This document shows, piece by piece, positions 1 through 64,000 of a stretch of DNA of 64,000 bases. The stretch lies in the NCBI RefSeq assembly GCF_009914755.1, contig NC_060929.1; one strand, 5' to 3'. The translations under genes were made by a program, and so were the position numbers. This DNA comes from the human T2T-CHM13v2.0 reference genome, Homo sapiens. Under the pieces are notes generated by a model. That model did no database searches. It was not told the origin of the DNA and worked only from the letters and a program-made list of their open reading frames with translations. Each line of letters begins with the position of its first letter. Within the stretch, counting starts at the first letter, position 1.

Positions 1-502
1 GAAAATGAAATATCTTCGTATAAAAAGTACACAGAATCATTCTCAGAAACTACTTTCTGATGTGTGCGTTCAACTCTCGGAGTTTAAACTTTCTTTTCAT
101 AGAGCAGTTTGGAAACAGTGTGTTTGTAAAGTCTGCAAGTGGATATTCGGACCTCTTTGGCGCCTTATTTTGAAACGGGGTTTCTCCATATAATGCTAGA
201 CAGAAGAATTCTCAGTAACTTGTTTGTGTTGTGTGTGTTCAACTCACAGAGTTGAACCTTCCTTTAGACAGAGCAGATTTGAAACACTCTTTTTGTGGAA
301 TTTGCAAGTGGAGATTTCAAGCGCTTTGAGGCCAAAGGCAGAAAAGGAAATATCTTCGTATAAAAACTAGATAGATCATTCTCAGAAACTGCTTTGTGAT
401 GTGTGCGTTCAACTCACAGAGTTTCACTTATCTTTTCGTACAGCAGCTTGGAAACACTCTGTTTGTAATGTCTGCAAGTGGATATTTTGACCTCTTTTAG
501 GT

Positions 503-519
503 CTTCGTTGGAAACGGGT
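503..519 (+). promoter_or_regulatory. Intact CENP-B box (1st of 3 per 16-mer; repeats in each HOR copy)
   Basis: CTTCGTTGGAAACGGGT matches the essential nTTCGnnnnAnnCGGGn pattern. Confidence 0.92.
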
Positions 520-671
520 TTTATTCATGTAAGGCTAGACAGAAGAATTCTCAGTAACTTCTTTGTATTGTGTGTATTCCACTGACAGAGTTGACCCTTC
601 CTTTAGACAGAGCACATTTGAACCACTCTTTTTGTGGAATTTGCAAGTGGAGATTTCAGACGCATTGAGGT

Positions 672-688
672 CAATGGTAGAAAAGGAA
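672..688 (+). promoter_or_regulatory. A-type (pJalpha-like) box, example; occupies the box position in every second monomer
   Basis: CAATGGTAGAAAAGGAA lies at the position homologous to the CENP-B box. Its reverse complement TTCCTTTTCTACCATTG resembles the pJalpha motif. Confidence 0.7.
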
Positions 689-842
689 ATATCTTCGTAT
701 AAAAACTAGACAGAATGATTCTCAGAACCTGCTTCGTGATGTGTGTGTTCAGTTCAAAGAGTTTTACCTTTCTTTTCATAGAGCAGTTAGGAAACACTCT
801 GTTTGAACAGTCTGAAAGTGGATATTCCGATCTCTTTGAGGC

Positions 843-2219
843 CTTCGTTGGAAAAGGGATTTCTTCATATAATGCTAGACAGAGGAATGCTCAGTAACTT
901 CTCTGTGTTGTGTGTATTCAAATCACAGAGTTGAACGTTCCTTTAGACAGAGCAGACTTGAAACACTCTTTTTGTGGAATTTGCAATAGCAAATTTCCAG
1001 CGCTTTGAGGCCAAAGGCAGAAGAGGAAATATCTTCGTATAAAAACAAGTCAGAATCATTCTCAGAAACTGCTTAATCATGTGTGCGTTCGACTCACGGA
1101 GTTTAACCTACCTTTTCATACAGCAGTTTGGAAACACTCTGTTTGTAAAGTCTGCACGTGGATATTTGGACATCTTTGAGGCCTTCGTTGGAAACGGGTT
1201 TTATTCATGTAAGGCTAGACAGTAGATTTCTCAGTAACTTCTTTGTGTTGTGTGTATTCAACTGACAGAGTTGACCCTTCTTTTAGGTAGAGCAGATTTG
1301 AGACACTCTTTTTGTGGAATTTGCAAGTGGAGATTTCAGACGCTTTGAGGTCAATGGTAGAAAAGGACATTTCTTCGTATAAAAACTTGACAGAATGATT
1401 CTCAGAAACTGCTTTGTGATGTATGCGTTCAATTCAAAGAGTTCTACCTTTCTTTTCATAGAGCACTTAGGAAACACTCTGTTTGTAAAGACTGCAAGTG
1501 GATATTCGGACCTCTATGAGGCCTTCTTTGGAAAAGGGATTTCTTCATATAATGCTAGACAGAGGAATTCTTCGTAACTTCTTTGTATTGTGTGTATTCA
1601 ACTCACAGAGTTGAACCTTCTTTTAGATAGAGCAGATTTGAAACACACTTTCTGTGGAATTTCCAATTGGAGATTTCAAGCGCTTCAGGGCCAATGGTAG
1701 AAAAGGAAAAATCTTCACATAAAAACTAGACAAAATCATTCCCAGAAACTGTGTAGTGATGTGTATGTTTAACTCACAGAGTTTATCCTTTCTTTTCATA
1801 GAGCAGTTGGGAAACACTCTGTTTGAAAAGTCTGCATGTGGATATTTGGACCGCCATGAGGCGTTCTTTGGAAATGGTATTTCTTCATTTAAGGCTACAC
1901 AGAAGAATTCTCAGTAACTTCCTCGTGTTGTGTGTATTCAGCTCACAGAGTTGAACCTACTTTTAGATAGAGCAGATTTGAAAGACACTTTTTGGGGAAT
2001 TTGCAAGTGGGGATTTCAAGCGCTTTGAGGCCAACGGTAGAAAAGGAAATATCTTCGAATAAAAAGTAGACAGAATCATTCCCAGAAACTGCGTTTTGAT
2101 GTGTGCGTTCACCTAACAGAGTTTAACCTTCCTTTTCATAGAGCAGTTGGGAAACGCTATGTTTGTAAAGTCTGCAAGTGGATATTGGGAACTCTTTGAG
2201 GCCTTCATTGGGAATGGGG
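843..2219 (+). other. Degenerate CENP-B boxes of the 16-mer at 843, 1523, 1863 and 2203 (plus 164)
   Basis: CTTCGTTGGAAAAGGGA, CTTCTTTGGAAAAGGGA, GTTCTTTGGAAATGGTA, CTTCATTGGGAATGGGG and CTTATTTTGAAACGGGG each break TTCG and/or CGGG. Confidence 0.88.
1183..1199 (+). promoter_or_regulatory. Intact CENP-B box (2nd of 3 per 16-mer)
   Basis: CTTCGTTGGAAACGGGT. Confidence 0.92.
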
Positions 2220-2543
2220 TTTCTTCATATAATGCTAGACAGAAGATTTCCCAGTAACTTCTTCCTGTTGTGTGTATTCAACTGACAACAGATGAACCTT
2301 CCTTTAGAGAGAGCAGATTTGAAACACTCTTTTTGTGGAAGTTGCAAGTGGAGATTTCAGCCGCTTTAACGTCAATGGTAGAAAAGGAAATATCTTCGCA
2401 TAAAAACAAGACAGAATCATTTTCAGAAACTGCTTTGTGATGTGTGCATTCAACTCACAGAGTTTAACCTTTGTTTTCATAGAGCCGTTTGGAAACACAC
2501 AGTTTGTCAAATCTGTAAGTCGATATTCGGACCTATTTGAGGC

Positions 2544-2560
2544 CTTCGTTGGAAACGGGA
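2544..2560 (+). promoter_or_regulatory. Canonical CENP-B box (3rd of 3 per 16-mer; deleted in the 14-mer variants)
   Basis: CTTCGTTGGAAACGGGA, a perfect 17-mer. Confidence 0.95.
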
Positions 2561-5500
2561 TTTCTTCATATAATGCTAGAAAGAAGAATTCTCAGTAACT
2601 TCCTTGTGTTGTGTGTAATCAACTCACAGAATAGAACGTTCCTTTAGATAGAGCAGATTTGAAACACTCTTTTTGTGGAAGTTGCACGTGGAGATTTCAA
2701 GCGCTTTGTGGCCAGTGGTAGAAAATGAAATATCTTCGTATAAAAAGTACACAGAATCATTCTCAGAAACTACTTTCTGATGTGTGCGTTCAACTCTCGG
2801 AGTTTAAACTTTCTTTTCATAGAGCAGTTTGGAAACAGTGTGTTTGTAAAGTCTGCAAGTGGATATTCGGACCTCTTTGGCGCCTTATTTTGAAACGGGG
2901 TTTCTCCATATAATGCTACACAGAAGAATTCTCAGTAACTTGTTTGTGTTGTGTGTGTTCAACTCACAGAGTTGAACCTTCCTTTAGACAGAGCAGATTT
3001 GAAACACTCTTTTTGTGGAATTTGCAAGTGGAGATTTCAAGCGCTTTGAGGCCAAAGGCAGAAAAGGAAATATCTTCGTATAAAAACTAGATAGATCATT
3101 CTCAGATACTGCTTTGTGATGTGTGTGTTCAACTCACAGAGTTTCACTTATCTTTTCGTACAGCAGTTTGGAAACACTCTGTTTGTAATGTCTGCAAGTG
3201 GATATTTTGACCTCTTTGAGGTCTTCGTTGGAAACGGGTTTTATTCATGTAAGGCTAGACAGAAGAATTCTCAGTAACTTCTTTGTATTGTGTGTATTCC
3301 ACTGACAGAGTTGACCCTTCCTTTAGACAGAGCACATTTGAACCACTCTTTTTGTGGAATTTGCAAGTGGAGATTTCAGACGCATTGAGGTCAATGGTAG
3401 AAAAGGAAATATCTTCGTATAAAAACTAGACAGAATGATTCTCAGAACCTGCTTCGTGATGTGTGTGTTCAGTTCAAAGAGTTTTACCTTTCTTTTCATA
3501 GAGCAGTTAGGAAACACTCTGTTTGAACAGTCTGAAAGTGGATATTCCGATCTCTTTGAGGCCTTCGTTGGAAAAGGGATTTCTTCATATAATGCTAGAC
3601 AGACGAATTCTCAGTAACTTCTCTGTGTTGTGTGTATTCAAATCACAGAGTTGAACGTTCCTTTAGACAGAGCAGACTTGAAACACTCTTTTTGTGGAAT
3701 TTGCAATAGCAAATTTCAAGCGCTTTGAGGCCAAAGGCAGAAGAGGAAATATCTTCGTATAAAAACAAGTCAGAATCATTCTCAGAAACTGCTTAATCAT
3801 GTGTGCGTTCGACTCACGGAGTTTAACCTACCTTTTCATACAGCAGTTTGGAAACACTCTGTTTGTAAAGTCTGCACGTGGATATTTGGACATCTTTGAG
3901 GCCTTCGTTGGAAACGGGTTTTATTCATGTAAGGCTAGACAGTAGATTTCTCAGTAACTTCTTTGTGTTGTGTGTATTCAACTGACAGAGTTGACCCTTC
4001 TTTTACGTAGAGCAGATTTGAGACACTCTTTTTGTGGAATTTGCAAGTGGAGATTTCAGACGCTTTGAGGTCAATGGTAGAAAAGGACATTTCTTCGTAT
4101 AAAAACTTGACAGAATGATTCTCAGAAACTGCTTTGTGATGTATGCGTTCAATTCAAAGAGTTCTACCTTTCTTTTCATAGAGCACTTAGGAAACACTCT
4201 GTTTGTAAAGACTGCAAGTGGATATTCGGACCTCTATGAGGCCTTCTTTGGAAAAGGGATTTCTTCATATAATGCTAGACAGAGGAATTCTTCGTAACTT
4301 CTTTGTATTGTGTGTATTCAACTCACAGAGTTGAACCTTCTTTTAGATAGAGCAGATTTGAAACACACTTTCTGTGGAATTTCCAATTGGAGATTTCAAG
4401 CGCTTCAGGGCCAATGGTAGAAAAGGAAAAATCTTCACATAAAAACTAGACAAAATCATTCCCAGAAACTGTGTAGTGATGTGTATGTTTAACTCACAGA
4501 GTTTATCCTTTCTTTTCATAGAGCAGTTGGGAAACACTCTGTTTGAAAAGTCTGCATGTGGATATTTGGACCGCCATGAGGCGTTCTTTGGAAATGGTAT
4601 TTCTTCATTTAAGGCTACACAGAAGAATTCTCAGTAACTTCCTCGTGTTGTGTGTATTCAGCTCACAGAGTTGAACCTTCTTTTAGATAGAGCAGATTTG
4701 AAAGACACTTTTTGGGGAATTTGCAAGTGGGGATTTCAAGCGCTTTGAGGCCAACGGTAGAAAAGGAAATATCTTCGAATAAAAAGTAGACAGAATCATT
4801 CCCAGAAACTGCGTTTTGATGTGTGCGTTCACCTAACAGAGTTTAACCTTCCTTTTCATAGAGCAGTTGGGAAACGCTATGTTTGTAAAGTCTGCAAGTG
4901 GATATTGGGAACTCTTTGAGGCCTTCATTGGGAATGGGGTTTCTTCATATAATGCTAGACAGAAGATTTCCCAGTAACTTCTTCCTGTTGTGTGTATTCA
5001 ACTGACAACAGATGAACCTTCCTTTAGAGAGAGCAGATTTGAAACACTCTTTTTGTGGAATTTGCAAGTGGAGATTTCAGCCGCTTTAACGTCAATGGTA
5101 GAAAAGGAAATATCTTCGCATAAAAGCAAGACAGAATCATTTTCAGAAACTGCTTTGTGATGTGTGCATTCAACTCACAGAGTTTAACCTTTGTTTTCAT
5201 AGAGCCGTTTGGAAACACACAGTTTGTCAAATCTGTAAGTCGATATTTGGACCTATTTGAGGCCTTCGTTGGAAACGGGATTTCTTCATATAATGCTAGA
5301 AAGAAGAATTCTCAGTAACTTCCTTGTGTTGTGTGTAATCAACACACAGAATAGAACGTTCCTTTAGATAGAGCAGATTTGAAACACTCTTTTTGTGGAA
5401 GTTGCACGTGGAGATTTCAAGCGCTTTGTGACCAGTGGTAGAAAATGAAATATCTTCGTATAAAAAGTACACAGAATCATTCTCAGAAACTACTTTCTGA

Positions 5501-8500
5501 TGTGTGCGTTCAACTCTCGGAGTTTAAACTTTCTTTTCATAGAGCAGTTTGGAAACAGTGTGTTTGTAAAGTCTGCAAGTGGATATTCGGACCTCTTTGG
5601 CGCCTTATTTTGAAACGGGGTTTCTCCATATAATGCTAGACAGAAGAATTCTCAGTAACTTGTTTGTGTTGTGTGTGTTCAACTCACAGAGTTGAACCTT
5701 CCTTTAGACAGAGCAGATTTGAAACACTCTTTTTGTGGAATTTGCAAGTGGAGATTTCAAGCGCTTTGAGGCCAAAGGCAGAAAAGGAAATATCTTCGTA
5801 TAAAAACTAGATAGATCATTCTCAGAAACTGCTTTGTGATGTGTGCGTTCAACTCACAGAGTTTCACTTATCTTTTCGTACAGCAGCTTGGAAACACTCT
5901 GTTTGTAATGTCTGCAAGTGGATATTTTGACCTCTTTTAGGTCTTCGTTGGAAACGGGTTTTATTCATGTAAGGCTAGACAGAAGAATTCTCAGTAACTT
6001 CTTTGTATTGTGTGTATTCCACTGACAGAGTTGACCCTTCCTTTAGACAGAGCACATTTGAACCACTCTTTTTGTGGAATTTGCAAGTGGAGATTTCAGA
6101 CGCATTGAGGTCAATGGTAGAAAAGGAAATATCTTCGTATAAAAACTAGACAGAATGATTCTCAGAACCTGCTTCGTGATGTGTGTGTTCAGTTCAAAGA
6201 GTTTTACCTTTCTTTTCATAGAGCAGTTAGGAAACACTCTGTTTGAACAGTCTGAAAGTGGATATTCCGATCTCTTTGAGGCCTTTGTTGGAAAAGGGAT
6301 TTCTTCATATAATGCTAGACAGAGGAATTCTCAGTAACTTCTCTGTGTTGTGTGTATTCAAATCACAGAGTTGAACGTTCCTTTAGACAGAGCAGACTTG
6401 AAACACTCTTTTTGTGGAATTTGCAATAGGAAATTTCAAGCGCTTTGAGGCCAAAGGCAGAAGAGGAAATATCTTCGTATAAAAACAAGTCAGAATCATT
6501 CTCAGAAACTGCTTAATCATGTGTGCGTTCGACTCACGGAGTTTAACCTACCTTTTCATACAGCAGTTTGGAAACACTCTGTTTGTAAAGTCTGCACGTG
6601 GATATTTGGACATCTTTGAGGCCTTCGTTGGAAACGGGTTTTATTCATGTAAGGCTAGACAGAAGATTTCTCAGTAACTTCTTTGTGTTGTGTGTATTCA
6701 ACTGACAGAGTTGACCCTTCTTTTAGGTAGAGCAGATTTGAGACACTCTTTTTGTGGAATTTGCAAGTGGAGATTTCAGACGCTTTGAGGTCAATGGTAG
6801 AAAAGGACATTTCTTCGTATAAAAACTTGACAGAATGATTCTCAGAAACTGCTTTGTGATGTATGCGTTCAATTCAAAGAGTTCTACCTTTCTTTTCATA
6901 GAGCACTTAGGAAACACTCTGTTTGTAAAGACTGCAAGTGGATATTCGGACCTCTATGAGGCCTTCTTTGGAAAAGGGATTTCTTCATATAATGCTAGAC
7001 AGAGGAATTCTTCGTAACTTCTTTGTATTGTGTGTATTCAACTCACAGAGTTGAACCTTCTTTTAGATAGAGCAGATTTGAAACACACTTTCTGTGGAAT
7101 TTCCAATTGGAGATTTCAAGTGCTTCGGGGCCAATGGTAGAAAAGGTAAAATCTTCACATAAAAACTAGACAAACTCATTCCCAGAAACTGTGTAGTGAT
7201 GTGTATGTTTAACTCACAGAGTTTATCCTTTCTTTTCATAGAGCAGTTGGGAAACACTCTGTTTGAAAAGTCTGCATGTGGATATTTGGACCGCCATGAG
7301 GCGTTCTTTGGAAATGGTATTTCTTCATTTAAGGCTACACAGAAGAATTCTCAGTAACTTCCTTGTGTTGTGTGTATTCAGCTCACAGAGTTGAACCTTC
7401 TTTTAGATAGAGCAGATTTGAAAGACACTTTTTGGGGAATTTGCAAGTGGGGATTTCAAGCGCTTTGAGGCCAACGGTAGAAAAGGAAATATCTTCGAAT
7501 AAAAAGTAGACAGAATCATTCCCAGAAACTGCGTTTTGATGTGTGCGTTCACCTAACAGAGTTTAACCTTCCTTTTCATAGAGCAGTTGGGAAACGCTAT
7601 GTTTGTAAAGTCTGCAAGTGGATATTGGGAACTCTTTGAGGCCTTCATTGGGAATGGGGTTTCTTCATATAATGCTAGACAGAAGATTTCCCAGTAACTT
7701 CTTCCTGTTGTGTGTATTCAACTGACAACAGATGAACCTTCCTTTAGAGAGAGCAGATTTGAAACACTCTTTTTGTGGAAGTTGCAAGTGGAGATTTCAG
7801 CCTCTTTAACGTCAATGGTAGAAAAGGAAATATCTTCGCATAAAAACAAGACAGAATCATTTTCAGAAACTGCTTTGTGATGTGTGCATTCAACTCACAG
7901 AGTTTAACCTTTGTTTTCATAGAGCCGTTTGGAAACACACAGTTTGTCAAATCTGTAAGTCGATATTCGGACCTATTTGAGGCCTTCGTTGGAAACGGGA
8001 TTTCTTCATATAATGCTAGAAAGAAGAATTCTCAGTAACTTCCTTGTGTTGTGTGTAATCAACTCACAGAATAGAACGTTCCTTTAGATAGAGCAGATTT
8101 GAAACACTCTTTTTGTGGAAGTTGCACGTGGAGATTTCAAGCGCTTTGTGACCAGTGGTAGAAAATGAAATATCTTCGTATAAAAAGTACACAGAATCAT
8201 TCTCAGAAACTACTTTCTGATGTGTGCGTTCAACTCTCGGAGTTTAAACTTTCTTTTCATAGAGCAGTTTGGAAACAGTGTGTTTGTAAAGTCTGCAAGT
8301 GGATATTCGGACCTCTTTGGCGCCTTATTTTGAAACGGGGTTTCTCCATATAATGCTAGACAGAAGAATTCTCAGTAACTTGTTTGTGTTGTGTGTGTTC
8401 AACTCACAGAGTTGAACCTTCCTTTAGACAGAGCAGATTTGAAACACTCTTTTTGTGGAATTTGCAAGTGGAGATTTCAAGCGCTTTGAGGCCAAAGGCA

Positions 8501-11500
8501 GAAAAGGAAATATCTTCGTATAAAAACTAGATAGATCATTCTCAGAAACTGCTTTGTGATGTGTGCGTTCAACTCACAGAGTTTCACTTATCTTTTCGTA
8601 CAGCAGCTTGGAAACACTCTGTTTGTAATGTCTGCAAGTGGATATTTTGACCTCTTTTAGGTCTTCGTTGGAAACGGGTTTTATTCATGTAAGGCTAGAC
8701 AGAAGAATTCTCAGTAACTTCTTTGTATTGTGTGTATTCCACTGACAGAGTTGACCCTTCCTTTAGACAGAGCACATTTGAACCACTCTTTTTGTGGAAT
8801 TTGCAAGTGGAGATTTCAGACGCATTGAGGTCAATGGTAGAAAAGGAAATATCTTCGTATAAAAACTAGACAGAATGATTCTCAGAACCTGCTTCGTGAT
8901 GTGTGTGTTCAGTTCAAAGAGTTTTACCTTTCTTTTCATAGAGCAGTTAGGAAACACTCTGTTTGAACAGTCTGAAAGTGGATATTCCGATCTCTTTGAG
9001 GCCTTCGTTGGAAAAGGGATTTCTCCATATAATGCTAGACAGACGAATTCTCAGTAACTTCTCTGTGTTGTGTGTATTCAAATCACAGAGTTGAACGTTC
9101 CTTTAGACAGAGCAGACTTGAAACACTCTTTTTGTGGAATTTGCAATAGCAAATTTCAAGCGCTTTGAGGCCAAAGGCAGAAGAGGAAATATCTTCGTAT
9201 AAAAACAAGTCAGAATCATTCTCAGAAACTGCTTAATCATGTGTGCGTTCGACTCACGGAGTTTAACCTACCTTTTCATACAGCAGTTTGGAAACACTCT
9301 GTTTGTAAAGTCTGCACGTGGATATTTGGACATCTTTGAGGCCTTCGTTGGAAACGGGTTTTATTCATGTAAGGCTAGACAGTAGATTTCTCAGTAACTT
9401 CTTTGTGTTGTGTGTATTCAACTGACAGAGTTGACCCTTCTTTTAGGTAGAGCAGATTTGAGACACTCTTTTTGTGGAATTTGCAAGTGGAGATTTCAGA
9501 CGCTTTGAGGTCAATGGTAGAAAAGGACATTTCTTCGTATAAAAACTTGACAGAATGATTCTCAGAAACTGCTTTGTGATGTATGCGTTCAATTCAAAGA
9601 GTTCTACCTTTCTTTTCATAGAGCACTTAGGAAACACTCTGTTTGTAAAGACTGCAAGTGGATATTCGGACCTCTATGAGGCCTTCTTTGGAAAAGGGAT
9701 TTCTTCATATAATGCTAGACAGAGGAATTCTTCGTAACTTCTTTGTATTGTGTGTATTCAACTCACAGAGTTGAACCTTCTTTTAGATAGAGCAGATTTG
9801 AAACACACTTTCTGTGGAATTTCCAATTGGAGATTTCAAGCGCTTCAGGGCCAATGGTAGAAAAGGAAAAATCTTCACATAAAAACTAGACAAAATCATT
9901 CCCAGAAACTGTGTAGTGATGTGTATGTTTAACTCACAGAGTTTATCCTTTCTTTTCATAGAGCAGTTGGGAAACACTCTGTTTGAAAAGTCTGCATGTG
10001 GATATTTGGACCGCCATGAGGCGTTCTTTGGAAATGGTATTTCTTCATTTAAGGCTACACAGAAGAATTCTCAGTAACTTCCTTGTGTTGTGTGTATTCA
10101 GCTCACAGAGTTGAACCTTCTTTTAGATAGAGCAGATTTGAAAGACACTTTTTGGGGAATTTGCAAGTGGGGATTTCAAGCGCTTTGAGGCCAACGGTAG
10201 AAAAGGAAATATCTTCGAATAAAAAGTAGACAGAATCATTCCCAGAAACTGCGTTTTGATGTGTGCGTTCACCTAACAGAGTTTAACCTTCCTTTTCATA
10301 GAGCAGTTGGGAAACGCTATGTTTGTAAAGTCTGCAAGTGGATATTGGGAACTCTTTGAGGCCTTCATTGGGAATGGGGTTTCTTCATATAATGCTAGAC
10401 AGAAGATTTCCCAGTAACTTCTTCCTGTTGTGTGTATTCAACTGACAACAGATGAACCTTCCTTTAGAGAGAGCAGATTTGAAACACTCTTTTTGTGGAA
10501 TTTGCAAGTGGAGATTTCAGCCGCTTTAACGTCAATGGTAGAAAAGGAAATATCTTCGCATAAAAGCAAGACAGAATCATTTTCAGAAACTGCTTTGTGA
10601 TGTGTGCATTCAACTCACAGAGTTTAACCTTTGTTTTCCTAGAGCCGTTTGGAAACACACAGTTTGTCAAATCTGTAAGTCGATATTCGGACCTATTTGA
10701 GGCCTTCGTTGGAAACGGGATTTCTTCATATAATGCTAGAAAGAAGAATTCTCAGTAACTTCCTTGTGTTGTGTGTAATCAACACACAGAATAGAACGTT
10801 CCTTTAGATAGAGCAGATTTGAAACACTCTTTTTGTGGAAGTTGCACGTGGAGATTTCAAGCGCTTTGTGACCAGTGGTAGAAAATGAAATATCTTCGTA
10901 TAAAAAGTACACAGAATCATTCTCAGAAACTACTTTCTGATGTGTGCGTTCAACTCTCGGAGTTTAAACTTTCTTTTCATAGAGCAGTTTGGAAACAGTG
11001 TGTTTGTAAAGTCTGCAAGTGGATATTCGGACCTCTTTGGCGCCTTATTTTGAAACGGGGTTTCTCCATATAATGCTAGACAGAAGACTTCTCAGTAACT
11101 TGTTTGTGTTGTGTGTGTTCAACTCACAGAGTTGAACCTTCCTTTAGACAGAGCAGATTTGAAACACTCTTTTTGTGGAATTTGCAAGTGGAGATTTCAA
11201 GCGCTTTGAGGCCAAAGGCAGAAAAGGAAATATCTTCGTATAAAAACTAGATAGATCATTCTCAGAAACTGCTTTGTGATGTGTGCGTTCAACTCACAGA
11301 GTTTCACTTATCTTTTCGTACAGCAGCTTGGAAACACTCTGTTTGTAATGTCTGCAAGTGGATATTTTGACCTCTTTTAGGTCTTCGTTGGAAACGGGTT
11401 TTATTCATGTAAGGCTAGACAGAAGAATTCTCAGTAACTTCTTTGTATTGTGTGTATTCCACTGACAGAGTTGACCCTTCCTTTAGACAGAGCACATTTG

Positions 11501-14500
11501 AACCACTCTTTTTGTGGAATTTGCAAGTGGAGATTTCAGACGCATTGAGGTCAATGGTAGAAAAGGAAATATCTTCGTATAAAAACTAGACAGAATGATT
11601 CTCAGAACCTGCTTCGTGATGTGTGTGTTCAGTTCAAAGAGTTTTACCTTTCTTTTCATAGAGCAGTTAGGAAACACTCTGTTTGAACAGTCTGAAAGTG
11701 GATATTCCGATCTCTTTGAGGCCTTTGTTGGAAAAGGGATTTCTTCATATAATGCTAGACAGAGGAATTCTCAGTAACTTCTCTGTGTTGTGTGTATTCA
11801 AATCACAGAGTTGAACGTTCCTTTAGACAGAGCAGACTTGAAACACTCTTTTTGTGGAATTTGCAATAGGAAATTTCAAGCGCTTTGAGGCCAAAGGCAG
11901 AAGAGGAAATATCTTCGTATAAAAACAAGTCAGAATCATTCTCAGAAACTGCTTAATCATGTGTGCGTTCGACTCACGGAGTTTAACCTACCTTTTCATA
12001 CAGCAGTTTGGAAACACTCTGTTTGTAAAGTCTGCACGTGGATATTTGGACATCTTTGAGGCCTTCGTTGGAAACGGGTTTTATTCATGTAAGGCTAGAC
12101 AGAAGATTTCTCAGTAACTTCTTTGTGTTGTGTGTATTCAACTGACAGAGTTGACCCTTCTTTTAGGTAGAGCAGATTTGAGACACTCTTTTTGTGGAAT
12201 TTGCAAGTGGAGATTTCAGACGCTTTGAGGTCAATGGTAGAAAAGGACATTTCTTCGTATAAAAACTTGACAGAATGATTCTCAGAAACTGCTTTGTGAT
12301 GTATGCGTTCAATTCAAAGAGTTCTACCTTTCTTTTCATAGAGCACTTAGGAAACACTCTGTTTGTAAAGACTGCAAGTGGATATTCGGACCTCTATGAG
12401 GCCTTCTTTGGAAAAGGGATTTCTTCATATAATGCTAGACAGAGGAATTCTTCGTAACTTCTTTGTATTGTGTGTATTCAACTCACAGAGTTGAACCTTC
12501 TTTTAGATAGAGCAGATTTGAAACACACTTTCTGTGGAATTTCCAATTGGAGATTTCAAGTGCTTCGGGGCCAATGGTAGAAAAGGTAAAATCTTCACAT
12601 AAAAACTAGACAAACTCATTCCCAGAAACTGTGTAGTGATGTGTATGTTTAACTCACAGAGTTTATCCTTTCTTTTCATAGAGCAGTTGGGAAACACTCT
12701 GTTTGAAAAGTCTGCATGTGGATATTTGGACCGCCATGAGGCGTTCTTTGGAAATGGTATTTCTTCATTTAAGGCTACACAGAAGAATTCTCAGTAACTT
12801 CCTTGTGTTGTGTGTATTCAGCTCACAGAGTTGAACCTTCTTTTAGATAGAGCAGATTTGAAAGACACTTTTTGGGGAATTTGCAAGTGGGGATTTCAAG
12901 CGCTTTGAGGCCAACGGTAGAAAAGGAAATATCTTCGAATAAAAAGTAGACAGAATCATTCCCAGAAACTGCGTTTTGATGTGTGCGTTCACCTAACAGA
13001 GTTTAACCTTCCTTTTCATAGAGCAGTTGGGAAACGCTATGTTTGTAAAGTCTGCAAGTGGATATTGGGAACTCTTTGAGGCCTTCATTGGGAATGGGGT
13101 TTCTTCATATAATGCTAGACAGAAGATTTCCCAGTAACTTCTTCCTGTTGTGTGTATTCAACTGACAACAGATGAACCTTCCTTTAGAGAGAGCAGATTT
13201 GAAACACTCTTTTTGTGGAAGTTGCAAGTGGAGATTTCAGCCGCTTTAACGTCAATGGTAGAAAAGGAAATATCTTCGCATAAAAACAAGACAGAATCAT
13301 TTTCAGAAACTGCTTTGTGATGTGTGCATTCAACTCACAGAGTTTAACCTTTGTTTTCATAGAGCCGTTTGGAAACACACAGTTTGTCAAATCTGTAAGT
13401 CGATATTCGGACCTATTTGAGGCCTTCGTTGGAAACGGGATTTCTTCATATAATGCTAGAAAGAAGAATTCTCAGTAACTTCCTTGTGTTGTGTGTAATC
13501 AACTCACAGAATAGAACGTTCCTTTAGATAGAGCAGATTTGAAACACTCTTTTTGTGGAAGTTGCACGTGGAGATTTCAAGCGCTTTGTGACCAGTGGTA
13601 GAAAATGAAATATCTTCGTATAAAAAGTACACAGAATCATTCTCAGAAACTACTTTCTGATGTGTGCGTTCAACTCTCGGAGTTTAAACTTTCTTTTCAT
13701 AGAGCAGTTTGGAAACAGTGTGTTTGTAAAGTCTGCAAGTGGATATTCGGACCTCTTTGGCGCCTTATTTTGAAACGGGGTTTCTCCATATAATGCTAGA
13801 CAGAAGAATTCTCAGTAACTTGTTTGTGTTGTGTGTGTTCAACTCACAGAGTTGAACCTTCCTTTAGACAGAGCAGATTTGAAACACTCTTTTTGTGGAA
13901 TTTGCAAGTGGAGATTTCAAGCGCTTTGAGGCCAAAGGCAGAAAAGGAAATATCTTCGTATAAAAACTAGATAGATCATTCTCAGAAACTGCTTTGTGAT
14001 GTGTGCGTTCAACTCACAGAGTTTCACTTATCTTTTCGTACAGCAGCTTGGAAACACTCTGTTTGTAATGTCTGCAAGTGGATATTTTGACCTCTTTTAG
14101 GTCTTCGTTGGAAACGGGTTTTATTCATGTAAGGCTAGACAGAAGAATTCTCAGTAACTTCTTTGTATTGTGTGTATTCCACTGACAGAGTTGACCCTTC
14201 CTTTAGACAGAGCACATTTGAACCACTCTTTTTGTGGAATTTGCAAGTGGAGATTTCAGACGCATTGAGGTCAATGGTAGAAAAGGAAATATCTTCGTAT
14301 AAAAACTAGACAGAATGATTCTCAGAACCTGCTTCGTGATGTGTGTGTTCAGTTCAAAGAGTTTTACCTTTCTTTTCATAGAGCAGTTAGGAAACACTCT
14401 GTTTGAACAGTCTGAAAGTGGATATTCCGATATCTTTGAGGCCTTCGTTGGAAAAGGGATTTCTTCATATAATGCTAGACAGAGGAATTCTCAGTAACTT

Positions 14501-17500
14501 CTCTGTGTTGTGTGTATTCAAATCACAGAGTTGAACGTTCCTTTAGACAGAGCAGACTTGAAACACTCTTTTTGTGGAATTTGCAATAGCAAATTTCCAG
14601 CGCTTTGAGGCCAAAGGCAGAAGAGGAAATATCTTCGTATAAAAACAAGTCAGAATCATTCTCAGAAACTGCTTAATCATGTGTGCGTTCGACTCACGGA
14701 GTTTAACCTACCTTTTCATACAGCAGTTTGGAAACACTCTGTTTGTAAAGTCTGCACGTGGATATTTGGACATCTTTGAGGCCTTCGTTGGAAACGGGTT
14801 TTATTCATGTAAGGCTAGACAGTAGATTTCTCAGTAACTTCTTTGTGTTGTGTGTATTCAACTGACAGAGTTGACCCTTCTTTTAGGTAGAGCAGATTTG
14901 AGACACTCTTTTTGTGGAATTTGCAAGTGGAGATTTCAGACGCTTTGAGGTCAATGGTAGAAAAGGACATTTGTTCGTATAAAAACTTGACAGAATGATT
15001 CTCAGAAACTGCTTTGTGATGTATGCGTTCAATTCAAAGAGTTCTACCTTTCTTTTCATAGAGCACTTAGGAAACACTCTGTTTGTAAAGACTGCAAGTG
15101 GATATTCGGACCTCTATGAGGCCTTCTTTGGAAAAGGGATTTCTTCATATAATGCTAGACAGAGGAATTCTTCGTAACTTCTTTGTATTGTGTGTATTCA
15201 ACTCACAGAGTTGAACCTTCTTTTAGATAGAGCAGATTTGAAACACACTTTCTGTGGAATTTCCAATTGGAGATTTCAAGCGCTTCAGGGCCAATGGTAG
15301 AAAAGGAAAAATCTTCACATAAAAACTAGACAAAATCATTCCCAGAAACTGTGTAGTGATGTGTATGTTTAACTCACAGAGTTTATCCTTTCTTTTCATA
15401 GAGCAGTTGGGAAACACTCTGTTTGAAAAGTCTGCATGTGGATATTTGGACCGCCATGAGGCGTTCTTTGGAAATGGTATTTCTTCATTTAAGGCTACAC
15501 AGAAGAATTCTCAGTAACTTCCTCGTGTTGTGTGTATTCAGCTCACAGAGTTGAACCTTCTTTTAGATAGAGCAGATTTGAAAGACACTTTTTGGGGAAT
15601 TTGCAAGTGGGGATTTCAAGCGCTTTGAGGCCAACGGTAGAAAAGGAAATATCTTCGAATAAAAAGTAGACAGAATCATTCCCAGAAACTGCGTTTTGAT
15701 GTGTGCGTTCACCTAACAGAGTTTAACCTTCCTTTTCATAGAGCAGTTGGGAAACGCTATGTTTGTAAAGTCTGCAAGTGGATATTGGGAACTCTTTGAG
15801 GCCTTCATTGGGAATGGGGTTTCTTCATATAATGCTAGACAGAAGATTTCCCAGTAACTTCTTCCTGTTGTGTGTATTCAACTGACAACAGATGAACCTT
15901 CCTTTAGAGAGAGCATATTTGAAACACTCTTTTTGTGGAAGTTGCAAGTGGAGATTTCAGCCGCTTTAACGTCAATGGTAGAAAAGGAAATATCTTCGCA
16001 TAAAAACAAGACAGAATCATTTTCAGAAACTGCTTTGTGATGTGTGCATTCAACTCACAGAGTTTAACCTTTGTTTTCATAGAGCCGTTTGGAAACACAC
16101 AGTTTGTCAAATCTGTAAGTCGATATTCGGACCTATTTGAGGCCTTCGTTGGAAACGGGATTTCTTCATATAATGCTAGAAAGAAGAATTCTCAGTAACT
16201 TCCTTGTGTTGTGTGTAATCAACTCACAGAATAGAACGTTCCTTTAGATAGAGCAGATTTGAAACACTCTTTTTGTGGAAGTTGCACGTGGAGATTTCAA
16301 GCGCTTTGTGGCCAGTGGTAGAAAATGAAATATCTTCGTATAAAAAGTACACAGAATCATTCTCAGAAACTACTTTCTGATGTGTGCGTTCAACTCTCGG
16401 AGTTTAAACTTTCTTTTCATAGAGCAGTTTGGAAACAGTGTGTTTGTAAAGTCTGCAAGTGGATATTCGGACCTCTTTGGCGCCTTATTTTGAAACGGGG
16501 TTTCTCCATATAATGCTACACAGAAGAATTCTCAGTAACTTGTTTGTGTTGTGTGTGTTCAACTCACAGAGTTGAACCTTCCTTTAGACAGAGCAGATTT
16601 GAAACACTCTTTTTGTGGAATTTGCAAGTGGAGATTTCAAGCGCTTTGAGGCCAAAGGCAGAAAAGGAAATATCTTCGTATAAAAACTAGATAGATCATT
16701 CTCAGATACTGCTTTGTGATGTGTGCGTTCAACTCACAGAGTTTCACTTATCTTTTCGTACAGCAGTTTGGAAACACTCTGTTTGTAATGTCTGCAAGTG
16801 GATATTTTGACCTCTTTGAGGTCTTCGTTGGAAACGGGTTTTATTCATGTAAGGCTAGACAGAAGAATTCTCAGTAACTTCTTTGTATTGTGTGTATTCC
16901 ACTGACAGAGTTGACCCTTCCTTTAGACAGAGCACATTTGAACCACTCTTTTTGTGGAATTTGCAAGTGGAGATTTCAGACGCATTGAGGTCAATGGTAG
17001 AAAAGGAAATATCTTCGTATAAAAACTAGACAGAATGATTCTCAGAACCTGCTTCGTGATGTGTGTGTTCAGTTCAAAGAGTTTTACCTTTCTTTTCATA
17101 GAGCAGTTAGGAAACACTCTGTTTGAACAGTCTGAAAGTGGATATTCCGATCTCTTTGAGGCCTTCGTTGGAAAAGGGATTTCTTCATATAATGCTAGAC
17201 AGAGGAATTCTCAGTAACTTCTCTGTGTTGTGTGTATTCAAATCACAGAGTTGAACGTTCCTTTAGACAGAGCAGACTTGAAACACTCTTTTTGTGGAAT
17301 TTGCAATAGCAAATTTCAAGCGCTTTGAGGCCAAAGGCAGAAGAGGAAATATCTTCGTATAAAAACAAGTCAGAATCATTCTCAGAAACTGCTTAATCAT
17401 GTGTGCGTTCGACTCACGGAGTTTAACCTACCTTTTCATACAGCAGTTTGGAAACACTCTGTTTGTAAAGTCTGCACGTGGATATTTGGACATCTTTGAG

Positions 17501-20500
17501 GCCTTCGTTGGAAACGGGTTTTATTCATGTAAGGCTAGACAGTAGATTTCTCAGTAACTTCTTTGTGTTGTGTGTATTCAACTGACAGAGTTGACCCTTC
17601 TTTTAGGTAGAGCAGATTTGAGACACTCTTTTTGTGGAATTTGCAAGTGGAGATTTCAGACGCTTTGAGGTCAATGGTAGAAAAGGACATTTGTTCGTAT
17701 AAAAACTTGACAGAATGATTCTCAGAAACTGCTTTGTGATGTATGCGTTCAATTCAAAGAGTTCTACCTTTCTTTTCATAGAGCACTTAGGAAACACTCT
17801 GTTTGTAAAGACTGCAAGTGGATATTCGGACCTCTATGAGGCCTTCTTTGGAAAAGGGATTTCTTCATATAATGCTAGACAGAGGAATTCTTCGTAACTT
17901 CTTTGTATTGTGTGTATTCAACTCACAGAGTTGAACCTTCTTTTAGATAGAGCAGATTTGAAACACACTTTCTGTGGAATTTCCAATTGGAGATTTCAAG
18001 CGCTTCAGGGCCAATGGTAGAAAAGGAAAAATCTTCACATAAAAACTAGACAAAATCATTCCCAGAAACTGTGTAGTGATGTGTATGTTTAACTCACAGA
18101 GTTTATCCTTTCTTTTCATAGAGCAGTTGGGAAACACTCTGTTTGAAAAGTCTGCATGTGGATATTTGGACCGCCATGAGGCGTTCTTTGGAAATGGTAT
18201 TTCTTCATTTAAGGCTACACAGAAGAATTCTCAGTAACTTCCTCGTGTTGTGTGTATTCAGCTCACAGAGTTGAACCTTCTTTTAGATAGAGCAGATTTG
18301 AAAGACACTTTTTGGGGAATTTGCAAGTGGGGATTTCAAGCGCTTTGAGGCCAACGGTAGAAAAGGAAATATCTTCGAATAAAAAGTAGACAGAATCATT
18401 CCCAGAAACTGCGTTTTGATGTGTGCGTTCACCTAACAGAGTTTAACCTTCCTTTTCATAGAGCAGTTGGGAAACGCTATGTTTGTAAAGTCTGCAAGTG
18501 GATATTGGGAACTCTTTGAGGCCTTCATTGGGAATGGGGTTTCTTCATATAATGCTAGACAGAAGATTTCCCAGTAACTTCTTCCTGTTGTGTGTATTCA
18601 ACTGACAACAGATGAACCTTCCTTTAGAGAGAGCAGATTTGAAACACTCTTTTTGTGGAATTTGCAAGTGGAGATTTCAGCCGCTTTAACGTCAATGGTA
18701 GAAAAGGAAATATCTTCGCATAAAAGCAAGACAGAATCATTTTCAGAAACTGCTTTGTGATGTGTGCATTCAACTCACAGAGTTTAACCTTTGTTTTCAT
18801 AGAGCCGTTTGGAAACACACAGTTTGTCAAATCTGTAAGTCGATATTCGGACCTATTTGAGGCCTTCGTTGGAAACGGGATTTCTTCATATAATGCTAGA
18901 AAGAAGAATTCTCAGTAACTTCCTTGTGTTGTGTGTAATCAACACACAGAATAGAACGTTCCTTTAGATAGAGCAGATTTGAAACACTCTTTTTGTGGAA
19001 GTTGCACGTGGAGATTTCAAGCGCTTTGTGACCAGTGGTAGAAAATGAAATATCTTCGTATAAAAAGTACACAGAATCATTCTCAGAAACTACTTTCTGA
19101 TGTGTGCGTTCAACTCTCGGAGTTTAAACTTTCTTTTCATAGAGCAGTTTGGAAACAGTGTGTTTGTAAAGTCTGCAAGTGGATATTCGGACCTCTTTGG
19201 CGCCTTATTTTGAAACGGGGTTTCTCCATATAATGCTAGACAGAAGAATTCTCAGTAACTTGTTTGTGTTGTGTGTGTTCAACTCACAGAGTTGAACCTT
19301 CCTTTAGACAGAGCAGATTTGAAACACTCTTTTTGTGGAATTTGCAAGTGGAGATTTCAAGCGCTTTGAGGCCAAAGGCAGAAAAGGAAATATCTTCGTA
19401 TAAAAACTAGATAGATCATTCTCAGAAACTGCTTTGTGATGTGTGCGTTCAACTCACAGAGTTTCACTTATCTTTTCGTACAGCAGCTTGGAAACACTCT
19501 GTTTGTAATGTCTGCAAGTGGATATTTTGACCTCTTTTAGGTCTTCGTTGGAAACGGGTTTTATTCATGTAAGGCTAGACAGAAGAATTCTCAGTAACTT
19601 CTTTGTATTGTGTGTATTCCACTGACAGAGTTGACCCTTCCTTTAGACAGAGCACATTTGAACCACTCTTTTTGTGGAATTTGCAAGTGGAGATTTCAGA
19701 CGCATTGAGGTCAATGGTAGAAAAGGAAATATCTTCGTATAAAAACTAGACAGAATGATTCTCAGAACCTGCTTCGTGATGTGTGTGTTCAGTTCAAAGA
19801 GTTTTACCTTTCTTTTCATAGAGCAGTTAGGAAACACTCTGTTTGAACAGTCTGAAAGTGGATATTCCGATCTCTTTGAGGCCTTTGTTGGAAAAGGGAT
19901 TTCTTCATATAATGCTAGACAGAGGAATTCTCAGTAACTTCTCTGTGTTGTGTGTATTCAAATCACAGAGTTGAACGTTCCTTTAGACAGAGCAGACTTG
20001 AAACACTCTTTTTGTGGAATTTGCAATAGGAAATTTCAAGCGCTTTGAGGCCAAAGGCAGAAGAGGAAATATCTTCGTATAAAAACAAGTCAGAATCATT
20101 CTCAGAAACTGCTTAATCATGTGTGCGTTCGACTCACGGAGTTTAACCTACCTTTTCATACAGCAGTTTGGAAACACTCTGTTTGTAAAGTCTGCACGTG
20201 GATATTTGGACATCTTTGAGGCCTTCGTTGGAAACGGGTTTTATTCATGTAAGGCTAGACAGAAGATTTCTCAGTAACTTCTTTGTGTTGTGTGTATTCA
20301 ACTGACAGAGTTGACCCTTCTTTTAGGTAGAGCAGATTTGAGACACTCTTTTTGTGGAATTTGCAAGTGGAGATTTCAGACGCTTTGAGGTCAATGGTAG
20401 AAAAGGACATTTCTTCGTATAAAAACTTGACAGAATGATTCTCAGAAACTGCTTTGTGATGTATGCGTTCAATTCAAAGAGTTCTACCTTTCTTTTCATA

Positions 20501-21760
20501 GAGCACTTAGGAAACACTCTGTTTGTAAAGACTGCAAGTGGATATTCGGACCTCTATGAGGCCTTCTTTGGAAAAGGGATTTCTTCATATAATGCTAGAC
20601 AGAGGAATTCTTCGTAACTTCTTTGTATTGTGTGTATTCAACTCACAGAGTTGAACCTTCTTTTAGATAGAGCAGATTTGAAACACACTTTCTGTGGAAT
20701 TTCCAATTGGAGATTTCAAGTGCTTCGGGGCCAATGGTAGAAAAGGTAAAATCTTCACATAAAAACTAGACAAACTCATTCCCAGAAACTGTGTAGTGAT
20801 GTGTATGTTTAACTCACAGAGTTTATCCTTTCTTTTCATAGAGCAGTTGGGAAACACTCTGTTTGAAAAGTCTGCATGTGGATATTTGGACCGCCATGAG
20901 GCGTTCTTTGGAAATGGTATTTCTTCATTTAAGGCTACACAGAAGAATTCTCAGTAACTTCCTTGTGTTGTGTGTATTCAGCTCACAGAGTTGAACCTTC
21001 TTTTAGATAGAGCAGATTTGAAAGACACTTTTTGGGGAATTTGCAAGTGGGGATTTCAAGCGCTTTGAGGCCAACGGTAGAAAAGGAAATATCTTCGAAT
21101 AAAAAGTAGACAGAATCATTCCCAGAAACTGCGTTTTGATGTGTGCGTTCACCTAACAGAGTTTAACCTTCCTTTTCATAGAGCAGTTGGGAAACGCTAT
21201 GTTTGTAAAGTCTGCAAGTGGATATTGGGAACTCTTTGAGGCCTTCATTGGGAATGGGGTTTCTTCATATAATGCTAGACAGAAGATTTCCCAGTAACTT
21301 CTTCCTGTTGTGTGTATTCAACTGACAACAGATGAACCTTCCTTTAGAGAGAGCAGATTTGAAACACTCTTTTTGTGGAAGTTGCAAGTGGAGATTTCAG
21401 CCGCTTTAACGTCAATGGTAGAAAAGGAAATATCTTCGCATAAAAACAAGACAGAATCATTTTCAGAAACTGCTTTGTGATGTGTGCATTCAACTCACAG
21501 AGTTTAACCTTTGTTTTCATAGAGCCGTTTGGAAACACACAGTTTGTCAAATCTGTAAGTCGATATTCGGACCTATTTGAGGCCTTCGTTGGAAACGGGA
21601 TTTCTTCATATAATGCTAGAAAGAAGAATTCTCAGTAACTTCCTTGTGTTGTGTGTAATCAACTCACAGAATAGAACGTTCCTTTAGATAGAGCAGATTT
21701 GAAACACTCTTTTTGTGGAAGTTGCACGTGGAGATTTCAAGCGCTTTGTGACCAGTGGTA

Positions 21761-24140
21761 GAAAATGAAATATCTTCGCATAAAAAGTACACAGAATCAT
21801 TCTCAGAAACTACTTTCTGATGTGTGCGTTCAACTCTCGGAGTTTAAACTTTCTTTTCATAGAGCAGTTTGGAAACAGTGTGTTTGTAAAGTCTGCAAGT
21901 GGATATTCGGACCTCTTTGGCGCCTTATTTTGAAACGGGGTTTCTCCATATAATGCTAGACAGAAGAATTCTCAGTAACTTGTTTGTGTTGTGTGTGTTC
22001 AACTCACAGAGTTGAACCTTCCTTTAGACAGAGCAGATTTGAAACACTCTTTTTGTGGAATTTGCAAGTGGAGATTTCAAGCGCTTTGAGGCCAAAGGCA
22101 GAAAAGGAAATATCTTCGTATAAAAACTAGATAGATCATTCTCAGAAACTGCTTTGTGATTTGTGCGTTCAACTCACAGAGTTTCACTTATCTTTTCGTA
22201 CAGCAGCTTGGAAACACTCTGTTTGTAATGTCTGCAAGTGGATATTTTGACCTCTTTTAGGTCTTCGTTGGAAACGGGTTTTATTCATGTAAGGCTAGAC
22301 AGAAGAATTCTCAGTAACTTCTTTGTATTGTGTGTATTCCACTGACAGAGTTGACCCTTCCTTTAGACAGAGCACATTTGAACCACTCTTTTTGTGGAAT
22401 TTGCAAGTGGAGATTTCAGACGCATTGAGGTCAATGGTACAAAAGGAAATATCTTCGTATAAAAACTAGACAGAATGATTCTCAGAACCTGCTTCGTGAT
22501 GTGTGTGTTCAGTTCAAAGAGTTTTACCTTTCTTTTCATAGAGCAGTTAGGAAACACTCTGTTTGAACAGTCTGAAAGTGGATATTCCGATCTCTTTGAG
22601 GCCTTCGTTGGAAAAGGGATTTCTTCATATAATGCTAGACAGAGGAATTCTCAGTAACTTCTCTGTGTTGTGTGTATTCAAATCACAGAGTTGAACGTTC
22701 CTTTAGACAGAGCAGACTTGAAACACTCTTTTTGTGGAATTTGCAATAGGAAATTTCAAGCGCTTTGAGGCCAAAGGCAGAAGAGGAAATATCTTCGTAT
22801 AAAAACAAGTCAGAATCATTCTCAGAAACTGCTTAATCATGTGTGCGTTCGACTCACGGAGTTTAACCTACCTTTTCATACAGCAGTTTGGAAACACTCT
22901 GTTTGTAAAGTCTGCACGTGGATATTTGGACATCTTTGAGGCCTTCGTTGGAAACGGGTTTTATTCATGTAAGGCTAGACAGAAGATTTCTCAGTAACTT
23001 CTTTGTGTTGTGTGTATTCAACTGACAGAGTTGACCCTTCTTTTAGGTAGAGCAGATTTGAGACACTCTTTTTGTGGAATTTGCAAGTGGAGATTTCAGA
23101 CGCTTTGAGGTCAATGGTAGAAAAGGACATTTCTTCGTATAAAAACTTGACAGAATGATTCTCAGAAACTGCTTTGTGATGTATGCGTTCAATTCAAAGA
23201 GTTCTACCTTTCTTTTCATAGAGCACTTAGGAAACACTCTGTTTGTAAAGACTGCAAGTGGATATTCGGACCTCTATGAGGCCTTCTTTGGAAAAGGGAT
23301 TTCTTCACATAATGCTAGACAGAGGAATTCTTCGTAACTTCTTTGTATTGTGTGTATTCAACTCACAGAGTTGAACCTTCTTTTAGATAGAGCAGATTTG
23401 AAACACACTTTCTGTGGAATTTCCAATTGGAGATTTCAAGCGCTTCGGGGCCAATGGTAGAAAAGGAAAAATCTTCACAAAAAAACTAGACAAAATCATT
23501 CCCAGAAACTGTGTAGTGATGTGTATGTTTAACTCACAGAGTTTATCCTTTCTTTTCATAGAGCAGTTGGGAAACACTCTGTTTGAAAAGTCTGCATGTG
23601 GATATTTGGACCGCCATGAGGCGTTCTTTGGAAATGGTATTTCTTCATTTAAGGCTACAGAGAAGAAGTCTCAGTAACTTCCTTGTGTTGTGTGTATTCA
23701 GCTCACAGAGTTGAACCTTCTTTTAGATAGAGCAGATTTGAAAGACACTTTTTGGGGAATTTGCAAGTGGGGATTTCAAGCGCTTTGAGGCCAACGGTAG
23801 AAAAGGAAATATCTTCGAATAAAAAGTAGACAGAATCATTCCCAGAAACTGCGTTTTGATGTGTGCGTTCACCTAACAGAGTTTAACCTTCCTTTTCATA
23901 GAGCAGTTGGGAAACGCTATGTTTGTAAAGTCTGCAAGTGGATATTGGGAACTCTTTGAGGCCTTCATTGGGAATGGGGTTTCTTCATATAATGCTAGAC
24001 AGAAGATTTCCCAGTAACTTCTTCCTGTTGTGTGTATTCAACTGACAACAGATGAACCTTCCTTTCGAGAGAGCAGATTTGAAACACTCTTTTTGTGGAA
24101 GTTGCACGTGGAGATTTCAAGCGCTTTGTGGCCAGTGGTA
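21761..24140 (+). repeat. 14-mer (2380 bp) HOR structural variant
   Basis: The unit is 340 bp short. The monomer containing ACTGACAACAGATG runs directly into GTTGCACGTGG...GAAAATGAAA, giving a hybrid monomer around 24070-24106. Confidence 0.93.
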
Positions 24141-27100
24141 GAAAATGAAATATCTTCGTATAAAAAGTACACAGAATCATTCTCAGAAACTACTTTCTGA
24201 TGTGTGCGTTCAACTCTCGGAGTTTAAACTTTCTTTTCATAGAGCAGTTTGGAACAGTGTGTTTGTAAAGTCTGCAAGTGGATATTCGGACCTCTTTGGC
24301 GCGTTAATTTGAAACGGGGTTTCTCCCTATAATGCTAGACAGAAGAATTCTCAGTAACTTGTTTGTGTTGTGTGTGTTCAACTCACAGAGTTGAACCTTC
24401 CTTTACACAGAGCAGATTTGAAACACTCTTTTTGTGGAATTTGCAAGTGGAGACTTCAAGCGCTTTGAGGCCAAAGGCAGAAATGGAAATATCTTCGTAT
24501 AAAAACTAGATAGATCATTCTCAGAAACTGCTTTGTGATGTGTGCGTTCAACTCACAGAGTTTCACTTCTCTTTTCGTACAGCTGTTTGCAAACACTCTG
24601 TTTGTAATGTCTGCAAGTGGATATTTTGACCTCTTTGAGGTCTTCGTTGGAAACGGGTTTTATTCATGTAAGGCTAGACAGAAGAATTCTCAGTAACTTC
24701 TTTGTATTGTGTGTATTCCACTGACAGAGTTGACCCTTCCTTTACACAGAGCACATTTGAACCACTCTTTTTGTGGAATTTGCAAGTGGAGATTTCAGAC
24801 GCATTGAGGTCAATGGTAGAAAAGGAAATATCTTCGTATAAAAACTAGACAGAATGATTCTCAGAACCTGCTTCGTGATGTGTGTGTTCAGTTCAAAGAG
24901 TTTTACCTTACTTTTCATAGAGCTGTTAGGGAACACTCTGTTTGAACAGTCTGAAAGTGGATATTCCGATCTCTTTGAGGCCTTTGTTGGAAAAGGGATT
25001 TCTTCATATAATGCTAGACAGAGGAATTCTCAGTAACTTCTCTGTGTTGTGTGTATTCAAATCACAGAGTTGAACGTTCCTTTAGACAGAGCAGACTTGA
25101 AACACTCTTTTTGTGGAATTTGCAATAGGAAATTTCAAGCGCTTTGAGGCCAAAGGCAGAAGAGGAAATATCTTCGTATAAAAACAAGTCAGAATCATTC
25201 TCAGAAACTGCTTAATCATGTGTGCGTTCGACTCACGGAGTTTAACCTACCTTTTCATACAGCAGTTTGGAAACACTCTGTTTGTAAAGTCTGCACGTGG
25301 ATATTTGGACATCTTTGAGGCCTTCGTTGGAAACGGGTTTTATTCATGTAAGGCTAGACAGAAGATTTCTCAGTAACTTCTTTCTGTTGTGTGTATTCAA
25401 CTGACAGAGTTGACCCTTCTTTTAGGTAGAGCAGATTTCAAACACTCTTTTTGTGGAATTTGCAAGTGGAGATTTCAGACGCTTTGAGGTCAATGGTAGA
25501 AAAGGACATTTCTTCGTATAAAAACTTGACAGAATGATTCTCAGAAACTGCTTTGTGATGTATGCGTTCAATTCAAAGAGTTCTACCTTTCTTTTCATAG
25601 AGCACTTAGGAAACACTCTGTTTGTAAAGACTGCAAGTGGATATTCGGACCTCTATGAGGCCTTCTTTGGAAAAGGGATTTCTTCATATAATGCTAGACA
25701 GAGGAATTCTTCGTAACTTCTTTGTATTGTGTGTATTCAACTCACAGAGTTGAACCTTCTTTTAGATAGAGCAGATTTGAAACACACTTTCTGTGGAATT
25801 TCCAATTGGAGATTTCAAGCGCTTCGGGGCCAATGGTAGAAAAGGAAAAATCTTCACATAAAAACTAGACAAAATCATTCCCAGAAACTGTGTAGTGATG
25901 TGTATGTTTAACTCACAGAGTTTATCCTTTCTTTTCATAGAGCAGTTGGGAAACACTCTGTTTGAAAAGTCTGCATGTGGATATTTGGACCGCCATGAGG
26001 CGTTCTTTGGAAATGGTATTTCTTCATTTAAGGCTACACAGAAGAATTCTCAGTAACTTCTTTGTGTTGTGTGTATTCCGCTCACAGAGTTGAACCTTCT
26101 TTTAGATAGAGCAGATTTGAAAGACACTTTTTGGGGAATTTGCAAGTGGGGATTTCAAGCGCTTTGAGGCCAACGGTAGAAAAGGAAATATCTTCGAATA
26201 AAAAGTAGACAGAATCATTCCCAGAAACTGCGTTTTGATGTGTGCGTTCACGTAACAGAGTTTAACCTTCCTTTTCATAGAGCAGTTGGGAAACGCTATG
26301 TTTGTAAAGTCTGCAAGTGGATATTGGGAACTCTTTGAGGCCTTCATTGGGAATGGGGTTTCTTCATATAATGCTAGACAGAAGATTTCCCAGTAACTTC
26401 TTCCTGTTGTGTGTATTCAACTGACAACAGATGAACCTTCCTTTAGAGAGAGCAGATTTGAAACACTCTTTTTGTGGAAGTTGCAAGTGGAGATTTCAGC
26501 CGCTTTAACGTCAATGGTAGAAAAGGAAATATCTTCGCATAAAAACAAGACAGAATCATTTTCAGAAACTGCTTTGTGATGTGTGCATTCAACTCACAGA
26601 GTTTAACCTTTGTTTTCATAGAGCCGTTTGGAAACACACAGTTTGTCAAATCTGTAAGTCGATATTCGGAACTATTTGAGGCCTTCGTTGGAAACGGGAT
26701 TTCTTCATATAATGCTAGAAAGAAGAATTCTCAGTAACTTCCTTGTGTTGTGTGTAATCAACTCACAGAATAGAACGTTCCTTTAGATAGAGCAGATTTG
26801 AAACACTCTTTTTGTGGAAGTTGCACGTGGAGATTTCAAGCGCTTTGTGGCCAGTGGTAGAAAATGAAATATCTTCGTATAAAAAGTACACAGAATCATT
26901 CTCAGAAACTACTTTCTGATGTGTGCGTTCAACTCTCGGAGTTTAAACTTTCTTTTCATAGAGCAGTTTGGAAACAGTGTGTTTGTAAAGTCTGCAAGTG
27001 GATATTCGGACCTCTTTGGCGCCTTAATTTGAAACGGGGTTTCTCCATATAATGCTAGACAGAAGAATTCTCAGTAACTTGTTTGTGTTGTGTGTGTTCA

Positions 27101-30100
27101 ACTCACAGAGTTGAACCTTCCTTTAGACAGAGCAGATTTGAAACACTCTTTTTGTGGAATTTGCAAGTGGAGATTTCAAGCGCTTTGAGGCCAAAGGCAG
27201 AAAAGGAAATATCTTCGTATAAAAACTAGATAGATCATTCTCAGAAACTGCTTTGTGATGTGTGCGTTCAACTCACAGAGTTTCACTTATCTTTTCGTAC
27301 AGCAGTTTGGAAACACTCTGTTTGTAATGTCTGCAAGTGGATATTTTGACCTCTTTGAGGTCTTCGTTGGAAACGGGTTTTATTCATGTAAGGCTAGACA
27401 GAAGAATTCTCAGTAACTTCTTTGTATTGTGTGTATTCCACTGACAGAGTTGACCCTTCCTTTAGACAGAGCACATTTGAACCACTCTTTTTGTGGAATT
27501 TGCAAGTGGAGATTTCAGACGCATTGAGGTCAATGGTAGAAAAGGAAATATCTTCGTATAAAAACTAGACAGAATGATTCTCAGAACCTGCTTCGTGATG
27601 TGTGTGTTCAGTTCAAAGAGTTTTACCTTTCTTTTCATAGAGCAGTTAGGAAACACTCTGTTTGAACAGTCTGAAAGTGGATATTCCGATCTCTTTGAGG
27701 CCTTTGTTGGAAAAGGGATTTCTTCATATAATGCTAGACAGAGGAATTCTCAGTAACTTCTCTGTGTTGTGTGTATTCAAATCACAGAGTTGAACGTTCC
27801 TTTAGACAGAGCAGACTTGAAACACTCTTTTTGTGGAATTTGCAATAGGAAATTTCAAGCACTTTGAGGCCAAAGGCAGAAGAGGAAATATCTTCGTATA
27901 AAAGCAAGTCAGAATCATTCTCAGAAACTGCTTAATCATGTGTGCGTTCGACTCACGGAGTTTAACCTACCTTTTCATACAGCAGTTTGGAAACACTCTG
28001 TTTGTAAAGTCTGCACGTGGATATTTGGACATCTTTGAGGCCTTCGTTGGAAACGGGTTTTATTCATGTAAGGCTAGACAGAAGATTTCTCAGTAACTTC
28101 TTTGTGTTGTGTGTATTCAACTGACAGAGTTGACCCTTCTTTTAGGTAGAGCAGATTTGAGACACTCTTTTTGTGGAATTTGCAAGTGGAGATTTCAGAC
28201 GCTTTGAGGTCAATGGTAGAAAAGGACATTTCTTCGTATAAAAACTTGACAGAATGATTCTCAGAAACTGCTTTGTGATGTATGCGTTCAATTCAAAGAG
28301 TTCTACCTTTCTTTTCATAGAGCACTTAGGAAACACTCTGTTTGTAAAGACTGCAAGTGGATATTCGGACCTCTATGAGGCCTTCTTTGGAAAAGGGATT
28401 TCTTCATATAATGCTAGACAGAGGAATTCTTCGTAACTTCTTTGTATTGTGTGTATTCAACTCACAGAGTTGAACCTTCTTTTAGATAGAGCAGATTTGA
28501 AACACACTTTCTGTGGAATTTCCAATTGGAGATTTCAAGCGCTTCAGGGCCAATGGTAGAAAAGGAAAAATCTTCACATAAAAACTAGACAAAATCATTC
28601 CCAGAAACTGTGTAGTGATGTGTATGTTTAACTCACAGAGTTTATCCTTTCTTTTCATAGAGCAGTTGGGAAACACTCTGTTTGAAAAGTCTGCATGTGG
28701 ATATTTGGACCGCCATGAGGCGTTCTTTGGAAATGGTATTTCTTCATTTAAGGCTACACAGAAGAATTCTCAGTAACTTCCTTGTGTTGTGTGTATTCAG
28801 CTCACAGAGTTGAACCTTCTTTTAGATAGAGCAGATTTGAAAGACACTTTTTGGGGAATTTGCAAGTGGGGATTTCAAGCGCTTTGAGGCCAACGGTAGA
28901 AAAGGAAATATCTTCGAATAAAAAGTAGACAGAATCATTCCCAGAAACTGCGTTTTGATGTGTGCGTTCACCTAACAGAGTTTAACCTTCCTTTTCATAG
29001 AGCAGTTGGGAAACGCTATGTTTGTAAAGTCTGCAAGTGGATATTGGGAACTCTTTGAGGCCTTCTTTGGGAATGGGGTTTCTTCATATAATGCTAGACA
29101 GAAGATTTCCCAGTAACTTCTTCCTGTTGTGTGTATTCAACTGACAACAGATGAACCTTCCTTTAGAGAGAGCAGATTTGAAACACTCTTTTTGTGGAAT
29201 TTGCAAGTGGAGATTTCAGCCGCTTTAACGTCAATGGTAGAAAAGGAAATATCTTCGCATAAAAGCAAGACAGAATCATTTTCAGAAACTGCTTTGTGAT
29301 GTGTGCATTGAACTCACAGAGTTTAACCTTTGTTTTCATAGAGCCGTTTGGAAACACACAGTTTGTCAAATCTGTAAGTCGATATTCGGACCTATTTGAG
29401 GCCTTCGTTGGAAACGGGATTTCTTCATATAATGCTAGAAAGAAGAATTCTCAGTAACTTCCTTGTGTTGTGTGTAATCAACACACAGAATAGAACGTTC
29501 CTTTAGATAGAGCAGATTTGAAACACTCTTTTTGTGGAAGTTGCACGTGGAGATTTCAAGCGCTTTGTGACCAGTGGTAGAAAATGAAATATCTTCGTAT
29601 AAAAAGTACACAGAATCATTCTCAGAAACTACTTTCTGATGTGTGCGTTCAACTCTCGGAGTTTAAACTTTCTTTTCATAGAGCAGTTTGGAAACAGTGT
29701 GTTTGTAAAGTCTGCAAGTGGATATTCGGACCTCTTTGGCGCCTTATTTTGAAACGGGGTTTCTCCATATAATGCTAGACAGAAGACTTCTCAGTAACTT
29801 GTTTGTGTTGTGTGTGTTCAACTCACAGAGTTGAACCTTCCTTTAGACAGAGCAGATTTGAAACACTCTTTTTGTGGAATTTGCAAGTGGAGATTTCAAG
29901 CGCTTTGAGGCCAAAGGCAGAAAAGGAAATATCTTCGTATAAAAACTAGATAGATCATTCTCAGAAACTGCTTTGTGATGTGTGCGTTCAACTCACAGAG
30001 TTTCACTTATCTTTTCGTACAGCAGTTTGGAAACACTCTGTTTGTAATGTCTGCAAGTGGATATTTTGACCTCTTTGAGGTCTTCGTTGGAAACGGGTTT

Positions 30101-33100
30101 TATTCATGTAAGGCTAGACAGAAGAATTCTCAGTAACTTCTTTGTATTGTGTGTATTCCACTGACAGAGTTGACCCTTCCTTTAGACAGAGCACATTTGA
30201 ACCACTCTTTTTGTGGAATTTGCAAGTGGAGATTTCAGACGCATTGAGGTCAATGGTAGAAAAGGAAATATCTTCGTATAAAAACTAGACAGAATGATTC
30301 TCAGAACCTGCTTCGTGATGTGTGTGTTCAGTTCAAAGAGTTTTACCTTTCTTTTCATAGAGCAGTTAGGAAACACTCTGTTTGAACAGTCTGAAAGTGG
30401 ATATTCCGATCTCTTTGAGGCCTTTGTTGGAAAAGGGATTTCTTCATATAATGCTAGACAGAGGAATTCTCAGTAACTTCTCTGTGTTGTGTGTATTCAA
30501 ATCACAGAGTTGAACGTTCCTTTAGACAGAGCAGACTTGAAACACTCTTTTTGTGGAATTTGCAATAGGAAATTTCAAGCACTTTGAGGCCAAAGGCAGA
30601 AGAGGAAATATCTTCGTATAAAAGCAAGTCAGAATCATTCTCAGAAACTGCTTAATCATGTGTGCGTTCGACTCACGGAGTTTAACCTACCTTTTCATAC
30701 AGCAGTTTGGAAACACTCTGTTTGTAAAGTCTGCACGTGGATATTTGGACATCTTTGAGGCCTTCGTTGGAAACGGGTTTTATTCATGTAAGGCTAGACA
30801 GAAGATTTCTCAGTAACTTCTTTGTGTTGTGTGTATTCAACTGACAGAGTTGACCCTTCTTTTAGGTAGAGCAGATTTGAGACACTCTTTTTGTGGAATT
30901 TGCAAGTGGAGATTTCAGACGCTTTGAGGTCAATGGTAGAAAAGGACATTTCTTCGTATAAAAACTTGACAGAATGATTCTCAGAAACTGCTTTGTGATG
31001 TATGCGTTCAATTCAAAGAGTTCTACCTTTCTTTTCATAGAGCACTTAGGAAACACTCTGTTTGTAAAGACTGCAAGTGGATATTCGGACCTCTATGAGG
31101 CCTTCTTTGGAAAAGGGATTTCTTCATATAATGCTAGACAGAGGAATTCTTCGTAACTTCTTTGTATTGTGTGTATTCAACTCACAGAGTTGAACCTTCT
31201 TTTAGATAGAGCAGATTTGAAACACACTTTCTGTGGAATTTCCAATTGGAGATTTCAAGCGCTTCAGGGCCAATGGTAGAAAAGGAAAAATCTTCACATA
31301 AAAACTAGACAAAATCATTCCCAGAAACTGTGTAGTGATGTGTATGTTTAACTCACAGAGTTTATCCTTTCTTTTCATAGAGCAGTTGGGAAACACTCTG
31401 TTTGAAAAGTCTGCATGTGGATATTTGGACCGCCATGAGGCGTTCTTTGGAAATGGTATTTCTTCATTTAAGGCTACACAGAAGAATTCTCAGTAACTTC
31501 CTCGTGTTGTGTGTATTCAGCTCACAGAGTTGAACCTTCTTTTAGATAGAGCAGATTTGAAAGACACTTTTTGGGGAATTTGCAAGTGGGGATTTCAAGC
31601 GCTTTGAGGCCAACGGTAGAAAAGGAAATATCTTCGAATAAAAAGTAGACAGAATCATTCCCAGAAACTGCGTTTTGATGTGTGCGTTCACCTAACAGAG
31701 TTTAACCTTCCTTTTCATAGAGCAGTTGGGAAACGCTATGTTTGTAAAGTCTGCAAGTGGATATTGGGAACTCTTTGAGGCCTTCATTGGGAATGGGGTT
31801 TCTTCATATAATGCTAGACAGAAGATTTCCCAGTAACTTCTTCCTGTTGTGTGTATTCAACTGACAACAGATGAACCTTCCTTTAGAGAGAGCAGATTTG
31901 AAACACTCTTTTTGTGGAATTTGCAAGTGGAGATTTCAGCCGCTTTAACGTCAATGGTAGAAAAGGAAATATCTTCGCATAAAAGCAAGACAGAATCATT
32001 TTCAGAAACTGCTTTGTGATGTGTGCATTCAACTCACAGAGTTTAACCTTTGTTTTCATAGAGCCGTTTGGAAACACACAGTTTGTCAAATCTGTAAGTC
32101 GATATTCGGACCTATTTGAGGCCTTCGTTGGAAACGGGATTTCTTCATATAATGCTAGAAAGAAGAATTCTCAGTAACTTCCTTGTGTTGTGTGTAATCA
32201 ACACACAGAATAGAACGTTCCTTTAGATAGAGCAGATTTGAAACACTCTTTTTGTGGAAGTTGCACGTGGAGATTTCAAGCGCTTTGTGACCAGTGGTAG
32301 AAAATGAAATATCTTCGTATAAAAAGTACACAGAATCATTCTCAGAAACTACTTTCTGATGTGTGCGTTCAACTCTCGGAGTTTAAACTTTCTTTTCATA
32401 GAGCAGTTTGGAAACAGTGTGTTTGTAAAGTCTGCAAGTGGATATTCGGACCTCTTTGGCGCCTTATTTTGAAACGGGGTTTCTCCATATAATGCTAGAC
32501 AGAAGACTTCTCAGTAACTTGTTTGTGTTGTGTGTGTTCAACTCACAGAGTTGAACCTTCCTTTAGACAGAGCAGATTTGAAACACTCTTTTTGTGGAAT
32601 TTGCAAGTGGAGATTTCAAGCGCTTTGAGGCCAAAGGCAGAAAAGGAAATATCTTCGTATAAAAACTAGATAGATCATTCTCAGAAACTGCTTTGTGATG
32701 TGTGCGTTCAACTCACAGAGTTTCACTTATCTTTTCGTACAGCAGCTTGGAAACACTCTGTTTGTAATGTCTGCAAGTGGATATTTTGACCTCTTTTAGG
32801 TCTTCGTTGGAAACGGGTTTTATTCATGTAAGGCTAGACAGAAGAATTCTCAGTAACTTCTTTGTATTGTGTGTATTCCACTGACAGAGTTGACCCTTCC
32901 TTTAGACAGAGCACATTTGAACCACTCTTTTTGTGGAATTTGCAAGTGGAGATTTCAGACGCATTGAGGTCAATGGTAGAAAAGGAAATATCTTCGTATA
33001 AAAACTAGACAGAATGATTCTCAGAACCTGCTTCGTGATGTGTGTGTTCAGTTCAAAGAGTTTTACCTTTCTTTTCATAGAGCAGTTAGGAAACACTCTG

Positions 33101-36100
33101 TTTGAACAGTCTGAAAGTGGATATTCCGATCTCTTTGAGGCCTTTGTTGGAAAAGGGATTTCTTCATATAATGCTAGACAGAGGAATTCTCAGTAACTTC
33201 TCTGTGTTGTGTGTATTCAAATCACAGAGTTGAACGTTCCTTTAGACAGAGCAGACTTGAAACACTCTTTTTGTGGAATTTGCAATAGGAAATTTCAAGC
33301 GCTTTGAGGCCAAAGGCAGAAGAGGAAATATCTTCGTATAAAAACAAGTCAGAATCATTCTCAGAAACTGCTTAATCATGTGTGCGTTCGACTCACGGAG
33401 TTTAACCTACCTTTTCATACAGCAGTTTGGAAACACTCTGTTTGTAAAGTCTGCACGTGGATATTTGGACATCTTTGAGGCCTTCGTTGGAAACGGGTTT
33501 TATTCATGTAAGGCTAGACAGAAGATTTCTCAGTAACTTCTTTGTGTTGTGTGTATTCAACTGACAGAGTTGACCCTTCTTTTAGGTAGAGCAGATTTGA
33601 GACACTCTTTTTGTGGAATTTGCAAGTGGAGATTTCAGACGCTTTGAGGTCAATGGTAGAAAAGGACATTTCTTCGTATAAAAACTTGACAGAATGATTC
33701 TCAGAAACTGCTTTGTGATGTATGCGTTCAATTCAAAGAGTTCTACCTTTCTTTTCATAGAGCACTTAGGAAACACTCTGTTTGTAAAGACTGCAAGTGG
33801 ATATTCGGACCTCTATGAGGCCTTCTTTGGAAAAGGGATTTCTTCATATAATGCTAGACAGAGGAATTCTTCGTAACTTCTTTGTATTGTGTGTATTCAA
33901 CTCACAGAGTTGAACCTTCTTTTAGATAGAGCAGATTTGAAACACACTTTCTGTGGAATTTCCAATTGGAGATTTCAAGTGCTTCGGGGCCAATGGTAGA
34001 AAAGGTAAAATCTTCACATAAAAACTAGACAAACTCATTCCCAGAAACTGTGTAGTGATGTGTATGTTTAACTCACAGAGTTTATCCTTTCTTTTCATAG
34101 AGCAGTTGGGAAACACTCTGTTTGAAAAGTCTGCATGTGGATATTTGGACCGCCATGAGGCGTTCTTTGGAAATGGTATTTCTTCATTTAAGGCTACACA
34201 GAAGAATTCTCAGTAACTTCCTTGTGTTGTGTGTATTCAGCTCACAGAGTTGAACCTTCTTTTAGATAGAGCAGATTTGAAAGACACTTTTTGGGGAATT
34301 TGCAAGTGGGGATTTCAAGCGCTTTGAGGCCAACGGTAGAAAAGGAAATATCTTCGAATAAAAAGTAGACAGAATCATTCCCAGAAACTGCGTTTTGATG
34401 TGTGCGTTCACCTAACAGAGTTTAACCTTCCTTTTCATAGAGCAGTTGGGAAACGCTATGTTTGTAAAGTCTGCAAGTGGATATTGGGAACTCTTTGAGG
34501 CCTTCATTGGGAATGGGGTTTCTTCATATAATGCTAGACAGAAGATTTCCCAGTAACTTCTTCCTGTTGTGTGTATTCAACTGACAACAGATGAACCTTC
34601 CTTTAGAGAGAGCAGATTTGAAACACTCTTTTTGTGGAAGTTGCAAGTGGAGATTTCAGCCGCTTTAACGTCAATGGTAGAAAAGGAAATATCTTCGCAT
34701 AAAAACAAGACAGAATCATTTTCAGAAACTGCTTTGTGATGTGTGCATTCAACTCACAGAGTTTAACCTTTGTTTTCATAGAGCCGTTTGGAAACACACA
34801 GTTTGTCAAATCTGTAAGTCGATATTCGGACCTATTTGAGGCCTTCGTTGGAAACGGGATTTCTTCATATAATGCTAGAAAGAATTCTCAGTAACTTCCT
34901 TGTGTTGTGTGTAATCAACTCACAGAATAGAACGTTCCTTTAGATAGAGCAGATTTGAAACACTCTTTTTGTGGAAGTTGCACGTGGAGATTTCAAGCGC
35001 TTTGTGACCAGTGGTAGAAAATGAAATATCTTCGTATAAAAAGTACACAGAATCATTCTCAGAAACTACTTTCTGATGTGTGCGTTCAACTCTCGGAGTT
35101 TAAACTTTCTTTTCATAGAGCAGTTTGGAAACAGTGTGTTTGTAAAGTCTGCAAGTGGATATTCGGACCTCTTTGGCGCCTTATTTTGAAACGGGGTTTC
35201 TCCATATAATGCTAGACAGAAGAATTCTCAGTAACTTGTTTGTGTTGTGTGTGTTCAACTCACAGAGTTGAACCTTCCTTTAGACAGAGCAGATTTGAAA
35301 CACTCTTTTTGTGGAATTTGCAAGTGGAGATTTCAAGCGCTTTGAGGCCAAAGGCAGAAAAGGAAATATCTTCGTATAAAAACTAGATAGATCATTCTCA
35401 GAAACTGCTTTGTGATGTGTGCGTTCAACTCACAGAGTTTCACTTATCTTTTCGTACAGCAGCTTGGAAACACTCTGTTTGTAATGTCTGTAAGTGGATA
35501 TTTTGACCTCTTTTAGGTCTTCGTTGGAAACGGGTTTTATTCATGTAAGGCTAGACAGAAGAATTCTCAGTAACTTCTTTGTATTGTGTGTATTCCACTG
35601 ACAGAGTTGACCCTTCCTTTAGACAGAGCACATTTGAACCACTCTTTTTGTGGAATTTGCAAGTGGAGATTTCAGACGCATTGAGGTCAATGGTAGAAAA
35701 GGAAATATCTTCGTATAAAAACTAGACAGAATGATTCTCAGAACCTGCTTCGTGATGTGTGTGTTCAGTTCAAAGAGTTTTACCTTTCTTTTCATAGAGC
35801 AGTTAGGAAACACTCTGTTTGAACAGTCTGAAAGTGGATATTCCGATCTCTTTGAGGCCTTTGTTGGAAAAGGGATTTCTTCATATAATGCTAGACAGAG
35901 GAATTCTCAGTAACTTCTCTGTGTTGTGTGTATTCAAATCACAGAGTTGAACGTTCCTTTAGACAGAGCAGACTTGAAACACTCTTTTTGTGGAATTTGC
36001 AATAGGAAATTTCAAGCACTTTGAGGCCAAAGGCAGAAGAGGAAATATCTTCGTATAAAAGCAAGTCAGAATCATTCTCAGAAACTGCTTAATCATGTGT

Positions 36101-39100
36101 GCGTTCGACTCACGGAGTTTAACCTACCTTTTCATACAGCAGTTTGGAAACACTCTGTTTGTAAAGTCTGCACGTGGATATTTGGACATCTTTGAGGCCT
36201 TCGTTGGAAACGGGTTTTATTCATGTAAGGCTAGACAGAAGATTTCTCAGTAACTTCTTTGTGTTGTGTGTATTCAACTGACAGAGTTGACCCTTCTTTT
36301 AGGTAGAGCAGATTTGAGACACTCTTTTTGTGGAATTTGCAAGTGGAGATTTCAGACGCTTTGAGGTCAATGGTAGAAAAGGACATTTCTTCGTATAAAA
36401 ACTTGACAGAATGATTCTCAGAAACTGCTTTGTGATGTATGCGTTCAATTCAAAGAGTTCTACCTTTCTTTTCATAGAGCACTTAGGAAACACTCTGTTT
36501 GTAAAGACTGCAAGTGGATATTCGGACCTCTATGAGGCCTTCTTTGGAAAAGGGATTTCTTCATATAATGCTAGACAGAGGAATTCTTCGTAACTTCTTT
36601 GTATTGTGTGTATTCAACTCACAGAGTTGAACCTTCTTTTAGATAGAGCAGATTTGAAACACACTTTCTGTGGAATTTCCAATTGGAGATTTCAAGCGCT
36701 TCGGGGCCAATGGTAGAAAAGGAAAAATCTTCACAAAAAAACTAGACAAAATCATTCCCAGAAACTGTGTAGTGATGTGTATGTTTAACTCACAGAGTTT
36801 ATCCTTTCTTTTCATAGAGCAGTTGGGAAACACTCTGTTTGAAAAGTCTGCATGTGGATATTTGGACCGCCATGAGGCGTTCTTTGGAAATGGTATTTCT
36901 TCATTTAAGGCTACACAGAAGAATTCTCAGTAACTTCCTTGTGTTGTGTGTATTCAGCTCACAGAGTTGAACCTTCTTTTAGATAGAGCAGATTTGAAAG
37001 ACACTTTTTGGGGAATTTGCAAGTGGGGATTTCAAGCGCTTTGAGGCCAACGGTAGAAAAGGAAATATCTTCGAATAAAAAGTAGACAGAATCATTCCCA
37101 GAAACTGCGTTTTGATGTGTGCGTTCACCTAACAGAGTTTAACCTTCCTTTTCATAGAGCAGTTGGGAAACGCTATGTTTGTAAAGTCTGCAAGTGGATA
37201 TTGGGAACTCTTTGAGGCCTTCATTGGGAATGGGGTTTCTTCATATAATGCTAGACAGAAGATTTCCCAGTAACTTCTTCCTGTTGTGTGTATTCAACTG
37301 ACAACAGATGAACCTTCCTTTAGAGAGAGCATATTTGAAACACTCTTTTTGTGGAAGTTGCAAGTGGAGATTTCAGCCGCTTTAACGTCAATGGTAGAAA
37401 AGGAAATATCTTCGCATAAAAACAAGACAGAATCATTTTCAGAAACTGCTTTGTGATGTGTGCATTCAACTCACAGAGTTTAACCTTTGTTTTCCTAGAG
37501 CCGTTTGGAAACACACAGTTTGTCAAATCTGTAAGTCGATATTCGGACCTATTTGAGGCCTTCGTTGGAAACGGGATTTCTTCATATAATGCTAGAAAGA
37601 AGAATTCTCAGTAACTTCCTTGTGTTCTGTGTAATCAACTCACAGAATAGAACGTTCCTTTAGATAGAGCAGATTTGAAACACTCTTTTTGTGGAAGTTG
37701 CACGTGGAGATTTCAAGCGCTTTGTGGCCAGTGGTAGAAAATGAAATATCTTCGTATAAAAAGTACACAGAATCATTCTCAGAAACTACTTTCTGATGTG
37801 TGCGTTCAACTCTCGGAGTTTAAACTTTCTTTTCATAGAGCAGTTTGGAAACAGTGTGTTTGTAAAGTCTGCAAGTGGATATTCGGACCTCTTTGGCGCC
37901 TTATTTTGAAACGGGGTTTCTCCATATAATGCTAGACAGAAGAATTCTCAGTAACTTGTTTGTGTTGTGTGTGTTCAACTCACAGAGTTCAACCTTCCTT
38001 TAGACAGAGCAGATTTGAAACACTCTTTTTGTGGAATTTGCAAGTGGAGATTTCAAGCGCTTTGAGGCCAAAGGCAGAAGAGGAAATATCTTCGTATAAA
38101 AACTAGATAGATCATTCTCAGAAACTGCTTTGTGATGTGTGCGTTCAACTCACAGAGTTTCACTTATCTTTTCGTACAGCAGTTTGGAGACACTCTGTTT
38201 GTAATGTCTGCAAGTGGATATTTTGACCTCTTTGAGGTCTTCGTTGGAAACGGGTTTTATTCATGTAAGGCTAGACAGAAGAATTCTCAGTAACTTCTTT
38301 GTATTGTGTGTATTCCACTGACAGAGTTGACCCTTTCTTTAGACAGAGCACATTTGAACCACTCTTTTTGTGGAATTTGCAAGTGGAGATTTCAGACGCA
38401 TTGAGGTCAATGGTAGAAAAGGAAATATCTTCGTATAAAAACTACACAGAATGATTCTCAGAACCTGCTTCGTCATGTGTGTGTTCAGTTCAAAGAGTTT
38501 TACCTTTCTTTTCATAGAGCAGTTAGGAAACACTCTGTTTGAAAAGTCTGAAAGTGGATATTCCGATCTCTTTGAGGCCTTCGTTGGAAAAGGGATTTCT
38601 TCATATAATGCTAGACAGAGGAATTCTCAGTAACTTCTCTGTGTTGTGTGTATTCAAATCACAGAGTTGAACGTTCCTTTAGACAGAACAGACTTGAAAC
38701 ACTCTTTTTGTGGAATTTGCAATAGGAAATTTCAAGCGCTTTGAGGCCAAAGGCAGAAGAGGAAATATCTTCGTATAAAAACAAGTCAGAATCATTCTCA
38801 GAAACTGCTTAATCATGTGTGCGTTCGACTCACGGAGTTTAACCTACCTTTTCATACAGCAGTTTGGAAACACTCTGTTTGTAAAGTCTGCACGTGGATA
38901 TTTGGACATCTTTGAGGCCTTCGTTGGAAACGGGTTTTATTCATGTAAGGCTAGACAGAAGATTTCTCAGTAACTTCTTTGTGTTGTGTGTATTCAACTG
39001 ACAGAGTTGACCCTTCTTTTAGGTAGAGCAGATTTGAGACACTCTTTTTGTGGAATTTGCAAGTGGAGATTTCAGACGCTTTGAGGTCAATGGTAGAAAA

Positions 39101-40456
39101 GGACATTTCTTCGTATAAAAACTTGACAGAATGATTCTCAGAAACTGCTTTGTGATGTATGCGTTCAATTCAAAGAGTTCTACCTTTCTTTTCATAGAGC
39201 ACTTAGGAAACACTCTGTTTGTAAAGACTGCAAGTGGATATTCGGACCTCTATGAGGCCTTCTTTGGAAAAGGGATTTCTTCATATAATGCTAGACAGAG
39301 GAATTCTTCGTAACTTCTTTGTATTGTGTGTATTCAACTCACAGAGTTGAACCTTCTTTTAGATAGAGCAGATTTGAAACACACTTTCTGTGGAATTTCC
39401 AATTGGAGATTTCAAGCGCTTCGGGGCCAATGGTAGAAAAGGAAAAATCTTCACAAATAAACTAGACAAAATCATTCCCAGAAACTGTGTAGTGATGTGT
39501 ATGTTTAACTCACAGAGTTTATCCTTTCTTTTCATAGAGCAGTTGGGAAACACTCTGTTTGAAAAGTCTGCATGTGGATATTTGGACCGCCATGAGGCGT
39601 TCTTTGGAAATGGTATTTCTTCATTTAAGGCTACACAGAAGAAGTCTCAGTAACTTCCTTGTGTTGTGTGTATTCAGCTCACAGAGTTGAACCTTCTTTT
39701 AGATAGAGCAGATTTGAAAGACACTTTTTGGGGAATTTGCAAGTGGGGATTTCAAGCGCTTTGAGGCCAACGGTAGAAAAGGAAATATCTTCGAATAAAA
39801 AGTAGACAGAATCATTCCCAGAAACTGCGTTTTGATGTGTGCGTTCACCTAACAGAGTTTAACCTTCCTTTTCATAGAGCAGTTGGGAAACGCTATGTTT
39901 GTAAAGTCTGCAAGTGGATATTGGGAACTCTTTGAGGCCTTCATTGGGAATGGGGTTTCTTCATATAATGCTAGACAGAAGATTTCCCAGTAACTTCTTC
40001 CTGTTGTGTGTATTCAACTGACAACAGATGAACCTTCCTTTAGAGAGAGCAGATTTGAAACACTCTTTTTGTGGAAGTTGCAAGTGGAGATTTCAGCCGC
40101 TTTAACGTCAATGGTAGAAAAGGAAATATCTTCGCATAAAAACAAGACAGAATCATTTTCAGAAACTGCTTTGTGATGTGTGCATTCAACTCACAGAGTT
40201 TAACCTTTGTTTTCATAGAGCCGTTTGGAAACACACAGTTTGTCAAATCTGTAAGTCGATATTCGGACCTATTTGAGGCCTTCGTTGGAAACGGGATTTC
40301 TTCATATAATGCTAGAAAGAAGAATTCTCAGTAACTTCCTTGTGTTCTGTGTAATCAACTCACAGAATAGAACGTTCCTTTAGATAGAGCAGATTTGAAA
40401 CACTCTTTTTGTGGAAGTTGCACGTGGAGATTTCAAGCGCTTTGTGGCCAGTGGTA

Positions 40457-42835
40457 GAAAATGAAATATCTTCGTATAAAAAGTACACAGAATCATTCTC
40501 AGAAACTACTTTCTGATGTGTGCGTTCAACTCTCGGAGTTTAAACTTTCTTTTCATAGAGCAGTTTGGAAACAGTGTGTTTGTAAAGTCTGCAAGTGGAT
40601 ATTCAGACCTCTTTGGCGCCTTATTTTGAAACGGGGTTTCTCCATATAATGCTAGACAGAAGAATTCTCAGTAACTTGTTTGTGTTGTGTGTGTTCAACT
40701 CACAGAGTTGAACCTTCCTTTAGACAGAGCAGATTTGAAACACTCTTTTTGTGGAATTTGCAAGTGGAGATTTCAAGCGCTTTGAGGCCAAAGGCAGAAA
40801 AGGAAATATCTTCGTATAAAAACTAGATAGATCATTCTCAGAAACTGCTTTGTGATGTGTGCGTTCAACTCACAGAGTTTCACTTATCTTTTCGTACAGC
40901 AGTTTGGAAACACTCTGTTTGTAATGTCTGCAAGTGGATATTTTGACCTCTTTGAGGTCTTCGTTGGAAACGGGTTTTATTCATGTAAGGCTAGACAGAA
41001 GAATTCTCAGTAACTTCTTTGTATTGTGTGTATTCCACTGACAGAGTTGACCCTTCCTTTAGACAGAGCACATTTGAACCACTCTTTTTGTGGAATTTGC
41101 AAGTGGAGATTTCAGACGCATTGAGGTCAATGGTAGAAAAGGAAATATCTTCGTATAAAAACTAGACAGAATGATTCTCAGAACCTGCTTCGTGATGTGT
41201 GTGTTCAGTTCAAAGAGTTTTACCTTTCTTTTCATAGAGCAGTTAGGAAACACTCTGTTTGAACAGTCTGAAAGTGGATATTCCGATCTCTTTGAGGCCT
41301 TCGTTGGAAAAGGGATTTCTTCATATAATGCTAGACAGAGGAATTCTCAGTAACTTCTCTGTGTTGTGTGTATTCAAATCACAGAGTTGAACGTTCCTTT
41401 AGACAGAGCAGACTTGAAACACTCTTTTTGTGGAATTTGCAATAGGAAATTTCAAGCGCTTTGAGGCCAAAGGCAGAAGAGGAAATATCTTCGTATAAAA
41501 ACAAGTCAGAATCATTCTCAGAAACTGCTTAATCATGTGTGCGTTCGACTCACGGAGTTTAACCTACCTTTTCATACAGCAGTTTGGAAACACTCTGTTT
41601 GTAAAGTCTGCACGTGGATATTTGGACATCTTTGAGGCCTTCGTTGGAAACGGGTTTATTCATGTAAGGCTAGACAGAAGATTTCTCAGTAACTTCTTTG
41701 TGTTGTGTGTATTCAACTGACAGAGTTGACCCTTCTTTTAGGTAGAGCAGATTTGAGACACTCTTTTTGTGGAATTTGCAAGTGGAGATTTCAGACGCTT
41801 TGAGGTCAATGGTAGAAAAGGACATTTCTTCGTATAAAAACTTGACAGAATGATTCTCAGAAACTGCTTTGTGATGTATGCGTTCAATTCAAATAGTTCT
41901 ACCTTTCTTTTCATAGAGCACTTAGGAAACACTCTGTTTGTAAAGACTGCAAGTGGATATTCGGACCTCTATGAGGCCTTCTTTGGAAAAGGGATTTCTT
42001 CATATAATGCAAGACAGAGGAATTCTTCGTAACTTCTTTGTATTGTGTGTATTCAACTCACAGAGTTGAACCTTCTTTTAGATAGAGCAGATTTGAAACA
42101 CACTTTTTGTGGAATTTCCAATTGGAGATTTCAAGCGCTTCGGGGCCAATGGTAGAAAAGGAAAAATCTTCACATAAAAACTAGACAAAATCATTCCCAG
42201 AAACTGTGTAGTGATGTGTATGTTTAACTCACAGAGTTTATCCTTTCTTTTCATAGAGCAGTTGGGAAACACTCAGTTTGAAAAGTCTGCATGTGGATAT
42301 TTGGACCGCCATGAGGCGTTCTTTGGAAATGGTATTTCTTCATTTAAGGCTACACAGAAGAATTCTCAGTAACTTCCTTGTGTTGTGTGTATTCAGCTCA
42401 CAGATTTGAACCTTCTTTTAGATAGAGCAGATTTGAAAGACACTTTTTGGGGAATTTGCGAGTGGGGATTTCAAGCGCTTTGAGGCCAACGGTAGAAAAG
42501 GAAATATCTTCGAATAAAAAGTAGACAGAATCATTCCCAGAAACTGCGTTTTGATGTGTGCATTCACCTAACAGAGTTAAACCTTCCTTTTCAAAGAGCT
42601 GTTGGGAAACGCTATATTTGTAAAGTCTGCAAGTGGATATTGGGAACTCTTTGTGGCCTTCATTGGGAATGGGGTTTCTTCATATAATGCTAGACAGAAG
42701 ATTTCCCAGTAACTTCCTCCTGTTGTGTGTATTCAACTGACAACAGATGAACCTTCCTTTAGAGAGAGCAGATTTGAAACACTCTTTTTGTGGAAGTTGC
42801 ACGTGGAGATTTCAAGCGCTTTGTGGCCAGAGGTA
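40457..42835 (+). repeat. Second 14-mer (2379 bp) HOR structural variant
   Basis: Same 340 bp deletion (hybrid at 42765-42801) plus a 1 bp deletion near 41655. Confidence 0.93.
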
Positions 42836-43338
42836 GAAAATGAAATATCTTCGTATAAAAAGTACACAGAATCATTCTCAGAAACTACTTTCTGATGTGT
42901 GCGTTCAACTCTCGGAGTTTAAACTTTCTTTTCATAGAGCAGTTTGGAAACAGTGTGTTTGTAAAGTCTGCAAGTGGATATTCGGACCTCTTTGGCGCCT
43001 TAATTTGAAACGGGGTTTCTCCATATAATGCTAGACAGAAGAATTCTCGGTAACTTGTTTGTGTTGTGTGTGTTCAACTCACAGAGTTGAACCTTCCTTT
43101 AGACAGAGCAGATTTGAAACACTCTTTTTGTGGAATTTGCAAGTGGAGATTTCAAGCGCTTTGAGGCCAAAGGCAGACAAGGAAATATCTTCGTATAAAA
43201 ACTAGACAGAATCATTCTCAGAAACTGCTCTGCGATGTGTGCGTTCAACTCTCAGAGTTTAACTTTTCTTTTCATTCAGCTGTTTGGAAACACTCTGTTT
43301 GTAAAGTCTGCACGTGGATATTTTGACCACTTAGAGGC

Positions 43339-46300
43339 CTTCGTTGGAAACGGGTTTTTTTCCTGTAAGGCTAGACAGAAGAATTCCCAGTAACTTCCTT
43401 GTGTTGTGTACATTCAACTCACAGAGTTGAACGTTCCCTTAGACAGAGCAGATTTGAAACACTCTTTTTGTGCACTTGGCAAGCGGAGATTTCAAGCGCT
43501 TTAAGGTCAATGGCAGAAAAGGAAATATCTTCGTTTCAAAACTAGACAGAATCATTCCCACAAACTGCGTTGTGACGTGTTCGTTCAACTCACAGAGTTT
43601 AACCTTTCTTTTCATAGAGCAGTTAAGAAACAGTCCGTTTGTAAATTCTGTAAGTGGATATTCTGACATCTTGTGGCCTTCGTTGGAAACGGGATTTCTT
43701 CATATTCTGCTAGACAGAAGAATTCTCAGAATCTTCCTTGTGTTGTGTGTATTCAACTCACAGTTGAACGATGGTTTACACAGAGCACATTTGAAACACT
43801 CTTTTTATGGAATTTGCAAGTGGAGATTTCAGCCGCTTTGAGGTCAATGGTAGAAAAGGAAATATCTTCGTATAAAAACTAGACAGAATGTTTCTCAGAA
43901 ACTTCTTTGTGATGTGTGCGTTCAACTCACAGAGTTTCACCTTTCTTTTCATAGAGCAGTTAGGAAACACTCTGTTTGTAAACTCTGCAAGTGGATATTC
44001 AGACCTCTTTGAGGCCTTCGTTGGTAACGGGATTTCTTCATACTGTGCTACACAGAAGAATTCTCAGTAACTTCCTTGTGTTGAGTGTATTAAACTCACA
44101 GAGTTCAATGATCCTTTACACAGAGCGGACTTGAAACACTCTTTTTCTGGAATTTGCAAGTGGAGATTTCAGCCGCGTTGAGGTCAATGGTAGAAAAGGG
44201 AAATATCTTCGTATAAAAACTAGACAGAATGATTCTCAGAAACTCCTTTGTGATGTGTGCGTTCAACTCACAGAGTTTAACCTTTCTTTTCATAGAGCAG
44301 TTAGGAAACACTCTGTTTGTAAAGTCTGCAAGTGGATATTCAGACCTCTTTGAGGCCTTCGTTGGAAACGGGATTTCTTCATACTGTGCTAGACAGAAGA
44401 ATTCTCAGTAACTTCCTTGTGTTGTGTGTATTCAACTCACAGAGTTGAACGATCCTTTACACAGAGCAGACTTGAAACACTCTTTTTGTGGAATTTGCAA
44501 CTGGAGATTTCAGCCGCGTTGAGGTCAATGGTAGAAAAGGAAATATCTTCGTATAAAAACTAGACAGAATGATTCTCAGAAACTCCTTTGTGATGTGTGT
44601 GTTCAACTCACAGAGTTTAACCTTACTTTTCATAGAGCAGTTAGGAAACACTCTGTTTGTAAAGTCTGCAAGTGGATATTCAGACCTCTTTGAGGCCTTC
44701 GTTGGAAACGGGTTTTTTTCATATAAGGCTAGACAGAAGAAATCCCAGTAACTTCCTTGTGTTGTGTGTGTTCAACTCACAGAGATGAACTCTCATTTAC
44801 ACAGAGCAGATTTGAAACTCTCTTTTTGTGGAATTTGCAAATGGAGATTTCAAGCGCTTTGAGGCCAAAGGCAGAAAAGGAAATATCTTCGTATAAAAAC
44901 TAGACAGAATCATTCTCAGAAACTGCTCTGCGATGTGTGCGTTCAACTCTCAGAGTTTAACTTTTCTTTTCATTCAGCAGTTTGGAAACACTCTGTTTGT
45001 AAAGTCTGCATGTGCGTAATTTGACCACTTAGAGGCCTTCGTTGGAAACAGGTTTTGTTCATGTAAGGCTAGACAGAAGAATTCTCAGTAACTTCCTTGT
45101 GTTGTGTGTATTCAACTCACAGAGTTGAACGATCCTTTACACAGAGCAGACTTGTAACACTCTTTTTGTGGAATTTGCAAGTGGAGATTTCAGCCGCTTT
45201 GAAGTCAAAGGTAGAAAAGGAAATATCTTCCTATAAAAACTAGACAGAATGATTCTCAGAAACTTCTTTGTGATGTGTGCGTTCAACTCACAGAGTTTAA
45301 CCTTTCTTTTCATAGAGCAGTTAGGAAACACTGTGTTTTTAAACTGTGCAAGTGGATATTCAGACCTCTTTGAGGCCTTCGTTGGAAACGGGATTTCTTC
45401 ATACTGTGCTAGACAGAAGAATTCTCAGTAACTTCCTTGTGTTGTGTGTATTCAACTCACAGAGTTGAACGATCCTTTACACAGAGCAGACTTGAAACAC
45501 CCTTTTTGTGGAATTTGCAAGTGGAGATTTCAGCCGCGTTGAGGTCAATGGTAGAAAAGGAAATATCTTCGTATAAAAACTGGACAGAATGATTCTCAGA
45601 AACTCCTTTGTGATGTGTGTGTTCAACTCACAGAGTTTAACCTTTCTTTTCATAGAGCAGTTAGGAAACACTCTGTTTGTAAAGTCTGCAAGTGGATATT
45701 CAGACCTCTTTGAGGCCTTCGTTGGAAACGGGATTTTTTCATATAAGGCTAGACAGAAGAATTCCCAGTAACTTCCTTGTGTTGTGTGTGTTCAACTCAC
45801 ACAGTTGAACTTTCATTTACACAGAGCAGATTTGAAACACTCTTTTTGTGGAATTTGAAAATGGAGATTTCAAGCGCTTTGAGGCCAAAGGCAGAAAAGG
45901 AAATATGTTCGTATAAAAACTAGACAGAATCATTCTCAGAAACTGCTCTGCGATGTGTGCGTTCAACTCTCAGAGTTTAACTTTTCTTTTCATTCAGCAG
46001 TTTGGAAACACTCTGTTTGTAAGGTCTGCAAGTGGATATTCAGACCTCTTTGTGGCCTTCTTTGGAAACGGGTTTTTTTCATATAAGGCTAGACAGAAGA
46101 ATTCCCAATAACTTCCTTGTGTTGTGTACATTCAACTCACAGAGTTGAACGTTCCCTTAGACAGAGCAGATTTGAAACACTCTTTTTGTGCAATTGGCAA
46201 GCGGAGATTTCAAGCGCTTTAAGGTCAATGGCAGAAAAGGAAATATCTTCGTTTCAAAACTAGACAGAATCATTCCCACAAACTGCGTTGTGATGTGTTC

Positions 46301-49300
46301 GTTCAACTCACAGAGTTTAACCTTTCTTTTCATAGAGCAGTTAGGAAACAGTCTGTTTGTAAATTCTGTAAGTGGATATTCTGACATCTTGTGGCCTTCG
46401 TTGGAAACGCGATTTCTTCATATTCTGCTAGACAGAAGAATTCTCAGAATCTTCCTTGTGTTGTGTGTATTCAACTCAAAGAGTTGAACGATCCTTTACA
46501 CAGAGCAGACTTGAAACTCTCTTTTTGTGGAATTTGCAAGTGGAGATTTCAGCCGCTTTGAGGTCCATGGTAGAAAAGGAAATATCTTCGTATAAAAACT
46601 AGACAGAATGATTCTCAGAAACTTCTTTGTGATGTGTGCGTTCAACTCACAGAGTTTAACCTTTCTTTTCATAGAGCAGTTAGGAAACACTCTGTTTGTA
46701 AACTCTGCAAGTGGATATTCAGACCTCTTTGAGGCCTTCGTTGGAAACGGGATTTCTTCATACTGTGCTAGACAGAAGAATTGTCAGTAACTTCCTTGTG
46801 TTGTGTGTATTCATCTCACAGAGTTGAACGATCCTTTACACAGAGCGGACTTGAAACACTCTTTTGATGGAATTTGCAAGTGGAGATTTCAGCCACGTTG
46901 AGGTCAATGGTAGAAAAGGAAATATCTTCGTATAAAAACTAGACAGAATGATTCTCAGAAACTCCTTTGTGATGTGTGTGTTCAACTCACAGAGTTTAAC
47001 CTTTCTTTTCATAGAGCAGTTAGGAAACACTCTGTTTGTAAAGTCTGCAAGTGGATAATCAGACCTCTTTGAGGCCTTCGTTGGAAACGGGTTTTTTTCA
47101 TATAAGGCTAGACAGAAGAATTCCCAGTAACTTCCTTGTGTTGTGTGAGTTCAACTCACAGAGTTGAACTTTCATTTACACAGAGCAGATTTGAAACACT
47201 CTTTTTGTGGAATTTGCAAGTGGAGATTTCAAGCGCTTTGACGCCAAAGGCAGAAAAGGAAATATCTTCGTATAAAAATTAGACAGAATCATTCTCAGAA
47301 ACTGCTCTGCGATGTGTGCGTTCAACTCTCAGAGTTTAACTTTTCTTTTCATTCAGCAGTTTGGAAACACTCTGTTTGTAAAGTCTGCACGTGGATATTT
47401 TGACCACTTAGAGGCCTTCGTTGGAAACGGGTTTTTTTCCTGTAAGGCTAGACAGAAGAATTCCCAGTAACTTCCTTGTGTTGTGTACATTCAACTCACA
47501 GAGTTGAACGTTCCCTTAGACAGAGCAGATTTGAAACACTCTTTTTGTGCAATTGGCAAGTGGAGATTTCAAGCGCTTTGAGGTCAATGGCAGAAAAGGA
47601 AATATCTTCGTTTCAAACTAGACAGAATCATTCCCACAAACTGCGTTGTCATGTGTTCGTTCAACTCACAGAGTTTAACCTTTCTTTTCATAGAGCAGTT
47701 AGGAAACAGTCTGTTTGTAAATTCTGTAAGTGGATATTCTGACATCTTGTGGCCTCCGTTGGTAACGGGATTTCTTCATATTCTGCTAGACAGAAGAATT
47801 CTCAGAATCTTCCTTGTGTTGTGTGTATTCAACTCACAGAGTTGAACGATGGTTTACACAGAGCAGATTTGAAACACTCTTTTGGTGGAATTTGCAAGTG
47901 GAGATTTCAGCCGCCTTGACGTCAATGGTAGAAAAGGAAATATCTTCGTATAAAAACTAGACAGAATGATTCTCAGAAACTTCTTTGTGATGTGTGCGTT
48001 CAACTCACAGAGTTTAACCTTTCTTTTCATAGAACAGTTAGGAAACACTCTGTTTGTAAACACTGCAAGTGGATATTCAGACCTCTTTGAGGCCTTCGTT
48101 GGAAACGGGATTTCTTCATACTATGCTAGACAGAAGAATTCTCAGTAACTTCCTTGTGTTGTGTGTATTCAACTCACAGAGTTGAACGATCCTTTACACA
48201 GAGCAGACTTGAAACACTCTTTTTGTGGAATTTGCAACTGGAGATTTCAGCCGCGTTGAGGTCAATGGTAGAAAAGGAAATATCTTCGTATAAAAACTGG
48301 ACAGAATGATTCTCAGAAACTCCTTTGTGATGTGTGTGTTCAACTCACAGAGTTTAACCTTTCTTTTCATAGAGCAGTTAGGAAACACTCTGTTTGTAAA
48401 GTCTGCAAGTGGATATTCAGACCTCTTTGAGGCCTTCGTTGGAAACGGGTTTTTTTCATATAAGGCTAGACAGAAGAATTCCCAGTAACTTCCTTGTGTT
48501 GTGTGTGTTCAACTCACAGAGTTGAACTTTCATTTACACAGAGCAGATTTGAAACACTCTTTTTGTGGAATTTGCAAGTGGAGATTTCAAGCGCTTTGAG
48601 GCCAAAGGCAGAAAAGGAAATATCTTCGTATAAAAACTAGACAGAATCATTCTCAGAAAGTGCTCTGCGATGTGTGCGTTCAACTCTCAGAGTTTAACTT
48701 TTCTTTTCATTCAGCAGTTTGGAAACACTCTGTTTGTAAAGTCTGCACGTGGATAATTTGACCACTTAGAGGCCTTCGTTGGAAACGGGTTTTTTTCATG
48801 TAAGGCTAGACAGAAGAATTCTCAGTAACTTCCTTGTGTTGTGTGTATTCAACTCACAGAGTTGAACGATCCTTTACACAGAGCAGACTTGTAACACTCT
48901 TTTTGTGGAATTTGCAAGTGGAGATTTCAGCCGCTTTGAAGTCAAAGGTAGAAAAGGAAATATCTTCCTATAAAAACTAGACAGAATGATTCTCAGAAAC
49001 TCCTTTGTGATGTGTGCGTTCAACTCACAGAGTTTAACCTTTCTTTTCATAGAGCAGTTAGGAAACACTCTGTTTGTAAAGTCTGCAAGTGGATATTCAG
49101 ACCTCTTTGAGGCCTTCGTTGGAAACGGGTTTTTTTCATATAAGGCTAGACAGAAGAATTCCCAGTAACTTCCTTTTGTTGTGTGTGTTCAACTCACAGA
49201 GTTGAACTTTCACTTACACAGAGCAGATTTGAAACACTCTTTTTGTGGAATTTGCAAGTGGAGATTTCAAGCGCTTTGAGGCCAAAGGCAGAAAAGGAAA

Positions 49301-52300
49301 TATCTTCGTATAAAAACTAGACAGAATCATTCTCAGAAACTGCTCTGCGATGTGTGCGTTCAACTCTCAGAGTTTAACTTTTCTTTTCATTCAGCAGTTT
49401 GGAAACACTCTGTTTGTAAAGTCTGCACGTGGATATTTTGACCACTTAGAGGCCTTCGTTGGAAACGGGTTTTTTTCCTGTAAGGCTAGACAGAAGAATT
49501 CCCAGTAACTTCCTTGTGTTGTGTACATTCAACTCACAGAGTTGAACGTTCCCTTAGACAGAGCAGATTTGAAACACTCTTTTTGTGCAATTGGCAAGTG
49601 GAGATTTCAAGCGCTTTGAGGTCAATGGCAGAAAAGGAAATATCTTCGTTTCAAAACTAGACAGAATCATTCCCACAAACTGCGTTGTGATGTGTTCGCT
49701 CAACTCACAGAGTTTAACCTTTCTTTTCATAGAGCAGTTAGGAAACAGTCTGTTTGTAAATTCTGTAAGTGGATATTCTGACATCTTGTGGCCTTCGTTG
49801 GAAACGGGATTTCTTCATATTCTGCTAGACAGAAGAATTCTCAGAATCTTCCTTGTGTTGTGTGTATTCAACTCACAGAGTTGAACGATGGTTTACACAG
49901 AGCAGATTTGAAACACTCTTTTTGTGGAATTTTCAAGTGGAGATTTCAGCCGCTTTGAGGTCAATGGTAGAAAAGGAAATATCTTCGTATAAAAACTAGA
50001 CAGAATGATTCTCAGAAACTTCTTTGTGATGTGTGCGTTCAACTCACAGAGTTTAACCTTTCTTTTCATAGAGCAGTTAGGAAACACTGTGTTTTTAAAC
50101 TGTGCAAGTGGATATTCAGACCTCTTTGAGGCCTTCGTTGGAAACGGTATTTCTTCATACTGTGCTAGACAGAAGAATTCTCAGTAACTTCCTTGTTTTG
50201 TGTGTATTCAACTCACAGAGTTGAACGATCCTTTACACCGAGCAGACTTGAATCACTCTTTTTGTGGAATTTGCAAGTGGAGATTTCAGCCGCGTTGAGG
50301 TCAATGGTAGAAAAGGAAATATCTTCGTATAAAAACTAGACAGAATGATTCTCAGAAACTCCTTTGTGATGTGTGTGTTCAACTCACAGAGTTTAACATT
50401 TCTTTTCATAGAGCAGTTAGGAAACACTCTGTTTGTAAAGTTTGCAAGTGGATATTCAGACCTCTTTGAGGCCTTCGTTGGAAACGGGTTTTTTTCATAT
50501 AAGGCTAGACAGAAGAATTCCCAGTAACTTCCTTGTGTTGTGTGTGTTCAACTCACAGAGTTGAACTTTCATTTACACAGAGCAGATTTGAAACTCTCTT
50601 TTTGTGGAATTTACAAATGGAGATTTCAAGCGCTTTGAGGCCAAAGGCAGAAAAGGAAATATCTTCGTATAAAAACTAGACAGAATCATTCTCAGAAACT
50701 GCTCTGCGATGTGTGCGTTCAACTCTCAGAGTTTAACTTTTCTTTTCATTCAGCAGTTTGGAAACACTCTGTTTGTAAAGTCTGCACGTGCATAATTTGA
50801 CCACTTAGAGGCCTTCGTTGGAAACAGGTTTTTTTCATGTAAGGCCAGACAGAAGAATTCTCAGTAACTTCCTTGTGTTGTGTCTATTCAACTCACACAG
50901 TTGAACGATCCTTTACACAGAGCAGACTTGTAACACTCTTTTTGTGGAATTTGCAAGTGGAGATTTCAGCCGCTTTGAAGTCAAAGGTAGAAAAGGAAAT
51001 ATCTTCCTATAAAAACTAGACAGAATGATTCTCAGAAACTCCTTTGTGATGTGTGCGTTCAACTCACAGAGTTTAACCTTTCTTTTCATTCACCAGTTTG
51101 GAAACACTCTGTTTGTAAAGTCTGCACGTGGATATTTTGACCACTTAGAGGCCTTCGTTGGAAACGGGTTTTTTTCCTGTAAGGCTAGACAGAAGAATTC
51201 CCAGTAACTTCCTTGTGTTGTGTACATTCAACTCACAGAGTTGAACGTTCCCTTAGACAGAGCAGATTTGAAACACTCTTTTTGTGCAATTGGCAAGTGG
51301 AGATTTCAAGCGCTTTGAGGTCAATGGCAGAAAAGGAAATATCTTCGTTTCAAAACTAGACAGAATCATTCCCACAAACTGCGTTGTGATGTGTTCGTTC
51401 AACTCACAGAGTTTAACCTTTCTTTTCATAGAGCAGTTAGGAAACAGTCTGTTTGTAAATTCTGTAAGTGGATATTCTGACATCTTGTGGCCTTCGTTGG
51501 AAACGGGATTTCTTCATATTCTGCTAGACAGAAGAATTCTCAGAATCTTCCTTGTGTTGTGTGTATTCAACTCACAGAGTTGAACGATGGTTTACACAGA
51601 GCAGATTTGAAACACTCTTTTGGTGGAATTTGCAAGTGGAGATTTCAGCCGCTTTGAGGTCAATGGTAGAAAAGGAAATATCTTCGTAAAAAACTAGACA
51701 GAATGATTCTCAGAAACTTCTTTGTGATGTGTGCGTTCAACTCATAGAGTTTAACCTTTCTTTTCATAGAGCAGTTAGGAAACACTCGGTTTGTAAACTC
51801 TGCAAGTGGATATTCAGACCTCTTTGAGGCCTTCGTTGGAAACGGGATTTCTTCATACTGTGCTAGACAGAAGAATTCTCAGTAACTTCCTTGTGTTGTG
51901 TGTATTCAACTCACAGAGTTGAACGATCCTTTACACAGAGCGGACTTGAAACACTCTTTTTGTGGAATTTGCAAGTGGAGATTTCAGCCGCGTTGAGGTC
52001 AATGGTAGAAAAGGAAATATCTTCGTATAAAAACTAGACAGAATGATTCTCAGAAACTCCTTTGTGATGTGTGTGTTCAACTCACAGAGTTTAACCTTTC
52101 TTTTCATAGAGCAGTTAGGAAACACTCTGTTTGTAAAGTCTGCAAGTGGATATTCAGACCTCTTTGAGGCCTTCGTTGGAAACGGGCTTTTTTCATATAA
52201 GGCTAGACAGAAGAATTCCCAGTAACTTCCTTGTGTTGTGTGTGTTCAACTCACAGAGTTGAACTTTCATTTACACAGAGCAGATTTGAAACACTCTTTT

Positions 52301-53545
52301 TGTATAATTTGCAAATGGAGATTTCAAGCGCTTTGAGGCCAAAGGCAGAAAAGGAAATATCTTCTTATAAAAACTAGACAGAATCATTCTCAGAAACTGC
52401 TCTGCGATGTGTGCGTTCAACTCTCAGAGTTTAACTTTTCTTTTCATTCAGCAGTTTGGAAACACTCTGTTTGTAAAGTCTGCACGTGGATAATTTGACC
52501 ACTTAGAGGCCTTCGTTGGAAACGGGTTTTTTTCATGTAAGGCTAGACAGAAGAATTCTCAGTAACTTCCTTGTGTTGTGTGTATTCAACTCACAGAGTT
52601 GAACGATCCTTTACACAGAGCAGACTTGTAACACTCTTTTTGTGGAATTTGCAAGTGGAGATTTCAGCCGCTTTGAAGTCAAAGGTAGAAAAGGAAATAT
52701 CTTCCTATAAAAACTAGACAGAATGATTCTCAGAAACTCCTTTGTGATGTGTGCGTTCAACTCACAGAGTTTAACCTTTCTTTTCATAGAGCAGTTAGGA
52801 AACACTCTGTTTGTAAATCTGCAAGTGGATATTCAGACCTCTTTGAGGCCTTCGTTGGAAACGGGTTTTTTTCATATAAGGCTAGACAGAAGAATTCCCA
52901 GTAACTTCCTTGTGTTGTGTGTGTTCAACTCACAGAGTTGAACTTTCATTTACACAGAGCAGATTTGAAACACTCTTTTTGTGGAATTTGCAAGTGGAGA
53001 TTTCAAGCGCTTTGAGGCTAAAGGCAGAAAAGGAAATATCTTCGTATAAAAACTAGGCAGAATCATTCTCAGAAACTGCTCTGCGATGTGTGCGTTCAAC
53101 TCTCAGAGTTTAACTTTTCTTTTCATTCAGCAGTTTGGAAACACACTGTTTGTAAAGTCTGCACGTGGATATTTTGACCACTTAGAGGCCTTCGTTGGAA
53201 ACGGGTTTTTTTCCTGTAAGGCTAGACAGAAGAATTCCCAGTAACTTCCTTGTGTTGTGTACATTCAACTCACAGAGTTGAACGTTCCCTTAGACAGAGC
53301 AGATTTGAAAAACTCTTTTTGTGCAATTGGCAAGTGGAGATTTCAAGCGCTTTAAGGTCAATGGCAGAAAAGGAAATATCTTCGTTTCAAAACTAGACAG
53401 AATCATTCCCACAAACTGCGTTGTGATGTGTTCGTTCAACTCACAGAGTTTAACCTTTCTTTTCATAGAGCAGTTAGGAACCAGTCTGTTTGTAAATTCT
53501 GTAAGTGGATATTCTGACATCTTGTGACCTTCGTTGGAAACGGGA
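43339..53545 (+). promoter_or_regulatory. Dense CENP-B box cluster (24 intact of 31 positions, every ~340 bp)
   Basis: Manual count of CTTCGTTGGAAACGGG. Broken boxes are at 44016, 45037, 46057, 46396, 47754, 50133 and 50813. Confidence 0.85.
47458..49495 (+). repeat. 12-mer (2038 bp) unit of the embedded family; second copy at 51195-53231
   Basis: The same ordered series of six distinguishable dimers lies between successive GAATTCCCAGTAACTTCCTTGTGTTGTGTACATTC markers. Confidence 0.8.
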
Positions 53546-53701
53546 TTTCTTCATATTCTGCTAGACAGAAGAATTCTCAGAATCTTCCTTGTGTTGTGTG
53601 TATTCAACTCACAGAGTTGAACGATGGTTTACACAGAGCAGATTTGAAACACTCTTTTTGTGGAATTTGCAAGTGGAGATTTCAGCCGCTTTGAGGTCAA
53701 T

Positions 53702-56700
53702 GGTAGAAAAGGAAATATCTTCGAATAAAAAGTAGACAGAATCATTCCCAGAAACTGCGTTTTGATGTGTGCGTTCACCTAACAGAGTTTAACCTTCCTT
53801 TTCATAGAGCAGTTGGGAAACGCTATGTTTGTAAAGTCTGCAAGTGGATATTGGGAACTCTTTGAGGCCTTCATTGGGAATGGGGTTTCTTCATATAATG
53901 CTAGACAGAAGATTTCCCAGTAACTTCTTCCTGTTGTGTGTATTCAACTGACAACAGATGAACCTTCCTTTAGAGAGAGCATATTTGAAACACTCTTTTT
54001 GTGGAAGTTGCAAGTGGAGATTTCAGCCGCTTTAACGTCAATGGTAGAAAAGGAAATATCTTCGCATAAAAACAAGACAGAATCATTTTCAGAAACTGCT
54101 TTGTGATGTGTGCATTCAACTCACAGAGTTTAACCTTTGTTTTCATAGAGCCGTTTGGAAACACACAGTTTGTCAAATCTGTAAGTCGATATTCGGACCT
54201 ATTTGAGGCCTTCGTTGGAAACGGGATTTCTTCATATAATGCTAGAAAGAAGAATTCTCAGTAACTTCCTTGTGTTCTGTGTAATCAACTCACAGAATAG
54301 AACGTTCCTTTAGATAGAGCAGATTTGAAACACTCTTTTTGTGGAAGTTGCACGTGGAGATTTCAAGCGCTTTGTGGCCAGTGGTAGAAAATGAAATATC
54401 TTCGTATAAAAAGTACACAGAATCATTCTCAGAAACTACTTTCTGATGTGTGCGTTCAACTCTCGGAGTTTAAACTTTCTTTTCATAGAGCAGTTTGGAA
54501 ACAGTGTGTTTGTAAAGTCTGCAAGTGGATATTCGGACCTCTTTGGCGCCTTATTTTGAAACGGGGTTTCTCCATATAATGCTAGACAGAAGAATTCTCA
54601 GTAACTTGTTTGTGTTGTGTGTGTTCAACTCACAGAGTTGAACCTTCCTTTAGACAGAGCAGATTTGAAACACTCTTTTTGTGGAATTTGCAAGTGGAGA
54701 TTTCAAGCGCTTTGAGGCCAAAGGCAGAAAAGGAAATATCTTCGTATAAAAACTAGATAGATCATTCTCAGAAACTGCTTTGTGATGTGTGCGTTCAACT
54801 CACAGAGTTTCACTTATCTTTTCGTACAGCAGTTTGGAGACACTCTGTTTGTAATGTCTGCAAGTGGATATTTTGACCTCTTTGAGGTCTTCGTTGGAAA
54901 CGGGTTTTATTCATGTAAGGCTAGACAGAAGAATTCTCAGTAACTTCTTTGTATTGTGTGTATTCCACTGACAGAGTTGACCCTTCCTTTAGACAGAGCA
55001 CATTTGAACCACTCTTTTTGTGGAATTTGCAAGTGGAGATTTCAGACGCATTGAGGTCAATGGTAGAAAAGGAAATATCTTCGTATAAAAACTAGACAGA
55101 ATGATTCTCAGAACCTGCTTCGTCATGTGTGTGTTCAGTTCAAAGAGTTTTACCTTTCTTTTCATAGAGCAGTTAGGAAACACTCTGTTTGAAAAGTCTG
55201 AAAGTGGATATTCCGATCTCTTTGAGGCCTTCGTTGGAAAAGGGATTTCTTCATATAATGCTAGACAGAGGAATTCTCAGTAACTTCTCTGTGTTGTGTG
55301 TATTCAAATCACAGAGTTGAACGTTCCTTTAGACAGAGCAGACTTGAAACACTCTTTTTGTGGAATTTGCAATAGGAAATTTCAAGCGCTTTGAGGCCAA
55401 AGGCAGAAGAGGAAATATCTTCGTATAAAAACAAGTCAGAATCATTCTCAGAAACTGCTTAATCATGTGTGCGTTCGACTCACGGAGTTTAACCTACCTT
55501 TTCATACAGCAGTTTGGAAACACTCTGTTTGTAAAGTCTGCACGTGGATATTTGGACATCTTTGAGGCCTTCGTTGGAAACGGGTTTTATTCATGTAAGG
55601 CTAGACAGAAGATTTCTCAGTAACTTCTTTGTGTTGTGTGTATTCAACTGACAGAGTTGACCCTTCTTTTAGGTAGAGCAGATTTGAGACACTCTTTTTG
55701 TGGAATTTGCAAGTGGAGATTTCAGACGCTTTGAGGTCAATGGTAGAAAAGGACATTTCTTCGTATAAAAACTTGACAGAATGATTCTCAGAAACTGCTT
55801 TGTGATGTATGCGTTCAATTCAAAGAGTTCTACCTTTCTTTTCATAGAGCACTTAGGAAACACTCTGTTTGTAAAGACTGCAAGTGGATATTCGGACCTC
55901 TATGAGGCCTTCTTTGGAAAAGGGATTTCTTCATATAATGCTAGACAGAGGAATTCTTCGTAACTTCTTTGTATTGTGTGTATTCAACTCACAGAGTTGA
56001 ACCTTCTTTTAGATAGAGCAGATTTGAAACACACTTTCTGTGGAATTTCCAATTGGAGATTTCAAGCGCTTCGGGGCCAATGGTAGAAAAGGAAAAATCT
56101 TCACAAATAAACTAGACAAAATCATTCCCAGAAACTGTGTAGTGATGTGTATGTTTAACTCACAGAGTTTATCCTTTCTTTTCATAGAGCAGTTGGGAAA
56201 CACTCTGTTTGAAAAGTCTGCATGTGGATATTTGGACCGCCATGAGGCGTTCTTTGGAAATGGTATTTCTTCATTTAAGGCTACACAGAAGAAGTCTCAG
56301 TAACTTCCTTGTGTTGTGTGTATTCAGCTCACAGAGTTGAACCTTCTTTTAGATAGAGCAGATTTGAAAGACACTTTTTGGGGAATTTGCAAGTGGGGAT
56401 TTCAAGCGCTTTGAGGCCAACGGTAGAAAAGGAAATATCTTCGAATAAAAAGTAGACAGAATCATTCCCAGAAACTGCGTTTTGATGTGTGCGTTCACGT
56501 AACAGAGTTTAACCTTCCTTTTCATAGAGCAGTTGGGAAACGCTATGTTTGTAAAGTCTGCAAGTGGATATTGGGAACTCTTTGAGGCCTTCATTGGGAA
56601 TGGGGTTTCTTCATATAATGCTAGACAGAAGATTTCCCAGTAACTTCTTCCTGTTGTGTGTATTCAACTGACAACAGATGAACCTTCCTTTAGAGAGAGC

Positions 56701-59700
56701 AGATTTGAAACACTCTTTTTGTGGAAGTTGCAAGTGGAGATTTCAGCCGCTTTAACGTCAATGGTAGAAAAGGAAATATCTTCGCATAAAAACAAGACAG
56801 AATCATTTTCAGAAACTGCTTTGTGATGTGTGCATTCAACTCACAGAGTTTAACCTTTGTTTTCATAGAGCCGTTTGGAAACACACAGTTTGTCAAATCT
56901 GTAAGTCGATATTCGGAACTATTTGAGGCCTTCGTTGGAAACGGGATTTCTTCATATAATGCTAGAAAGAAGAATTCTCAGTAACTTCCTTGTGTTGTGT
57001 GTAATCAACTCACAGAATAGAACGTTCCTTTAGATAGAGCAGATTTGAAACACTCTTTTTGTGGAAGTTGCACGTGGAGATTTCAAGCGCTTTGTGGCCA
57101 GTGGTAGAAAATGAAATATCTTCGTATAAAAAGTACACAGAATCATTCTCAGAAACTACTTTCTGATGTGTGCGTTCAACTCTCGGAGTTTAAACTTTCT
57201 TTTCATAGAGCAGTTTGGAAACAGTGTGTTTGTAAAGTCTGCAAGTGGATATTCGGACCTCTTTGGCGCCTTAATTTGAAACGGGGTTTCTCCATATAAT
57301 GCTAGACAGAAGAATTCTCAGTAACTTGTTTGTGTTGTGTGTGTTCAACTCACAGAGTTGAACCTTCCTTTAGACAGAGCAGATTTGAAACACTCTTTTT
57401 GTGGAATTTGCAAGTGGAGATTTCAAGCGCTTTGAGGCCAAAGGCAGAAAAGGAAATATCTTCGTATAAAAACTAGATAGATCATTCTCAGAAACTGCTT
57501 TGTGATGTGTGCGTTCAACTCACAGAGTTTCACTTATCTTTTCGTACAGCAGCTTGGAAACACTCTGTTTGTAATGTCTGCAAGTGGATATTTTGACCTC
57601 TTTTAGGTCTTCGTTGGAAACGGGTTTTATTCATGTAAGGCTAGACAGAAGAATTCTCAGTAACTTCTTTGTATTGTGTGTATTCCACTGACAGAGTTGA
57701 CCCTTCCTTTAGACAGAGCACATTTGAACCACTCTTTTTGTGGAATTTGCAAGTGGAGATTTCAGACGCATTGAGGTCAATGGTAGAAAAGGAAATATCT
57801 TCGTATAAAAACTAGACAGAATGATTCTCAGAACCTGCTTCGTGATGTGTGTGTTCAGTTCAAAGAGTTTTACCTTTCTTTTCATAGAGCAGTTAGGAAA
57901 CACTCTGTTTGAACAGTCTGAAAGTGGATATTCCGATCTCTTTGAGGCCTTTGTTGGAAAAGGGATTTCTTCATATAATGCTAGACAGAGGAATTCTCAG
58001 TAACTTCTCTGTGTTGTGTGTATTCAAATCACAGAGTTGAACGTTCCTTTAGACAGAGCAGACTTGAAACACTCTTTTTGTGGAATTTGCAATAGGAAAT
58101 TTCAAGCACTTTGAGGCCAAAGGCAGAAGAGGAAATATCTTCGTATAAAAGCAAGTCAGAATCATTCTCAGAAACTGCTTAATCATGTGTGCGTTCGACT
58201 CACGGAGTTTAACCTACCTTTTCATACAGCAGTTTGGAAACACTCTGTTTGTAAAGTCTGCACGTGGATATTTGGACATCTTTGAGGCCTTCGTTGGAAA
58301 CGGGTTTTATTCATGTAAGGCTAGACAGAAGATTTCTCAGTAACTTCTTTGTGTTGTGTGTATTCAACTGACAGAGTTGACCCTTCTTTTAGGTAGAGCA
58401 GATTTGAGACACTCTTTTTGTGGAATTTGCAAGTGGAGATTTCAGACGCTTTGAGGTCAATGGTAGAAAAGGACATTTCTTCGTATAAAAACTTGACAGA
58501 ATGATTCTCAGAAACTGCTTTGTGATGTATGCGTTCAATTCAAAGAGTTCTACCTTTCTTTTCATAGAGCACTTAGGAAACACTCTGTTTGTAAAGACTG
58601 CAAGTGGATATTCGGACCTCTATGAGGCCTTCTTTGGAAAAGGGATTTCTTCATATAATGCTAGACAGAGGAATTCTTCGTAACTTCTTTGTATTGTGTG
58701 TATTCAACTCACAGAGTTGAACCTTCTTTTAGATAGAGCAGATTTGAAACACACTTTCTGTGGAATTTCCAATTGGAGATTTCAAGCGCTTCGGGGCCAA
58801 TGGTAGAAAAGGAAAAATCTTCACAAAAAAACTAGACAAAATCATTCCCAGAAACTGTGTAGTGATGTGTATGTTTAACTCACAGAGTTTATCCTTTCTT
58901 TTCATAGAGCAGTTGGGAAACACTCTGTTTGAAAAGTCTGCATGTGGATATTTGGACCGCCATGAGGCGTTCTTTGGAAATGGTATTTCTTCATTTAAGG
59001 CTACACAGAAGAATTCTCAGTAACTTCCTTGTGTTGTGTGTATTCAGCTCACAGAGTTGAACCTTCTTTTAGATAGAGCAGATTTGAAAGACACTTTTTG
59101 GGGAATTTGCAAGTGGGGATTTCAAGCGCTTTGAGGCCAACGGTAGAAAAGGAAATATCTTCGAATAAAAAGTAGACAGAATCATTCCCAGAAACTGCGT
59201 TTTGATGTGTGCGTTCACCTAACAGAGTTTAACCTTCCTTTTCATAGAGCAGTTGGGAAACGCTATGTTTGTAAAGTCTGCAAGTGGATATTGGGAACTC
59301 TTTGAGGCCTTCATTGGGAATGGGGTTTCTTCATATAATGCTAGACAGAAGATTTCCCAGTAACTTCTTCCTGTTGTGTGTATTCAACTGACAACAGATG
59401 AACCTTCCTTTAGAGAGAGCATATTTGAAACACTCTTTTTGTGGAAGTTGCAAGTGGAGATTTCAGCCGCTTTAACGTCAATGGTAGAAAAGGAAATATC
59501 TTCGCATAAAAACAAGACAGAATCATTTTCAGAAACTGCTTTGTGATGTGTGCATTCAACTCACAGAGTTTAACCTTTGTTTTCATAGAGCCGTTTGGAA
59601 ACACACAGTTTGTCAAATCTGTAAGTCGATATTCGGACCTATTTGAGGCCTTCGTTGGAAACGGGATTTCTTCATATAATGCTAGAAAGAAGAATTCTCA

Positions 59701-62700
59701 GTAACTTCCTTGTGTTCTGTGTAATCAACTCACAGAATAGAACGTTCCTTTAGATAGAGCAGATTTGAAACACTCTTTTTGTGGAAGTTGCACGTGGAGA
59801 TTTCAAGCGCTTTGTGGCCAGTGGTAGAAAATGAAATATCTTCGTATAAAAAGTACACAGAATCATTCTCAGAAACTACTTTCTGATGTGTGCGTTCAAC
59901 TCTCGGAGTTTAAACTTTCTTTTCATAGAGCAGTTTGGAAACAGTGTGTTTGTAAAGTCTGCAAGTGGATATTCGGACCTCTTTGGCGCCTTATTTTGAA
60001 ACGGGGTTTCTCCATATAATGCTAGACAGAAGAATTCTCAGTAACTTGTTTGTGTTGTGTGTGTTCAACTCACAGAGTTCAACCTTCCTTTAGACAGAGC
60101 AGATTTGAAACACTCTTTTTGTGGAATTTGCAAGTGGAGATTTCAAGCGCTTTGAGGCCAAAGGCAGAAAAGGAAATATCTTCGTATAAAAACTAGATAG
60201 ATCATTCTCAGAAACTGCTTTGTGATGTGTGCGTTCAACTCACAGAGTTTCACTTATCTTTTCGTACAGCAGTTTGGAGACACTCTGTTTGTAATGTCTG
60301 CAAGTGGATATTTTGACCTCTTTGAGGTCTTCGTTGGAAACGGGTTTTATTCATGTAAGGCTAGACAGAAGAATTCTCAGTAACTTCTTTGTATTGTGTG
60401 TATTCCACTGACAGAGTTGACCCTTCCTTTAGACAGAGCACATTTGAACCACTCTTTTTGTGGAATTTGCAAGTGGAGATTTCAGACGCATTGAGGTCAA
60501 TGGTAGAAAAGGAAATATCTTCGTATAAAAACTAGACAGAATGATTCTCAGAACCTGCTTCGTCATGTGTGTGTTCAGTTCAAAGAGTTTTACCTTTCTT
60601 TTCATAGAGCAGTTAGGAAACACTCTGTTTGAAAAGTCTGAAAGTGGATATTCCGATCTCTTTGAGGCCTTCGTTGGAAAAGGGATTTCTTCATATAATG
60701 CTAGACAGAGGAATTCTCAGTAACTTCTCTGTGTTGTGTGTATTCAAATCACAGAGTTGAACGTTCCTTTAGACAGAGCAGACTTGAAACACTCTTTTTG
60801 TGGAATTTGCAATAGGAAATTTCAAGCGCTTTGAGGCCAAAGGCAGAAGAGGAAATATCTTCGTATAAAAACAAGTCAGAATCATTCTCAGAAACTGCTT
60901 AATCATGTGTGCGTTCGACTCACGGAGTTTAACCTACCTTTTCATACAGCAGTTTGGAAACACTCTGTTTGTAAAGTCTGCACGTGGATATTTGGACATC
61001 TTTGAGGCCTTCGTTGGAAACGGGTTTTATTCATGTAAGGCTAGACAGAAGATTTCTCAGTAACTTCTTTGTGTTGTGTGTATTCAACTGACAGAGTTGA
61101 CCCTTCTTTTAGGTAGAGCAGATTTGAGACACTCTTTTTGTGGAATTTGCAAGTGGAGATTTCAGACGCTTTGAGGTCAATGGTAGAAAAGGACATTTCT
61201 TCGTATAAAAACTTGACAGAATGATTCTCAGAAACTGCTTTGTGATGTATGCGTTCAATTCAAAGAGTTCTACCTTTCTTTTCATAGAGCACTTAGGAAA
61301 CACTCTGTTTGTAAAGACTGCAAGTGGATATTCGGACCTCTATGAGGCCTTCTTTGGAAAAGGGATTTCTTCATATAATGCTAGACAGAGGAATTCTTCG
61401 TAACTTCTTTGTATTGTGTGTATTCAACTCACAGAGTTGAACCTTCTTTTAGATAGAGCAGATTTGAAACACACTTTCTGTGGAATTTCCAATTGGAGAT
61501 TTCAAGCGCTTCGGGGCCAATGGTAGAAAAGGAAAAATCTTCACAAATAAACTAGACAAAATCATTCCCAGAAACTGTGTAGTGATGTGTATGTTTAACT
61601 CACAGAGTTTATCCTTTCTTTTCATAGAGCAGTTGGGAAACACTCTGTTTGAAAAGTCTGCATGTGGATATTTGGACCGCCATGAGGCGTTCTTTGGAAA
61701 TGGTATTTCTTCATTTAAGGCTACACAGAAGAAGTCTCAGTAACTTCCTTGTGTTGTGTGTATTCAGCTCACAGAGTTGAACCTTCTTTTAGATAGAGCA
61801 GATTTGAAAGACACTTTTTGGGGAATTTGCAAGTGGGGATTTCAAGCGCTTTGAGGCCAACGGTAGAAAAGGAAATATCTTCGAATAAAAAGTAGACAGA
61901 ATCATTCCCAGAAACTGCGTTTTGATGTGTGCGTTCACGTAACAGAGTTTAACCTTCCTTTTCATAGAGCAGTTGGGAAACGCTATGTTTGTAAAGTCTG
62001 CAAGTGGATATTGGGAACTCTTTGAGGCCTTCATTGGGAATGGGGTTTCTTCATATAATGCTAGACAGAAGATTTCCCAGTAACTTCTTCCTGTTGTGTG
62101 TATTCAACTGACAACAGATGAACCTTCCTTTAGAGAGAGCAGATTTGAAACACTCTTTTTGTGGAAGTTGCAAGTGGAGATTTCAGCCGCTTTAACGTCA
62201 ATGGTAGAAAAGGAAATATCTTCGCATAAAAACAAGACAGAATCATTTTCAGAAACTGCTTTGTGATGTGTGCATTCAACTCACAGAGTTTAACCTTTGT
62301 TTTCATAGAGCCGTTTGGAAACACACAGTTTGTCAAATCTGTAAGTCGATATTCGGAACTATTTGAGGCCTTCGTTGGAAACGGGATTTCTTCATATAAT
62401 GCTAGAAAGAAGAATTCTCAGTAACTTCCTTGTGTTGTGTGTAATCAACTCACAGAATAGAACGTTCCTTTAGATAGAGCAGATTTGAAACACTCTTTTT
62501 GTGGAAGTTGCACGTGGAGATTTCAAGCGCTTTGTGGCCAGTGGTAGAAAATGAAATATCTTCGTATAAAAAGTACACAGAATCATTCTCAGAAACTACT
62601 TTCTGATGTGTGCGTTCAACTCTCGGAGTTTAAACTTTCTTTTCATAGAGCAGTTTGGAAACAGTGTGTTTGTAAAGTCTGCAAGTGGATATTCGGACCT

Positions 62701-64000
62701 CTTTGGCGCCTTAATTTGAAACGGGGTTTCTCCATATAATGCTAGACAGAAGAATTCTCAGTAACTTGTTTGTGTTGTGTGTGTTCAACTCACAGAGTTG
62801 AACCTTCCTTTAGACAGAGCAGATTTGAAACACTCTTTTTGTGGAATTTGCAAGTGGAGATTTCAAGCGCTTTGAGGCCAAAGGCAGAAAAGGAAATATC
62901 TTCGTATAAAAACTAGATAGATCATTCTCAGAAACTGCTTTGTGATGTGTGCGTTCAACTCACAGAGTTTCACTTATCTTTTCGTACAGCAGCTTGGAAA
63001 CACTCTGTTTGTAATGTCTGCAAGTGGATATTTTGACCTCTTTGAGGTCTTCGTTGGAAACGGGTTTTATTCATGTAAGGCTAGACAGAAGAATTCTCAG
63101 TAACTTCTTTGTATTGTGTGTATTCCACTGACAGAGTTGACCCTTCCTTTAGACAGAGCACATTTGAACCACTCTTTTTGTGGAATTTGCAAGTGGAGAT
63201 TTCAGACGCATTGAGGTCAATGGTAGAAAAGGAAATATCTTCGTATAAAAACTAGACAGAATGATTCTCAGAACCTGCTTCGTGATGTGTGTGTTCAGTT
63301 CAAAGAGTTTTACCTTTCTTTTCATAGAGCAGTTAGGAAACACTCTGTTTGAACAGTCTGAAAGTGGATATTCCGATCTCTTTGAGGCCTTTGTTGGAAA
63401 AGGGATTTCTTCATATAATGCTAGACAGAGGAATTCTCAGTAACTTCTCTGTGTTGTGTGTATTCAAATCACAGAGTTGAACGTTCCTTTAGACAGAGCA
63501 GACTTGAAACACTCTTTTTGTGGAATTTGCAATAGGAAATTTCAAGCACTTTGAGGCCAAAGGCAGAAGAGGAAATATCTTCGTATAAAAGCAAGTCAGA
63601 ATCATTCTCAGAAACTGCTTAATCATGTGTGCGTTCGACTCACGGAGTTTAACCTACCTTTTCATACAGCAGTTTGGAAACACTCTGTTTGTAAAGTCTG
63701 CACGTGGATATTTGGACATCTTTGAGGCCTTTGTTGGAAACGGGTTTTATTCATGTAAGGCTAGACAGAAGATTTCTCAGTAACTTCTTTGTGTTGTGTG
63801 TATTCAACTGACAGAGTTGACCCTTCTTTTAGGTAGAGCAGATTTGAGACACTCTTTTTGTGGAATTTGCAAGTGGAGATTTCAGACGCTTTGAGGTCAA
63901 TGGTAGAAAAGGACATTTCTTCGTATAAAAACTTGACAGAATGATTCTCAGAAACTGCTTTGTGATGTATGCGTTCAATTCAAAGAGTTCTACCTTTCTT
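53702..64000 (+). repeat. 16-mer (2720 bp) HOR array, right block
   Basis: Resumes mid-unit at TTCGAATAAAAAGTAGAC (HOR position ~2058), with unit starts at 54387, 57107, 59827 and 62547. Confidence 0.95.

What the first reader, a model, noticed from the sequence alone, without database searches (positions are those of the whole stretch)
40457..53723. The mobile module may be larger than the island: a copied array boundary (diverged 14-mer plus island) dropped into an (AB)n haplotype block
Seen: the host directly right of the island carries rare markers at 53981 (GAGCATATTT), 54277 (GTTCTGT), 54839 (GGAGACAC), 55124 (CGTCATG), 56108 (ACAAATAA) and 56294 (GAAGTCTC). The same markers occur left of it at 37331, 37627, 38189, 38474, 39458 and 39644, a constant offset of 16650. 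Between them sit a strongly diverged 14-mer and the island. The order is A-B-[diverged 14-mer plus island]-A tail-B-A-B-A. Inference: the old, decayed left junction could be a copy of the natural border between the two arrays, inserted recently. The true left crossover would then be hidden in host-host homology at ~40-41.6 kb.
Basis: inference. Interest (0 to 1): 0.7.

Follow-up and report, generated by a model that had tools for sequence, protein, structure and literature searches.

The report
Duplicated centromere array border on chr5
A 10.5-kb island of active-centromere repeats inside a neighbouring inactive repeat array on human chromosome 5 is a near-exact second copy of the border between the two arrays, 38 kb away; it likely arose by one duplication followed by repeat-unit losses, a known kind of centromere change, and it likely keeps an older version of the active array's edge.

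Summary
The 14-mer and left junction recur at the true 16-mer/live-array border, 38,068 bp to the right (chr5:47,077,171-47,077,274): 40778-44024 differs at 1 of 3,247 bases. Two junction haplotypes have exactly one other perfect hit among the 40 scored candidates. The crossover at 40,778-41,050 is internal: two border 14-mers collapsed into one. 44,025-45,385 is missing from the true border. The island lacks two derived bases and a 10-monomer duplication that live-edge copies share, so it is not very recent (about 2,200-11,600 generations, inferred). Best model (0.6): one exchange in 22 bp of identity (53702-53723) duplicated the border in tandem, then whole-unit deletions shrank the left copy to 16,650 bp. 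Direct insertion (0.33) gives the same product and is not excluded. Border-spanning duplications of active arrays are described in print; I found no account of this one. Not a mobile element.

The parts
35054..37773 (+). A-type 16-mer HOR left of the module. From 35,515 it is base-identical to the last A copy before the true border (offset 35,690); 37052-37073 is the place equivalent to the right junction.
37774..40493 (+). B-type 16-mer HOR. Its tail matches the last B' before the true border. A patch at 37990-39175 holds 6 differences from that copy (3 private, 1 shared only with upstream copies, 2 shared with other right-hand B copies).
40494..42872 (+). 14-mer (monomers 1-13 plus 14/16 hybrid). 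It is a recombinant of the two tandem 14-mers at the true border (76184 and 78564 in extended window coordinates), crossover in 40,778-41,050, one 2,378-bp unit lost.
43103..43206 (+). Left junction: switch from host monomer 2 to a live-array monomer within a 104-bp window. Same junction at chr5:47,077,171-47,077,274, which contains the published start of the active array (47,077,198).
43207..44024 (+). First live-array monomers, identical to the first live monomers at the true border (offset 38,068).
44025..45385 (+). Eight monomers (1,361 bp) absent from the true border. The 5' part has no closer relative than 96% among 40 scored candidates; the 3' part survives before a second live-edge copy 105,326 bp away.
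45251..53701 (+). Rest of the island, colinear with the live-array edge at offsets 46,222 then 47,922: lacks a 9,515-bp block and a 1,699-bp tandem 10-mer; 7 private changes.
53702..53723 (+). Right junction: switch from a live monomer back to host monomer 12 within 22 bp of identity; no second copy found.
53724..64000 (+). Right host block (A tail, B, A, B, A ...), continuing beyond the window as B', B, A, B', 14-mer, 14-mer, monomers 1-2, to the true border at extended coordinate 81,171-81,274.

Best explanation
The island and the 16-mer repeats to its left are a second copy of the border between the inactive 16-mer array and the active chromosome 5 array, likely made by one tandem duplication across that border and likely trimmed afterwards by deletions of whole repeat units. 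Shown: the two junctions are the same sequence; the offsets to the border region step up 35,690, 38,068, 36,707, 46,222, 47,922; the only new joint is the 22-bp live-to-host switch at 53702-53723. Inferred: an unequal sister exchange or a backward template switch joined a live monomer about 20 kb inside the active array to monomer 12 of an A-type host unit upstream of the border, so that host block, border and live edge were doubled. The left copy then lost 7 host HORs (19,040 bp; or the right block grew), one 14-mer (2,378 bp) and 56 live monomers (9,515 bp), while the true border lost 8 monomers (1,361 bp) and the live edge gained a 10-mer and its 28.5-kb and 68.6/70.3-kb macro-repeats. The steps add up to the difference between 47,922 and 16,650 with one single-base deletion. 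No function is proposed; it is most likely passive satellite turnover.
For: 1 difference in 3,247 bp across the junction at offset 38,068 and 6 in 5,536 bp at offset 35,690. Control: for 41852-42700 the border copy has 1 mismatch, the next best host copies 12-13. Monomer-13 haplotype and the 40,605 base each have exactly one other 100% hit, at the border (40 scored of 1,258 and of 183 candidates). The right junction has no second copy (40 scored of 1,400). The island's nearest relatives are four copies at chr5:47.09-47.19 Mb (98%), ahead of chr19 and chr1 (96%). Divergence of the host-side part (7 in 8,510) and the live part (12 or 13 in 8,451) does not differ (P = 0.26, 0.19), as one event predicts. 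Pedigree data show whole-unit deletions of 340 bp to 19.4 kb, 28 deletions against 206 SNVs (PMC12822586, passages); the left copy's roughly 13 private changes would go with about 2 deletions, and the model needs 3 (my arithmetic).
Against: The 6 host-side differences cluster in 1,186 bp (P = 0.0016, post hoc), and two of them side with other B copies (37990 with the copy at 59864; 39175 is ancestral where the border B' is derived): the left B body may be older host rather than copy. If the unit is taken to start at 39,850, the junction part (1 in 4,175) is more alike than the island (one-sided P = 0.03-0.04, post hoc). No intermediate with a longer left block can be seen in one haplotype. I held only 40 kb upstream and 200 kb downstream of the window, and genome searches scored 40 candidates each.
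Confidence: 0.6

Rival explanations
1. Direct insertion: a piece of the border was copied into the existing A/B block, by a forward and a backward template switch in one event or by a circle cut out of the border and reinserted 7 HORs upstream by one homologous crossover. The left end would lie in host-host homology at 35.5-37.5 kb (a clean 16,650-bp insert) or at 39,176-39,848.
For: The product is the same as in the best model. The left A-B body matches the right-hand A(57144)-B(59864) pair about as well up to 39,175 and carries clustered private bases that no right-hand copy has. With a start at 39,850 the junction part looks younger than its flanks. The A tail right of the island lacks the 37495 base that the left tail shares with the last A, as a crossover in the tail would give.
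Against: It still needs the 14-mer collapse and the 9,515-bp loss, so it saves one deletion at most. A single offset (35,690) explains 35515-41050 without an extra crossover. Centromeric de novo events read in pedigrees were integer-unit gains and losses (PMC12240836, PMC12822586; passages). A search for circle reintegration in alpha satellite listed only 2 Drosophila papers (listing only).
Confidence: 0.33
2. The island is an old relic or an independent insertion from deep in the live array or from chr1/chr19, and the two junctions arose separately or were later made alike by gene conversion.
For: The island differs from today's edge by several indels and 12-13 bases in 8,451; the near-identity is highest around the junction, which a conversion tract could give.
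Against: The whole island is colinear with the first 20 kb of the live edge in rising offsets, the colinear host part runs 8.5 kb, and chr1/chr19 hits are more distant. A 99% hit at chr5:48.99 Mb is plain live array with no host monomers matching.
Confidence: 0.05
3. Assembly artefact: a false duplication of the border.
For: The two copies are nearly identical over several kb in a highly repetitive region. I could not inspect reads.
Against: The left copy has its own private bases, sequence found nowhere else (44025-44130) and a unique right junction; a false duplication in a homozygous genome would not create these (CHM13 homozygosity is from my own knowledge).
Confidence: 0.02

Closest known systems
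Duplications of an active alpha-satellite array with its flanking HORs (Gao et al. preprint, PMC12822586, section 6 part 1 read)
   Same: A piece of active array plus flank is doubled, giving two separate arrays; reported for chromosomes 5, 7, 12, 13, 17, 19 and 20 in at least one person each, and small active arrays flank the main one on chromosomes 10 and 17.
   Different: Those events are described as hundreds of kb; this one spans 16.65 kb today (47.9 kb in border coordinates) and its flank is a homogeneous 16-mer array. Their Supplementary Fig. 10 was not seen, so I cannot say whether it shows this locus.
S1C5pH2 16-mer (pseudocentromeric) beside S1C1/5/19H1L = D5Z2 (live) (PMC6447721, passages)
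   Same: 16-monomer 5p host array and a related live SF1 array; the true border matches the published active-array start 47,077,198 (PMC10053651 supplementary file 4).
   Different: The passages seen name the arrays but say nothing of an island or a doubled border.
De novo integer-HOR insertions and deletions in pedigrees (PMC12240836, PMC12822586; passages)
   Same: Every offset step here is a whole number of monomers, with crossovers inside homology.
   Different: The founding joint links two different HOR types (island monomers differ from the nearest host monomer at 17 bases on average) through 22 bp of identity.
Inter-array seeding in the layered expansion model (bioRxiv 10.1101/2021.07.12.452052, section 9 read)
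   Same: Sequence of one array type comes to lie inside another.
   Different: Here live-type repeats lie in an inactive array, came from next door with their border attached, and show no sign of expansion.

Membership tests
S1C5pH2 16-mer host array | 16-monomer, 2,720-bp homogeneous HOR on the p side of the chr5 live array | tested here: met
   name and length from PMC6447721 table
S1C5pH2 16-mer host array | Monomer-by-monomer match to the published HOR monomer models | not testable with these tools
   No alpha-satellite HMM library is held; my monomer numbers 1-16 are arbitrary.
S1C1/5/19H1L (D5Z2) live array | Monomers shared with the chr5 active array and with chr1 and chr19 | tested here: met
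   Island monomers match the array that starts at the published coordinate with 0-5 differences; further hits on chr19 and chr1.
S1C1/5/19H1L (D5Z2) live array | CENP-A binding or hypomethylation | not testable with these tools
   Only sequence was seen; CENP-B-box-like sites (pattern recalled) number 0.78 per dimer in the island, 0.35-0.37 in the host, 0.86 in the live array.
Border-spanning duplication of active array plus flank | Both flank HORs and active HORs are present twice in the same order and orientation | tested here: met
Border-spanning duplication of active array plus flank | Polymorphic among people | not testable with these tools
   No second human assembly is held (no relatives).
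Tandem duplication (as against insertion) | Left copy continuous with the host up to the duplication point, with no second new joint | tested here: inconclusive
   One offset fits 35515-41050 with 6 clustered differences; a two-offset fit needs 5 plus a crossover.
Mobile element | Own non-satellite sequence, element ends, dispersed copies | tested here: not met
   The whole window is one alpha-satellite array; both joints lie in homology with no added bases; two copies only, 38 kb apart.

The most novel reading that the evidence does not exclude
A piece of the border was cut out as a circle through a 22-bp exchange between two different HOR types and reinserted seven units upstream as a clean 16,650-bp module. 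It would be a base-resolved case of live-array repeats seeding a neighbouring array, and it froze an older live edge that now serves as an internal outgroup for ordering the 10-mer, 28.5-kb and 68.6/70.3-kb duplications and the 1,361-bp loss at the working border.
Probability: 0.2. Interest if true: 0.6.

Novelty: new member of a known kind. Interest (0 to 1): 0.38.

Why it matters
It turns a small annotated oddity into a readable history: the border between two human centromeric arrays can itself be copied, through a short exchange between unlike repeat types, and the stranded copy keeps sequence that the working border has since lost. That gives a dated marker for chr5 centromere haplotypes and an outgroup for the order of duplications at the p-side edge of D5Z2, testable at once in pangenome assemblies. 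It does not point to a new element or function, and duplications that span an array border are already reported.

Tried and rejected
A 2.7-kb genome search was not scored; short queries worked. A 99% hit to the left junction at chr5:48,987,975 was fetched and is ordinary live array sharing one common monomer pair, not a third border copy. A chr1 or chr19 source: rejected. A surviving donor for the private patch in the left B: no perfect hit among 40 scored of 2,026 candidates, two copies share one base. A younger age for the junction than for the island: seen when the unit starts at 39,850, gone when it starts at 35,515, so not relied on. Other islands in the host array: the hit lists together step through 46.83-46.99 Mb in 2,720- and 2,380-bp units with no gap for one (read by eye from the listings). 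Paper searches for this locus and for mechanism found no description of the doubled border; the coordinates used were recalled and only 47,077,198 was confirmed. The upstream host array between 46.83 and 46.956 Mb was not read base by base.
Full report
Setting. The hub places the window at T2T-CHM13 chr5:46,996,001-47,060,000. It is one alpha-satellite array on the + strand. Cutting it into 376 monomers shows a 16-monomer, 2,720-bp HOR interrupted by 62 monomers of another type at about 43.2-53.7 kb. A 16-mer on 5p (S1C5pH2, pseudocentromeric) and the live S1C1/5/19H1L = D5Z2 array are listed in PMC6447721 (passages); I assign the names from period, place and hits, not from monomer models. Monomer numbers below are my own; coordinates above 64,000 or below 1 extend the window into fetched DNA (200 kb downstream; 40 kb upstream).

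Observation. They are HOR-haplotype markers found 6-11 times in about 42 host copies, so they do not single out that offset. The 14-mer is a recurrent 1-13,14/16 variant; 11 of its 29 differences from the 16-mer majority are due to the hybrid monomer.

Downstream the host block runs A tail, B, A, B, A, B', B, A, B', 14-mer (76184), 14-mer (78564), monomers 1-2, and then the live array begins and fills the rest of the 200 kb. The switch lies at chr5:47,077,171-47,077,274 and contains the published start of the active array, 47,077,198 (PMC10053651, supplementary file 4). Window 40778-44024 matches this border at offset 38,068 with one difference, at 42028, where the border copy has the derived base. 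For 41852-42700 the border copy has 1 mismatch and the next best host copies 12-13. Genome-wide, 42540-42640 and 40570-40640 each have one other perfect hit, at the border (40 scored of 1,258 and 183 candidates), and so has 43120-43290 (40 of 835). The refuting result did not occur.

Left end of the unit. The left 14-mer begins like the first border 14-mer (base 40605 is found only in these two) and ends like the second, with the crossover in 40,778-41,050. Further left, offset 35,690 aligns 35515-41050 with the last A, B' and 14-mer with 6 differences, all in 37990-39175. For 37074-40493 the five possible partners give 9 (16,650), 8, 8, 8 and 6 (35,690) differences. Against a simple reading: the six cluster (P = 0.0016, post hoc); three are private, one is shared only with upstream copies, one with the B at 59864, and one is ancestral where B' is derived. 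The left end is thus certainly before 40,605 and lies somewhere in 35.5-39.85 kb.

The island. After 44,024 the island carries 8 monomers (1,361 bp) that the true border lacks. The border monomer at 81958 is a recombinant: it differs from the island monomer at 43890 only in its 3' part and from the monomer at 150577 only in its 5' part. The 5' part of the extra piece has private bases and no hit above 96% (40 of 2,074); its 3' part survives at offset 105,326 (4 mismatches in 851 bp, next best 12). I infer a deletion at the true border after the copy was made. From 45,251 the island follows the live edge at offsets 46,222 and 47,922. The edge has macro-repeats at 28,539, 68,619 and 70,318 bp. 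In 45251-53701 the island differs from the first copy at 13 places and from the second at 12; 7 are private derived changes of the island, while at 50033 and 51965 the island has the array-wide base and the live copies share a derived one, the latter in both halves of a 1,699-bp tandem 10-mer that the island lacks. The island's template therefore branched before these duplications, or was a paralogue since lost. Nearest relatives of 50130-50260 are the four edge copies (98%), then chr19 and chr1 at 96% (40 of 773).

Right junction. The last live-type base is 53701 and the first host-type base 53724: a switch into host monomer 12 within 22 bp of identity, no bases added, with no second copy (40 of 1,400). 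It is the only new joint. The offsets close: 19,040 (7 HORs) + 2,378 - 1,361 + 9,515 + 1,699 + 1 = 47,922 - 16,650 (terms).

Mechanism. Shown: same junction twice, colinear order, whole-monomer steps, one new joint. Inferred: a single unequal exchange or backward template switch doubled host block, border and about 20 kb of live edge, and deletions followed (0.6). Insertion by a double switch or a reinserted circle gives the same sequence (0.33); one haplotype cannot separate them. The host-side and live-side divergences (7 in 8,510; 12-13 in 8,451) agree with one event (P = 0.19-0.26), though a start at 39,850 makes the junction look younger (P = 0.03-0.04). With published rates of 2.6e-7 (PMC12822586) and 4.94e-8 (PMC12240836) per base per generation the pooled divergence gives about 2,200-11,600 generations; clustering of the changes makes this rough. 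The same pedigree work reports 28 deletions up to 19.4 kb against 206 SNVs, which makes three deletions in the left copy unremarkable.

Known and new. Duplications of active array with flanking HORs, including on chromosome 5, and small active arrays beside the main one are reported (PMC12822586, section 6 part 1); another preprint notes a duplication spanning active and inactive HORs on chr1 and calls the chr5 architecture nearly fixed (10.64898/2026.07.22.740206, section 6). That the island itself is in the CHM13 satellite annotation is my recall; no call confirmed it. Searches and passages of PMC11062924, PMC13477032, PMC10053651, PMC9248890 and the Altemose preprint gave no account of this doubled border. 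Supplements that may bear on it were not seen: PMC11062924 (unreadable), the bioRxiv preprints' files, and the figures of PMC12822586.

Verdict. Observation confirmed, core inference confirmed by its own test, left boundary and 'recent insertion' corrected. A new, base-resolved member of a known kind of centromere rearrangement, useful as a marker and internal outgroup, with no sign of function. Interest 0.38.

Noticed in passing
window 24178-26896: A 16-mer copy with 24 differences from the majority, directly after another 14-mer (21798); many of its bases are shared with the copy at -10842 and its tail with the right-hand B copies.
   Followed up: no
extended window 81281-264000 (L003-L020): The p-side edge of the live array is built of nested macro-repeats at 28,539, 68,619, 67,263 and 70,318 bp.
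   Followed up: partly
window 37990-39175 and 50148-52187: Private or discordant changes in the left copy come in clusters (6 of 7 in 1,186 bp, P = 0.0016; 6 of 7 in 2,040 bp, P = 0.02; post hoc), which could mark error-prone repair tracts or conversion from lost donors.
   Followed up: partly
extended window 53724-76183: The right host block has almost no private bases (1 in eight full copies) and shows 2-unit and 3-unit periodicity, so it likely expanded recently.
   Followed up: partly
window 34717-34882: A 3-base deletion in monomer 15 gives a 2,717-bp unit; hit spacings near chr5:46.84 Mb also step by 2,717.
   Followed up: no
L024/L023, extended window -15942 and -13562: Two host copies carry a run of six or seven changes in monomer 5 positions 90-130, likely a short conversion tract from another monomer.
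   Followed up: no
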